NCBI GenBank assembly: GCA_965645245.1
Contig: OZ287085.1
Location: 682,001 to 746,000 of the forward strand
Origin: Massalongia carnosa
Lineage: Eukaryota
DNA: 64,000 bases
Direction: 5' to 3'
The position numbers and the translations under genes were made by a program. Positions 1-64,000 of the stretch are shown one piece after another; positions within the stretch are counted from its first letter, which is position 1; the number at the start of each line of letters is the position of its first letter. The notes beneath the pieces were generated by a model. The model had not been told where the DNA came from and searched no databases. It was given only the letters and a program-made list of their open reading frames with translations.

Positions 1-3000
1 ACAGGACTACGATATCATAGCAATCCAGGAGCCGTGGCGCAACCCCCACGCTGCGACCACGCTCAGCCCGCATCAAAGCGGCTTTCATCTACTCTATTGG
101 CCAGGAGGTGACACGAGAGTGTGCTTCTACATCAACGATAAAATAGATCCGGAAAGCTGGAAAGTAGAATTTCCAACCGCTGACATATGCACATTGATAT
201 TGCACCCCCGCAAGAATGACGGAAGCCACAAGGAAATACACATTCACAACGTCTATAATCCATCACCCACCTCATATTCTTCAAGAGAAAGCCCCTCCAC
301 CCTCCCAGATGCTCAATGCCAGCTCTCCGCCGACGCTCATCACATCTTACTCGGGGATTTTGATCTACATCATCCTTTCTGGAATGGAGCCACCAGACCC
401 ACGCAACACGCAGCCGCGGATCAGCTGCTAGGTATAGTCGATGAAGCCAATCTGTCGCTAACCCTGCCCAATGGAACCATCACATGGGAAGCCCGAAACT
501 CATTCAGCACAATCGATTTGGTTTTCATGTCAGAATTCCTAACAGAGAGGCTAATTCGCTGCATGTCAAGACCAGAACTCAATCAGTCATCCGACCACAT
601 TCCGATATCCTCCCGCATCTCTTTGGAAAGTGAGACGCTAACACAGACAAAACGCAGAGCCTGGAAGCTGCTGAACATGGAAAAGTTGAGAACAGCAGAA
701 TGCAACGCTCCCCCGATAACACTTCCTCGCACAGTGGAGGAGATTGATCGATGGACGGATAAAATACTAAAGTTCTTACATCAAATAATATCTGCGGCCG
801 TTCCATGGGCAAGGCCTAGTGCTTATGCAAAACCATTCTGGAACGAGGACTGCAACAACGCCATGAGAGAAACACGCAGAATTCGAAAAATTTGGACAGC
901 CTCTCGAAATATCAATGACTGGAAAACATACATGAAATCGAATGACAAAAAGCAAAAGATAATCAAGAAAGTCAAAACATTGTCATTCCGAAACGAGATC
1001 AGTAAAGCGTCTGAATCATCTCAGGGCATATGGCGGCTGGCGAAATGGGCAAAGGACAAGAGTCACAAGGCGCGCGAAACACCAAAAATGCCAACACTGA
1101 CTTTCAACAATCACAGCGCGAACACCTTCGAAGAGAAGGCTGGAATGCTGAAAGGCATCTTCTTTCCTGCTCCATCTCCGGCAGATCTACAGGACATACC
1201 CGGGTCGGTCTATCCGGCAGCCTCGGAGTGCCCCGTCTATCCGGCAGCCTCCCAGTCATAACGAAGAAAGAGGTGCTCACGAACATTCTACGCCTCAAAC
1301 CCGACACGGCTCCTGGACCGGATGGCATACCCAATAGAGTTCTCAAAGCGTGCTCTGAGACGCTGACCGAGTTGTTAACTCCTCTATTTCAGGCGTGCGT
1401 AAATCTGGGATATCACCCGCGAGCATTCAGAACAGCGCATACGATAACGCTGAAAAAGGCGGGCAAAGACAATTACGAAACGCCGAAGGCCTATCGCCCG
1501 ATAGCACTGCTGAATACGCTAGGCAAGGTGATGGAAGCCATTATGGCAAGCAAGAGCACTCACATGGCCGAAAAGCACGAGTTACTACCAGGCACCCAGA
1601 TGGGAGCAAGACGGGAAAGGTCCACCGAGTCAGCACTAGAGCTGTTAACCGAAGAGATTCACACAGTGTGGGGTCAAGGTAATGATAAAGTTGCCACGCT
1701 GCTCAGCATTAACGTGGCCGGCGCGTACGACACGGTTTCGCATCAAAGACTGATCCACAATCTACGAAGAAGAAAAATTCCACAGTAGGTCACCAACTGG
1801 ATAGAATGCTTTTTGAAATACAGATGGACCACTCTTACGATCAACCGACGAACCACCGACGATTTTGATGGGAGAACCGGAATTCCGCAAGGTTCACCCA
1901 TCTCTCCCATTCTGTATTTTTTCTACAATGTGGATTTACTAGACATATGTAACAGGCCCGGCACGAAAACGAGCGGACTCGGATTCGTCGATGACATCAA
2001 TGCACTAGCATATGGGAAAAGCACGCAAGAAAATTGCAGAACGCTAGAAAGAATTCACAGAGAATGTGAAAGATGGGCTCTACGGCACGGATCCTTATTT
2101 GCTCCGACTAAGTACGAGCTTATTCATTTATCTAGAAATCCAAAGAAATTTGATATGACGGCTACTATTAATATAGAAAACAGCCTAATCAAACCAAAAG
2201 CGGATATAAGAATACTCGGTCTTCAAATAGATACCAAACTTAAGTGGGGTGCTCACATACGGAAAACGCAGGAGAAGATGGTCAAGCAGAGCATGGCCTT
2301 AACAAAAATTTCCACGTCTACCTGGGGAGCTTCGTTCGCTAGGGCCAGGCAAGTATACACGGCGGTGGTGCGGCCGGCCATGACATATGGTTCAATCGTC
2401 TGGCACACCCCGAAAGACGTAAATAGAAATAAATCTATAACGTCCAATTTGGCGGTCATTCAGAACAGATGCCTACGCACAGTCGCCGGAGCGTTCAAGG
2501 CTACCCCGATACCGGTGCTGGAGGCAGAAACACACATAGTCCCAATAGATGTGTATTTGGATCAACTACAGGCTAAAGCCAGATATCGACTACGAATCAA
2601 GTAGCAAAAAGCACTCGCTAACTCCGCATGCAAGATAATAGCTAATAAGCTACGGGAAAGAGCGGGTCGAAGATAAACTCCGCCGCCAACACCCGGAGAA
2701 CTGAAACATACATGGGCCAAGGCAATTTTAAATGGAGAGGCCGCCGTCAGGTTACCGCCTTCCGCGCCCCCGTGGTACGACGCCAGTCCAGAATATCTCA
2801 AGGAGCCGAGAGAAGCGCGAACGGCCCAACGGGCATATCATACGCGGCTCATGGAGCATCATATGAAAATATGGAAGTCAACATGGGCGACTTATCCAAA
2901 TCGCATTCCACTCCCCACCGAGGCTCAACAAGCTTCGCTTGACAAAAAGAGATTAAAAATTCACAGCAATTTGGCAAAAGCGGAGAGTTCACTAGCAACG

Positions 3001-3288
3001 CAAATTCGCACGGAGAAAATCGGGCTAGCCAACTTTCTTTTCAACCGAAGGGTACCCAATGTAAACTCACCGGCGTGCATGTGTGGATGGCCAAGGCAGA
3101 CGGCCAAACACGTCATCATACACTGTCAGCTGATAGACGGAAGAAATGAATTATTTAATCAAGTGAAAACTAACAATTATCGCACGATAATTGAAAATTC
3201 CGCAAAATTGAAAAAGTTGACAGCATGGTTAATGCGGGTAGATATACTAAAACAGTTTTCAATTGAAGCGACCATGCTGTACGGATAG
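1..3288 (+). pseudogene. LINE-A ORF2, disrupted by a frameshift near 1235-1251 and in-frame stops at 1786 and 2602
   Basis: ORF pieces 119-1261, 1030-1788, 1813-2604 and 2851-3288 join into one ORF2. GTCTATCCGGCAGCCTC occurs at 1208-1224 and again at 1235-1251; the extra 17 nt shift the frame. Confidence 0.9.
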
Positions 3289-3557
3289 TTCCCGTCGACA
3301 TAGCATTTGAAGTATTTGACTTCTTCCCCTTTTCTTTCGTTCTTTTCCGTTTTCTTTCAAGGACCTCACAGATACACGTTATTAGGTACACTGAGGGGTC
3401 ATGGGGATCCCGCAGGCGATAATTTTGGTTAGTAGGTTTTTATGCCTTAAAAGGTTTTCCTATGTACAATAGTCATATAGAACCACGCCCGGATGGGCCG
3501 GCCTTCGGCCAGTGACATATCGGTGTAAGAATTTATCATCATTATCATCATCATCAT
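1..3557 (+). mobile_element. Tad-clade LINE, family A: ORF2 (APE endonuclease, RT, CCHC finger, no RNase H) plus 3' UTR; 5' part lies outside the window
   Basis: APE motifs (IQEPW at window start, HNVYNP, LLGDFDLHH, TIDLVF, SDH); RT motifs (PGPDGI, YRPIALLNTLGK, GIPQGSPISP, FVDD); CxC..H...HC finger near 3075-3125; (CAT)n tail ending at 3557. Confidence 0.95.
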
Positions 3558-4187
3558 GAACATCTATTGACGCTTTTTTCCCGACTACTTTTCAACCGAA
3601 TACTCGTCTGACTATATAACTTTCGACTATTGCTCAGAATTCCAGTCACGCCAAAGCAAGCACTATTCTAACCTCTTCTTTGTTACCTCGGGCGTCAATA
3701 AAGGCCGCTTTTTAGCCAGCTAGTTTGTTAGACCGTAGTCTTTAAGCGTCCGATAAAGAATAGATAGACTTTATTGTACTCTGGCCTCCGTACGCAGCTG
3801 TGCATACGTGATACGTGGATTGATTCGTGCAAGTCTGATAATACATCTTCTATCGCGATATGAAAATATTACAGGCCGACCCGATTGCGATTTTGACTTT
3901 TCGTTGTTGCCTTCTGAGTGCTTTTGAAGAGTGTAAATAATAGTGGTTCGAGGCACATTTAATTTCTTCGCAATTTCGGCCGGTGCATACCCTAACGGCT
4001 GGGCTCCAATAATTATACCTCTTCAATATTGATTTAATTCGATATTACGAGGCTTAGTACCAGAAATTGAAGTCAACGGAGGGCGTGGCATGGTGAAATA
4101 ATAAAGGCAAATTTGATTTTATTGTAGGGTTGAAACGCGAAATCACGAAAATCGCGGGTAGAGTCGGATACTTTTGACACGGGAATG
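3558..4187 (-). mobile_element. 5' half of a degraded Tc1-like DNA transposon, truncated by LINE-A
   Basis: Minus strand reads TA-CATTCCCGTGTCAAAAGTATCCGAC (Tc1-type end), then MPRPPLTSISG.., SGRP, HTH region and a degraded VI(W)SDE near 3605-3625. Confidence 0.8.
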
Positions 4188-4189
4188 TA

Positions 4190-4455
4190 CTACCGTTTGC
4201 TCATAATCTATCAGCTGATAGAAGTCATTAAGCGGACTTGACTAAAATAATAATCATCTAAAACAAAGCGGTGGTGCGAAAGTTTTGATTTTTCAAAGAT
4301 AGAAGGTTGCCTCTTTCGAACGGTCGCAATCTGAAGGCCATTTCAACTTTAAACTATCAGAAATTTTGCAAAATCGACTCGGTATTGTTCATTTCTATAT
4401 TATTCGAGTCCGCTTAGCGACCGCTATCAGCATATTAATTATTAACAAACGGTAG
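4190..4455. mobile_element. 266-bp MITE with ~60-bp imperfect TIRs and TA target duplication (Tc1/mariner type)
   Basis: Left end CTACCGTTTGCTCATAAT..GCTGATAG..TAAGCGGACT matches the reverse complement of the right end; TA at 4188-4189 and 4456-4457. Confidence 0.85.
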
Positions 4456-4529
4456 TAACTAGATGATGACTGTGGGGCAGGTGAGGGAGAAGTAGGGTCA
4501 GATTTTTGAACAACTTCCCCCCCTTCGGG

Positions 4530-5558
4530 TGTAATAGGCTACTAGACCAGTAAGCTAATCACGAGCGACTCTATTCTCGAAAGGGGTAATGCTTAGCGTG
4601 AGAGGAGAAAGATAGCTACTACGTGCTAGTCTCCGCGAGTATATATAATCCAAAGAACTAATGGACGTAGAAGTGCTTAGGCCAAGAGATCTCGTTCGAG
4701 ACCCATACGTAGGTTGTTCATAGAATAAAGACTAATTGCTAACGAATACTACAGGATTCGTTCTAATATTTATCCTACTCACCCTAAGCCTATAGCATCG
4801 GAAGCCTTGGAACCTTAGGAGCCTTGCAACCTACTTCTGACCTTATCGCCTTACATCTAACCATCCCTCAGGATCTAACTACGAACTCTGCGGTCGCTGG
4901 ATCATCTAGTCAGCCTCGAGCAGCCTTCTAGATCTTCCCTTGTAAGGTAGATCACTTCTACCCCCGGCTTAATCCCTTACTATATTGCTAGCCTGCCTCT
5001 AAACATAGAGTCTAGACGCCGAGACTATGTAGCTTTATTTCGCCATCACTAATACTAACGTGATGATTGAAGGTTACCTCCGACTGAATCTCTCTCTACA
5101 CTGCGGACCTTCCTCTAGACACAAGGTCTTGACCACAAGGTCATGTAGGTTTATTCAGCCGACATTACTACCAACCCAGCAATAAAGATTGAAGCTGAAG
5201 TTTACATCGGGGAGGCCGAGTTCAAGCTGCGTCCAGCTAGCCGTGCCTCCTGCTACAACTCTTGATCTATCAAGAGATCGAGTAGCTCCGAGTAGGCCAG
5301 TAGATTCCATATAGAGTTGACAGCTAGTCTCTACAGGAGTTCGAATTACTCTATGGCAATCTACCACCACGGCCTCGACAGGTATTTGATCTGTAAGCAG
5401 TCTAGAACGTAGTAACAACTTATTCGGAGTTGTGTGGCAAGGTGGCGTCGTGTCAGCTTCGACGGCTAAGCGACTCAGTATTACGGCTTGGCTCATACTA
5501 GTTAATCCAGCAACTACCGTAAGCGATCAAGTATCCTTCTAGCGCCATCCGTATTACA
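4530..5558. mobile_element. Solo LTR, 1029 bp; inverted copy of 12321-13349
   Basis: TGTAAT...ATTACA termini; 5-bp TSD TCGGG/TAGGG; end-to-end reverse-complement similarity to 12321-13349. Confidence 0.9.
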
Positions 5559-5772
5559 TAGGGCGCAATATTTTCGACTATTTAATCTTTAAATCATTAT
5601 ATTATCATCAAAAGCGATTCGATTTTCGATGTCTTTTTAATATCTGAATACACTAACGGAGTTCTAAATTTCAATAAGTTATTCATTTCAGGTAATGAGT
5701 ATGTGATAATACAGGTACAGGTGCAGGTGATAAACTATATTTTTTTCGAGGATATTTTCTTATCTTATCTTT

Positions 5773-5918
5773 TAGTGTCGCGCTATGCCGTTGGGTCGGG
5801 TTCGGGTGTCGGACACGCGACCTGTCCGAATTACCCGATCGGATAAGCGTTATGTCTCACAACGTCCGATTTGATCGTGTCGGGAGCCCGAGCCGAGTTT
5901 AAACCCAACCGGGCGGTT
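5773..5918. repeat. Degenerate GGGTCGGGTT/AACCC-rich MITE-like remnant
   Basis: Shares the GGGTCGGGTT and AACCC motifs of the MITEs at 10506 and 27564; ends not resolved. Confidence 0.4.
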
Positions 5919-5919
5919 A

Positions 5920-6500
5920 TCTTATTCGTATTCTCAAGTAGAAAACGAAGTCGCGGAGCGAATAATCAGAATCATTATACACATGATTAGATGCAGTATT
6001 ATTGTCGAAGACATTTCAGACTTCTTCTGATCAGAAGTAATTCTTGTCATGATTCACATCATGAATGTCAGATCAATCAACGTTTTACCAAATAAAATCT
6101 CGTATGAGATCATCGAGAATAAGTTACCGAAGTTGAATTATTTAAGAATTCTCGAATTCACAATTTATGCGGTGCTTCACGAAGAAGAGCGAAAAGGAAT
6201 AAACGATAAGACTACTAAATTTCTCCGTGGATTCAGAAAAGAATCCTAAGTGAATATGACGAAAGCATCATTTATCGGGTCTTCATAAAAATAGGCTACA
6301 AGATTATCAGAATCATAAACTTACGAATTTATAATGACTTCACATTTAAAAATTAAATCGATCTATACACGTACGATTTTATAATGATTCAAAACAAGAA
6401 AGATAAAATATGTGAAATCTGTCTTACTTCTTCAGAATATGAATTAAAATTGAATTTTGATATAAGTGAAATTCTGAATCGTGAACGTGATAGACTCAGA
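5920..6500 (+). pseudogene. Copia integrase C-terminal relic
   Basis: EN(E)VAERIIRII near 5941; NVLPNKISYEIIENKLPKLNYLRIL(E)FTIYAVLHEEERKG resembles the Copia post-core/SH3 region. Confidence 0.7.
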
Positions 6501-6666
6501 AATCACGCTCATGTCGCATAAGTTTTGTGTCTCTTATTAATAAAGGCATTAAGTGAATCAGAACAAAAACTTATATTGACAAATAAAAACGAAGAAGACT
6601 TATTCATACTTCTGATCAAAGAATATAAAAAAAGCACCATAAATAAACGATTACAATATGTATATA

Positions 6667-7988
6667 CAGTCCCGTGCCATAATTCTTTGGCCAATCCCGT
6701 AATTTTCGTGATTTCGCGTTTTCAACTCATCAACACCTTATCTTCTACCTTATCATTAACAATGGTTTGTGTTTCTTTAACCCCCATAAGTGGTAACGGC
6801 CTCGTATTACTGAATTGACGCAATTTTAACGTGGTATAGTTTTTGGGGCCTAGGCTTGGGGCACATACCAACGGAGATTGGGAAGACTCTTAATTTCACT
6901 AAGTCGACCGTGCAGAACACCATTTAGAAGCACTCAATTTGCAACGACGGCGTGCCTAAATCTCGTTCTGGACTGCCTGAAGTGCTCTCAGAACTCGATC
7001 TACGTTATATTATCAAGCATACACGAATCAATCCACGAATCACTTGTGCACAAATCAAACTAGAAGTGGGGCTCGCCTGCAGTCGTACGACTATTTATCG
7101 GGTGCTCAAACTTTATAATATAACCAACTAGGTAGCTAAAAAACGACCTTTGTTGACGCCTGAGATGGCCAAGAAACGATTGGATTGGTACTTGCTGCCG
7201 CATGAGTAGACTTTTGAGCAGTAGTCAAGAGTTATATGGTCAGATGAGTACTCGGTAGAAAAGGATTTAGGAAAACAGCGTCAGTGGGTATTTAGATTGC
7301 CGAATGAAAAATGGAATAAAGAGATTGTACAACCTGTCCTCAAAGGCAAAGGAGTCAGTGTCAAGGTTTGAGCAGCTTTGTGGGTAGATGACAGGTCAGA
7401 TCTTTACCAATTGGCTCGTGATTTTGCTGCGAAGAATATGGGATACTCGGCGTCCCTATATCTGTAACTATTAAACGATAATCTGATTGGAATTTGGCAT
7501 CCGGGTCTCATTTTCATGCAGGATAACGCACCTAAAAATAAGGCTAAAACGTTGATAGATTAGTTTAATGAGAACGGCATAGAGGTTATCGATTGGCCCT
7601 CCTATTTACCTTATATAAAACCTATCGAGTAGGTTTATTTTGTGCTCAAAAAGCTCGTCTATTAAGTGAACCAGAAAATAGATTTGGTTATCGGCAGTGA
7701 TGAAACTATTCGTGAGGTACTTTAGAAAGCGTTTGAAGAAGCCTGGAGGTTGATAGATGTGAAAATGATGAGGAGGTTAATAGAGAGCATGAATAGGAAG
7801 ATAATAGTATGTATAACGTCGGAAGGATAGTATACTAAATATTAAAAATCCATTTTTAGGGAATTTCTTGTTTAGTATTTATATAATCATTATGTAAAAT
7901 TTTAAGACATTTCAGTAATCATGATGTATAATTGAATAGAATGATTGAAATATTGGTAGGGTGCGGAGAGACGTTTGGCCTAGTATTG
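6667..7988 (+). mobile_element. Near full-length degraded Tc1-like transposon
   Basis: TA-CAGTCCCGTGCC at left and ..GGCCTAGTATTG-TA at right (degenerate TIR); transposase relic about 6762-7845 with VIWSDE (~7231), FMQDNAP (~7513), DWP..PIE (~7591-7630) and YTKY*. Confidence 0.85.
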
Positions 7989-7990
7989 TA

Positions 7991-8565
7991 AACCAGTCAC
8001 TCTTCTATCTTGTCGCGACGTCAATAATAAAACTCCTAAAACGACCAAACGGATTCAATAGGCTAGCGACGTTTTATAGACTCGTAATAATCCGTCTCTC
8101 CGCGCGCATATTGATATTCTAAAAACAACCTCTTTGAATGCTGTTGCTGATAGAATTATTATACAGCATACCAATCAGGAATTGATTACTAAACAGGATC
8201 AACGACGTCAAAAGACGTCTAGAAAAGGGCAAGAAAAAGCAAAATTGTTGACAGTGGGTAAAGAACGGGAGTTGGTAGAGGAGAACATGCAAAAGGATAA
8301 AGCATTGGCAAACAAAAACGCAAGATATAATGTTTTAAATTGGAAAGTGAAGTTCGCGAAGATTGCTTGGAAAGAATTTGCCATGGAAAGTAATATTTTT
8401 ACCTAGTTTTGATTTTGATAGAGGTAATCATATCTTTATTAAAGGCATATGCCGAGAGAGAAAGAATGACCCAATAAATAAGCTGGAAATACGCTGATGG
8501 TATTTCTCTATTTGGTAATAAAAGTGGTATTTGCGGGTGGCCGGACCGAATAGGTGGCAATTACG
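7991..8565 (+). mobile_element. 3' end of a Fot1/pogo-like transposon
   Basis: KTPKT motif and basic coiled-coil C-terminus (ORF 8134-8406); ends in GGTGGCCGGACCGAATAGGTGGCAATTACGT-TA, an ACGT terminus typical of Fot1/pogo TIRs. Confidence 0.65.
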
Positions 8566-8790
8566 TTACCCGACAGCCGGTTCATTCCCGATATCCTCCC
8601 GTTCCGCTCGCTTAAATCCTGATAAGCTCGGAACATACTTTTCCATGTTAATAAGCACACTAATCATGTACTTGTAATTAGTATTACGAAACCTGGTCCG
8701 AGGAAGGTAGGGCTATAGGATAAAGGCTCTATCGCAAGCTTCGTTAGACTATTGATCAATCTATTGATTTACTATCTCCTAATGTGATAT
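8566..8790 (+). repeat. LTR fragment related to 10961-11116 and the 300-bp LTR family
   Basis: GAAACCTGGTCCGAGGAAGGTAGGGCTATAGGATAAAGGCTCTATCG recurs near 10962; shares ATCAATCTATTGATT. Confidence 0.65.
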
Positions 8791-9080
8791 CCGGCAAGTT
8801 TTTTGTTAGCGCGGTATATACAGTAATTTGAAAACGGCACGTTATTAGTCGAATTTAAATGTATCTACAAATAAAATTCATTCAATATTTGGTATATTTC
8901 CTATCTGCGTCTACCACTGCTTGACAATGATCAGGCATAGAAGCAACGAGCACGTTTTATTGCTATTCTGTGATAACATTCTATGTTTTACAGCTTTTCT
9001 CAGATTATTATATGAGAGCTTGTCCTGATCGATATATTGTATATGAATCTAGTCTTTTATGAAGTTCCAAACGTGCTCGA

Positions 9081-9380
9081 TATGAGGCGAAGTACGAATA
9101 ATATGACTATATAGCTCTACAGTAGTAGTAGGACAATAGAATAGGAGTCGCTATAGAATAGTAGTAGGTAGAGTGTAATCAATAGATTAATCAGTGGCCC
9201 TCCGAAAGAGGTGGGCGAAGGGCTCTTTATCCTATAGCCCCACCTTTGATCAGGCCACGTTCGTCAAACTAATTACTATTACATGATTGGACTGGTTGAG
9301 ACTATCACATAGGTGTCTTCTCGCGTACCCCCTGAAGAAGTGTGCGACCGCTTCCTGTCTTGTAGAAAGCTGTCCTGACA
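9081..9380 (-). mobile_element. Solo LTR, 300 bp
   Basis: Reverse complement of 24088-24386; perfect 5-bp TSD CTCGA at 9076-9080 and 9381-9385. Confidence 0.9.
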
Positions 9381-10505
9381 CTCGATCGGGTTCAAATCGG
9401 GTGAAAAGGTGGCCATTTAATGAATAAAATTCGTCGATACTCGAGTTCTTCTTGGTTTAATCGAGCTGCATGACTGTAAGATTCCAAGGGGCTTTCTTTC
9501 CGCCACAGGGGAATAGAGGCTTGGCAGAGGTGGAGACTTTAGAGCGATTATCTTTGCTAAGACTCTGCACGAGCTATTGATAAGCTATAGTAGTTAAAAA
9601 CTGTTGTTCCTATCTAGAAATAACGAGCGTATATATAGGAGTCCAAGTCCTATCCGAAACAAAATGCAGGGTACAAGTAATCAGAGATTATCAGACAATG
9701 CCGAAACGCAGCGATGTCCCGTATCGCTAAATATTAAGGGATAGATTTCCTCTTTCGGCAGACTAATTACGTCTGATAACGTCTGATTACTGTTCCTCTA
9801 AATCAATGCTGATGTGTTTATAATATCCATTGAGATTCTCCCGTCCCCCTCCTTCCCATGTTGTCATCGCTTGTCCGTTGAGTCATACGTTCCCGACTCG
9901 TGTTGTGCTCGGATATGCCGATGTCAGAGTAGTCATGTCTGCGATACCGTGTTAGGCTTGTAGGTTACACTAGGCCTAACTGAGCTCTTGTTAAAGTATG
10001 CCGAAGGCGGATCGTAACAATAACCAGTAGCATTGTCTTGTATGAAATAAAGTTCAAGATTGAGTTTAAGCTAGCCTTCAACGATAGGTATAATATGCTC
10101 ACAATATGACTGTTGATTAATGCTTTCCCAGTCTTTTTCCCAAAATAAACAAGGTCCTTTCTTGCTGCCCGAAAACTACCCCCAAAACATCTATCCGACC
10201 TTGTCTAGAAGACAAGGAATCACACAGGTTGGGTTCAATTCTTTACCTACTCGTCTCGTCACCCAAATGAGTCGATGACGAATGCTATTTACTATTATTT
10301 TATCACTCCATTATATCGATTTCCATTGTTCTTTGTTTTATATCAAATGCTCTCCAGCCATTCGAAACGTTTGACAAGATTGATTTCGGTAATTATCGGT
10401 TTTCAATATGCTAATCTTCGAGAAAAACCCCCTCGTTTCAGAGCCTTTCGTATAACATTTTCCGAGAAATTCTATCCAAGTTTCCATAGAATTTGACAAT
10501 AAGGC

Positions 10506-10960
10506 TACGCCGCGCAACGGGTCGGGTTGGGTCGGGGTTTGACTATTCGAACCCGACCTGCTACCGGGTTGGGGAACATGTTGGTCTCAACCCGCTGGGT
10601 TGGGGAACCGTTTCCGGGTTAACCCGTTTGACCCGTTCGACTCGGTAGATTTTTTATGTTATTTTTAAACGTGTTTCTAAGATATTCTACATACATTTGA
10701 AAATTCTGAGAATTCTAGAAATTAGTCATCCCTAAATAATTATTAGTAAGCAAAAATTTAATATTTTAAACGTTATATTTTATCGGATTCTTATATTTAA
10801 TTTGCGGAAAAAACTTACCGGGTTGAACGGTTTAACCCGAAACCCGCATAAAAAACTCGAACCCGTCGGGTCGGGTTCAAGGGGGTCCAACCCGACCCGA
10901 AATCCCGACCCAAACCCGACGTGTTGGGTAACCCGACGGGTTTAACCCAACCCATTGAAC
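10506..10960. mobile_element. MITE, long form of the TACGCCGCGCAACGGG family; right end lost
   Basis: Left TIR TACGCCGCGCAACGGGTCGGGT; collinear with 27564-27992. Confidence 0.8.
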
Positions 10961-12320
10961 GAAACCTGGTCCGAGGAAGGTAGGGCTAAAGGATAAAGGC
11001 TCTATCGGCTACTTCTTTAGAGGACCACTAATCAATCTATTGATTAACCACCTCCTATATTCTTCCTACTCGTACAAGCCAATAGTAGTCATGATATTTG
11101 ACTAGTATTCTTATATTTTGATCAGTCCTAGTATTTTAAAAACAGTCGACCATACTATTGCTCCCAGACGAGCGACAGCTATTACTACTAGAGGTATTTT
11201 TTCTAAAAATAATGAAGATACTAATGATTCAGGTACTGTGGAAAACAGGCCCGAATCTCTTCCCTCTCCAGAGGTAATGCATGGAGAACTAGACGAAATT
11301 AACGCCCAGAGAAATAGAGCACAACTAGCAATCAGTCTTGATAAAGCCAGAGTAGACAGAGACGACTGATTTCCGACCGAGTTTTCTCAGATGACTATGG
11401 CTATTCGCCGAAAGAAGTCGATTTGTTTAGTCTTCAAAAATCTTTCAAGACCGCTGACACTAAAGTTTATACAGGCACTAATCAGAAGGACTATGAATAA
11501 TTCTTTAGAGAATATCTTCGTACCTTCAATCAAAAGCCGATTACTTATGAGAAAGACAAAGCAAAGATCTCTATAGAAAGAATTATATTGGGGGAATACC
11601 AGCAGGTGACTGGCATCGGGAGAATCCTACCATTGATGAATCTTTTCTTAGCTGGACGTATTTTGTTGACTTTCTTCAGGAAAAACTGAAACTTAAACAC
11701 CTTCGACTGCTTGATATCGGAGGACAACTAAAAAAGTTGAAACAACGTCTAGGTCAAACGATATCGGAGTTGGTGTCCTATCTCGAAACGTTGGAAGATC
11801 AGTTACCCGAAAGACGGACGGAGATACAAAGAACTTATAACCTCCTACACTCGATAAATGATTACTTATAGAAAGCAATTATTCGGGCCAACTCTACTCC
11901 TATGGTAATACTCGAATAGAATTAATCAAAATGGCCCGAGTAGTTTAAAGAGTGGAGCCTAATCCTGATTTCGTTCGAAATATTAGTTGTCAATATCCTC
12001 GGTCGACTGGAGAAGAGTAATCGAAGGCTCCTGTTTATCGTCGAATGTCAACAAATCGATATTGCCTCAATCGTATTGACTCGCCAAAAGAGAGGTGAAG
12101 AATAAATCACTTGTTTACTATGGTAGCTTTATTTTTATGACAAGTGCTTCTACGAATTCGAGCCATGGTCGACTGCGATGCGACGTGGACTTTTCTATCT
12201 CAACTCAAGGTCAAAGAACTCGGCATTAACTCAAACTCCGACTCGCCTCCGCCGTCTGATTGGAAGACTCTTGATAGAACACCTCTGCGTACCTATTGGA
12301 ATTACTACCTACGAGTTAGA

Positions 12321-13349
12321 TGTAATACGGATGGCGCTAGAGGGATGCGTAATCGCCTACGGCGGTTGCAGGATTAACTAGTATGAGCCAAGCCGTAGTA
12401 CTTAGTCGCATAGCCGTCGAGGCTGAAACGACGCCACCTTGCCACTCAACTCCGAATAAGTAGTTTACTACGTTCGAGACTGCTTACAGATCAAACACCC
12501 GTCGAGGCCGCGGTGGTTGATTGCCATGGAGTGTAAGGCGAATCCCTATAGACACTAGCCGTGAACTCTATATGGAATCTACTGGCCTACCCGGAGCTAC
12601 TCGATCTCTTGATAGATCATGAGTCATAGCAGGAGGCACGGCTAGTGGATACAGCTTGAGCTCGGCCTCCCCGGTGTAAAATTTAGCTTCCACTTTTATT
12701 GCTACGCTAATAGTAATGTCGGCTGAATGAACCTACATAACCTTGTAGTCTAGACCATGTGTCTAGAGGCAGGTCCGCAGTGTAGAGAGAGATTCAGTCG
12801 GAGGTAACCTTCCATCGCTAAGTTGGTATTGGTGACGGCGAAATGAATCTACATAGCTCGGCCTCTAGACTTTATGTTTAGAGACGGGCTAGCAAAATAG
12901 CGAGGGATCTAGCCGGAGGTAGAACTGTTCTACATTGCAAGTGAAGGTCTAGAAGGCTGCTCGAGGCTGACTAGATAATCCAGCGAACTTCGAGTTCGTA
13001 GATGGATCCTGAGGGATAGTTGGATGTAAGGCGATAAGGTCAGAAGTGGGTTGCAAGGCTCCTAATGTTCCAAGGCTCCCAAGGCTATAGGCTTGGGGTG
13101 AGTAGGATAAATAACAGAACGAATCCTGTAATATTCCTTAACAATTAGTCTTCCTTCTATGAAATACCTACGTTTGGGTCTCGGACGAGATCTCTTGGTC
13201 TAAGTACTTCCACATCCATTAGTTCATTGGATCACGCATACTCTCGGAGACCAGCACTTGTAGCTATCTTCCACCTCTCACGCTGTGCATTTCCCCTTTC
13301 GGGATCAGTATCGCTCGTGATTAGCTTACTAGTCTCGTAGCCCATTACA
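12321..13349. mobile_element. Solo LTR, 1029 bp, inserted in the Gypsy protease region
   Basis: TGTAAT...ATTACA termini; TSD TTAGA/TTAGG; protease reading continues across the insertion. Confidence 0.9.
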
Positions 13350-14100
13350 TTAGGGTTGTTGATAGTAGGGGTATGGAGTCACGAACGGAAAACGAGTTCG
13401 TGGGGGCTAAAATATCCGGGGTGGATATGATACTTGGTCTACCCTGCTTAATCAGGTAGATTCGATTATCCGCTGGCAAGAACGTAAACTATTCTATATT
13501 CGTCGGACTGGAAACGGCGACGATGAGGCTTGTCTGCATGAGGCCCTTGACCTTAAGACTGGTAAGCCTGTAAATGAGAAGGAAACCCCTTCTCGAAGTT
13601 AAAATACCAGTAGTTTTCCAGACGTAGCGGTGGTGGAGAGTAGGGAGATTTGTGATATATATAAGACCGATGGAGTTCAGGCTTTCCTTCTAGATATAAA
13701 AGATCTTGATCGAACGGGAACTGTAGTTGGTTCGATCACTAAGGATTCGAATAAAATACCTTCCAAATCTTTTGATTTCAGTGACGTTTTGTCCGAGTCG
13801 AGAGCTCAAGAATTACCGAACCATGGACTACACAAGATCATGCGATTGATACGGAGAGACGACAACCCCTATTCGGTCCCATGTATAATTTGTCGTTGAC
13901 CGAATTACAAAGTTATGGGAATATCTTGACGAATATTTAGCCAAAGGATTTGTCGTTCCTAGTACCTTATCGACAGGCGCTCCCATCTTATTCGTCAAGA
14001 AGAAGGACGGTGGATTGTGATTTTGCGTCGATTATAGAGGGTTAAACGCCGTAACCGTCAAAAATCGTTATCCATTACCGCTTATTATAAACCTATTGAA

Positions 14101-14592
14101 TGTACTAGTAGGGGCGTATAATAGGGTAGGCCTAGTATGCGTTCGTAGAACGTAAGACTGGCCTATGTGACTATGTGGGATACGTACAGCCAAAACAACT
14201 ACCAAGACAATAAGATCCCGCCTAACCCAGTTAGGCATAGTGTGGGGACTTAACTTATTATGGAGGTGTTTTCGTAGTACACGAAGTATCCCCTCGCCTC
14301 GCCTCACCTCCCCTAGCTCGCCTGCCTAGTCTCATCTACCCGTGTCTTTCGGTGACCGAAGTATTTCGGAGATCGAAAATACCAGGTAGTATGGGCAAGG
14401 TAGGGAAAAAGAGCTTAGGTTATGGATTGTCCTATCCTGTATAGATCAATGATTAAGAACTTCAAAAGGGTAGCATTTAGTCTACCCTTTGACCCGACCC
14501 AACCTATTTTGTACCTCTATTGTGACCATCACGTTGTGTAGCCCCTGTGGATCCCATCTTCCAGTAGTGAATGCCTGCTGGGAGGAGGTCTC
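14101..14592. repeat. Non-coding LTR-like insert in the Gypsy RT
   Basis: Starts with TG directly after [12 protein letters not shown] resumes near 14593 (..FFTKLD). No CA end or TSD found. Confidence 0.5.
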
Positions 14593-14957
14593 CCCGTTTC
14601 AGGGCGATCTTCTTTACGAAACTCGATATCCGCGATACATATCACAAGATCCGGATAAAAGCCGGTGACGAATAGAAGACGGCTTTTCGATGCAGGGACG
14701 GTTAATTCGAGTACCGGGTTATGCCTTTCGTACTAGTCAATGCACCCGCGACATTTCAAGCCTATATAAACGAAGCTCTACGGGAATAGTTAGACGCCTT
14801 TGTGGTAGTATATTTAGACGAGACAGTGCCATCTCAGACCTGAGATGTTTCAAATGAAAAAATCTAATTTACTAATACTCTTTATTTACTTACTATTTGC
14901 CTTGCTATTTTTTCATGCGAATCTCAAAATATCTCTGATTTCTGCTCCGGTCCTGCT

Positions 14958-15110
14958 TACGCCGCACAACGGGTCGGGTATCTCTACTGAAAACCCAGCC
15001 CGTTCGTGGCGAACCTTATGATTTTTCGGTGTCCGGGTTGAGTTTTGAAAGAAAAACGTGGTGGCGAAAAAGCAATTTTGTAGCAAAAATCCAACCCGTT
15101 ACGCGGAGTA
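14958..15110. mobile_element. Short MITE with 8-bp TSD (hAT-like)
   Basis: TACGCCGCACAACGGG...CCCGTTACGCGGAGTA; TSD GTCCTGCT/GACCTGCT. Confidence 0.85.
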
Positions 15111-15164
15111 GACCTGCTCCGCTTCGCTCCGCAATGGCCCTGCGCTATCTCCTCCTTGACACCC

Positions 15165-15740
15165 GCCAAAGCATCTGTCAATGCATCTTCCAAATAGTCT
15201 TCCAGATAGCCTCCGCTGATATTTATAAGGCCCCACATCTAGCCCCTAAATAGCCTTTCAAATATTCTCCGCTGATTTTCAAATAGCCTCTCAAAAGCCT
15301 CCTAAGAAGCCTTTCAAATAGCCTCCCAAATAGCCTTTGAATTATCTCCCCAAGTATCTCTCAAAAGCCTCCCAAAATTCCCCCAAATAGCTACCAAATA
15401 GTCTCCCAAATAGTCTCCGCTGCTTTTCAGATAGCATCTCAAATAGCCTCCCAAATAGCCTCGCATAAAGCCTCCCAAATAGCCTCAGAGATAATCTTCA
15501 CCGCTTTCAAATATCCTCCCAAAAAGCCTTCCAGATATTCTGCGCTGCTTTTTAAATGGCTCTTCAAATAGCTCAGATAGCTATCAAATAATTACCCAAA
15601 TAGCCTCCCAAATAACTTTCCAATTAGCTTCCCAAATAGTCTTCCAAATAATCTCCGCTGCTTTTCAAATACCCTTTCAAATAGTCCCTCAAATAATTTC
15701 CCAAATAGCTATTAGATAGCCTCTTGAATAGCCTCAATAT
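15165..15740. repeat. Degenerate ~12-bp minisatellite (CAAATAGCCTCC consensus)
   Basis: Dozens of CAAATAGCCTCC-like units with periodic CTCCGCTGCTTTT variants. Confidence 0.85.
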
Positions 15741-15959
15741 CTATCCTCCCCGTTATCAATTTTCTTTTTCAGCCGCTTTTTGCATAGCTTCTTTAACTTT
15801 TTAGTCTTTATCTTGAATTCGTCTATTTTCTCGAAGCTGTCGATAACAAGGCACTCTAGAAGCGTAAAAATAATCGACTCCGTTATCTCCCTTCTAAACG
15901 GATTTTTCTATTATATGTCGTTTGACGTAATTATAAGCTCGTCCGTCTCGAGTCTTGTC

Positions 15960-16110
15960 TACGCCGCGTAACGGGTCGGATTTTCTACTGAAAACCAAAG
16001 CCGTTAGTGGCGAACCCTATGATTTTTGGTGTGCGGGTTAAGTATTGAAAGAAAAACCCGGTGGCGAAAAAGCAATTTTATGGCGAAAACCCAACCCGTT
16101 GCGCGGCGTA
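15960..16110. mobile_element. Short MITE with 8-bp TSD (hAT-like)
   Basis: TACGCCGCGTAACGGG...CCCGTTGCGCGGCGTA; TSD GTCTTGTC/GTCTTATC. Confidence 0.85.
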
Positions 16111-16503
16111 GTCTTATCTATATCATCGTCAATTTTTATTTTATCATCAAATATCTTCCGTTAACATTCCTATATCGAGTTCAAGTTGATGTTCAGCAAG
16201 GGTTTCTCGTGCAAGCGATAAATATTTTATTTTTGCATTCGATAACTTGTCCACCCGAAATAATCGATAGAAGAAAAAATGAAAGCGTCTGAAGAAACAA
16301 AACGGGATCGAGAATGAATAACAGGAGTTTGTTTTTGCACTTAATGAAATAATTTATCAAAACGTCAAAATTAAAATGAGAATTCCTACTCGAAAAACGC
16401 CGTACGGCGATTTGTTTTTATTGTCGTGGTATCGTTCGATTTTAATTTACGGAGCTTGCTGAGGCCTGAGTAAGAGCAAAAATATATTGAGACATAAAGA
16501 TAA

Positions 16504-16746
16504 TGTGGGTCCACCTACCTGCACCTGGCGTAATACGATGACTACGTCTTGGTGTTTGGTTTAGTGAATGATAAATGGATTCTATCTGGGAAGGGCTACT
16601 ATCTATAGTGGGCGAACACGTGATAAGCACGTGCCCGCTTGTATTAGCCCTTCCGATTCATTCCATTCTAGCCTTATCTGGCTAGCCCCCTTCCTTCTAG
16701 AATCCCCCTAGAATCCTCTTCTGGAATCCCCCTTTTGGTACCTACA
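16504..16746 (-). repeat. Copia 3' LTR, 243 bp
   Basis: Direct repeat of 24039-24585 once the inserted solo LTR is removed. Confidence 0.95.
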
Positions 16747-18924
16747 CTGGGCACTCTTTAAAAGATGGAAAAAATGATCGCTTTTTGACCGGAATTTACC
16801 CTTTGCATCGATTCCTACCCCTGATTCCCAGCTCCTTTTTAAACTCCCGTTCTACCCATTCGGAAGTGTCCAGGCTGATCTGATTGATGTCGATGACTGC
16901 TTTTAGTGCCGAAGATAGTTTGGATTTGTTCATTGAATCTGCCGGGTTATTCTGACCATGAATCTACTTTACTTCTGTCACTTCTCGCCTTTCATATGAC
17001 TGTCGGAGGCTCATTCCATCGATCATCAAACGTTTCTCATTGGTCGTTCCCAATCGGACCAAACAATCATATAAGGATTTGGAATCCGTACACAGTATCA
17101 ACGGAATCTCATGTTTAGATCTAGACGACCCGAGCATCTTTATTAGAGTAGCCTTGACCACCGCGCCGGTGCCAAAGCCATGTGACTTGCCGTACAGTTC
17201 CACAGCTAATACGCTTCTGGTGACTCGTTTGCACTTGAATGACGACCAGTAAATGATGTTGGCTTTGCCTGTTGAGTCTGCAATGCAGATGACAAATCCA
17301 ATTTGCGACGACAAATCCCGGTTATTTGCATATGAGGCGTCGGTAAAGACGACTAGTTGAAGAGAATTCTGATCTAGTTGGACATAATTTAAACCCCTTG
17401 TCTTATTTTTCAATTGCCAATCCAGGCGCTTATTAAGTAGGGCAAAATCATCTGATGAAAATTCGATGGACTGCGCCGCATGGGACAGATTAAAAGCTGC
17501 TTCTGGTTGGCAGATTGAGGCGATGTATGCACCTCGTGCCCTTTGGGCCACTTATTGGTCTTGTGGTGATAGCCTGGGCCGGACTTTTCCCTTGGAGCTA
17601 GTTGATACGGCATTGTGATTTGCTATTAATGAAATGCCTTCAGCATTGGTCGTGATTTTAATTTCCCCGTTTGGGCCTAGGTCGATCTTGGTTCCGTTGA
17701 ATATGATTGGGTTGCAAGGGGTGAGGCAGTCCCGTTGCTTGGTCAGGATGTTTGCTTCCTTGATAGCTTTTTCCTCTTTGGTAGCGAAGATGTCATTGGC
17801 TAGAATTAATGTATCGTCGGTTTGCATTCCGACGATTCCGAATTCCGATAAATTGGTCTTATACAGTAGGCACGGATCGTATGTCGACTCCGTCATCCCG
17901 AGTCTATTCAGATAATGCCCGTGGTAGGTAGCGAACCAATGATTACCTGCCTACGGGACCGTATAGTGGTTTTACGACCTGAAGTATACAATCGGATGGG
18001 GCACCTAGTAGCGTAGCTAATTCATGAGGCGGGCGAATGTAGAAGTCTCGATTCAAATCTGACGTTGATTGAACGTACGCTTGAGTAACGTCTCGAAGGT
18101 AGAGCATAGTGTTCGAAATAGTGGTAGCGAGGTCGATAAGTAGTCGCTGACTCACCCTTTAGATTGTCGGTGATTGAGTCAGTTCCAGGCTTTTATTGAT
18201 ATCGTTGTAGGCCTGTACTACTAGTCTCGATTTTTCGAATGCTTTTTCAGTCCCGGCATTCTTTATCTTATCTACAAATCGGGAATTGAAGACTCGGGCA
18301 CCGGCCGGGATGTCTTCGAATTGAAAGAGTTTGAATACTCCTTTTTCCAGTAGTCCGGATATTTCTTTTTGCCTTGATGCGGTAAATTGGTTTCCCTTTT
18401 TCATGGGAAATTGATTATCGTCTTCGTTTATGACGAAATAAAGGTTACCCTGGGCTGGATGCTTTCTGGACCTCCCGCGGCCACGTTTGACTGGTGCCGA
18501 GACTGGTTCCGAGATTGGATCGGACTCAGGATTCTGTGGTTCATGATTTGTCGGGTCCGATTCTGCGTTATTTGGAATTTCATTCTCGGCAGCATTGGGA
18601 AATTCATTCTCGGGATTTAGATGGTAGTATGGTTTGACTGACGAGCTTCTAAATTTGGTCAGACCACTTGGCAATTCGACGATGATCGACTCATCCTGCA
18701 TGGAGATGAGTCGGAACTGTCCCTTCCATAACCCCGTCTGTCCCGCATTACCCTCTCGGAATACTAGGACAGGGGAGTTTAGTAACAGTCCATGTATGGA
18801 ATTCGTAGATGGTCCATTTCTATTATTAAGCGCATCGTTAATCTGACGGGATGCTATGCTTTTTCTGACCTCATCCATAGCCTTCCGCATGGCTACAGCG
18901 CGTTAAGTAATTGTCGGAGTGGTA

Positions 18925-20793
18925 CGGAGGCGAATCTCAAAAGTAATGATAATACGCTAAAGACTAGCGCCGTAATTTAGATTTTCCATACCGAGCCTGA
19001 AATTCTACCAACTATCTACAAATGCCATTACCAACTATCTAATCAACGTCTTTTTGGTCTGAAACTGGCTGCAGTACGAACAACCTTTTGAATGCGTGGG
19101 GGAAGGTGATTTTTCGGGGATACAACGGCTCTTTTTCTCAATAAGGGGGGTGTCAATGACTTCTGTGTAGGGGGCTCAGGGGTAACTGTCCTGACATTTA
19201 ACGGGCTGGGTGTATCATCACATGATTGTCTAGATGATGGTCTCGTTGACGCCACAGAAGAAGAAGAAGAAGAAGAAGAAGCTGGTTTTGCTGTATTACT
19301 GAGCAATTCTTCCCTCAGCTGTTGAAGTCGCATTTTTACTTCTTTGGTCCGTCCATCAACGTCCAAACGTCCTTCGCAATAATCATTTCCACCTTCCAAT
19401 TCAATGACTTTTGCAATGTGACGTGGAATTCTTTCAATCCATGCCTGAATATTCTCCTGAGGTAGATCGTCCCAAGTGCGAAGCGATATAGATTCAGCAA
19501 TTAACCGAGAACTAGGAGGACCTTTAGCAGTTGTACGTCACTTTATCTAGGGCCAGCAGGGTTCAATCATGTTGAGATCAGGAGAATTTCCGGGCCATAA
19601 AAGACGCTCGCTGCCATGACGAGAGAAGATGGGAATCTGATGCTTGGAAGCATGAGACGGAGCCTTATCTTCATGTACGATCATTTCAGACAATCCGGCT
19701 TCTCTTCTTTTTGCATTACATTGCTGAGCAAAAGGAATCAGTTTTTGCAGAAGTATGACGTTTTGATACCGCCACCAATCAATGCCTCCTTTACCTTCTT
19801 TTCTGATTATCTTTCCATGTTCCTTATCCCATTTCCATTGAGGCTTTTTTCCTGGTAAATTGCGAGTTGAAAGACGTCTCATTCCATTGGTCAGCTCCCA
19901 ATTTAATCTCTCACTGGCTTCCAATGCAGCATTCATCTCGTCAAGCTTGGTTTTGGCTTCCGCTTTTTCCGCTTTTGTCTCCGGTTTCCAGCAATGACAT
20001 GGCCTTTCAATCGTAGGAAAAGCATCCCCAAAACATGAATTCATGAGCCCCATGCCACCTAGCACGTACGGTAGATTTGACTGATTTTCTTCCTTCCATG
20101 GTTGTACGCCAAATTTTGACAGCTCCTCCGCGACGGTGACCAAGCACTATTGCTGTTTCATCTGACCAAATAACCCGCTTCCAATCTTCCACTCTCCAGT
20201 CTTTATACAGGAGACAAAAAGCCAGTCTAGCCGCTTTCATTTCAGGAGTAAGCCCTGGTCTATACGACGGTTTGACTTTTTTATAGCCTCTTTGTTTCAG
20301 GATTCTCCACACGGTGCATCTGGACGTTCCAACTTCTCTTGCCATCTGGGCACTGGTTTTTTCACGTATGTATCTGTCTTTTATGACTAGATCAATGACT
20401 TCATCTTCTTTCTCAGTAGTAGCCTTTCTCGGTCGACCAGATTTTTCTTCATGACGGGCGTATTTATCAAGCACCTGCAAAGAAATGGCGGGATCAAATC
20501 CTCGATCCCTGGCAATGCGACGAATACGATAAATGTTGGGGATAGAATAACCTGTAGTAGCTGCAATAAATTCAATTGAGACCGGGGTGCAATAAGACAA
20601 CGTCAAGACCTGAGCCCGCAAAGAAATATCAGCTCATTTATTGACCATGATGATGATTTGATCAAATGTTGGTTCGTAAATGATTTGGGATGAGAAAAGG
20701 GGAAAGAAAAGGGGAAAATTTGCTCGGTACGGAAAATTTAAATTACGGCACTAGCTTTTAGCGTATTATTATTCCTTTTGAGATTCGCCTCTG
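18925..20793 (-). mobile_element. Tc1-like DD34E transposon, 1869 bp, inserted in the Copia integrase region
   Basis: ~72-bp TIRs (C[G/A]GAGGCGAATCTCAAAAG...ACCGAGC); TA TSD at 18923-18924 and 20794-20795. Confidence 0.95.
19043..20649 (-). pseudogene. Tc1 transposase with stops and a frameshift
   Basis: SGRPRK HTH, VIWSDE, HEDKAPSH, WPGNSPDLNMIE (34 residues between D and E), EGGNDY; ORF pieces 20007-20621, 19547-20143 and 19043-19399. Confidence 0.9.
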
Positions 20794-23700
20794 TATCTGA
20801 CTCTACCATTCTTGGGTACGCTCCGAATACCAATAGAGTGGGCACTAGTCCATTCGGACCGACCGAGTTATTGATTGCCTTGAATGCCATCTGCAGGGCC
20901 AGCGCAGGGTCAATCCCAGGAATTTCAGAAGTGATTATATTATATACCCGATATAGTGGTCATGGTACCGTTCAACCATTCCAATAGAATGATGAGCTAC
21001 CACTGGAACATTCTTTATGACAATTCCCATATTTGCCACGTATTGCTTAAATTCCCGAGATGTAAACTGCTTCCCTGCATCGGAGGAAATGATATCTGGT
21101 GGGCCGTGATAGGTATCGATCCAGCAGGTCCGCAGCTGGTCCCAAACATGCCGGGCAGAGATATCTTTTAACCATCGTCCCGCCTGGAACCGAGTAGCTT
21201 CATCGACCAGATGTAGAACCGTTTTGCCTTGTATGTAAAGAATGTCCACTATGACGTTGAAATTGAAGTTGATATCGTCTTCTTTAATGTTGAAGTTGAA
21301 TCGGCCAGGCGATTTTCCATACTTTTGGCAATGCTCGCAATATTTGGTCAAATGCTGCAATGCCTGCATTTCTGCCTCATGTCCGGATAGTTCTAGAATC
21401 TGATGTAGGCGGCGTACTGATGGATGTCCGAAGCGGTGGTGCAGGCGACGTAATTCTATTTCGGTCAGAAAGCAAGGATTCTCGCTGAGAGACTCGGTGA
21501 TGACCGAGTAAGCAGATGTACGCCATAGAAGAAATGCGTGACCGTACCGCCGAATGACTGGATGAGAACGACCGGTGCCGGGCCCGATTTGGACAACTTG
21601 GTTAATAGTATTGTTGAAAAATGCTCCCAACCGGTCCATGTCTGCCAGACATAGTAGGAACGGTGTATTAACTTTCACTATGTAGAATATAATTGGTCCC
21701 ATGGGTGTCTCCAATAGTACCGTCCCTATGGATGCGGTGCTTCCAATTCCAAATATAAAACTGGCTGCCCCGGCAGTGCTGACGTAAAATTTATCGAGTC
21801 GTCAATTTTCTGTAGAGCTTTTAACTGGCCGATGCCACCCGTGGATCTGGTGGCGGCCCCCGAGTCTATCAATAGTCCCTTGAATTCTGATTCATCGTAT
21901 CGGGAATTAGATGACGTGCTGAACGTGTAGGGAATCGGAGCGATAGAAGTGATCGTTTTATCTGTCGATGTAATTCGGTATTTAAAAGAATTGTCGGCTA
22001 GTAAGTTGGTCGTCTGTTCGGACTCGGGAATTTTGATTCGACCAATGGAGGTGAGGAATAGCTCATTCTCCGCTGCCTCGGACGCAGGCATGGGGTCATA
22101 GATAGCATCAATTGATATATTGTCGAAAAAGTAGGCTACATTATTTTCATCTTTATCGCTCTTACAGTGAGCGATGTATTGCTGAAGATACTAATCGTAT
22201 CCCGAACGATTCTTGTATTGAGGAAAGCGATTAGCGAATCGCTTTTTGGAATCATCCCGTTCTTGCTGAGTATGATTACTAGACAAACATCCTTCTTTTC
22301 CGCATACGAAGCATTTCTTCCGACGCGAGAACCCTCGGGATGACGGGACTCCGAACTGTCGGGATGATATAGGTCCGCCTGAGAGGTAGGTTTAGAACCC
22401 ATCTCTGCCTCGACCGGGTCTTCGGTACCGTCGGTCGGTGAAGTATGCCTCCGCCTCGTCATCCCCCTCGTTGTAAGATTGCACGTATCCACTCGTTGAA
22501 GTAGATTTGTGCACCGCCTCGTAATTGATAATTGATGCGTATAGATTATTGACCAGACCGGAGGTGTCTGAGACAGGATTGGTGAGGCCGGTGGCGAGCG
22601 AGGGATGCCCGCGGCAGGCCCGTATGATGTTTTCTCGGAGGTGCACTGGTCTATTGTATGCGGGATCGATGCCTCGTTGAATAGTGTCGATCTCGGTACA
22701 CATCTTCCGGAGGCATTCGGTAATATTCAAGGTGGGGTTTGCCGCAATTGTATCGTTTAGGCTGACTGTTTGCCATTTAGCCAAATTCAAACGTTGCCAT
22801 TCGGGACCTTCAAAAAAGAGTTGAATCTTCCGACAGAATTCTTCAAATGAGGCAGCATCCCCCCGATTTGCATAGTAGTGATTTTGAGCCTGTCTAGAAA
22901 GCATGATCGAGGCTCCCTGAATGTAGGCCTCTGGCGGCAATCCGACCAGTCTGCATTTGTCATAGTAGATGGTTAGTTTAAAAGAGAAATTGTCTCCGGT
23001 ACCGCTAAATTTGTGTTCGGACTTGTAGATTTTGGCTAACTGAGTCAATCTTTGGAATACTGAGTTCCTGAGGTCGGATTGGAATAGTGAGACTGATGGC
23101 CAGGAGTCGGATTGGGATATTGACTTGCTCCAGGTGTTGGTCCTGGGGCCCATGTAGGTGCCGGTGGCTCGTAATAGGCAGTCTCGTAAGGTTTCGGCAT
23201 TTGCCGCTGCGGGGCGTATGAAGGCTCGGGATGCCGAGAGACGTTGTAGGGTGTCGGTCGATCTTGATAGATCGGATTTCCAGTTGCAGGTGGTAAACGA
23301 GGCTGTCTGATTGGTCGAGCCATAGGTTGGTTTAGCCGTATCGGGGCAGCAGGGGAAAAATGAAGCTGCCCTATTGGTTGACCCAGGGGTTGATTTTCGG
23401 TAGGTGGGAGTGGCGGTGCCCCTGCATGTGCTATCGATAGACTTGGAGGTGCAGATGCAGAGGCATCACTAGTTCTACCTAGCAGATGGTTTTTACGACT
23501 CTGGATATACCTTGACAAACGATAATAGTTCTTCTCCACGTACAAAATTCTCTCTATGTCCCATTTCTATCGTAGTCATCTTGGACAACTTTTATCATGA
23601 TTTTGGCTCTACTTCCCTTCTTGCCAAAGTTATCGATCCAAATTCCGCGGGGTAGGCAACAATCCTTGATGAGAGCCCAGGTAACGGTGTCTAGTAACTT

Positions 23701-24029
23701 CTAATGTTTTTCCTCCCAATTCTTGAAGTCGTAGTATATGGCTTCCAAAGACGAAAATCTTCCATGTTGGCTTTGATATACTCGTTAAATGCGCTGGTAG
23801 TGTATTTACGAAAGAGTATCATGTCGGCGATGGCCGCGGTGGGATCGAGATTCATGGTGCTGATTCCTTCAAGAAAACTGGATTCCTCGTGAGATGGGTC
23901 TCGTTGGTTCGACATTTTTGGATGATTTCTGATTTGCCGACTAGATGAAAAAGTTTCTGATCTGAGGGCTAGATGAGAGAAGGTTTCTAGAAGTTGATTC
24001 CGAAGGTGGTTTCTGATCTGAATTCGAAA

Positions 24030-24038
24030 ACTGATCAG
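24030..24038 (-). promoter_or_regulatory. CTGATCAGT conserved hairpin site in place of a tRNA primer-binding site
   Basis: Minus strand reads CTGATCAGT immediately after the 5' LTR end; this matches the motif described for fungal GalEa Copia. Confidence 0.75.
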
Positions 24039-24585
24039 TGTGGGTCCACCTACCTGCACCTGGCGTAATACGATGACTACGTCTTGGTGTCAGAACAGCT
24101 TTCTATAAGATAGGAAGCGGTCGCACACTTCTGCAGGGGGTGCGCGGAAAGATACCAATGCGATAGTCTCAACCGGTCTAATTATATAATAGCAATTAGT
24201 TTTACGAACGTGGCCTGATCAAGGTGGGGCTACAGGATAACCAGCCTTTCGCCCACCTCTTTCGGAGGGCCACTGATCAATCTATTGATTACACTCCACC
24301 TACTGCTGTTCCATAGCGACTCCTATTCTATTATCCTACCACTACTGTAGAGCCTTATAGTCATACTGTTCGTACTTCGCCTCACACATGTTGCTTGGTT
24401 TGGTGGATGATGAATAGATTCTATCTGGGAAGGGCTACTATCTATAGTGGGCGAACACGTGATAAGCACGTGCCCGCTTGTTCTAGCCCTTCCGATCCGT
24501 TCCATTCTAGCCTTATCTGGCTAGTCCCCTTCCTTCTAGAATCCCCCTAGAATCCCCTTCTGGAATCCCCCTTTTGGTACCTACA
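24039..24585 (-). repeat. Copia 5' LTR, interrupted by a foreign solo LTR
   Basis: Matches 16504-16746 on both sides of 24088-24391. Confidence 0.9.
24088..24386 (+). mobile_element. Solo LTR (~300 bp) inside the Copia 5' LTR
   Basis: TGTCAG...CTCACA; same family as 9081-9380; TSD degraded (CTTGG/CATGT). Confidence 0.85.
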
Positions 24586-25037
24586 TATAATGATAATAAT
24601 AAATTCTTAAATCGATATATCACCGGCCGAAGGCCGGCCCCTGCGGGCGTGGTTCTATATGACTATTGTACATAGGAAAAACTTTTAATAAATAAAAACC
24701 TAGTAACAGGTATTATCGGCTGCGGGATCCCCATGACCTTTCAGTTTACGTAATAACGTGTATCTGTGAGGTCCTTAAAAGAAAAAGGCAAAGAACGAAA
24801 GAAAAGGGGAAGAAGTCAAACATTTCAAATGCTATGTCGATAGGAACTATACGGATAATATGGTCGCTGCAAATAAAGACTGTTAGTATATCTGCCCGCA
24901 TTAACCATACTGTCAGCTTTTTCAATTTTGCGGAATTTTCAATTATCGTGCGATAATTATTAGTTTTCACTGGATTAAATAATTTCCTTCTTTGGTCTAT
25001 AAGCTTACAGTGCATGATGACGTGTTTGGACGTGTAC
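24586..25037 (-). mobile_element. 5'-truncated LINE-A 3' end; the Copia is inserted in its tail
   Basis: Reverse complement of ~3105-3550; TSD TTGAGACATAAA (16487-16498) and TTGAGACATGAA (25038-25049) bracket both this fragment and the Copia. Confidence 0.9.
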
Positions 25038-25564
25038 TTGAGACATGAAATGCTAAAGAAGAAATAATTATTAGCTTGCTGAGATGAAGGGAGCTACGAT
25101 AGAGAAGATTCTTTACCTGAATAAAATAGAAAAAAGCTGCGGTGAAAAGGCTATGGTGAAAAGAGCTACGATGATAGATAAACAACACGAAAAGCACCGT
25201 AAACCCAATCGAGTCCGCGTTTAACCTTTTATAAACGATTTGAAAGAAAATCTGATGCTTCGCGAAGAGACCTCCTCCCCCTACCACAAACAGGCGAAAA
25301 ATCACGCAAATTTCGAGATGTCGACTATGGTTGATATAATTAATAGGTCTGCAAAGTTTTTCGATATCATACGATAAAAAGTATACTCGCAAAGACGTAC
25401 CTCTTTTTGGTTCTTTCCGTACGGCGTCCTCTCCGCATTATTTGATAATTCAGTACTGTCGCAATCCGCGTTCTCTTTTTCGGGTTAAAAATCTAACCTC
25501 ATCAGGTTAAATCTGACCGAATGAGGTAGTCTGGCCCAAATTAGCAGGGGAACTCACTCAGTAC

Positions 25565-26032
25565 TATATAGATAATATATTGGTATTTTCCCAGACCATG
25601 ATACAACATACAAATCACGTCCGACTGGTATTGGAAAAATGACGGAAATATAGTCTACAAGTCAAATTTCTAATTGTCTATTCGACAAGACCGAGCTTGA
25701 TTTCCTGGGATTATTGTAAGCAGTAATAGTATCTCTATAGGACCTTCTCGAGTGACGACAATTATTAATTGGCCTGAAAATCAAAATTATAGAGATCTTC
25801 AAGTATTTCTTGTATTCGCTAACTTTTACAGACAATTTATAAACGAAATTTTCTCGCATTGTGACTGCTCTAACTTCTCTGTTAAAGGGGGGGAAGAAGG
25901 GTAAGTTTGACATCAGATTATCATTTACTGAAGAAGCAAGAGAATCGATTCGTTGTCTTAAGCACGAGTTTACTACCGCCCTATGTTACTGCATTTTGAC
26001 CACAAGCGAAATATATAATAAAAGACGGACGC
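25565..26032 (+). pseudogene. Gypsy RT C-terminal half and connection region relic
   Basis: YIDNILVFS, LDFLG, FANF..QFI..FSRIV..LTSLLKG, HFD...KTDA. Confidence 0.8.
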
Positions 26033-26034
26033 GA

Positions 26035-27320
26035 CCTGGGGTGCCACCTTCGCCAAGGCAAGGCAAGTTTACAGTGCCGTGGTTTGTCTAGCTATGACAT
26101 ATAGGTCAACCGTATGGTAAATGACCAAAGAAGTCAAAAAGTCAAAAACGTCAACGAGCAAGCTCTCCGTCATGCAAAACAATTGCCTTCGCACTATAGC
26201 CGGTGTCTTTAAAGCCACTCCTATCTCAGTACTAGAAGCAGAGATATTTATAGCGCCAATAGACACGCATCTCGACATGCTACAAGCACAGGCAAGGCAC
26301 CGGCTCCGAGCCGGAGACCAATTGAAGATTATCTCCTCCGCATGCAACAAAATAGCTGACAAACTTCAAGGAAAGGCATGTCGCGAACAACTTCATAAGC
26401 CCACCCCGGGACAGCTGAAACACATCTGGGCCAAATGCCTTTTGATCGGCTAAAAAATAGTTTAACCACTAAAGGCACACACATCATTATTCGAAGTCTA
26501 CCTGGCGTGGCACCGCGAAGCTACCGTTGCGGCAACGGCCCGACAGAAGCAGATGCAAATAATCAAAGCACGACAAATGAAGGTCTGGAACGACTCGTGG
26601 TGCGCATATCAAAATCGCTTCATCGAACCTTCTATAGCACAATCAGTCCCACTGAGCAAAAAACGGCTGAAAGTACACACATAGCTAAAAAAGGCAGAAA
26701 GCGCTCTAACAACTCAAATCCGCACTGGCAAGATCGGCTTAGCTGACTTCCTCTACAAGCGACGGGTGCCCTCCGGCACCTCACCGGCCTGCTCATGTGG
26801 CTGGTATAGACAAACTCCAGGACATGTAATCGTGTTCTGCAGACTTATTGACAATAGAGAACAGATGTTTCGCGCCGGCACGAGCGACTATCAGCAGCTG
26901 ACCGAATCATCAAAAACTCTGAAAATACTAACTGCTTGGCTAATGAAAACATGCTTATTAAATCAATTCTCACTAGCATCAACATTATTGTAAAATCAAC
27001 AATAATTGAATCTTTCTTTCTTTCTTCTCTTTTCACAAGGCATTACAGTTCCCAAACGTCTTATACACTGCGTCTCCCGCCCGACGTCGACCCGTAGTCA
27101 CATCGGAACGGTATCAAGCGACATGGTTTTTAGACGTGTGAAAGGTTTTCCATGTAACATAACTTAGATAACTTTGCCCGCATGTGCCGGCCTACGGCCG
27201 AGTTTATATCGGAGTATAAATACATCATCATAATTATCATTATCAACATATCCTAAAATAGTTTAGTTTTATAACCTTAGGTTGAATACATATATTGAAT
27301 AAATAAAAATATAAATAATA
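26035..27320 (+). mobile_element. 5'-truncated Tad-like LINE, family C, ending in (CAT)n plus a LINE-B tail
   Basis: QNNCLRTIAGVFKATP, CSCGW..QTPGHVIVFC; 3' UTR related to family A; 27245-27320 matches the last ~75 nt of LINE-B. Confidence 0.9.
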
Positions 27321-28378
27321 CAGGCCATTTCTGGTATCTAAGAACATTAGAACTAATTCAAAGAAAATATTCTTGGCCCGAAATGACCAAGAAAATTAGA
27401 TATTATATGGAGACATGTACAAAATATCATCAGGTTAATGCGAGGAGACACAAGCCTTTTAGGAAATTAGAGTCCTTGTCAATAATCAAAGGGCCTATAC
27501 AAAATTAGACAATGGATTTTATAACGGATATGCTATCTACTCTTCGTCGAACGGTAGATTATATACGCCGCGCAAAGGGTCGGGTTAGGTCAGGTTTTGT
27601 CTATTCGAACCCAATCCGCTACCGGGTTGCGGAGCCTGTAGGGCTCAGCCTGGTGGGTTAGGGAGCCGTTTCCGGGTTAACCTTTTTGACCTATTCGACC
27701 CGGTCGATTTTTTGTGTCAATTTTAAAATTGTTTTTGAGACGTTTTGAACACATTTGAAAATTCTGAAAATTCTGAAATTAGTCATCAAGAAATGATGAT
27801 TAGTTAGCAAAATTTTTATCACTTTATATTTTCGTCGAATTTTCATATTTAATTTGCAGAATAAACTGACCGGGTTGAACGGTTTAAAACAGCAACCAGA
27901 ACCCGTCTGTTCGGGTTCAAGGAGGTCCAACCCAACCCGAAAACCCGTCCCAAACCCGGAGGATAGTGTAACACAACTAGTTACGCGGCGTAGGCGTATG
28001 ACTCGATTCTGGTAATTGTAGACCGAAATACTAAGTACGCACGATATATCGCTAGAGGAAGGACGGGGAGGCTGAGTCAATAGGCGATATCCTAGTGGAG
28101 GAGGTATTTGGCAAATTTGGTATGCCAGTTTCTATCGTTACAGATAGGGGAAGCCTATTCAACTCCAAATATTAGTCCCATTGCTGCTATTACTTGAGGA
28201 TCCGACTGAGTTACAGAACGGACTTCTATCCTCAAACGGACGGACAGACGGAGAGACAAAATCAAACTCTTAAACAATATCTTCGATGATACGTCAATTA
28301 TCAACAAGACGATTGGATTTATTTGTTACCTATAACAGAATTTGGGTACAATAATAGCCTGCATAGCGTCACGGAAAC
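27321..28378 (+). pseudogene. Gypsy integrase relic, interrupted by a MITE
   Basis: GHF..RT.ELI.RKY.WP, MDFITD, YDSILVIVDR, IVTDRGSLF, FYPQTDGQTERQNQTL. Confidence 0.9.
27564..27992. mobile_element. MITE, long form of the TACGCCGCG family
   Basis: TACGCCGCGCAA...TTACGCGGCGTA; collinear with 10506-10960; TSD degraded. Confidence 0.85.
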
Positions 28379-28510
28379 TGTAACGAAGCGAGATAGTGAA
28401 TAGATTTCTACCATTGCGGCATCTGTCCTTCCCGACCAAAAGGCACAATACTTAGTCCGCAGAATAAGATCTTTTCTACTATAACTGGGACTCCTGCTAT
28501 GTTCGATATA

Positions 28511-31500
28511 TTTTATTTTATTTTATTTTATTTATTCATTAAGTGTATTCAACCTAAGGTTATGACACTAAACTATTTTAGGATATGTTTCTATAATACA
28601 AATAAATCAACCCTTTATAACCCATCTATGTATCGTCAATTTTCCCCCGTTTTTACTACGTGTTAGTAACAACCTATAGTAATCGAGAAATTATCGATTT
28701 TACAATTTATCTTAGTAAGTTCGTAAATGTTTCAACATAAATCATTTCTGATTTTACTGTTCGATCTCTCCCCAGCCTCCCGTTTCAACAATTTCGTCAT
28801 CAAGCTGACCTAGTATCCATTTTCTAGTCGCGATTTTGTTATTGACAATGAATTTTATTCAAAATGTCATTTCCAATTTGTGTATTAAACAACATATTCA
28901 AGTCGATAGTAGTATCGACATTTTGTTTCATGTTTTGAATTTCATCGAATTAGTGAATGCAATTCAATAACAAGTGTTCTGGCGTTTGTCGTTGATTGCA
29001 TCTATTTGTGAATTTTGACGAATTATAATCTTTCAATCGATGTAAATATGATCGAAAATAACCGTGTCCGAATTTTAGTTGCATAATAGTGGCAAATATC
29101 AATTTAGAGCAGTTGTTTGATAAATAATAAAAACTCGATATGCCAGGTTGCATTTCGAATTTCTCATAGTATTTGCCTTTTGATTTGCATTGTTGCCATT
29201 GATTCGTCCATGTAGTTAGCATATTTTGATTTATTTGATCTTTTACATAGTCAAATGTTATCGGCGAGGACTAGACTAGGATTCGATTATGTCCCGTCTT
29301 TCATGTTTTGTCTGCAATTTCGTTTTCGGTAATTTTCGAATAACTCGGAATCCATTGCAAAATCACCTGATAATTGCTTTCAAATAAGCGTTTTGCGAGC
29401 TTTCGAATTTGTCTTGCGAAAATATTATTTGTCAAGTTCTGAATTTCGTTTATCGCCTTTATGCTATCAGAAAAAATCCAAATCGTTTTTTCTAAGTTCG
29501 ATAAAATATTAGTATTCGACAATTTATAGACCCATTTCGTTGCTTGTAAAATCGCATGCAGTTTAGCATTTTTAATGCTTGACTGTTTGCTTAATTTCCA
29601 GCTTTTCGAAATCGAATGATACTTGATCAGACAATCTTTTTCGATAAATCGATCAAAATTATCAATAATATTATTCCAATTCCGCAAAATTGGTGCAAAT
29701 GTGACTGCAGACGTTGCAAATTCGATTTTTGATCAATCCGTATAAAGTAAAACTCGGGATTTATCAGAGTTCATTGATTGAATTTTTGATAAGGTCGAAT
29801 AATAACTTGATTTTGCAGATTCTTTTGTATTTTCGATTTGAAATTCGATTTTGCATGACGATTTCCAAGGTTTAATGAAATGGTTTAATTGTTCAAATTC
29901 ATCAGTTTTGTGAACTATGTCAGAAACGGAATGAAGAACGCGAATAAGCTGACTAGGGTGACGTTTATTTGTCTGTTTTTCATCTTCGTTCCATTCGGCA
30001 TATTTGTTGTTCCATAAGCTAGAGTCAAAACCGAGGTTTTCATATTTTATCGAATATGTGTTTGGAATTCTTTGAAAAATAGGATTATTTTCGGCAATCT
30101 TCAATAATCGAATTGCGTATTTTTGATTTTTCATTAATAATCGAAGTTTGACTGGTAAAACATGTGATTCAATTTCCATCGACTGAACAGGTGTGGTTTA
30201 GAAAGTTCCTAAAATTTTCCGAATCATTCGATTTTGCAAATTCTGAAATAGTTTTTCATATTTCTTTTGACCATTATACCAAATTTCTGAGCCGTAGTCA
30301 GAAATAGGAACAATGCATGACAAATAGAGCTGTCTGCATGCGGTCGGTTTCAGACCCCATTTGGATTTCATTAAATTCTGAATTGCAAAAAACGATAGAT
30401 TCGCAGAAGAGATTCGCGTTTCGACGTGTTTTTGAAATTTAGTTTTCGGTCTAGCCAGACGCCTAACCAATTGACTACATTTTTCGGTTCTAGTATTGTC
30501 CCGTTTGGTAATTCCAATTTGTCTTTCGATAAGTTTCTTGTCTTTTCGAAATGAATAAGCTCGGATTTATCGTCATCAAATTTGACATTATTCGATGCGG
30601 CCCAATCAAAAGCTATTTTGACTATGATTTCGATTTCTTTGCAATTTTGTTTTGAAGTTTTAATTTCGACATATATTGCAACATCGTCAATAAAACTAGG
30701 AGAATGTGCATTAAATTTCATTCGTATTTTCGGAAACAAGTGACGAATGTAAATCAGAAATAGAATATGCGAGATTGGTGAACCTTGTGGAATTCCTGAT
30801 TCGACAAAATATGTTTTGCTTTTGTTTTCATCGAATATCAAATTGATCGATCGTTTTGTCATGAAATGCTTAACCCATTGAACTATTATGCGAGATAATT
30901 TCTGCTTTTTCATGACATTTAGCAGTTGATTAATCGAGACAAAGTCAAATGCGCCTTTGACATCGAGTAATAATCAGGATAAAACGTTTTTATTTCGATT
31001 CGCAATTTCGATATCATGAACGACGTTCATTACTGCGTCAATTGCAGAATGATTTTTGCGTCCGCCCATCTGTTCGATATCTAGTAAATTCGAATTTTCG
31101 CCTAAGTAAGCTAGTCGATTTGCAACGATTTTCTCAGCAATTTTACCAAGACAATTTAGTAATGTAATAATTCGATATTATTTTGGTAGCGAATAGTCTG
31201 ATTTATTAGGTTTTTTTCAGGAATTCACCGAGTCCTGTCCGCCAGCATAACGGGTGATAACCGATTAAAATAATTTCGAATAAATCATGAATATCACGTT
31301 TTTCAACGATTGAAATGATTTTTGAACAGTTGTAAAATTGATTGCATCAGGTCCACATGCTTTCTTCGGATTAAATAAATTAATCGCATTTTGCAGCTCG
31401 TTTTCGGTCAAATCTGGCCAATTATTATCATTTTCGCTGTCTTGATTTGGTAAATCTTCGACATTATCGTCTATAAATGGGTTTTTATTGTACATTGCTG

Positions 31501-34500
31501 ATACAAACGCAATTAATTTGTCATCAAACTGAACATTAGGCTTATTTTCATGTAGAATCAGCGGTATTTTTTCGAATATGCGCGGTTTAGTATATTTATA
31601 CGCGGTAAACACGTCTATATTCGCTGCATTTTCTAGAAAAGTCAACCAGGTTTGTTGTTTTGCTTTTCGAATTGCATGAAAATACTCGATTCGACTATGT
31701 TTAAACGTCCGATTACTAAAATCGGACGGATAATTCTTCCATTCTCGACGATGCTGCACATGATTTTTCGAAGTTCGGTTAAATCTTACGACCACTAATT
31801 TTTCGATTTTGCACATATTTTTGTTTTCGGAATAAACATTTCAGCCGCGTTTTTAATAATTTTTTGCAAATGTATCGCTGATTCGTCGAATTGATTATTA
31901 TTCAATAAACTTTGAACTTTTGATTCGTAGTTGATTGAATTTTCGTCTAGAAACTTCGCGAATTTATTCCAATCGGCTTTATTGCAATTATATTTATTCG
32001 ATAATGCGGTTGCATGTGACGTCAAATTCTTGAATGATGCGATTAGTTTAAATCTGATGACTTCATGATCTGAACCTGTGACTGCGTTTTTATCGATTTC
32101 CCAGTTTGTAAGTTCATTTTTGATTTTGGGATTTGCAAATGTTAAATCAATAACAGATAATGAACTTCCAGAATGGGCGTAGAATTTGCATAAATCAAGT
32201 GTGTTTATCAAACTACATTTGTTTATTTTCAACCATTTGACTAAATTTCTGATCGAATTGGGTGTTGAATTTTTGAATTCCACCAGTTATGATGTGCATT
32301 GAAATCTCCACAAATGACGAATTGATTAGTTGATATAGGTTGATATTTGATTAAAAGTCGTTCGATCGTGTATGTTTCTTGATCATTTTGACTTTTTTCG
32401 TTATAAATATTGAAAATCTGCACTTTTCGAACTTCATCAATTGTAATTTCAATAATTTGCATATCGGAATCGTCAATAAGATCTGTTCTAGGCGTGCATT
32501 GCAGTTTGGGATTGCATTTTGTGACAAATATAGTTACTCTCGAGCGATAAGTCGATATTTTCGGCATAATGCATGTAAATGACGGATGTGATATTGGTTT
32601 TTGATCTCGTGTCCATGGTTCCTGAAACAAAACAATATCAATTTGATTTGATAAAGTATATTCCAAACACGAAGTTATTGCATTCGTTGACCTTCTACAG
32701 TTGTGTTGAATAAATTTGACATTGTGAGTATTTTCTATATTTGCCAATGAATGCTGTCCTGCGATTATAAGGCGGATAATTCGTCAGCCGATTTTCGTGG
32801 ATTTAATGCAGTAAACATTTCACAATGTTTATCATTTGATTGATGATTTTTATTGGAGTTTGCACATTTCTCAACAACGTGTGAACACGCAGTTTTCGAT
32901 TTGCATGTTATGCATTCATGATTACATGTTTCATGATTTTATGCACAAATATTGGATTTTGATTTGTTTCGACACTGATTATGCTTGTGTCCGAATTTTT
33001 GACAATTAATACATTGTGTATTCTGACGAACGGAAGTAAATATTTCCGTGTCACAGTGTTTTCCAGCGATATTTACGCCTTTTAACGCGTTTAAGGCCTG
33101 ATTTCGATCATTAAAAGTCAAAACGACCGAAGAATTGACTTTATTTTGCGGTCTCGTGCTAGCCATCTGGGTAAATCGCATAATTCCATGTTAAGGTTGA
33201 ATTTCTGGATTTCATTTTACAAATATTGCATATTTTGTAGAAAATGGATACTAGGTCAGCTAGAAGACGAAATTGTCGAAACGAGAGGTTGGGGAGAGAT
33301 CGAACAGTAAAATCAGAATTGATTTATACTGAAACACTTACGAACTTTACAAAGACAAATTGTAAAATCGAAAATTCGATTACTATAGGTTGTTACTAAC
33401 ACGGAGTAAAAACGGTGAAAAATTGAAGATTCATAGATGGGTTATAAAGGGTTGATTTATTTGTATTATAGATATATATTTTAAAATAGTTTAGTGTCAT
33501 AACCTTAGGTTGAATACACTCATTGAATAAATAAAAAAAAATAAAAAAAATTACATAATTTGATCAAACGTTGCAATATTTACTCCATGTGCGATCAAAT
33601 TAAACCAGGATTCGTCTTTTCGAATTCTTTGTGCATCGAACATATGTTCCATATAGATTTGTTTTCCAACAATTCTGCAGCAGTGTTTTTCGAACTAGTA
33701 GTGAGAACGATATTCTGACCAGTTTTCGAGTGTTGATTACGATATCTAACTTCGCGTTGCTGAATTGCGCAGTGATTTGATCTCGAAGTTTCAATGAGTC
33801 GATATCGCCGATTTGAATTTTTGGTGTAATTATCAGTCGTCTGAGTTTGATTGCATTTAATTCGTCGGTTTTGTCGAATTTGTTCGAGGTTTGACTCGAA
33901 TTTTTCGATCTGGAAACAAACAGTGGTCCAATTTTCGGAATTCGCAGTTGCTTTTCCAAGCATTTGACTCCAGGATGGAGGCGTGTTATTGACCTTTGTA
34001 CTCGTAACCCCGGCGGTTTCCTTTCGTGCGTTCATGTTGACGTCTTTATTTGGATTTTCAGTCGTATTGACTTGTTGAACCCGAGTCGATTTTCGCGTTG
34101 TTTCTGAGGTCCGATTACTAGACTGATCAAGTACCTTGTCTAATTTCCAATTCATCATGTCTAGTATTGTTTTTATATTAATTGGTTTTTTTGTCAATAA
34201 GAAATTGACATTATCAATGACTATTGCGGTTTCTGGATTTTGATCTAAGACAAATGACTCCAATAACTCGGTTTTAGCCGTTTTGAGTAATCCAATCGAT
34301 TGTGCTCGATTGATTGCTTCTTGGCTTTCCTCTACTCGTTCGTCGAATGTTTTTCGTTTGTTACGTTTGATAGGCGGGCTTAATTCTATATTAGAATTTA
34401 ACGATGGCATGGGTAGATTGGTAGTAAATTGTCCAGATGGGAATTTGGTTGCTTTTGGGGTCGGCGTAGTCGGGGCGGACGAATATTCATATGATTGATC

Positions 34501-35556
34501 CATAGGCTCGTCAAGTACAGGCGATTTTTCTATAAGTCCTACTGACGAGAGCCACGGAGATTCAATTTGGGGAGGGTTTTGAGGAGTGCTCAGGGGTGTT
34601 CCCGGGGAGGCTCTCGATATAATTCGTCGAGTCCTAGGGAGTACCGGATTGAACATGATTTAATAAATAAATCGATATGCCTTTTCAATATCCCTTTTAT
34701 CAACACCAAATAATTTATTCGGATGTTCCCCGGACGTACTAATCAGAATAGAAATTTACACCAATTTACCGGTCTAACGACTCTTGCTTTCCTATCCCTA
34801 TTTATATGACAATAACTTGTCAAATAAATCCTAATCGGGTTAAAATAGACCGTTCCTCGCTTAGGCAGTAAATCTTATTTAACCCTTTACCAGACACTAC
34901 AATAGTTGAAAATAATGAAAGTTTTTCTTTTTCTTTTTTGCGATAAAAATAGATCTAAGGCAAGGTAAGATAATAAGAGACTTCCTATTCTGATTAATCT
35001 GAAATTGGATCTTTGGTATAATCCTATTCCAGACGTTTTTCCCCTTCTTTTCAGTGATCTGTTGACCGGCCGTTCAATGGAGATCGATAAAGCCTAAAAT
35101 GGTATATGCAGAAATTATACGTGAAATACTGTGAAAATTTGTGCTTGCGGAAGTTCCCGTAACCTTAAATGAGAAATAAACTTCAAAAAGTTGATCGTCG
35201 CGACAGTTGTTGTACAGTACCGCGACAGTAGATATTTTTTGTAGATAAATCTTGTAGTAATAATTGAGGGTAATGCGACAACAGAACAGAAGAAAGTGAG
35301 AAAAAAGAGCGATTTTTGGTGATATTGTTAGTATTTGTTGTTTTTTATAACTTCTTTAGCGCGCTTTATCACGTCTGTCGCGTGCGACCAGCAGAAAATC
35401 TCTGCTGGAGCTTTGCTAGAGCTCTCCTACACTCAATATGAGTCCGTTTTTGCTCTGGATGAGCTCAAATTACTGAGAAAGAGATATTCAATTAACTGTG
35501 AAAGTTATAGAGTATCAAATGTTGCGGTACTTGTGTTTCGATAGGTGGTATTTGGT
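28511..35556 (-). mobile_element. LINE-B copy 1: full-length, degraded Tad-like LINE with RNase H
   Basis: 5' UTR, ORF1 (from 34656), APE (QHNC, QEPW, GDFNAHH), RT (PQGSP, FIDD), RNase H (YTD, FSDS, WIPS), C-terminal CCHC, 3' UTR and poly-A; several frameshifts. Confidence 0.95.
33238..33550 (+). mobile_element. LINE-B 3' fragment inserted antisense into ORF1 of copy 1
   Basis: Matches the B 3' end plus poly-A; ~12-bp TSD TTGCATATTTTG/TTACATAATTTG. Confidence 0.9.
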
Positions 35557-35623
35557 TCTTAGTCAACAATATATATTCGCTATAGGTCCTGCCGTCCGCA
35601 CCACGCTTGGTCGAACCGTTACA

Positions 35624-36430
35624 AAAATGACACCGTCCGAGGCTTATTTAGGGAAAATCCCAAATGGGAAAACGAAATACTGACCGACAAAGACTCAGAG
35701 GTCCCGGCGGCCCGGATCCTAGCTACCGATATGATTGAAAAAAGGAAACACCTGGAAGAATTATTGCAAAATGCCTTAGATTCTCAAGCTAAGTACTATG
35801 ATTAAAAATATATCCCCAAGTCTTATAATATAGGTGAAAATGTCCTACTGAACGCTAAAACATCAAGGTCACTAGACCGTCCAAGAAACTAGACTACAAA
35901 TATTATAGACCATATGAAATTTTAGCTCCTATCGGGAAATAGGCGTACAGACTTCAACTTCCTAAACTTTTAAAAGAGAATTCATAACGTTTTCCGTGTC
36001 TCTCTGTTGGAACCTTATAAATTCGACTCCAACAAGCTCCCTGAGCAGCCTCAAGCTATAGAGGTAGAAGGAGAAAACAATAGGAAGTAGAACAAGTACT
36101 AGATAGTAGAATTTACTATGGCAAAATACAGTACTTTGTGAAATAGATACCCCGCGCAACGGGTCGGGTTTCTCTATTGAAAACCTAACCCGTTCATGGC
36201 GAACCCTATGATTTTTGAAAGAAAAACCCGGTGGCGAAAAAGCAATTTTGTGGCAAAAACCCAACCCGCTGCGCGGCGTAGAAATAGATTAGTTATTCTA
36301 TCTTAGATAATCAATAATTATAGGTGGAAGATAAGGAAGGGACACAAGAATTAATTGCCACTTATCCTAGAAATATTTAGAGGAACCGTCGAGAACATCT
36401 ACGAGGAAGAAAAGAAAATTAAAAGTATAA
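35624..36430 (+). pseudogene. Gypsy integrase C-terminus (GPY/F region) and chromodomain relic
   Basis: QAKYYD, RPSKKLDYKYY.PY, AYRLQLP, IHNVF.VSLLEPY, then a chromodomain-like segment ending in QELIATY. Confidence 0.85.
36148..36280. mobile_element. Short MITE with perfect 8-bp TSD
   Basis: GAAATAGA at 36140-36147 and 36281-36288; family TIRs. Confidence 0.9.
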
Positions 36431-36475
36431 AGAATTTCTTATTCGGGGCCGACAGGCTAAATTAAAAATCCTCTT

Positions 36476-36626
36476 CACGCCGCGCAACGGGTCGGGTTTC
36501 TGTACTGAAAACCCAACCCGTTTATAACGAACTGTATGATTGCTGGTATCAGGTTGGGTTTTAAAACAAAAACCCAGTGGCGAAAAAGCAATTTTATGGC
36601 AAAAACCTAACCCGTTGCGCGGCGTA
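36476..36626. mobile_element. Short MITE with 8-bp TSD
   Basis: TSD ATCCTCTT/TTCCTCTT; family TIRs. Confidence 0.9.
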
Positions 36627-37102
36627 TTCCTCTTCCTCTATCTACTCGATTATATGCTCCCCTTCGTGATGCCGACCGATAAAAAATTCATCTAACCGGA
36701 CGACAAAAATCCTTCTTTCGACGGCATTCTCTACACTTGCTGATCCCCCCGTCAACTCAAAGAAAACTACGTTATCTATTACTACCTGCTGCTTAATACA
36801 TCGAAAGTAAACGCCTACTTCCGGTGTGGGCCCCACCAAGAACTGGGAGTAGCAAGGGGAGCAGAAACAGAGGGCGGAATATTATCACCTTCGCCAGGGT
36901 TCGGACCGGAGACGGGTAGGGCAGGCGGAGACGGAACTAGAATACATAGACAAATATGGTCCGGAGGATCTTTTCCGGCCCTTACGTCATCCACAAAATG
37001 ACGAGGAGTTTTAGTAGGGGCAATAATAGTCAAAAGAGTATAAAATTGAGGTGAAGTTTGATGTAAGATGATTGGTATATTGAGGTGACGACTAAGGAAT
37101 TA

Positions 37103-37442
37103 ATTTTTTAATTTTACTAAGTTTAATTAACCTAAGGTTATTACATTAAATAATTTTAGGATATGTTTCTATGATGATAATACATTCATACTCCGATATA
37201 AACTCGACCGTAGGCTGGCACATGCGGGCAAAGCTATCTAAGTTATGATACATGGAAAACCTTTCACAGGTGTAAAAACCATGTCCCTTGATATCCGTCC
37301 GATGTGACTACGGGTCGACGTCGGGCACCAGACGCAGTGTATAAGACGTGTGGAAACTGTAATGCCTTTTGAAAAGAAAAGAAAAAAAGGTTCAACTATT
37401 GTTGATTTTACAATAATATTATTACTTGATTTTGAGCCAAGC
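37103..37442 (-). mobile_element. LINE-C 3' end with appended LINE-B tail; detached end of 44067-45420
   Basis: Reverse complement of ~26934-27320. Confidence 0.85.
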
Positions 37443-38347
37443 ACACCAAAGACCACCTATCGAAACACAAGTACCGCAACTTTTGATACTCTAAAACTTT
37501 TACAGTCAATTGAACATTTCTTTCTCAGTCATTTGAGCTCCTCCAGAGCAAAAACGGACTCAGATTGAGTGTAGGAGAGCTCTAGCAAAGCTCCAGCAGA
37601 GATTTTCTGCTGGTCGCACGCGACAGACGTGATAAAGCGCGCTCAAGAAGTTATAAAAAACAACAAATACCAACAATATCACCAAAAATCGCTCTTTTTT
37701 CTCACTTTCTTCTGTTCTGTTGTCGCATTACCCTCAATTATTACAACAAGAATTATCTACAAAAAATATCTACTGTCGCGGTACTGTACAACAACTGTCG
37801 CGACGACCAACTTTTTTGAAGTTCATTTCTCATTTAAGGTTACGGGAACTTCCGCAAACTCAAATATTCACAGTATATTTCACGTATAATTTCTGCATAA
37901 ACCATTTTAGGCTTTATCGATCTCCATTGAACGGCCGGTCAACAGATCACTGAAAAGAAGGGGAAAAACGTCTGGAATAGGATTATACCAAAGATCCTAT
38001 TTCAGATTAATCAGAATAGGAAGTCTCTTATTATCTTACCTTGCCTTAGATCTATTTTTATCGCAAAAAAGCAAAAAAAAAACTTTCATTATTTTCAACT
38101 ATTGTAGTGTCTGGTAAAGGGTTAAATAAGATTTACTGCCTAAGCGAGGAACGGTCTATTTTAACCCGATTAGGATTTATTTGACGAGTTATTGTCATAT
38201 AAATAGGGATAGGAAAGCAAGAGTCGTTAGACCTGTAAATTGGTGTAAATTTCTATTCTGATTAGTACGTCCGGGGAACATCAGAATAAATTATTTGGTG
38301 GTGATAAAAGGGATATTGAAAAGGCATATCGATTTATTTATTAAATC

Positions 38348-39921
38348 ATGTTCAATCCGGTACTCCCTAGGACTCGACGAAATATATCGAGAGCCTCCCC
38401 GGGAACACCCCTTAGCACTCCTCAAAACCCTCCCCAAATGGAATCTCCGGGGCTCTCGTCAGTAGGACTTATAGAAAAATCGCCTGTACTTGACGAGCCT
38501 ATGGATCAATCACATGAATATTCGTCCGCCCCGACTACGCCGACCCCAAAAGCAACCAAATTCCCATCTGGACAATTTACTACCAATCTACCCATGCCAT
38601 CGTTAAATTCTAATATAGAATTAAGCCCCCCCATCAAACGTAACAAACGAAAAACATTCGACGAACGAGTAGAGGAAAGCCAAGAAGCAATCAATCGAGC
38701 ACAATCGATTGGATTACTCAAAACGGCTAAAACCGCGTTATTGAAGTCATTTGTCTTAGATCAAAATCCAGAAACAGTAATAGTCATTGATAATTTCAAT
38801 TCCTTATTGACAAAAAATCAATTAATATCAAAACAACACTAGACATGATGAATTGGAAATTGGACAAGGTAATTGATCAGACTAGTAATCGAACCTCAGA
38901 AACAACGCGAAAATCGACTCGGGTTCAACAAGTCAATATGACTGAAAATCCAAATAAAGTCGTCAACACGAACGCACGAAAGGAAACCGCCGGGGTTACG
39001 AGTACAAAGGTCAATAACACGCCTCCATCCTGGAGTCAAATGCTTGGAAAAGCAACTGCGAATTCCGAAAATTGGACCACTGTTTCCAGATCGAAAAATT
39101 CGAGTCAAACCTCGAACAAACTCGAAAAAACCGACGAATTAAATGCAATCAAACTCAGACGACTGATAATTACACCAAAAATTCAAATCGGCGATATCGA
39201 CTCATTGAAACTTCGAGATCAAATCAACGCGCAATTCAGCAACGCGAAGTTAGATATCGTAATCAACACGGTCGAAAAATCGAAAACCGGTCAGAATATC
39301 GTTCTCACTACTAGTTCGAAAAACACTGCCGCAGAATTGTTGGAAAACAAATCTATATGGGAACATATGTTCGATGCACAAAGAATTCGAAAAGACGAAT
39401 CCTGGTTTAAAGTTATCGCACATGGAGTAAATATTGCAACGTTTGATCAAAATATGCAATTTTTGCAAAATGAAATCCAGAAATTCAACCTTAACATGGA
39501 ATTGTGCGATTTACCCAGATGGCTAGCGCGAGATCGCGAAAATAAAGTCAATTCTTCGGTCGTTTTGACTTTTAACGATCGAAATCAGGCCTTAAACGCG
39601 TTAAAAGGCGTAAATATCGCGGGAAAACACTGTGACACGGAAATATTTACTTCCGTTCGTCCGAATACACAATGTATTAATTGTCAAAAATTCGGACACA
39701 AGCATTATCAGTGTCGAAACAAATCAAAATGCAATATTTGTGCACAAAATCATGAAACACGTAATCATGAATGCATAACATGCAAATCGAAAACTGCGTC
39801 TGCACACGTTGTTGTGAAATGTGCAAACTGCAATAAAAATCATCAATCAAATGATAAACATTGTGAAATGTTTACTGCATTAAATCCACGAAAATCGGCT
39901 GACGAATTATCCGCCTTATAA
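38348..39921 (+). pseudogene. LINE-B ORF1 (gag-like, three Cys/His knuckles) with one frameshift near 38815
   Basis: ORFs 38348-38842 and 38845-39921; FKVIAHGV, PRWL, CINCQKFGH, CNICAQNH, CANCNKNH. Confidence 0.9.
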
Positions 39922-42900
39922 TGGCAGGACAGCATTCGTTGGCAAATATAGAAAATACTCACAATGTCAAATTTATTCAACACAACTGTGGAAGGTCAAC
40001 GAATACAATGATTTCGTGTTTGGAATATGCTTTATCAAATCAAATTGATATTGTTTTGTTTCAGGAACCATGGACACGAGATCAAAAAAAAATATCACAT
40101 CCGTCATTTACATGCATTATGCCGAAAACAGCGACTTATCGCTCGAGAGTAGCTATATTTGTCACAAAATGCAATCCCAAACTGCAATGCACGCCTAGAA
40201 CGGATCTGGTTGACGATTCCGATATGCAAATTATTGAAATTACAATTGATGAAATTCGAAAAGTGCAGATTTTCAATATTTTTAACGAAAAAAGTCAAAA
40301 TGATCGAGAAACATACACGATCGATCGACTTTTAATCAAATATCAACCTACATCAACTAATCAATTCATCATATGTGGAGATTTAATTGCACATCATAAC
40401 TGGTGGAATTCGAAAATTCAACACGCAATTCGATCAGAAAATTTAGTCAAATGGTTGAAAATAAACAAATGTAGTTTGATAAACACATCTGATTTATGCA
40501 CATTCTACGCCCATTCTGGAAGTTCATCATCTGTTATTGATTTAACATTTGCAAATTCCAAAATCGAAAATGCAATTACAAACTGGGCAATCGATGAAAA
40601 CGCAGTCACAGGTTCAGATCATGAAGTTATCCGATTTGAACTAATCGCATCTTTCAAGAATTTGACGTCACATGCAACCGCATTATCGAATAAATACAAT
40701 TGTAATAAAGCCGATTGGAATAAATTCGGGAAGTTTCTAGACGAAAATTCAATCAACTACGAATCAAAAGTACAAAGTTTATTGAATAATCATCAATTCG
40801 ACGAATCAGCGATACATTTGCAAAAAATTATCAAAAACGCGGCTGAAATGTTTATTCCGAAAACAAAAATATGTGCAAAATCGAAAAATTGGTGGTCGCA
40901 AGATTTAACCGAACTTCGAAAAATCATGTGCAGGCATCGTCGAGAATGGAATAATTATCCGTCCGATTTTAGTCATCGGACGATTAAACATAGTCGAATT
41001 GAGTATTTTCATGCAATTCGAAAAGCAAAACAACAAACCTGGTTGACTTTTCGAGAAAATGCAGCGAATAAAGACGTGTTTACCGCGTATAAATATACTA
41101 AACCGCGCATATTCGAAAAAATACCGCCGATTCTACATGAAAATAAGCTTAATGTTCAGTTTGATGACAAATGCGATGCGTTTGTGTCAGCAATGTACAC
41201 AAAAAACCCATTTATAGACGATAATGTCGAAGATTTACAAAATCAAGACAGCGAAAATGATGATAATTGGCCAGATTTGACCGAAAACGAGCTGCAAAAT
41301 GCGATTAATTTATTTAATCCGAAGAAAGCATATGGACCTGATTCAATCAATTTTACAATTGTTCAAAAATCGTTTCAATCGTTGAAAAACGTGTTTTTCA
41401 TGATTTATTCGAAATTCATTCAAATCGGTTATCACCCGTTTTGCTGGCGGACAGGACTCGGTGCAGTTCTGAACAAACCTAATAAATCAGACTATTCGCT
41501 ACCAAAATCATATCGAATTATCACATTACTAAATTGTCTTGGTAAAATTGCTGAGAAAATCGTTGCAAATCGACTAGCCTACTTCGGCGAAAATTTGAAT
41601 TTACTAGATATCGAACAGATGGGCGGACGCAAAAATCATTCTGCAATTGACGCAGTAATGAACGTCGTTCATGATATCGAAATTGCGAATCGAAATAAAA
41701 GCGTTTTATCCTGTTTATTACTCGATGTCAAAGGCGCATTTGACTTTGTCTCGATTAATCAACTGCTAAATGTCATGAAAAAGCTGAAATTATCCCGCAT
41801 AATAATTCAATGGGTCAAGCATTTCATGACAAAACGATCGATCAATTTGATATTCGATGAAAACAAAAGCAAAACATATTATGTCGAATCAGGAATTCCA
41901 CAAGGTTCACCAATCTCGCCTATTCTATTTCTGATTTACATCACATGTTTTACCAGTTAAACTTCGATTATTAATGAAAAATCAAAAATACGCAATTCGA
42001 TTATTGAAGATTGCCGAAAATAACCCTATTTGTCAAAGAATTCCAAATACATATTCGATAAAATTCGAAAACATCGGTTTTGACACTAGTTTATGGAACA
42101 ACAAATATGCCGAATGGAACGAAGACGAAAAACAAACAAATAAACGACATCCTAGTCAGCTCATTCGCGTTCTTCATTCCGTCTCCGACATAGTTCACAA
42201 AACTGATGAGTTTGAACAATCAAATCATTCTATTAAACCTTGGAAATCGCCGTGCAAAATCGAATTTCAAATCGAAAATACAAAGGAATCTGCTAAATCA
42301 AGTTATTATTCGACCTTATCCAAAGTTCAATCAATGAACTCCGATAAATCCCGAGTTTTACTTTATACGGATGGATCAAAAATCGAATTTGCAACGTCTG
42401 CAGTCACATTTGCGCCAATTATGAGGAATTGGAGTAGTATTATCAATAATTTTGATCGATTTATCGAAAAAGATTGTCTGATCAAGTATCATACGATTTC
42501 GAAAAGCTGGAAATTAAGCAAACAGTCAAGCATTAAAAATGCTGAACTGCATGCAATTTTACAAGCAATGAAATGGGTCTATAAATTGTCTAATACTAAT
42601 ATTTTATCGAACTTGGAAAAAACGATTTGGATTTTTTCTGATAGTATAAACGCGATAAACGAAATTAATAACTCGACAAATCAGATTTTCGCAAGACAAA
42701 TTCGAAAGCTCGCAAAACGCTTATTTGAAAGCAATTATCAGGTGATTTTGCAATGGGTTCCGAGTCATTCGAATATTACCGAAAACGAAATTGCAGACAA
42801 AATAGCAAAAACGGGCCATAATCAAATCCTAGTCGAGTCCTCGGCTATAACATTTGATTATGTAAAAGATCAAATAAATCAAAATATGCTAACCACATGG

Positions 42901-43353
42901 ACGAATCAATGGCAACAATGCAAATCAAAAGGCAAATACTACGAGAAATTCGAAATGAAACCTGGCATATCGAGATTTTATTATTTATCAAACAACTGTT
43001 CCAAATTGATATTTGCTACTATTATGCAATTAAAATTCGGACACGGCTATTTTCGATCATATTTACATCGATTGAAAGATTATAATTCGTCAAAATGCTC
43101 AAATCGATGCAATCAACGACAAACGCCAGAACACTTGTTATTGAATTGCATTCACTATTTCGATGAAATTCAAAACATGAAACAAACCATCGATACTACG
43201 ATCAACTTGAATATGTTGTTTAATACAAAAATCGGAAATGACATTTTGATTAAATTCATTGTCAATAACAAAATCGCGACTAGAAAATGGATACTAGGTC
43301 AGCTTGATGACGATATTTTCGAAACTGGAGGTTGGGGAGAGATCGAACAGTAA
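39921..43353 (+). pseudogene. LINE-B ORF2 (APE, partial RT, RNase H, CCHC) lacking the FIDD catalytic motif
   Basis: ORFs 39921-41960 and 41974-43353; the segment present in copy 1 at ~30170-30747 is absent. Confidence 0.9.
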
Positions 43354-43600
43354 AATCAGAAACGATTTATGCTGAAACAGTTACGAACTTACAAAGATAA
43401 ATTGTAAAATCGATATTTTTCGATTACTATAGGTTGTTACTAACACGGAGTAAAAATGGGGAAAAATTGACGATACATAGATGGGTTATAAAGGATTGAT
43501 TTATTTGTAATATAGAAACATATCCTAAAATTGTTTAGTGTCATAACCTTAGGTTGAATACACTTAATGAATAAATAATAAAAAAAAAATAATAAAAAAA

Positions 43601-44066
43601 GAATACTTGTTATTAAATTGCATTAACTATTTCGATGAAATTCAAAACATGAAACAAAATGTCGATACTACGATCAACTTGAATATGTTGTTTTATACAA
43701 AAATCGGAAATGATATTTTGATTAAATTCATTGTCGATAACAATATCGCGACTAGAAAATGGATAATAGGTAAGCTTGATGACGAAATTTCCGAAACTGG
43801 AGGTTTGGGAGAGATCGAACAGTAAAATCAGAAATGATTTGTGCTTAAACATTTACGAACTTACAAAGAAAATTTGTAAAATCAATAATTTTTCGATTAC
43901 TATAGGTTTTTATTAACACGGAGTAAAAACGGGGCAAAATTGACGATACATAGATGTGTTATAAAGGGTTGACTTATTTGTATTATAGAAATATATCCTA
44001 AAATTGTTTAGTGTCATAACCTTAGGTTGAATACACTTAATGAATAAAAAAAAACAATAAAAAAAA
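43601..44066 (+). mobile_element. Older LINE-B 3' fragment; its upstream part is at 51561-51610 on the minus strand
   Basis: LLNCI..GEIEQ*, 3' UTR and poly-A. Confidence 0.9.
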
Positions 44067-45420
44067 CGGTAACTCACCAGCGACTGACGCACAACTTACG
44101 GAAAAGAAAAATTCCAAAATAAACCACCGACTGGTTAAACAGTTTTCTGAGCAATCGAAGAACTAGTTTTACAATAAATCGAAAAGTCACCGGGTAGTTT
44201 GCGGTAAGAACGGATATCTCGCATGGCTCTCCCCTTTCATCCAAATTTTACATATTTTACAATGCAGATCTTTTGGAAATATATTATCGACTAGGGAAAA
44301 ACACAAGTCCCATAGGATTTGTAGACGACGCAAATAATTTGGCATATGGAAAAAGCACCAAGGAAAACTGTAAAACTCTAGAGGCAATTCACAGACAATG
44401 TGAGACGTGGGCTTCCTGGCACGGGTCATTATTCGCTCTGACGAAGTACGAATTCATATACTTGTCCAGAAATCCCAAAAGATTCAAAATGATTGCATTT
44501 ATCAATATTGCCAGCACTGAAAATGAACCTAAAACGGTCATCAGAGTATTGGGCCTACAAATCGACACTAAATTGAAATGGGGACCTCACGTTCGCAAAA
44601 CCGCAAGAGAAAATAGTCAAACAATCAATTGCATTGACAAAAATTTCCACATGAACCTAGAGTGCCACCTTTGCCAAGGCAAGGCAGGTTTACAGTGCCG
44701 TGGTGTGTCCGGCCATGATATATTGTTCAGCCGTATAGCACATGCCTAAAGAAGTCAAAAAGTCGGAAACATCAACGAGCAAGCTATCTGTCATGTAAAA
44801 AACAATTTCCTTCGCACCATAGCCGGTGCATTTAAAGCTGCTCCCATCTCAGTACTAGAAACAGAGACATTTATAGCGCCCATAGATACGCATTTCGACA
44901 TGCTACAAGCACAGGCAAGGTACCGGCTCCGAGCCGGAAGCCAATTGAAGATCATCTCCTCCGTATGCAACAAAATAGCTGATAAACTTCGAGGCAAGGC
45001 AGGTCGCAAACGACTTTAAAAGCCCACCCCGGAAGAGCTAAAAAATATCTGGGCCAAAAGCCTACTGATATTGACTCAAAAATAGTTTAACAACTTAAGG
45101 TACCCCCACCATGGTTCGAAGTCCACCCGGCGTGGCACCGCGAAGCTACTGTTGCGGCACCTACCGACACAAGCAGATGCAAACAATCAAAGCACGACAA
45201 ATTAAGGTCTGGAACGACTCGTGGTGCGCATATCAAAATCGCGTCTTCGAACCCTCTATTGCAAAATCAATCCCACTGAGCAAAAAACGGCTGAAAATAC
45301 ACACGCAGCTAAAAATAGCCGAAAGGCTCTAACAACACAAATTTGCACTGGCAGGATCTGGTTAACTGACTTTCTCTACCAGTGACGGGTGCCCTCCGTC
45401 ACCTCACCGGCCTGCTTATG
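44067..45420 (+). mobile_element. LINE-C body (RT to zinc finger), degraded
   Basis: HQRL.HNLRKRKIP, GFVDD, LGLQIDTKLKWG; closely similar to 26040-26797. Confidence 0.9.
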
Positions 45421-48400
45421 TTTTTTATTTATTCATTAAGTGTATTCAACCTAAGGTTATTACACTAAACTATTTTAGGATATGTTTCTATATTACAAAT
45501 AAATCAACCCTTTATAACCCATCTATGTATCGTCAATTTTTCCCCATTTTTACTCCGTGTTAGTAACAACCTATAGTAATCGAAAAATATCGATTTTACA
45601 ATTTATCTTTGTAAGTTCGTAACTGTTTCAGCATAAATCGTTTCTGATTTTACTGTTCGATCTCTCCCCAACCTCCAGTTTCGAAAATATCGTCATCAAG
45701 CTGACCTAGTATCCATTTTCTAGTCGCGATTTTGTTATTGACAATGAATTTAATCAAAATGTCATTTCCGATTTTTGTATTAAACAACATATTCAAGTTG
45801 ATCGTAGTATCGATGGTTTGTTTCATGTTTTGAATTTCATCGAAATAGTGAATGCAATTCAATAACAAGTGTTCTGGCGTTTGTCGTTGATTGCATCGAT
45901 TTGAGCATTTTGACGAATTATAATCTTTCAATCGATGTAAATATGATCGAAAATAGCCGTGTCCGAATTTTAATTGCATAATAGTAGCAAATATCAATTT
46001 GGAACAGTTGTTTGATAAATAATAAAATCTCGATATGCCAGGTTTCATTTCGAATATCTCGTAGTATTTGCCTTTTGATTTGCATCGTTGCCATTGATTC
46101 GTCCATGTGGTTAGCATATTTTGATTTATTTGATCTTTTACATAATCAAATGTTATAGCCGAGGACTCGACTAGGATTTGATTATGGCCCGTCTTTGCTA
46201 TTTTGTCTGCAATTTCGTTTTCGGTAATATTCGAATGACTCGGAACCCATTGCAAAATCACCTGAAAATTGCTTTCAAATAAGCGTTTTGCGAGCTTTCG
46301 AATTTGTCTTGCGAAAATATGATTTTTCAAGTTCTGAATTTCGTTTATCGCGTTTATACTATCAGAAAAAATCCAAATCGTTTTTGCCAAGTTCGATAAA
46401 ATATTAGTATTTGACAATTTATAGACCCATTTCATTGCTTGTAAAATTGCATGCAGTTCAGCATTTTTAATGCTTGACTGTTTGCTTAATTTCCAGCTTT
46501 TCGAAATCGTATAATACTTGATCAGACAATCTTTTTCGATAAATCGATCAAAATTATTGATAATACTACTCCAATTCCTCATAATTGGCGCAAATGTGAC
46601 TGCAGACGTTGCAAATTCGATTTTTGATCCATCCGTATAAAGTAAAACTCTGGATTTATCGGAGTTCATTGATTGAATTTTGGATAAGGTCGAATAATAA
46701 CTTGATTTAGCAGATTCCTTTGTATTTTCGATTTGAAATTCGATTTTGCACGGCGATTTCCAAGGTTTAATAAAATGATTTCATTGTTCAAACTCATCAG
46801 TTTTGTGAACTATGTCGGAAAGGGAATAAAGAACGAGAATGAGCTGACTAGGATGTCGTTTATTTGTTTGTTTTTCGTCTTCGTTCCATTCGGCATATTT
46901 GTTGTTCCATAAACTAGTGTCAAAACCGATGTTTTCGAATTTTATCGAATATGTATTTGGAATTCTTTGACAAATAGGGTTATTTTCGGCAATCTTCAAT
47001 AATCGAATTGCGTATTTTTGATTTTTCATTAATAATCGAAGTTTAACTGGTAAAACATGTGATGTAAATCAGAAATAGAATAGGCGAGATTGGTGAACCT
47101 TGTGGAATTCCTGATTCGACATAATATGTTTTGCTTTTGTTTTCATCGAATATCAAATTGATCGATCGTTTTGTCATGAAATGCTTGACCCATTGAATTA
47201 TTATGCGAGATAATTTCAGGTTTTTCATGACATTTAGCAGTTGATTAATCGAGACAAAGTCAAATGCGCCTTTGACATCGAGTAATAAACAGGATAAAAC
47301 GCTTTTATTTCGATTCGCAATTTCGATATCATGAACGACGTTCATTACTGCGTCAATTGCAGAATGATTTTTGCGTCCGCCCATCTGATCGATATCTAGT
47401 AAATTCGAATTTTCGGCGAAGTAGGCTAGTCGATTTGCAACGGTTTTCTCAGCAATTTTACCAAGACAATTTAGTAATGTGATAATTCGATATGAGTTTG
47501 GTAGCGAATAGTCTGATTTATTAGGTTTTTTCAGAAGTGCACCGAGTCCTGTCCGCCAGCATAACGGGTGATAACCGATTCGAATGAATTTCGAATAAAT
47601 CATGAAAAACACGTTTTTCAACGATTGAAACGATTTTTGAACAATTGTAAAATTGATTGCATCAGGTCCACATGCTTTCTTCGGATTAAATAAATTAATC
47701 GCATTTTGCAGCTCGTTTTCGGTCAAATCTGGCCAATTATCATCATTTTCGCTGTCTTGATTTGGTAAATCTTCGACATTATCGTCTATAAATGGGTTTT
47801 TTGTGTACATTGCTGACACAAACGCATCGCACTTGTCATCAAACTGAACATTAAGCTTATTTTCATGTAGAATCGGCGGTATTTTCTCGAATATGCGCGG
47901 TTTAGTATATTTATACGCGGTAAACACGTCTTTATTCGCTGCATTTTCTAGAAAAGTCAACCAGGTTTGTTGTTTTGCTTTTCGAATTGCATGAAAATAC
48001 TCGATTCGACTATGTTTAAACGTCCGATTACTAAAATCGGACGGATAATTCTTCCATTCTCGACGATGCCTGCACATGATTTTTCGAAGTTCGGTTAAAT
48101 CTTGCGATCACCAATTTTTCGATTTTGCACATATTTTTGTTTTCGGAATAAACATTTCAGCCGCGTTATTGATAATTTTTTGCAAATGTATCGCTGATTC
48201 GTCGAATTGATGATTATTCAATAAACTTTGAACTTTTGATTCGTAGTTGATTGAATTTTCGTCTAGAAACTTCGCGAATTTATTCCAATCGGCTTTATTA
48301 CAATTGTATTTATTCGATAATGCGGTTGCATGTGACGTCAAATTCTTGAAAGATGCGATTAGTTCAAATCGGATAAATTCATGATCTGAACCTGTGACTG

Positions 48401-51400
48401 CGTTTTCATCGATTGCCCAGTTTGTAATTGCATTTTCGATTTTGGAATTTGCAAATGTTAAATCAATAACAGATGATGAACTTCCAGAATGGGCGTAGAA
48501 TGTGCATAAATCAGGTGTGTTTATCAAACTACATTTGTTTATTTTCAACCATTTGACTAAATTTTCTGATCGAATTGCATGTTGAATTTTCGAATTCCAC
48601 CAGTTATGATGTGCATTGAAATCTCCACATATGATGAATTGATTAGTTGATGTAGGTTGATATTTGATTAAAAGTCGATCGATCGTGTATGTTTCCTGAT
48701 CATTTTGACTTTTTTCGTTATAAATATTGAAAATCTGCACTTTTCGAACTTCATCAATTGTAATTTCAATAATTTGCATATCGGAATCGTCAATAAGATC
48801 CGTTCTAGGCGTGCATTGCAGTTTGGGATTGCATTTTGTGACAAATATAGCTACTCTCGAGCGATAAGTTGCTATTTTCGGCATAATGCATGTAAATGAC
48901 GGATGTGATATTGTTTTTTGATCTCGTGTCCATGGTTCCTGAAAAAAAAACAATATCAATTTGATTTGATAAAGCATATTCCAAACACGAAATCATTGCA
49001 TTCGTTGACCTTCCACAGTTGTGTTGAATAAATTTGACATTGTGAGTATTTTCTATATTTGCCAACGAATGCTGTCCTGCCATTATAAGGCGGATAATTC
49101 GTCAGCCGATTTTCGTGGATTTAATGCAGTAAACATTTCACAATGTTTATCATTTGATTGATGATTTTTATTGCAGTTTGCACATTTCACAACAACGTGT
49201 GCAGACGCAGTTTTCGATTTGCATGTTATGCATTCATGATTACGTGTTTCATGATTTTGTGCACAAATATTGCATTTTGATTTGTTTCGACACTGATAAT
49301 GCTTGTGTCCGAATTTTTGACAATTAATACATTGTGTATTCGGACGAACGGAAGTAAATATTTCCGTGTCACAGTGTTTTCCCGCGATATTTACGCCTTT
49401 TAACGCGTTTAAGGCCTGATTTCGATCGTTAAAAGTCAAAACGACCGAAGAATTGACTTTATTTTCGCGATCTCGCGCTAGCCATCTGGGTAAATCGCAC
49501 AATTCCATGTTAAGGTTGAATTTCTGGATTTCATTTTGCAAAAATTGCATATTTTGATCAAACGTTGCAATATTTACTCCATGTACGATCACTTTAAACC
49601 AGGATTCGTCTTTTCGAATTCTTTGTGCATCGAACATATGTTCCCATATAGATTTGTTTTCCAACAATTCTGCGGCAGTGTTTTTCGAACTAGTAGTGAG
49701 AACGATATTCTGACCGGTTTTCGATTTTTCGACCGTGTTGATTACGATATCTAACTTCGCGTTGCTGAATTGCGCGTTGATTTGATCTCGAAGTTTCAAT
49801 GAGTCGATATCGCCGATTTGAATTTTTGGTGTAATTATCAGTCGTCTGAGTTTGATTGCATTTAATTCGTCGGTTTTTTCGAGTTTGTTCGAGGTTTGAC
49901 TCGAATTTTTCGATCTGGAAACAGTGGTCCAATTTTCGGAATTCGCAGTTGCTTTTCCAAGCATTTGACTCCAGGATAGAGGCGTGTTATTGACCTTTGT
50001 ACTCGTAACCCCGGCGGTTTCCTTTCGTGCGTTCGTGTTGACGACTTATTTGGATTTTCAGTCATATTGACTTGTTGAACCCGAGTCGATTTTCGCGTTG
50101 TTTCTAAGGTTCGATTACTAGTCTGATCAATTACCTTGTCCAATTTCCAATTCATCATGTCTAGTGTTGTTTTGATATTAATTGATTTTTTTGTCAATAA
50201 GGAATTGAAATTATCAATGACTATTGCTGTTTCTGGATTTTGATCTAAGACAAATGACTTCAATAACGCGGTTTTAGCCGTTTTGAGTAATCCAATCGAT
50301 TGTGCTCGATTGATTGCTTCTTGGCTTTCCTCTACTCGTTCGTCGAATGTTTTTCGTTTGTTACGTTTGATGGGGGGGCTTAATTCTATATTAGAATTTA
50401 ACGATGGCATGGGTAGATTGGTAGTAAATTGTCCAGATGGGAATTTGGTTGCTTTTGGGGTCGGCGTAGTCGGGGCGGACGAATATTCATGTGATTGATC
50501 CATAGGCTCGTCAAGTACAGGCGATTTTTCTATAAGTCCTACTGACGAGAGCCCCGGAGATTCCATTTGGGGAGGGTTTTGAGGAGTGCTAAGGGGTGTT
50601 CCCGGGGAGGCTCTCGATATATTTCGTCGAGTCCTAGGGAGTACCGGATTGAACATGATTTAATAAATAAATCGATATGCCTTTTCAATATCCCTTTTAT
50701 CACCACCAAATAATTTATTCTGATGTTCCCCGGACGTACTAATCAGAATAGAAATTTACACCAATTTACAGGTCTAACGACTCTTGCTTTCCTATCCCTA
50801 TTTATATGACAATAACTCGTCAAATAAATCCTAATCGGGTTAAAATAGACCGTTCCTCGCTTAGGCAGTAAATCTTATTTAACCCTTTACCAGACACTAC
50901 AATAGTTGAAAATAATGAAAGTTTTTTTTTTGCTTTTTTGCGATAAAAATAGATCTAAGGCAAGGTAAGATAATAAGAGACTTCCTATTCTGATTAATCT
51001 GAAATAGGATCTTTGGTATAATCCTATTCCAGACGTTTTTCCCCTTCTTTTCAGTGATCTGTTGACCGGCCGTTCAATGGAGATCGATAAAGCCTAAAAT
51101 GGTTTATGCAGAAATTATACGTGAAATATACTGTGAATATTTGAGCTTGCGGAAGTTCCCGTAACCTTAAATGAGAAATGAACTTCAAAAAAGTTGGTCG
51201 TCGCGACAGTTGTTGTACAGTACCGCGACAGGAGATATTTTTTGTAGATAATTCTTGTAGTAATAATTGAGGGTAATGCGACAACAGAACAGAAGAAAGT
51301 GAGAAAAAAGAGCGATTTTTGGTGATTTGTTGGTATTTGTTGTTTTTTATAACTTCTTGAGCGCGCTTTATCACGTCTGTCGCGTGCGACCAGCAGAAAA

Positions 51401-51560
51401 TCTCTGCTGGAGCTTTGCTAGAGCTCTCCTACACTCAATCTGAGTCCGTTTTTGCTCTGGAGGAGCTCAAATGACTGAGAAAGAGATGTTCAATTGACTG
51501 TGAAAGTTTTAGAGTATCAAAAGTTGCGGTACTTGTGTTTCGATAGGTGGTCTTTGGTGT
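45421..51560 (-). mobile_element. LINE-B copy 3: inverted relative to copy 2, same RT deletion
   Basis: ORF1 50656-49083 and ORF2 49083-45650 with frameshifts; identical deletion junction near 47060; 5' end at 51560. Confidence 0.95.
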
Positions 51561-53369
51561 AATAACAAGTATTCTAGCGTTTGTCGAGGATTGCATCGAT
51601 TGGTGCATTTTTCAATGCACATCATAGCTGGTGGAATTCGAAGATTTAAAATGCAATTCGATCAGAAAATCTAGTCAAATAGTTAAAATTAAACATATGT
51701 AGTTTGATAAATACGCCTGATCTATATACATTTTTTGCTCATTCAGGAAAATCTTCATCTATTATTGATTTAACATTTGCAAATTCTAAAATCGAAAACG
51801 CAATTACAAATAGGTCAATCGATGAAAACGCAGTCACGGGTTCAGATCATGAAGTTATTATATTTGAACTTAGCGCGTCTTTCAAGAACTTGAAGTCACA
51901 TGCAACCGCATTATCGAATAAATACAACTGCAATAAAGCCGATTGGGATAAATTCGCGAAGTTTCTAGACGAAAATGCAATAAACTACGAGTCCCAAATA
52001 CAAAGTCTATTGAACAATTATCAATTTGATGAATCAGCGCCATATTTGTAAAACGTTATCAAAAACGCGGCTGAAATGTTTATTTCGAATACAAAAATAT
52101 GCGCAAAATCGAAAAATTGGTGGTCGCAAGATTTAACCGGACTTCGAAAAATCATGTGTAGACATCGTCGAGAATGGAAGAATAATCCGTCCTATTTTAG
52201 TCATCAAACATTTAGACATAGTCGAATCGAGTACTTTCATGCAATTCGAAAAGCTAAACAGCAAACTTGGTTGGCTTTACTCGAAAACGCAGCGAATAAA
52301 GACGTATTTACAGCTTATAAATACACTAAACCGCGCATGTTCGAAAAAAAACCACCTATTCAATATGAAAATAAGTTAAATTTTCAATTCGATCACAAAT
52401 GCGATGCGTTTGTGTTAGTTATGTACACAAAAAACCCGTTCACGGATAATAATATTGAAGATTTAACGAATCAAGACAACGAAAATTACAACAATTGGCC
52501 GAATTTAACCGAAAATGAATTGCAAAATGCGATTAGTTTGTTTAATCCAAAGAAATCATGTGGACCTGATACAATCAATATCACAATAATTCAAAAATCG
52601 TTTCAACTATTGAAAAACGTGTTTTATACTATTTATTCTAAATTTATACAAATCGGTTATCACCCTTTATGTTGGCGAACAGGACTCGGTGCAGTTTTAA
52701 AAAAACCTAATTAACCAGACTACTCGCAGCCAAAATCATATCGAATTATTACATTACTGAATTGTCTTGTAAAATTGCGGAGAAAATAGTTGCTAATCGA
52801 CTAGCCTACCTCGGCGAAAATTCGAGCTTGTTAGATACCGAACAAATAGGCGGACGCAAAAATCATTCTGCAATCGATGCGGTAATGAACGTCGTTCCTG
52901 ATATCGAAATCGCAAACGGAAACAAAAACATTTTATCATGTCTATAACTCGATTTCAAAGGAGCATCTGACTTTGTTTCGATTAATCAATTGCTAAATGT
53001 CATGAAAAAGATGCATTTATCTCGCATAGTTATTCAATTGGTCAAGCATTTTATGACAAAACGATCGATCAATTTGATATTCGATAAACATAAAAGCCAA
53101 ACGTACTATATCGAATCTGGAATTCCACAAGGTTTACCTATTTCGCCAATTCTACACCCGTTTGCAAAATGGTATGCCGAACTTTGAACCCCGAAACTGC
53201 GCGGTAAAAAAAAAATAAGCGACAGAATTGGACCACACTCCAGAATTTGGTGCAGTAGCTAATGGCACTCCTCCCCTTTAAACCGCCTTTTGCAGTCTGT
53301 AGGATAAAAGATATGTAGTGTTTTCATGTAAATATTTATTCTTGCTACCTCGTAGTTTCAAAAGCAAAC

Positions 53370-54402
53370 ATGGGACGATTATTCAGCATCATCAAACGCC
53401 AGGCTATAAAGTTCAAAATGGAATCGGGTGAAGATGATAACACGATCATAACTGCTACTGGTTTCAGCATCATACAACTACGTAAGATGAGACGTAATTG
53501 GGAACGGTTCTATGAGGTTGCAAAACCTCAGCTTGCTGCTGGCCGGCGCAAGAAACTGAATCAACAACAAATCGATCAACTACTCGTGTATCTGGATCCG
53601 AGACCTACCTCTTATTTGGATGAGATGTGCTGGTTTTTGTATGATGAATTCGACGTCTTGGTGAGCGAGTCTACGGTTTCTCGAACTCTGAAGCAGATGA
53701 CCTGGAATCGAAAGATGGCCATTCGTATAGCACAACAACGCAACCAATCTTTGCGTGATGGGTGGATGAATAGCGGGAGGATGGAGGGCTGATCAGTTGA
53801 TTTTTCTGGACGAAAGCGCTGCATGCGAGCGTACTGGTCAGTACGATTTGAAGAACTTCAGTTTCTTTGCTAATTGTTATTACTTTAGGTGATCGTCGAT
53901 ATGGATGGGCCGCACCAGGAATCAAACCGACCATGATTCAAGCGCTCAAACGTTCTAAGAGATGGAGTATATTACCAGCGTTCACCATCGACGGTTTCAT
54001 AGCTTGGGAGGTGCATCATGGCTCTATAACATCAGATATTCTGAATGAATTCGTCAGGCTCAAGGTTTACCATACTGCGCTGGAGGTAATGGTCCTCGTT
54101 CGGTTTTGATTATGGATAATGCCTCTATACATTGGAGTGAGGAATTGAGGATCATGTGTCAGGATGCAAATGTTTTGCTGGTTCATTTGCCTCCGTATTC
54201 ACCCGATTTTAATCCAATAGAGACTTCATTCTCTATTCTAAAGGCCTGGATTAAACGTCACAGCAGTTTAATTGATTCATATACAGAGGAAACTGGTGGA
54301 TTTGGGAGATTTTTAGAAGATGCACTGCAGGCTATAAGTGAAGATGTTTCACATGATGCAGGTGCATTGTTTCGACAGTCTAGTATTGAATATAACTCAT
54401 AA
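53370..54402 (+). pseudogene. DD34E transposase with a 52-nt intron (53837-53888) and two frameshifts (~53775, ~54066)
   Basis: HTH (YLDEMCWFLYDEFDVLVSESTVSRTL), LIFLDES, RRYGWA, WSILPA, IMDNASIH, LPPYSPDFNPIE; intron GTCAGT..GCTAAT..TAG restores ERT-G-DRRYGW. Confidence 0.9.
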
Positions 54403-54417
54403 AAATCAATTTCCTCA

Positions 54418-56511
54418 TCAGCTACTGTCTTCCGCATCATCCTCCTCGTCCTCCTCGTCCTCCTGATTGTCCTCCTCCTCCTCCTCTTCCCCCTCCTCCT
54501 CCTCCTCCTCCTCCTCCTCCTCCTCCTCCTCCTCCTCATCCTCGTCTAGGTCCTCCTCATTTTCCTCTCCCTCCTCCTCGTCATTCGAATCCTTTTGTGT
54601 AGTCCTAGTAGTTAACAGACGAACATTGAAGCTTGGCCGGAAATTCTTTGACAGAGATTGACCGGAGGAACGTGATTCTGATGGAGGAGGAGGAACAATT
54701 ACAGGTTCAGAATCGTGCTCGGATGATTGCTGCTTCAATTGTCTAGTAAATTTGCTGACATCGCGAGCCAAACGTATGCCGATGCCAGGTTCGATTCCCA
54801 TTTTCTCCCATTTTTCCTCATAAGCAGTACCTTTCCACTGCTGAATGGTTTGTAAATCATAGCACTTATCCTCCAGTATGTTATATGCGTGTCTAAATTA
54901 AAACTTCAATCTAGGTGTGATTTTTATATGCCATAAAATATAATCATACAAATCACCTTGCTCCACTGGACTGCTTGGAATAGGAACGGAGGTGAAGCTT
55001 AACGGTAGAGCAGTTGTTAATTCAGATAAGTTCTTCATCTTTTTATGCTTCTGCTTTACCTTCTTCTCTACTTTCTCCGATTTTTCTTGCTGAATAGGCT
55101 GTGCTGAAGGCATATTCTGATATACGGAAGGGGAAGGAAGGGGGAAATATGATGAATGATACAATGAGGCCGAGGGTTGCTGATATGGATATAAAAATAG
55201 ATAATGAGGAGGTGGATATGCTGGACCTGCAGTCATCGAATATTTTGCCGAAGGGACGGATTCCTTAACGATTGCTTTTTGCTCTTTCTTTTCGAGAGCA
55301 TCGGCCTTTCGTTTTGATGAAAAAAGAACCTCTAGTGTAGTCGGTAGAGGCATTTCATGAGTCGATTTTCCCTCCTCGATGGCTTGGGTCCAAGCATTAA
55401 TATGAGCTGCATTCAGCGGATAATGCTTTTCATTGTCAATCCTGCAATATTTGCCTTTGAATTTGCATCTCGAACTAGTGCATAACCACATGCTTTGCAA
55501 GGCCTCCTGACGTTTATCCAGATCATCTCGTAAAATTGCACGCTCTTCTCGCTGAGCCAACAGTTTATCCGGCTTTGTGGTCCTCTTTTTGCTTCTGCCG
55601 TTGCCTCCAGCGACAGTGTCAGCAAAAATGAGAGCAGCAGCAGATTCATGTCGAGAATTATTGACTGGAGCGTCATCAACAGCTGAATTGATCGTCAATG
55701 GAACGATTCCATCGCTTCTACGGGCAAAATAATAGGAACATTCTACACTCAGTCCTCTTTTGTTATCATGATTAAGCTGACGAAGAATGTCTTCTACGTT
55801 TGCCCATGTTTGATAGGCTGAATGTTTGAGCAAGGAAGAAGTATGTTTTTCATCCTTTTTAATGGCCTTCCAAACGATGGTAAAGGTAGCAGACACTCTA
55901 TGACAAGACCAGCCCTTATTATCGGCATGAGTGCTGGCTAACGCTTCCTGTTGTTTATGCAGAGAAAGAAGATTGATCCTCCGAGTTCCATCCACCGTTG
56001 CCGCCTTTACTTCGCTATCTATCTTTTCCGCTTCAAACATTGTCTTTGTCACTAGAGTAAACAAAATAGGCTCGGGCTCAGGCTCGGGTTCAGGCTCAGG
56101 CTCGGGTTCAGGCTCAGGCTCGGGTTCAGGCTCAGGCTCGGGTTCAGGCTCAGGCTCGGGTTCAGGCTCAGGCTCAGGCTCAGGTTCAGGAGCACTAGAT
56201 AACTCAGAAAGATATGGAGAAGGCGCACTATTGCGAGTCGGACGAACATTCCTTGGCTCGGGAAGGAGGAGACGAGGAGGAGGTAAAGGCGAAGCCGAAG
56301 GAGAAGATAGAGGAGATGGTGAAGGTGGACGTGATAGAAGATCAGGAATACGGGTATTTAAAACTGGTGATGATGCTCTAGGAGGATTGATTCTAAGCCT
56401 TTGTTTGGATGGAGGTGCTGAGTTCCTAGGCAATTCAGTAGTAGATGCCCGTTTTCTGGGTTGTTTGGAGGGCTGTTTTGGAGACTGTTTAGGAGGCCGT
56501 TTTCGAGGCAT
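54418..56511 (-). CDS. Transposon ORF2, unknown protein of ~697 codons with one internal TAA at 54898-54900
   Basis: ORFs 54898-56511 and 54418-54801 are in the same frame; basic/Pro-rich N-terminus, (PE)n tract, WLC-x4-C-x6-C-x6-H cluster, SAM-like segment, poly-Glu/Asp tail. Confidence 0.8.
54439..54580 (-). repeat. (GAG)n-rich microsatellite encoding the acidic tail of ORF2
   Basis: Long run of TCC/CCT triplets on the + strand. Confidence 0.9.
56069..56190 (-). repeat. Hexamer repeat with 18-bp higher-order unit, encoding ~20 Pro-Glu pairs
   Basis: (GGCTCGGGTTCAGGCTCA)n on the + strand. Confidence 0.95.
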
Positions 56512-57435
56512 GATGACTGGAATTACTACGTTGAAAGTTCATACAAACGACAATCAAAAGGATATCATTAATCGTACTATCCTATAGACTGCAAAAGGCG
56601 GGGTGAAGGGGAGGAGGGCCGTTAGCTACTGCACCAAATTCTGGTGTGTGGTCCAATTCTGTCGCTTAATTTTTTTTTTTACCGCGCAGTTTCGGGTTTC
56701 AAAGTTCGGCACACCATTTTGCAAACGGGTGTATTTCTGATTTATATTCGTTACTTAATTCCGAAAATACGAATGAAATTCAATGCTCATTCACCTAGCT
56801 TTATAGACGATGTTGCAATATATCTCGAAAAAAAAACTGCAAAACAGAATTGCAAAGAAATCGAAATTATCGTCAAAACAGCTTTTGATTGGGCCGCAAC
56901 GAATAATGTCAAATTTGATAACGACAAATCTGAGTTGATTCACTTTAAAAAGTCAAGAAATGCATCAAAAGACAAAGTGCAATTACCGAACGGGACAATA
57001 CTAGAACCGAAATATTCTGTCAAATGGTTAGGAGTCTGGTTAGACCGAAAACTAAATTACAAAAAACACGCCGAAACGCGAATTGCTTCTGCAAATCGAT
57101 CGTTTTTCGCAATTCAAAATTTAATGAAGTCTGAATGGGGACTAAAGCCAACTACATGCAGACAGCTCTATCTGTAAAGCATTATTCCTATTTCGGACTA
57201 TTGATCAGAAATCTGGTATAATGTTCAAAAGAAATATGAAAAGCTATTTCAGAATCTGCAAAATCGAATGATACGAAAGATTTTAGGCGCATTCAAAACC
57301 ACGCCTGTTCAGGCGATGGAAATTGAATCGCATATTTTACCAGCCAAGCTACGATTGTTGATGAAAAATAAAAAATACGCAATTCGATTATTGAAGATTG
57401 CCGAAAATCATCCTATTTGTCAAAGAATTCCCAGT

Positions 57436-58532
57436 TATTTTTTTATTTATTCATTAAGTGTATTCAACCTAAGGTTATGACACTAAACTATTTTAGGATA
57501 TGTTTCTATATTACAAATAAATCAACCCTTTATAACCCATCTATGTATCGTCAATTTTTCCCCATTTTTACTCCGTGTTAGGGAACCCATTGCAAAATCA
57601 CCTGATAATTGCTTTCAAATAAGCGTTTTGCGAGCTTTCAAATTTGTCTTGCGAAAATATGATTTTTCAAGTTCTGAATTTCGTTTATCGCGTTTATACT
57701 ATCAGAAAAAATCCAAATCGTTTTTTCCAAGTTCGATAAAATATTAGTATTAGACAATTTATAGACCCATTTTATTGCTTGTAAAATTGCATGCAGTTCA
57801 GCATTTTTAATGCTTGACTGTTTGCTTAATTTCCAGCTTTTCGAAATCGTATGATACTTGATCAGACAATCTTTTTCGATAAATCGATCAAAATTATTGA
57901 TAATACTACTCCAATTCCTCATAATTGGCGTAAATGTGACTGCAGACGTTGCAAATTCGATTTTTGATCCATCCGTATAAAGTAAAACTCGAGATTTATC
58001 GGAGTTCATTGATTGAATTTTGGATAAGGTCGAATAATAACTTGATTTAGCAGATTACTTTGTATTTTTGATTTGAAATTCGATTTTGCACGGCGATTTC
58101 CAAGGTTTAATAAAATGATTTGATTTTTCAAACTCATCAGTTTTGTGAACTATGTCGGAAACGGAATGAAGAACGCGAATGAGCTGACTAGGATGTCGTT
58201 TATTTGTTTGTTTTTCGTCTTCGTTCCATTCGGCATATTTGTTGTTCCATAAACTAGTGTCAAAACCGATGTTTTCGAATTTTATCGAATATTTATTTGG
58301 AATTCTTTGACAAATAGGGTTATTTTCGGCAATCTTCAATAATCGAATTGCGTATTTTTGATTTTTCATTAATAATCGAAGTTTAACTGGTAAAACATGT
58401 GATTCAATTTCCATCGCCTGAATAGGTGTGGTTTTGAAAGTTCCTAAAATCTTTCGAATCATTCGATTTTGTAGGTTCTGAAATAGTTTTTCATATTTCT
58501 TTTGACCATTATACCAAATTTCTGAGCCATAG
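57436..58532 (-). mobile_element. 5'-truncated, internally deleted LINE-B inserted antisense into LINE-B
   Basis: Perfect 13-bp TSD AAGAATTCCCAGT (57423-57435, 58533-58545); deletion junction near 57581 joins RNase H (WVP) to the 3' UTR. Confidence 0.9.
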
Positions 58533-60077
58533 AAGAATTCCCAGTACCTATTCGGTGAAATTCGAAAACATCGGTTTGACACTAGTTTATGGAACAACAG
58601 ATATGCTGAATGGAACGAAGACGAGAAAAAATCGAGTAAACCTCATCCTAGTCAGCTTATCCGTATTTTACATTCCGTTTCGGATATAGTTCACAAAACT
58701 GATGAATTCGAATCAGTAAATAATTTCATCAAACCATGGAAGTCGTCTTGTAAAATCAAGTTCCAAATCGAAAGATCAAAAGAAACAGCAAAGTCAGTTA
58801 TTATTCGACTTTATCAAAAATTCAATCAATAAATGCCGATAAATAGCGAGTGTTACTCTATACCGATGGATCAAAAACCGAGTTTTCAACTTCCGCAGTC
58901 AAATTTGCACCAATTATGCAAAATTGGAACAATTTCACCGATAACTTCAATCGTTTTATCGAATAAGATTGTCTCCTCAAACATCATACGATTTCGAAAA
59001 GCTAGAAATCAAACAAACAGTCAAGCGTTAAAAACGCTGGACTTTATGCGATACTACAAGCAATAAAATGGGCATACAAGTTGACAATTGCGAATATTCT
59101 CTCCAATTTGGAAAAAACGATTTGGATTTTTTCCGATAGCATAAACGCGATAAACGAAATTCAGAACTTGACAAATCATACTTACGCTAAACAAATTTGA
59201 AATTTCTCGAAATGCTTATTCGGAAACAATTTCAGGTGGTTCTACAATGGATTCCTAGTCATTCGAAAATCGTCGAAAATGAAATCGCAGATAAAGAAGC
59301 AAAAGCGGGACATAGTCAAATCCTAGTCGAGTCTTCAATAATAACATTTGATTATGTAAAGTGTCAAATAAATCGAAATATGTAAGCCACATAGGCGAAT
59401 CAATGGCAACAATGCAAGTCAAAAGGCAAATACTATAAGAAATTCGAAATGCAGCCGGGCAAATCGAGTTTTTATTATCTGTCGAATAATTGTTCGAAAT
59501 TGATATTTGCGACTATTATGCAAATGAAATTCGGACACGGTTATTTTCGATCATATCTGCACCGATTGAAAGATTATAATTCGTCAAAATGCACAGGGCG
59601 CTGCAACGAACGTCAAACACCAGAACACTTATTGATGAATTGCATACATTATTCCAATGAAATCCTAAACATGAAACAAAATATCGATACCACAATTGCT
59701 TTAAAAATGTTGTTTAGTACTAGGATCGGAAATAATATTTTGATTAAATTTATAGTTGCTAACAAAATCGCGACTACAAAATGGATTCTTGGTCAGCTCG
59801 ATGACGAAAATATCGAAACGGGAGATTGGGGAGAGATCGAACAGTAAAATTAGAAATGATTTATGCTGGAATATTCACGAGCTTTACAAAAATAAATTAT
59901 TAAATCGATATTTCGATTTGCTAAAGGTTGTTACTAACACGGAGTAAAAACGGGGCAAAATTGACGATACATAGTTGGGTTATAAAGGGTTGATTTAATT
60001 GTAAAATAAAAACATATCTTCAAATAGTTTAGTGTCATAACCTTAGGTTGAATACACTTAATGCATAAATAAAAAAA

Positions 60078-60993
60078 CGATTTTACAAGCAATGAAATAG
60101 GTCTATTAATTTTCCAACAATAATATTTTATCGAACTTGGAAAAAACGATTTGGATTTTTTCTAATAGTATAAACGCTATAAACGAAATTCATTACTTGA
60201 CAAATCATTTTTTCGCCAGAAAAATTCGAAAGCTCGCAAAACGCTTATTTGAAAGCAATTATCAGGTGATTTTGCAATAGGTTCCGAGTAATTCAAATAT
60301 TACCGAAAACAAATTTGCAGACAAAATAGGAAAGACGGGCCATAATCAAATTTTAGTCGAGTCCTCGGCGATAAAATTTGATTATGTAAAAGATCAAATA
60401 AACCAAAATATGCTAACCACATGGAGGAATCAATGGCAACAATGGAAATCAAAAGGCAAATACTACAAGAAATTCGAAATGAAACTTGGCATATCGAGAT
60501 TTTATTATTTATCAAACAACTGTTCCAAAGTGATATTTGCTACTATTATGCAATTAAAATTCGGTCACGGCTATTTTCGATCATATTACAGCGATTGAAA
60601 TAATATAATTCGTCAAAATGCACAAATCGATCCAATCAACGACAAACGCTCGAACATTGTTATTGAATTGCATTCATTATTTCGATGAAATTCAAAACAT
60701 GAAACAAAATATAGATACTACGAACAACTTGAATATGTTGTTTAATACAAAAATCGGAAATGACATTTTGATTAAATTCAGTGTCAATAACTAAATCGCG
60801 AATAGAAAATGGATACTAGATCATCTTGATGACAAGATTTTCGAAACTGGAGGTTGGGGAGAGATCGAATAGTAAAATCAGAAACGATTTATACTGAAAT
60901 ATTCACGAACTTACAAAGACAAATTGTAAAATCGATATTCTTCGATTACTATAGGTTGTTACTAACACGGAGTAAAAATGAGAAAAATTGACG
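60078..60993 (+). mobile_element. LINE-B 3' fragment (RNase H to partial 3' UTR), degraded
   Basis: Matches ~42555-43470. Confidence 0.9.
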
Positions 60994-63582
60994 AGCACCT
61001 ATAGCCGACACAAATCATCTATGAAACCCCTAAAATATCGGTACCCTATATTTTGATATACTGAAACTTTCCCAACTTTTTCCCCTCAATCTTCTCATTC
61101 ATTTGAGCCTACCAGAAGCTAAAACCAATAAGAATTGGGTACAGGAGAGCTCTTCCACGGCTCCTGCAGAGTTTTGCTTTCGGTCTGTCCGCCCCTTCAC
61201 CAAAAAGCGTGTCCAAAAAATCTACAAAACACAAAAACAACAACAACAACAACGTCAAAATCGCTCGATTTTCGATAATTCTTCTTTTTAATTGTCGCAT
61301 ACATCTCATCTATTATCACAAAAGTTATCTACAAAATATCATCACAGTGGCGTAACTGTACAACCTGTTCTCGAGACAACAAAACTTCTTGCACATCATA
61401 ACTGGTGGAATTCGAAAATTCAACAAGCAATTCGATCAGAAAATCTTGTCAAATGCTTGAAATTAAACAGGTGTAGTTTGATAAACACACTTGACTTATG
61501 TACATACTACGCCCATTCTGGAAGTTCTTCATCTGTTACTGATTGAACTTTTGCAAATTCTAAAATCGAAAATGCAATTTCAAATTAGTCAGTCGATGAA
61601 AACGCAGTCACAGGTTCTGATCATGAAGTAATCCGCTTTGAACTAATCGCATATTTCAAAAACTTGACGTCACATGCAACCGCATTATCGAATAAATAAA
61701 ATTGCAATAAAGCCGATTGGAATAAATTCGCGAAGTATCTAGACGAAAGTTCAACCATCTACGAATCACAAGTTCAAAGTTTATTGAATAATCATCATTT
61801 CAACGAATCAGCGATATATTTGCAAAACGTTATCAAAAACGCGGCTGAAATGTTTATTACGAAAACAAAATTTGTGCAAAATCTAAAAATTGGTGGTCGC
61901 AAGATTTAACTGAACTTCGAAAAACTATATGCAGAAATCGTCGAGAATGGAAGAATTATCCGTCCGATTTTATGTCATCGGACGTTTAAATATAGTCGAA
62001 TCGAGTATTTTCATGTAATTCGAAAAGAAAAACAACAAACATGGTTGACTTTCCTAGAAAATGCAGCAAATAAAGATGTATTTACCGCGTATAAATACAC
62101 TAAACCGCGCCTATTCGAAAAAATACCGCCGATTCTACATGAAAACAAGCTAAATGTTCAGTTTGATGACAAACGCGATGCATTTGTGTCAGCAATGTAT
62201 ACAAATAACCTTTTTATTGACGATAATGAGGAAGATTTATCAAATCAAGACAGCGAAAATGATGATAATTGGCCAGATTTGACCGAAAACGAGTTGAAAA
62301 ATGCTATTAGTTTATTTAATCCGAAGAAAGCATGTGGACCTGATGCAATCAATTTTACAATTGTTCAAAAATCGTTTCAATCGTTGAAAACGTCTTTTTC
62401 ATGATTTATTCGAAATTCATTTGAATCGGTTATCACCCGTTATGCTGGCGGACAGGACTCGGTGCAGTTCTGGAAAAACCTAATAAATCAGACTATTCGT
62501 TTCCAAAATCATATCGAATTATCACATTACTAAATTGTCTTGGTAAAATTGCTAAGAAAATCGTTGCAAATCGACTAGCCTACTTCGGCGAAAATTCGAA
62601 TTTACTCGATATCGAACAGATGGGCGGACGCAAAAATCATTCTGCAATTGACGCAGTAATGAACGTTGTTCATGATATTGAAATTGCAAATAGAAATAAA
62701 AACGTCTTATCATGTTTATTACTCGATGTCAAAGGCGCATTTGACTTTGTCTCGATTAATCAACTGATAAATGTTATGAAAAAGCTTAAATTATCTCGCA
62801 TAATAATTCAATGGGTCAAGCATTTCATGACAAAACGATCGATCAATTTGATATTTGATGAAAATTTAAGCAAAACATATATGTCGAATCAGGAATTCCA
62901 CAAGGCTCACCAATCTCACCTATTCTATTTCTGATTTTCATTCGTCACTTGTTTCTGAAAATACGAATGTAATTCAATGCACATTCTCCCAGTTTTATTG
63001 ACGATGTTGCAATATATGTCGAAAATAAAACTGCAAAACAGAATTGCAAAGAAATCGAAATCATAGTCAAAACGGCTTTTGATTGGACCGCATCGTATAA
63101 TGTCAATTTGATGACGATAAATCCGAGCTGATTCACTTCGAAAAGACAAGAAATGTATCGAAAGAGACATTGGAATTACCAAACGTGACAATACTAGAAC
63201 CGAAAAATGTAGTCAAATGGTTGTGCGTCTGGTATGACCGAAAACTAAATTTCAAAAAACACGTCGAAACGCGGATCTCTTCTGCGAATCGATTGTTTTT
63301 TGCAATTCAGAATTTGATGAAATCCGAATGGGGTCTGAAAACGACCGCATGCAGACAGCTCTATATGTCATGCATTATTCCTATTTTGGACTACGGCTCA
63401 GAAATTTGGTATAATGGTCAAAAGAAATATGAAAACTATTTCAGAACCTACAAAATCAAATGATTCGAAAGATTTTTGGAACTTTCAATTCCACACCTGT
63501 TCAGGCGATGGAAATTGAATCACATCTTTTGCCAGTCAAACTTCGATTATTAATGAAAAATCAAAAATACGCAATTCGATTA
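60994..63582 (+). mobile_element. LINE-B-related copy: divergent 5' UTR joined directly to mid-APE ORF2
   Basis: 60994-61390 loosely resembles 37443-37820; from 61391 (AHHNWW) the sequence follows ORF2 to KYAIRL. Confidence 0.8.
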
Positions 63583-64000
63583 TTTTTTTTTTATTTATTC
63601 ATTAAGTGTATTAAACCTAAGGTTATGACACTAAACTATTTTAGGATATGTTTTTATATTACAAATTAATCAACCCTTTATAACCCATCTATGTATCGTC
63701 AATTTTTCCCCATTTTCACTCCGTGTTAGTAACAACCTATAGTAATCGAAAATTATCTATTTTACAATTTATCTTTGTAAGTTCGTAACTGTTTCAGCAT
63801 AAATCGTTTCTGATTTTACTGTTCGATCTCTCCCCAACCTCCAGTTTCGAAAATATCGTCATCAAGCTGACCAAGTATCCATTTTCTAGTCGCGATTTTG
63901 TTATTGACAATGAATTTAATCAAAATGTCATTTCCGATTTTTGTATTAAACAACATATTCAAGTTGATCGTAGTATCGATGGTTTGTTTCATTTTTTGAA
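63583..64000 (-). mobile_element. LINE-B 3' end inserted antisense; runs out of the window
   Basis: Poly-T followed by the reverse complement of the B 3' UTR and GWGEIEQ*. Confidence 0.9.

What the first reader, a model, noticed from the sequence alone, without database searches (positions are those of the whole stretch)
53155..56731. Two-gene Tc1/IS630 transposon carrying a convergent ~697-codon accessory gene
Seen: ~150-bp TIRs and a TA TSD enclose a DD34E transposase (+) and a larger gene (-) whose stop codons are only 15 bp apart. ORF2 has a basic NLS-like start, a Pro-rich/(PE)n linker, a globular-looking ~110-aa region, a [22 protein letters not shown]ys3-His cluster, a segment resembling a SAM domain ([33 protein letters not shown]) and a poly-acidic tail. 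It has one premature stop versus two frameshifts in the transposase. Known: typical fungal Tc1/mariner elements encode only a transposase; multi-ORF ITm groups are exceptions (ciliate TBE/Tec, L31). Inference: ORF2 is an integral accessory protein rather than random cargo, possibly a Zn-binding, self-assembling chromatin or anti-silencing factor or a transposition regulator. This may be an undescribed element family.
Basis: partly seen in the sequence, partly recalled or inferred. Interest (0 to 1): 0.8.

Follow-up and report, generated by a model that had tools for sequence, protein, structure and literature searches.

The report
Two-gene Tc1-type fungal transposon
This is a slightly damaged copy of a cut-and-paste transposon of the Tc1 type that carries, besides its transposase, a second gene for a conserved but undescribed fungal protein, which is unusual because this transposon class normally has one gene.

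Summary
Window 53155-56731 is a 3577-bp Tc1-like element. It has 152/154-nt terminal inverted repeats and a TA duplication, and sits inside the reverse-transcriptase gene of a LINE. Contigs of three public runs join 53152 to 56732, which is the empty site. The + strand gene is a DD34E (Pfam DDE_3) transposase with one 52-nt intron and two frameshifts. Other copies lack the frameshifts. The - strand ORF2 (697 codons, one CAA>TAA stop) is a real gene. It has 144 relatives in a 1.84-billion-protein library, and none carries a shared Pfam family. All share one layout: basic N-terminus, beta-grasp domain, invariant Cys3-His cluster, SAM/helix-hairpin-helix-like C-terminal domain. In a second, deeply diverged lineage found in metagenome contigs, 40 of 43 non-redundant copies have the same layout: ORF2 tail-to-tail with the transposase, inside ~190-nt repeats flanked by TA. 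ORF2 is therefore ancestral to this element lineage and is not random cargo. Its role is inferred only; I favour a nuclear, zinc- and DNA/chromatin-binding helper. Derivatives that lost most of ORF2 but kept the transposase occur in three studies, so it is not needed in cis. I found no description in the papers searched. Repbase and Dfam could not be checked.

The parts
53153..53154 (.). left copy of the TA target-site duplication
   Evidence: The empty-site joint 53152->56732 leaves a single TA.
53155..53306 (+). left terminal inverted repeat (152 nt)
   Evidence: about 93% identical to the right repeat. The terminal 19-mer is unique to the two ends.
53370..53836 (+). transposase exon 1 (HTH DNA-binding part and first catalytic D, ..LIFLDESAACERTG), broken by a frameshift near 53773-53801
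   Evidence: Other copies carry +A/+T behind 53773/53774 or -1 at 53801.
53837..53888 (+). 52-nt intron of the transposase gene (GTCAGT...CTAAT...TTTAG)
   Evidence: Read from the sequence. Splicing joins ERTG to DRRYGW. L003 has an intron at the same place. No RNA evidence.
53889..54402 (+). transposase exon 2 (second D, 34 residues, E; stop TAA 54400-54402), broken by a 1-nt deletion at about 54065
   Evidence: DDE_3 E=2.8e-16. An extra T behind 54065 is present in contigs of all 4 runs laid.
54403..54417 (.). 15-bp spacer between the two convergent stop codons
54418..56511 (-). ORF2, 697 codons plus stop TGA (54418-54420)
   Evidence: 144 relatives found. The N-terminal motifs RKRxSTT and RLRINPP are shared with full-length relatives.
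54898..54900 (-). premature TAA, codon 538 of ORF2
   Evidence: A 98%-identical copy (P0004) has Q here, so the change is CAA>TAA.
56065..56511 (-). ORF2 residues 1-149: basic NLS-like start, Pro/Ser-rich linker, (PE)n repeat 56068-56190
   Evidence: PE-repeat length varies between contigs (joint 56075->56166).
55717..56064 (-). ORF2 residues 150-265: beta-grasp (PB1-like) domain
   Evidence: AlphaFold model with a 144-sequence alignment; pLDDT is mostly above 90. PB1 domains are the best VIA matches: 2npt_A Z 6.3, rmsd 3.7, 90 aligned. Foldseek matches are weak.
55255..55587 (-). ORF2 residues 309-419: long helix plus Cys3-His knuckle (C344, C349, C356, H363 at 55423-55488)
   Evidence: C195 and C207 are invariant; C200, H214 and W225 are at least 90% conserved in 34 sequences. 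pLDDT 85-97. Coordinates.
54715..54972 (-). ORF2 residues 514-599: SSPV motif and five-helix SAM/helix-hairpin-helix-like domain (..[15 protein letters not shown]..)
   Evidence: The most conserved part of the family. pLDDT 96-98. VIA matches: tankyrase SAM 5jti_A Z 6.2, rmsd 2.5, 60 aligned; RAD51-paralogue N-terminal domains Z 4.9-5.4.
54421..54606 (-). ORF2 residues 636-697: poly-acidic tail
56578..56731 (-). right terminal inverted repeat (154 nt)
56732..56733 (.). right copy of the TA target-site duplication
52052..57177 (+). host of the insertion: reverse-transcriptase region of a non-LTR (LINE) retrotransposon, split by the element
   Evidence: The flanking frames read ..GIPQGLPISPIL | ..SFIDDVAIY... 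RVT_1 is found on 56626-57174. Uninterrupted LINE copies occur in the runs.

Best explanation
The stretch is one mildly decayed copy of a two-gene, TA-inserting, cut-and-paste DNA transposon of the Tc1 (DD34E) group. The host is a fungus, probably lichen-associated.

Shown:
- The element inserted into a LINE and duplicated TA.
- Each gene starts just inside one terminal repeat and reads inward: 63 nt (transposase) and 66 nt (ORF2) from the repeat's inner end.
- The two genes end 15 bp apart.
- ORF2 belongs to a conserved fungal protein family with no Pfam model.
- The same gene pair in the same arrangement is kept in a second lineage that no longer aligns at DNA level outside short coding stretches.

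Inferred:
- The two near-identical terminal repeats supply promoter and leader for both genes, so transposase and ORF2 are made together.
- ORF2 enters the nucleus through its basic N-terminus.
- It binds zinc through the Cys3-His knuckle.
- It contacts DNA or chromatin through the SAM/helix-hairpin-helix-like C-terminal domain (G-I-G hairpin motif), with the beta-grasp (PB1-like) domain as a protein-protein module.
- I take it to be a helper that acts in trans on the element's own life cycle. It could assemble or target the transposition complex, or protect copies from silencing.
- It is not a nuclease or recombinase.
- It is not required in cis, because derivatives that lost its core but kept the transposase have spread.
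For: Anatomy:
- TIRs, TA duplication and ORFs.
- Empty-site joints in X1, X2 and X5, and loose ends at 53154.
- Transposase: DDE_3 60.1 bits against a cut-off of 28.6.
- The breaks of this copy are absent from other copies.

ORF2 is a real gene family:
- phmmer over 1.84 billion representatives gave 144 hits at E<=1e-3 and 44 at <=1e-10. Nine full-length relatives of 438-806 aa cover residues 2-447 of the 451-residue query.
- Motifs are shared from the first residues to the tail, and the Cys/His columns are invariant or nearly so.
- 0 of 32 long relatives carry a Pfam family, apart from one stray DUF7924. No family is shared by more than 3 of 144 members.
- The stop is a private mutation: P0004, 98% identical, reads Q there.

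Linkage:
- Of 80 metagenome loci with an ORF2 relative, 70 have at least 700 bp downstream, and 65 of those hold a convergent transposase homologue 303-450 bp away (two at about 1.7 kb).
- After dereplication at 97% this is 40 of 43 clusters.
- 30 of the 42 loci with enough flank show inverted repeats enclosing both genes, 26 of them 182-201 nt long. Element length is 3.4-3.8 kb and the termini read TA|TCGTTGTAT.
- L003 has 100% identical repeats and an open transposase frame with the intron at the same place.
- Window and L003 elements share only 192 nt (73%), 37 nt and 48 nt at DNA level, but are collinear by tblastx.

Fold:
- Mean pLDDT is 78, with three domains above 90.
- PB1 and SAM / RAD51-N-terminal-type matches at Z 4.9-6.3.

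Deletion derivatives:
- 54852->56054 with the same 11-nt filler in X2, X3 and X5.
- 54611->56240 in X1 and X2.
- 54684->56264 in X2.
Against: - All 78 loci with a C-terminal hit, except L078, form one DNA-level family at >=80% single linkage. The linkage is therefore shown in two independent lineages, not in dozens.
- No copy with a fully open ORF2 was found among the 80 loci; the best are 372-388 aa.
- dN/dS within that family did not separate the true frame from control frames, for ORF2 or for the transposase.
- The structural matches lie under the level (Z about 8) that the tool itself calls common for unrelated models. Foldseek gave nothing at E<=1e-3.
- No SAM, PB1 or HhH Pfam model matches any member, even at E<=10.
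- ORF2-deleted derivatives that keep the transposase fit equally well with ORF2 being dispensable baggage.
- For the distant full-length relatives I could not see the DNA, so they might be host genes.
Confidence: 0.7

Rival explanations
1. ORF2 is a host gene that an ancestral Tc1 element captured once. It has since been carried as passive cargo, with no part in transposition or in the element's defence.
For: - Derivatives without the ORF2 core but with the transposase occur in runs of three studies.
- ORF2 has no domain known from transposition proteins.
- Within-family dN/dS shows no constraint that stands out from control frames.
- All ORF2 copies in the 80 related loci are broken.
Against: - Passive cargo should decay. 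Instead, protein-level similarity runs from the first residues to the tail between lineages whose DNA no longer aligns, and across 144 library clusters.
- The gene keeps its place, its orientation and its start next to the repeat in both lineages.
- Many relatives are short fragments on several Mb-scale contigs, as expected for a multi-copy element gene.
- The same dN/dS test also failed for the transposase, so it says nothing either way.
Confidence: 0.17
2. ORF2 is a self-limiting regulator. It would be a repressor of the element's own transposase, or the convergent transcription of the two genes would feed RNA silencing. Either way it keeps copy number low instead of helping transposition.
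For: - The two genes converge with stops 15 bp apart, so their transcripts would probably overlap.
- ORF2-deleted derivatives with an intact-looking transposase part are found in three studies, as expected if loss of a repressor is tolerated or favoured.
Against: - No RNA data.
- In the second lineage the spacer between the stops is 195 bp, so tight overlap is not conserved.
- Nothing in the fold points to a transposase-binding or repressor module.
Confidence: 0.08
3. The element is a chimera: an unrelated mobile element or gene landed inside a one-gene Tc1 copy, and ORF2 belongs to that insert.
For: Nested insertions are common here. The element itself sits in a LINE, and several related loci carry 1.4-1.9-kb insertions.
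Against: - No second pair of repeats or duplication surrounds ORF2.
- The same two-gene unit recurs in 40 of 43 non-redundant related copies, with repeats enclosing both genes.
Confidence: 0.03

Closest known systems
Canonical Tc1-family (DD34E) elements of the IS630-Tc1-mariner group (Tc1 and Minos groups as listed in PMC7325037; passages read)
   Same: TA duplication, terminal inverted repeats, N-terminal HTH part, DDE_3 catalytic core with 34 residues between the second D and the E, cut-and-paste footprint (empty site with a single TA).
   Different: Canonical elements encode one protein in 1.3-2.4 kb. This one is 3.6 kb and carries a second, larger, convergent gene of an unrelated family.
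Dici1/Dici2 of the yeast Diutina catenulata (PMC13469147; passages of sections 8-14 read)
   Same: Fungal IS630-Tc1-mariner elements of about 4 kb with TA duplication, a DD34E transposase and more than one coding sequence. The authors call that unusual for the superfamily.
   Different: Dici has three coding sequences. The extra ones are a 143-146-aa protein without relatives and a degenerate transposase relic. The Dici transposase is 473-477 aa, against about 326 aa here. Nothing like the 700-aa beta-grasp / Cys3-His / SAM-like protein is described. I had no Dici sequences, so no direct sequence comparison was made.
Mariner/Tc1 elements carrying Fanzor1, endonuclease or methyltransferase genes (Bao and Jurka 2013, PMC3627910; passages read)
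   Same: Tc1/mariner transposons with TA duplication that carry additional protein genes beside the transposase.
   Different: Those extra proteins are TnpB-like nucleases (D..TS..C4 zinc ribbon..RD), GIY-YIG or EcoRII-like nucleases, or methyltransferases. ORF2 has none of these motifs or Pfam domains.
TBE and Tec elements of ciliates (as summarised in PMC7325037, passages read; PMC4724952, search listing only)
   Same: Multi-ORF members of the same superfamily with a DD34E transposase. One partner is a zinc-finger protein.
   Different: They have three ORFs and are telomere-bearing or have about 700-bp repeats. They are confined to ciliate germline genomes. Tec carries a site-specific recombinase. 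No sequence relation to ORF2 was tested.
PIF/Harbinger two-gene transposons
   Same: A eukaryotic DDE transposon that needs a second, element-encoded, nuclear DNA-binding protein. This is the best functional analogy for what ORF2 may do.
   Different: Different superfamily, a 3-bp duplication and a Myb/SANT-like partner. ORF2 has no such domain.

Membership tests
Tc1 family (DD34E) of IS630-Tc1-mariner | TA target-site duplication | tested here: met
   TA lies on both sides. Empty-site contigs skip 3577 + 2 bases.
Tc1 family (DD34E) of IS630-Tc1-mariner | terminal inverted repeats | tested here: met
   152/154 nt, about 93% identical.
Tc1 family (DD34E) of IS630-Tc1-mariner | DDE catalytic core with 34 residues between second D and E | tested here: met
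   Pfam DDE_3 E=2.8e-16, 60.1 bits against a cut-off of 28.6. Spacing counted on DNASIH...FNPIE in the translation.
Tc1 family (DD34E) of IS630-Tc1-mariner | N-terminal paired-like HTH DNA-binding domain | tested here: inconclusive
   HTH_32 scores 25.6 bits (cut-off 33.7) and HTH_33 scores 22.7 bits (cut-off 25). Both are below Pfam's thresholds.
Tc1 family (DD34E) of IS630-Tc1-mariner | single gene (transposase only) | tested here: not met
   A second conserved gene lies inside the repeats, in two lineages.
SAM domain (Pfam SAM_1/SAM_2) | sequence match to the family model | tested here: not met
   No SAM model hit in ORF2, in 144 relatives at E<=1, or in 18 short C-terminal relatives at E<=10.
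SAM domain (Pfam SAM_1/SAM_2) | five-helix SAM fold | tested here: inconclusive
   5jti_A Z 6.2, rmsd 2.5, 60 aligned, 17% identity. SARM1, Eph, CNK2 and PHC3 SAM domains give Z 4.8-5.8. All lie below the tool's caution level.
Helix-hairpin-helix DNA-binding modules (RAD51 N-terminal domain type) | h-x-x-h-x-G-h-G-x-x-x-A hairpin motif (consensus recalled, from no call) within a SAM-like helical bundle | tested here: inconclusive
   The motif LGIxPGIGxxLA is conserved in the family. RAD51-paralogue, RAD51C and Rad51 N-terminal domains and NusA give Z 4.9-5.4. No HhH Pfam model was hit.
PB1 domain | beta-grasp fold of PB1 type | tested here: inconclusive
   2npt_A Z 6.3 (rmsd 3.7, 90 aligned), 4y5o_B 6.1, 1q1o 6.1, NBR1 and p62 PB1 5.1. 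Foldseek gives only E>=0.014 to beta-grasp domains. No PB1 Pfam hit.
Fanzor/TnpB | RuvC-like D..E..D with C4 OrfB zinc ribbon | tested here: not met
   No OrfB_Zn_ribbon or related Pfam hit in ORF2 or in 144 relatives. The only metal motif is a single Cys3-His.
Sagan group of Mariner/Tc1 | long insertion between D and E of the transposase (PMC3164196, passage read) | tested here: not met
   The spacing is 34 residues.
Dici family | transposase of 432-478 aa in the Dici clade; three coding sequences in Dici1/2 | not tested
   No Dici sequence was at hand. By description the gene content and transposase length differ.

The most novel reading that the evidence does not exclude
These elements are a distinct, widespread fungal branch of Tc1 transposons that works as a two-component system. 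The ORF2 protein has an architecture seen in no described transposon protein: PB1-like beta-grasp, Cys3-His knuckle and SAM/HhH-like DNA-binding domain. It would be an element-encoded cofactor that polymerises on DNA or chromatin, either to assemble or target the transposition complex or to shield copies from the host's genome defence. That would make it the Tc1 counterpart of the Harbinger Myb-like partner or the VANDAL anti-silencing protein (both recalled).
Probability: 0.3. Interest if true: 0.75.

Novelty: new variant of a known kind. Interest (0 to 1): 0.6.

Why it matters
Tc1/mariner elements are the textbook case of a transposon that needs only its own transposase. A conserved partner gene that has stayed with the transposase through deep divergence would mean that part of this superfamily in fungi depends on, or profits from, a second protein.

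That protein family has no Pfam model and no name in the sources I could see. In ordinary genome annotation it appears as scattered 'hypothetical proteins', and it probably inflates gene counts in repeat-rich fungal genomes.

Three confidently predicted domains now give concrete handles for experiments: zinc binding, DNA binding and self-association.

For this one locus the practical value is modest. This copy is broken and sits in a nest of other dead transposons.

Tried and rejected
- **Intron for the ORF2 stop.** None of the GT..AG pairs tried has a length divisible by three or keeps the frame. Rejected; the stop is a point mutation.
- **Whole genome.** Not held, so copy number and intact copies in the source genome could not be counted.
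- **Other copies in the window.** None.
- **Word-based protein search.** With ORF2 it found nothing. With alignment A1 it found only 5 proteins.
- **Single-sequence fold.** Useless, pLDDT 40.
- **Sequence searches for a known fold.** PDB profile searches gave nothing significant. Pfam on relatives gave nothing shared.
- **Foldseek.** PDB and BFVD gave no match at E<=1e-3.
- **Self-association of the SAM-like domain (two copies).** The job returned 'no answer'. It is not evidence either way.
- **RNA evidence.** No RNA holder was listed, so the intron, expression and 3' overlap are untested.
- **Depth along the element.** It is lower over the ORF2 core than over the transposase part in all four runs. 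The tool states that contig depth cannot rank parts of a gene, so I draw nothing from it.
- **dN/dS among 31-39 related copies.** The true frame (ORF2 0.54-0.56; transposase 0.35-0.39) is not separated from five control frames (0.33-0.76). Uninformative; it probably reflects decay after insertion.
- **Third independent lineage.**
  - Scans of prokaryote genome contigs and viral contigs found no relative.
  - L078 is a distinct family, but its contig ends 158 bp after the hit.
  - Matching contig lengths between ORF2 relatives and transposase relatives coincided only on contigs of 356 kb to 2.8 Mb (P0012/P0188, P0026/P0163, P0285/P0176, P0289/P0187). That shows the same contig at best, not adjacency.
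- **RIP.** The indices of the window element are not RIP-like: TpA/ApT 0.66 and (CpA+TpG)/(ApC+GpT) 1.44.
- **Sagan, Fanzor and Dici identities.** Considered and set aside.
- **Supplements.** Those of the papers were not opened.

Full report
**1. What is in the window**

Window 53155-56731 is bounded by inverted repeats of 152 and 154 nt (53155-53306 and 56578-56731). They are about 93% identical and differ by one 2-nt indel in an A-run. The 19-nt terminal word occurs only at the two ends; 0.01 matches are expected by chance. TA lies directly outside each end.

The flanks are the two halves of a reverse-transcriptase frame of a non-LTR retrotransposon..GIPQGLPISPIL | ..SFIDDVAIY...

When Logan contigs of four public runs were laid on 52700-57200, contigs of X1 (1), X2 (1) and X5 (2) joined 53152 directly to 56732. 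That skips 3579 bases, the element plus one TA. Loose ends at 53154 continued with the sequence that follows 56733. The borders, the duplication and the past mobility of the element are therefore shown directly.

**2. The transposase**

The + strand gene starts at 53370, 63 nt inside the left repeat.
- Its pieces match HTH_32 and HTH_33, both below Pfam's cut-offs, and DDE_3 (E=2.8e-16; 60.1 bits against 28.6).
- Between the D of LIMDNASIH and the E of FNPIE lie 34 residues.
- A 52-nt GT..AG intron (53837-53888, with a CTAAT box) joins ..ERTG to DRRYGW... The related element in L003 has an intron at the same point.
- Two true frameshifts remain, near 53773-53801 and at about 54065.
- In the laid contigs an extra T behind 54065 is present in all four runs. 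Indels at 53773, 53774 and 53801 are present in several runs. These breaks are private to this copy or its close kin.

**3. ORF2 is a real, conserved gene**

The - strand frame runs from ATG 56511, 66 nt inside the right repeat, to TGA 54418-54420. That is 697 codons, with one TAA at codon 538, window 54898-54900. No intron fits. A 98%-identical protein fragment from another contig (P0004) reads Q there, so the change is CAA to TAA.

Pfam gives only low-complexity noise, and a word-based search found nothing. A full HMMER scan of 1.84 billion representatives with residues 150-600 found 144 proteins at E<=1e-3, 44 at <=1e-10 and 4 at <=1e-30. Nine are long proteins of 438-806 aa aligned over nearly the whole query.

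In an alignment of 34 members the whole architecture is shared:
- an N-terminal MP..K, RKR(R)SST and PRLRLNPP motif set;
- a globular domain;
- W-x-C-x4-C-x6-9-C-x5-8-H, with C195 and C207 invariant and C200, H214 and W225 at least 90% conserved;
- a Pro/Tyr-rich linker;
- SSP[VI], followed by a domain ending in ..IQxWK..W..LGIxPGIGxxLA..;
- often an acidic tail.

None of 32 long relatives has a Pfam domain, except one with a stray DUF7924. No family is shared by more than 3 of 144 members. The sources give no names; one JGI record says 'hypothetical protein'. The protein-atlas look-alikes are unnamed fungal clusters (Ascomycota, Basidiomycota), at scores that are leads only.

**4. The pair of genes travels together**

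A scan of JGI metagenome contigs with a C-terminal-domain alignment returned 80 loci.
- By tblastn with the window's proteins, 78 loci show the C-terminal ORF2 domain.
- 70 of those have at least 700 bp downstream, and 65 of the 70 hold a convergent homologue of the window's transposase (31-57% identity per piece). It begins 303-450 bp after the ORF2 hit; in two loci the distance is about 1.7 kb because of insertions.
- The five exceptions are truncated, interrupted or rearranged copies.
- The loci are not independent. At 97% DNA identity they fall into 47 clusters, and at 80% single linkage all but L078 form one family.
- Counted by cluster, 40 of 43 with room have the transposase.
- Of 56 loci with the transposase 5' part, 42 had enough flank. 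In 30 of these an inverted-repeat pair encloses both genes; 26 pairs are 182-201 nt. Element length is mostly 3.4-3.8 kb, and the termini read TA|TCGTTGTAT...
- In L003 the repeats are 100% identical and the transposase is open across its intron. ORF2 (602 codons) has a single stop at a conserved Trp, which L001 still has.
- Again both genes start 11-15 nt inside the repeats.

The window element and the L003 element share only 192 nt (73%), 48 nt and 37 nt at DNA level. They are collinear by translated comparison.

The evidence therefore amounts to two deeply diverged lineages with the same two-gene plan. Other windows of this scan were noted by other agents as carrying similar two-gene Tc1 elements in other fungal genomes. 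I did not test those notes.

**5. Derivatives without ORF2**

Contigs join 54852 to 56054 with the same 11-nt filler in X2, X3 and X5, which belong to three studies. Contigs also join 54611 to 56240 in X1 and X2, and 54684 to 56264 in X2. Each deletion removes the ORF2 core and keeps both ORF2 ends, the transposase and the repeats. They are deletion derivatives of the two-gene form. The shared junction shows that at least one has been copied or inherited widely. ORF2 is thus not needed in cis; whether it is supplied in trans is open.

**6. Fold**

With the 144-sequence alignment AlphaFold gave mean pLDDT 78 and three confident domains:
- ORF2 residues 150-265: beta-beta-alpha-beta-beta-alpha-beta;
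- residues 309-419: a long helix, two small hairpins around the Cys3-His cluster, then a helix;
- residues 514-599: a five-to-six-helix bundle with pLDDT 96-98.

Foldseek found nothing at E<=1e-3. The best rows were beta-grasp domains at E>=0.014. BFVD gave nothing.

The Foldseek-independent search gave these matches:
- First domain: PB1 domains (2npt_A Z 6.3, rmsd 3.7, 90 aligned; 4y5o_B 6.1; 1q1o 6.1; NBR1 and p62 5.1).
- Last domain: SAM domains (5jti_A Z 6.2, rmsd 2.5, 60 aligned, 17% identity; SARM1 5.8; others 4.8-5.6).
- Last domain also: helix-hairpin-helix modules (RAD51-paralogue, RAD51C and Rad51 N-terminal domains 4.9-5.4; NusA 5.2).

The tool warns that Z under about 8 is common between unrelated models. 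These are fold-class readings, not family membership. The conserved LGIxPGIGxxLA stretch looks like the G-h-G hairpin of helix-hairpin-helix DNA binders; that consensus is recalled, not tested. No Pfam model supports it.

**7. How it probably works**

Shown:
- a TA-specific cut-and-paste element with two inward-reading genes, each starting next to a repeat;
- a conserved partner protein with a basic N-terminus, a beta-grasp domain, a Cys3-His cluster, a SAM/HhH-like domain and an acidic tail.

Inferred:
- The two repeats serve as twin promoters or leaders, so the two proteins are co-expressed.
- ORF2 is nuclear, binds zinc and contacts DNA or chromatin.
- Its two interaction-type domains let it bridge or multimerise.
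- It helps the element in trans, through complex assembly, targeting or escape from silencing.

I put about 0.7 on 'genuine element-encoded partner gene of a two-gene Tc1 lineage'. Only about 0.3 goes on the specific helper mechanism. Passive cargo (0.17), self-limiting regulator (0.08) and chimera (0.03) are the rivals.

**8. Comparison with what is known**

- *Tc1 (DD34E).* By TA duplication, repeats and the DD34E DDE_3 core, the transposase is an ordinary Tc1-family enzyme. The one-gene rule is the feature not met.
- *Sagan.* Sagan elements have a long insert between D and E (PMC3164196, passage read). This element does not.
- *Fanzor-carrying Mariners.* They carry TnpB-like nucleases, restriction-type nucleases or methyltransferases (PMC3627910, passages). 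ORF2 has none of those motifs.
- *Dici1/2.* They are fungal, about 4 kb, DD34E, with three coding sequences. Their extra genes are a 143-146-aa orphan and a transposase relic (PMC13469147, passages).
- *TBE and Tec.* These are ciliate multi-ORF relatives (PMC7325037, passages).
- *Fungal cut-and-paste survey.* It lists OTU, helicase and C48 protease as accessory domains and mentions no such partner for Tc1/Mariner in the passages shown (PMC5751038).
- *Other papers.* A Paracoccidioides Tc1/mariner paper and a DDE-transposon survey had no hit for second-ORF terms. A Peltigerales transposon preprint mentions only Fot1 and Sagan.

Seven full-text searches gave no paper describing this partner protein. 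Repbase, Dfam and subscription journals were not searchable, and no supplements were opened.

**9. Verdict**

Its functional part is untested. I rate the element as a new variant of a known kind, a two-gene branch of fungal Tc1 elements with an undescribed partner protein family. This particular copy is dead and nested among other dead transposons.

Noticed in passing
window 1-3288, 38345-43353, 45650-50659 (-), 52052-57177, 61910-62934; 16964-23566 (-): The window is a nest of retroelements. Several non-LTR copies carry Exo_endo_phos_2 + RVT_1 + RNase_H, and there is a copia-like piece (rve, gag_pre-integrs). All are broken into many frames.
   Followed up: partly
window 54852-56054 (also 54611-56240 and 54684-56264): Internal-deletion derivatives remove the ORF2 core and keep the transposase. 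The 1201-bp deletion has the same 11-nt filler in contigs of three runs from three studies.
   Followed up: partly
proteins P0021/P0280, P0026 cluster: A second, only about 29-31% identical ORF2-family lineage lies on the same Mb-scale ENA contigs as close copies of the window's ORF2. For example, P0280 (573 aa) and P0005 are both on a contig of 1,893,471 bp. More than one two-gene lineage may therefore live in one genome.
   Followed up: no
L029, L034 versus L003 (elements at about 4300-7800): Decayed copies of the related family have lower G+C (0.39-0.43 against 0.50), a higher (CpA+TpG)/(ApC+GpT) ratio (1.64-1.70) and a low TpA/ApT ratio. This looks more like CpG deamination than classical RIP. 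The contigs laid on the window also show mostly C>T and G>A changes.
   Followed up: no
window 56068-56190: The (PE)n repeat of ORF2 varies in length between copies: a contig in X3 skips 90 nt between 56075 and 56166.
   Followed up: no
window 53155-53306: The terminal word CCGTTTGCA at the outer end of the repeat recurs in similar form (CCTTTTGCA) near its inner end. This hints at two transposase-binding sites per repeat, as in IR-DR type Tc1 elements (read; the IR-DR comparison is recalled).
   Followed up: no
ORF2 residues 1-50 (window 56362-56511) and relatives: The short motifs RKR(R)SST and PRLRLNPP near the N-terminus, and SSP[VI] just before the C-terminal domain, are conserved across otherwise disordered regions of the family. 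They may be docking or phosphorylation sites.
   Followed up: no
L078 (3476-3730): This is the only related locus outside the large DNA-level family. Its contig ends 158 bp after the ORF2 hit, so its gene neighbourhood is unknown.
   Followed up: partly
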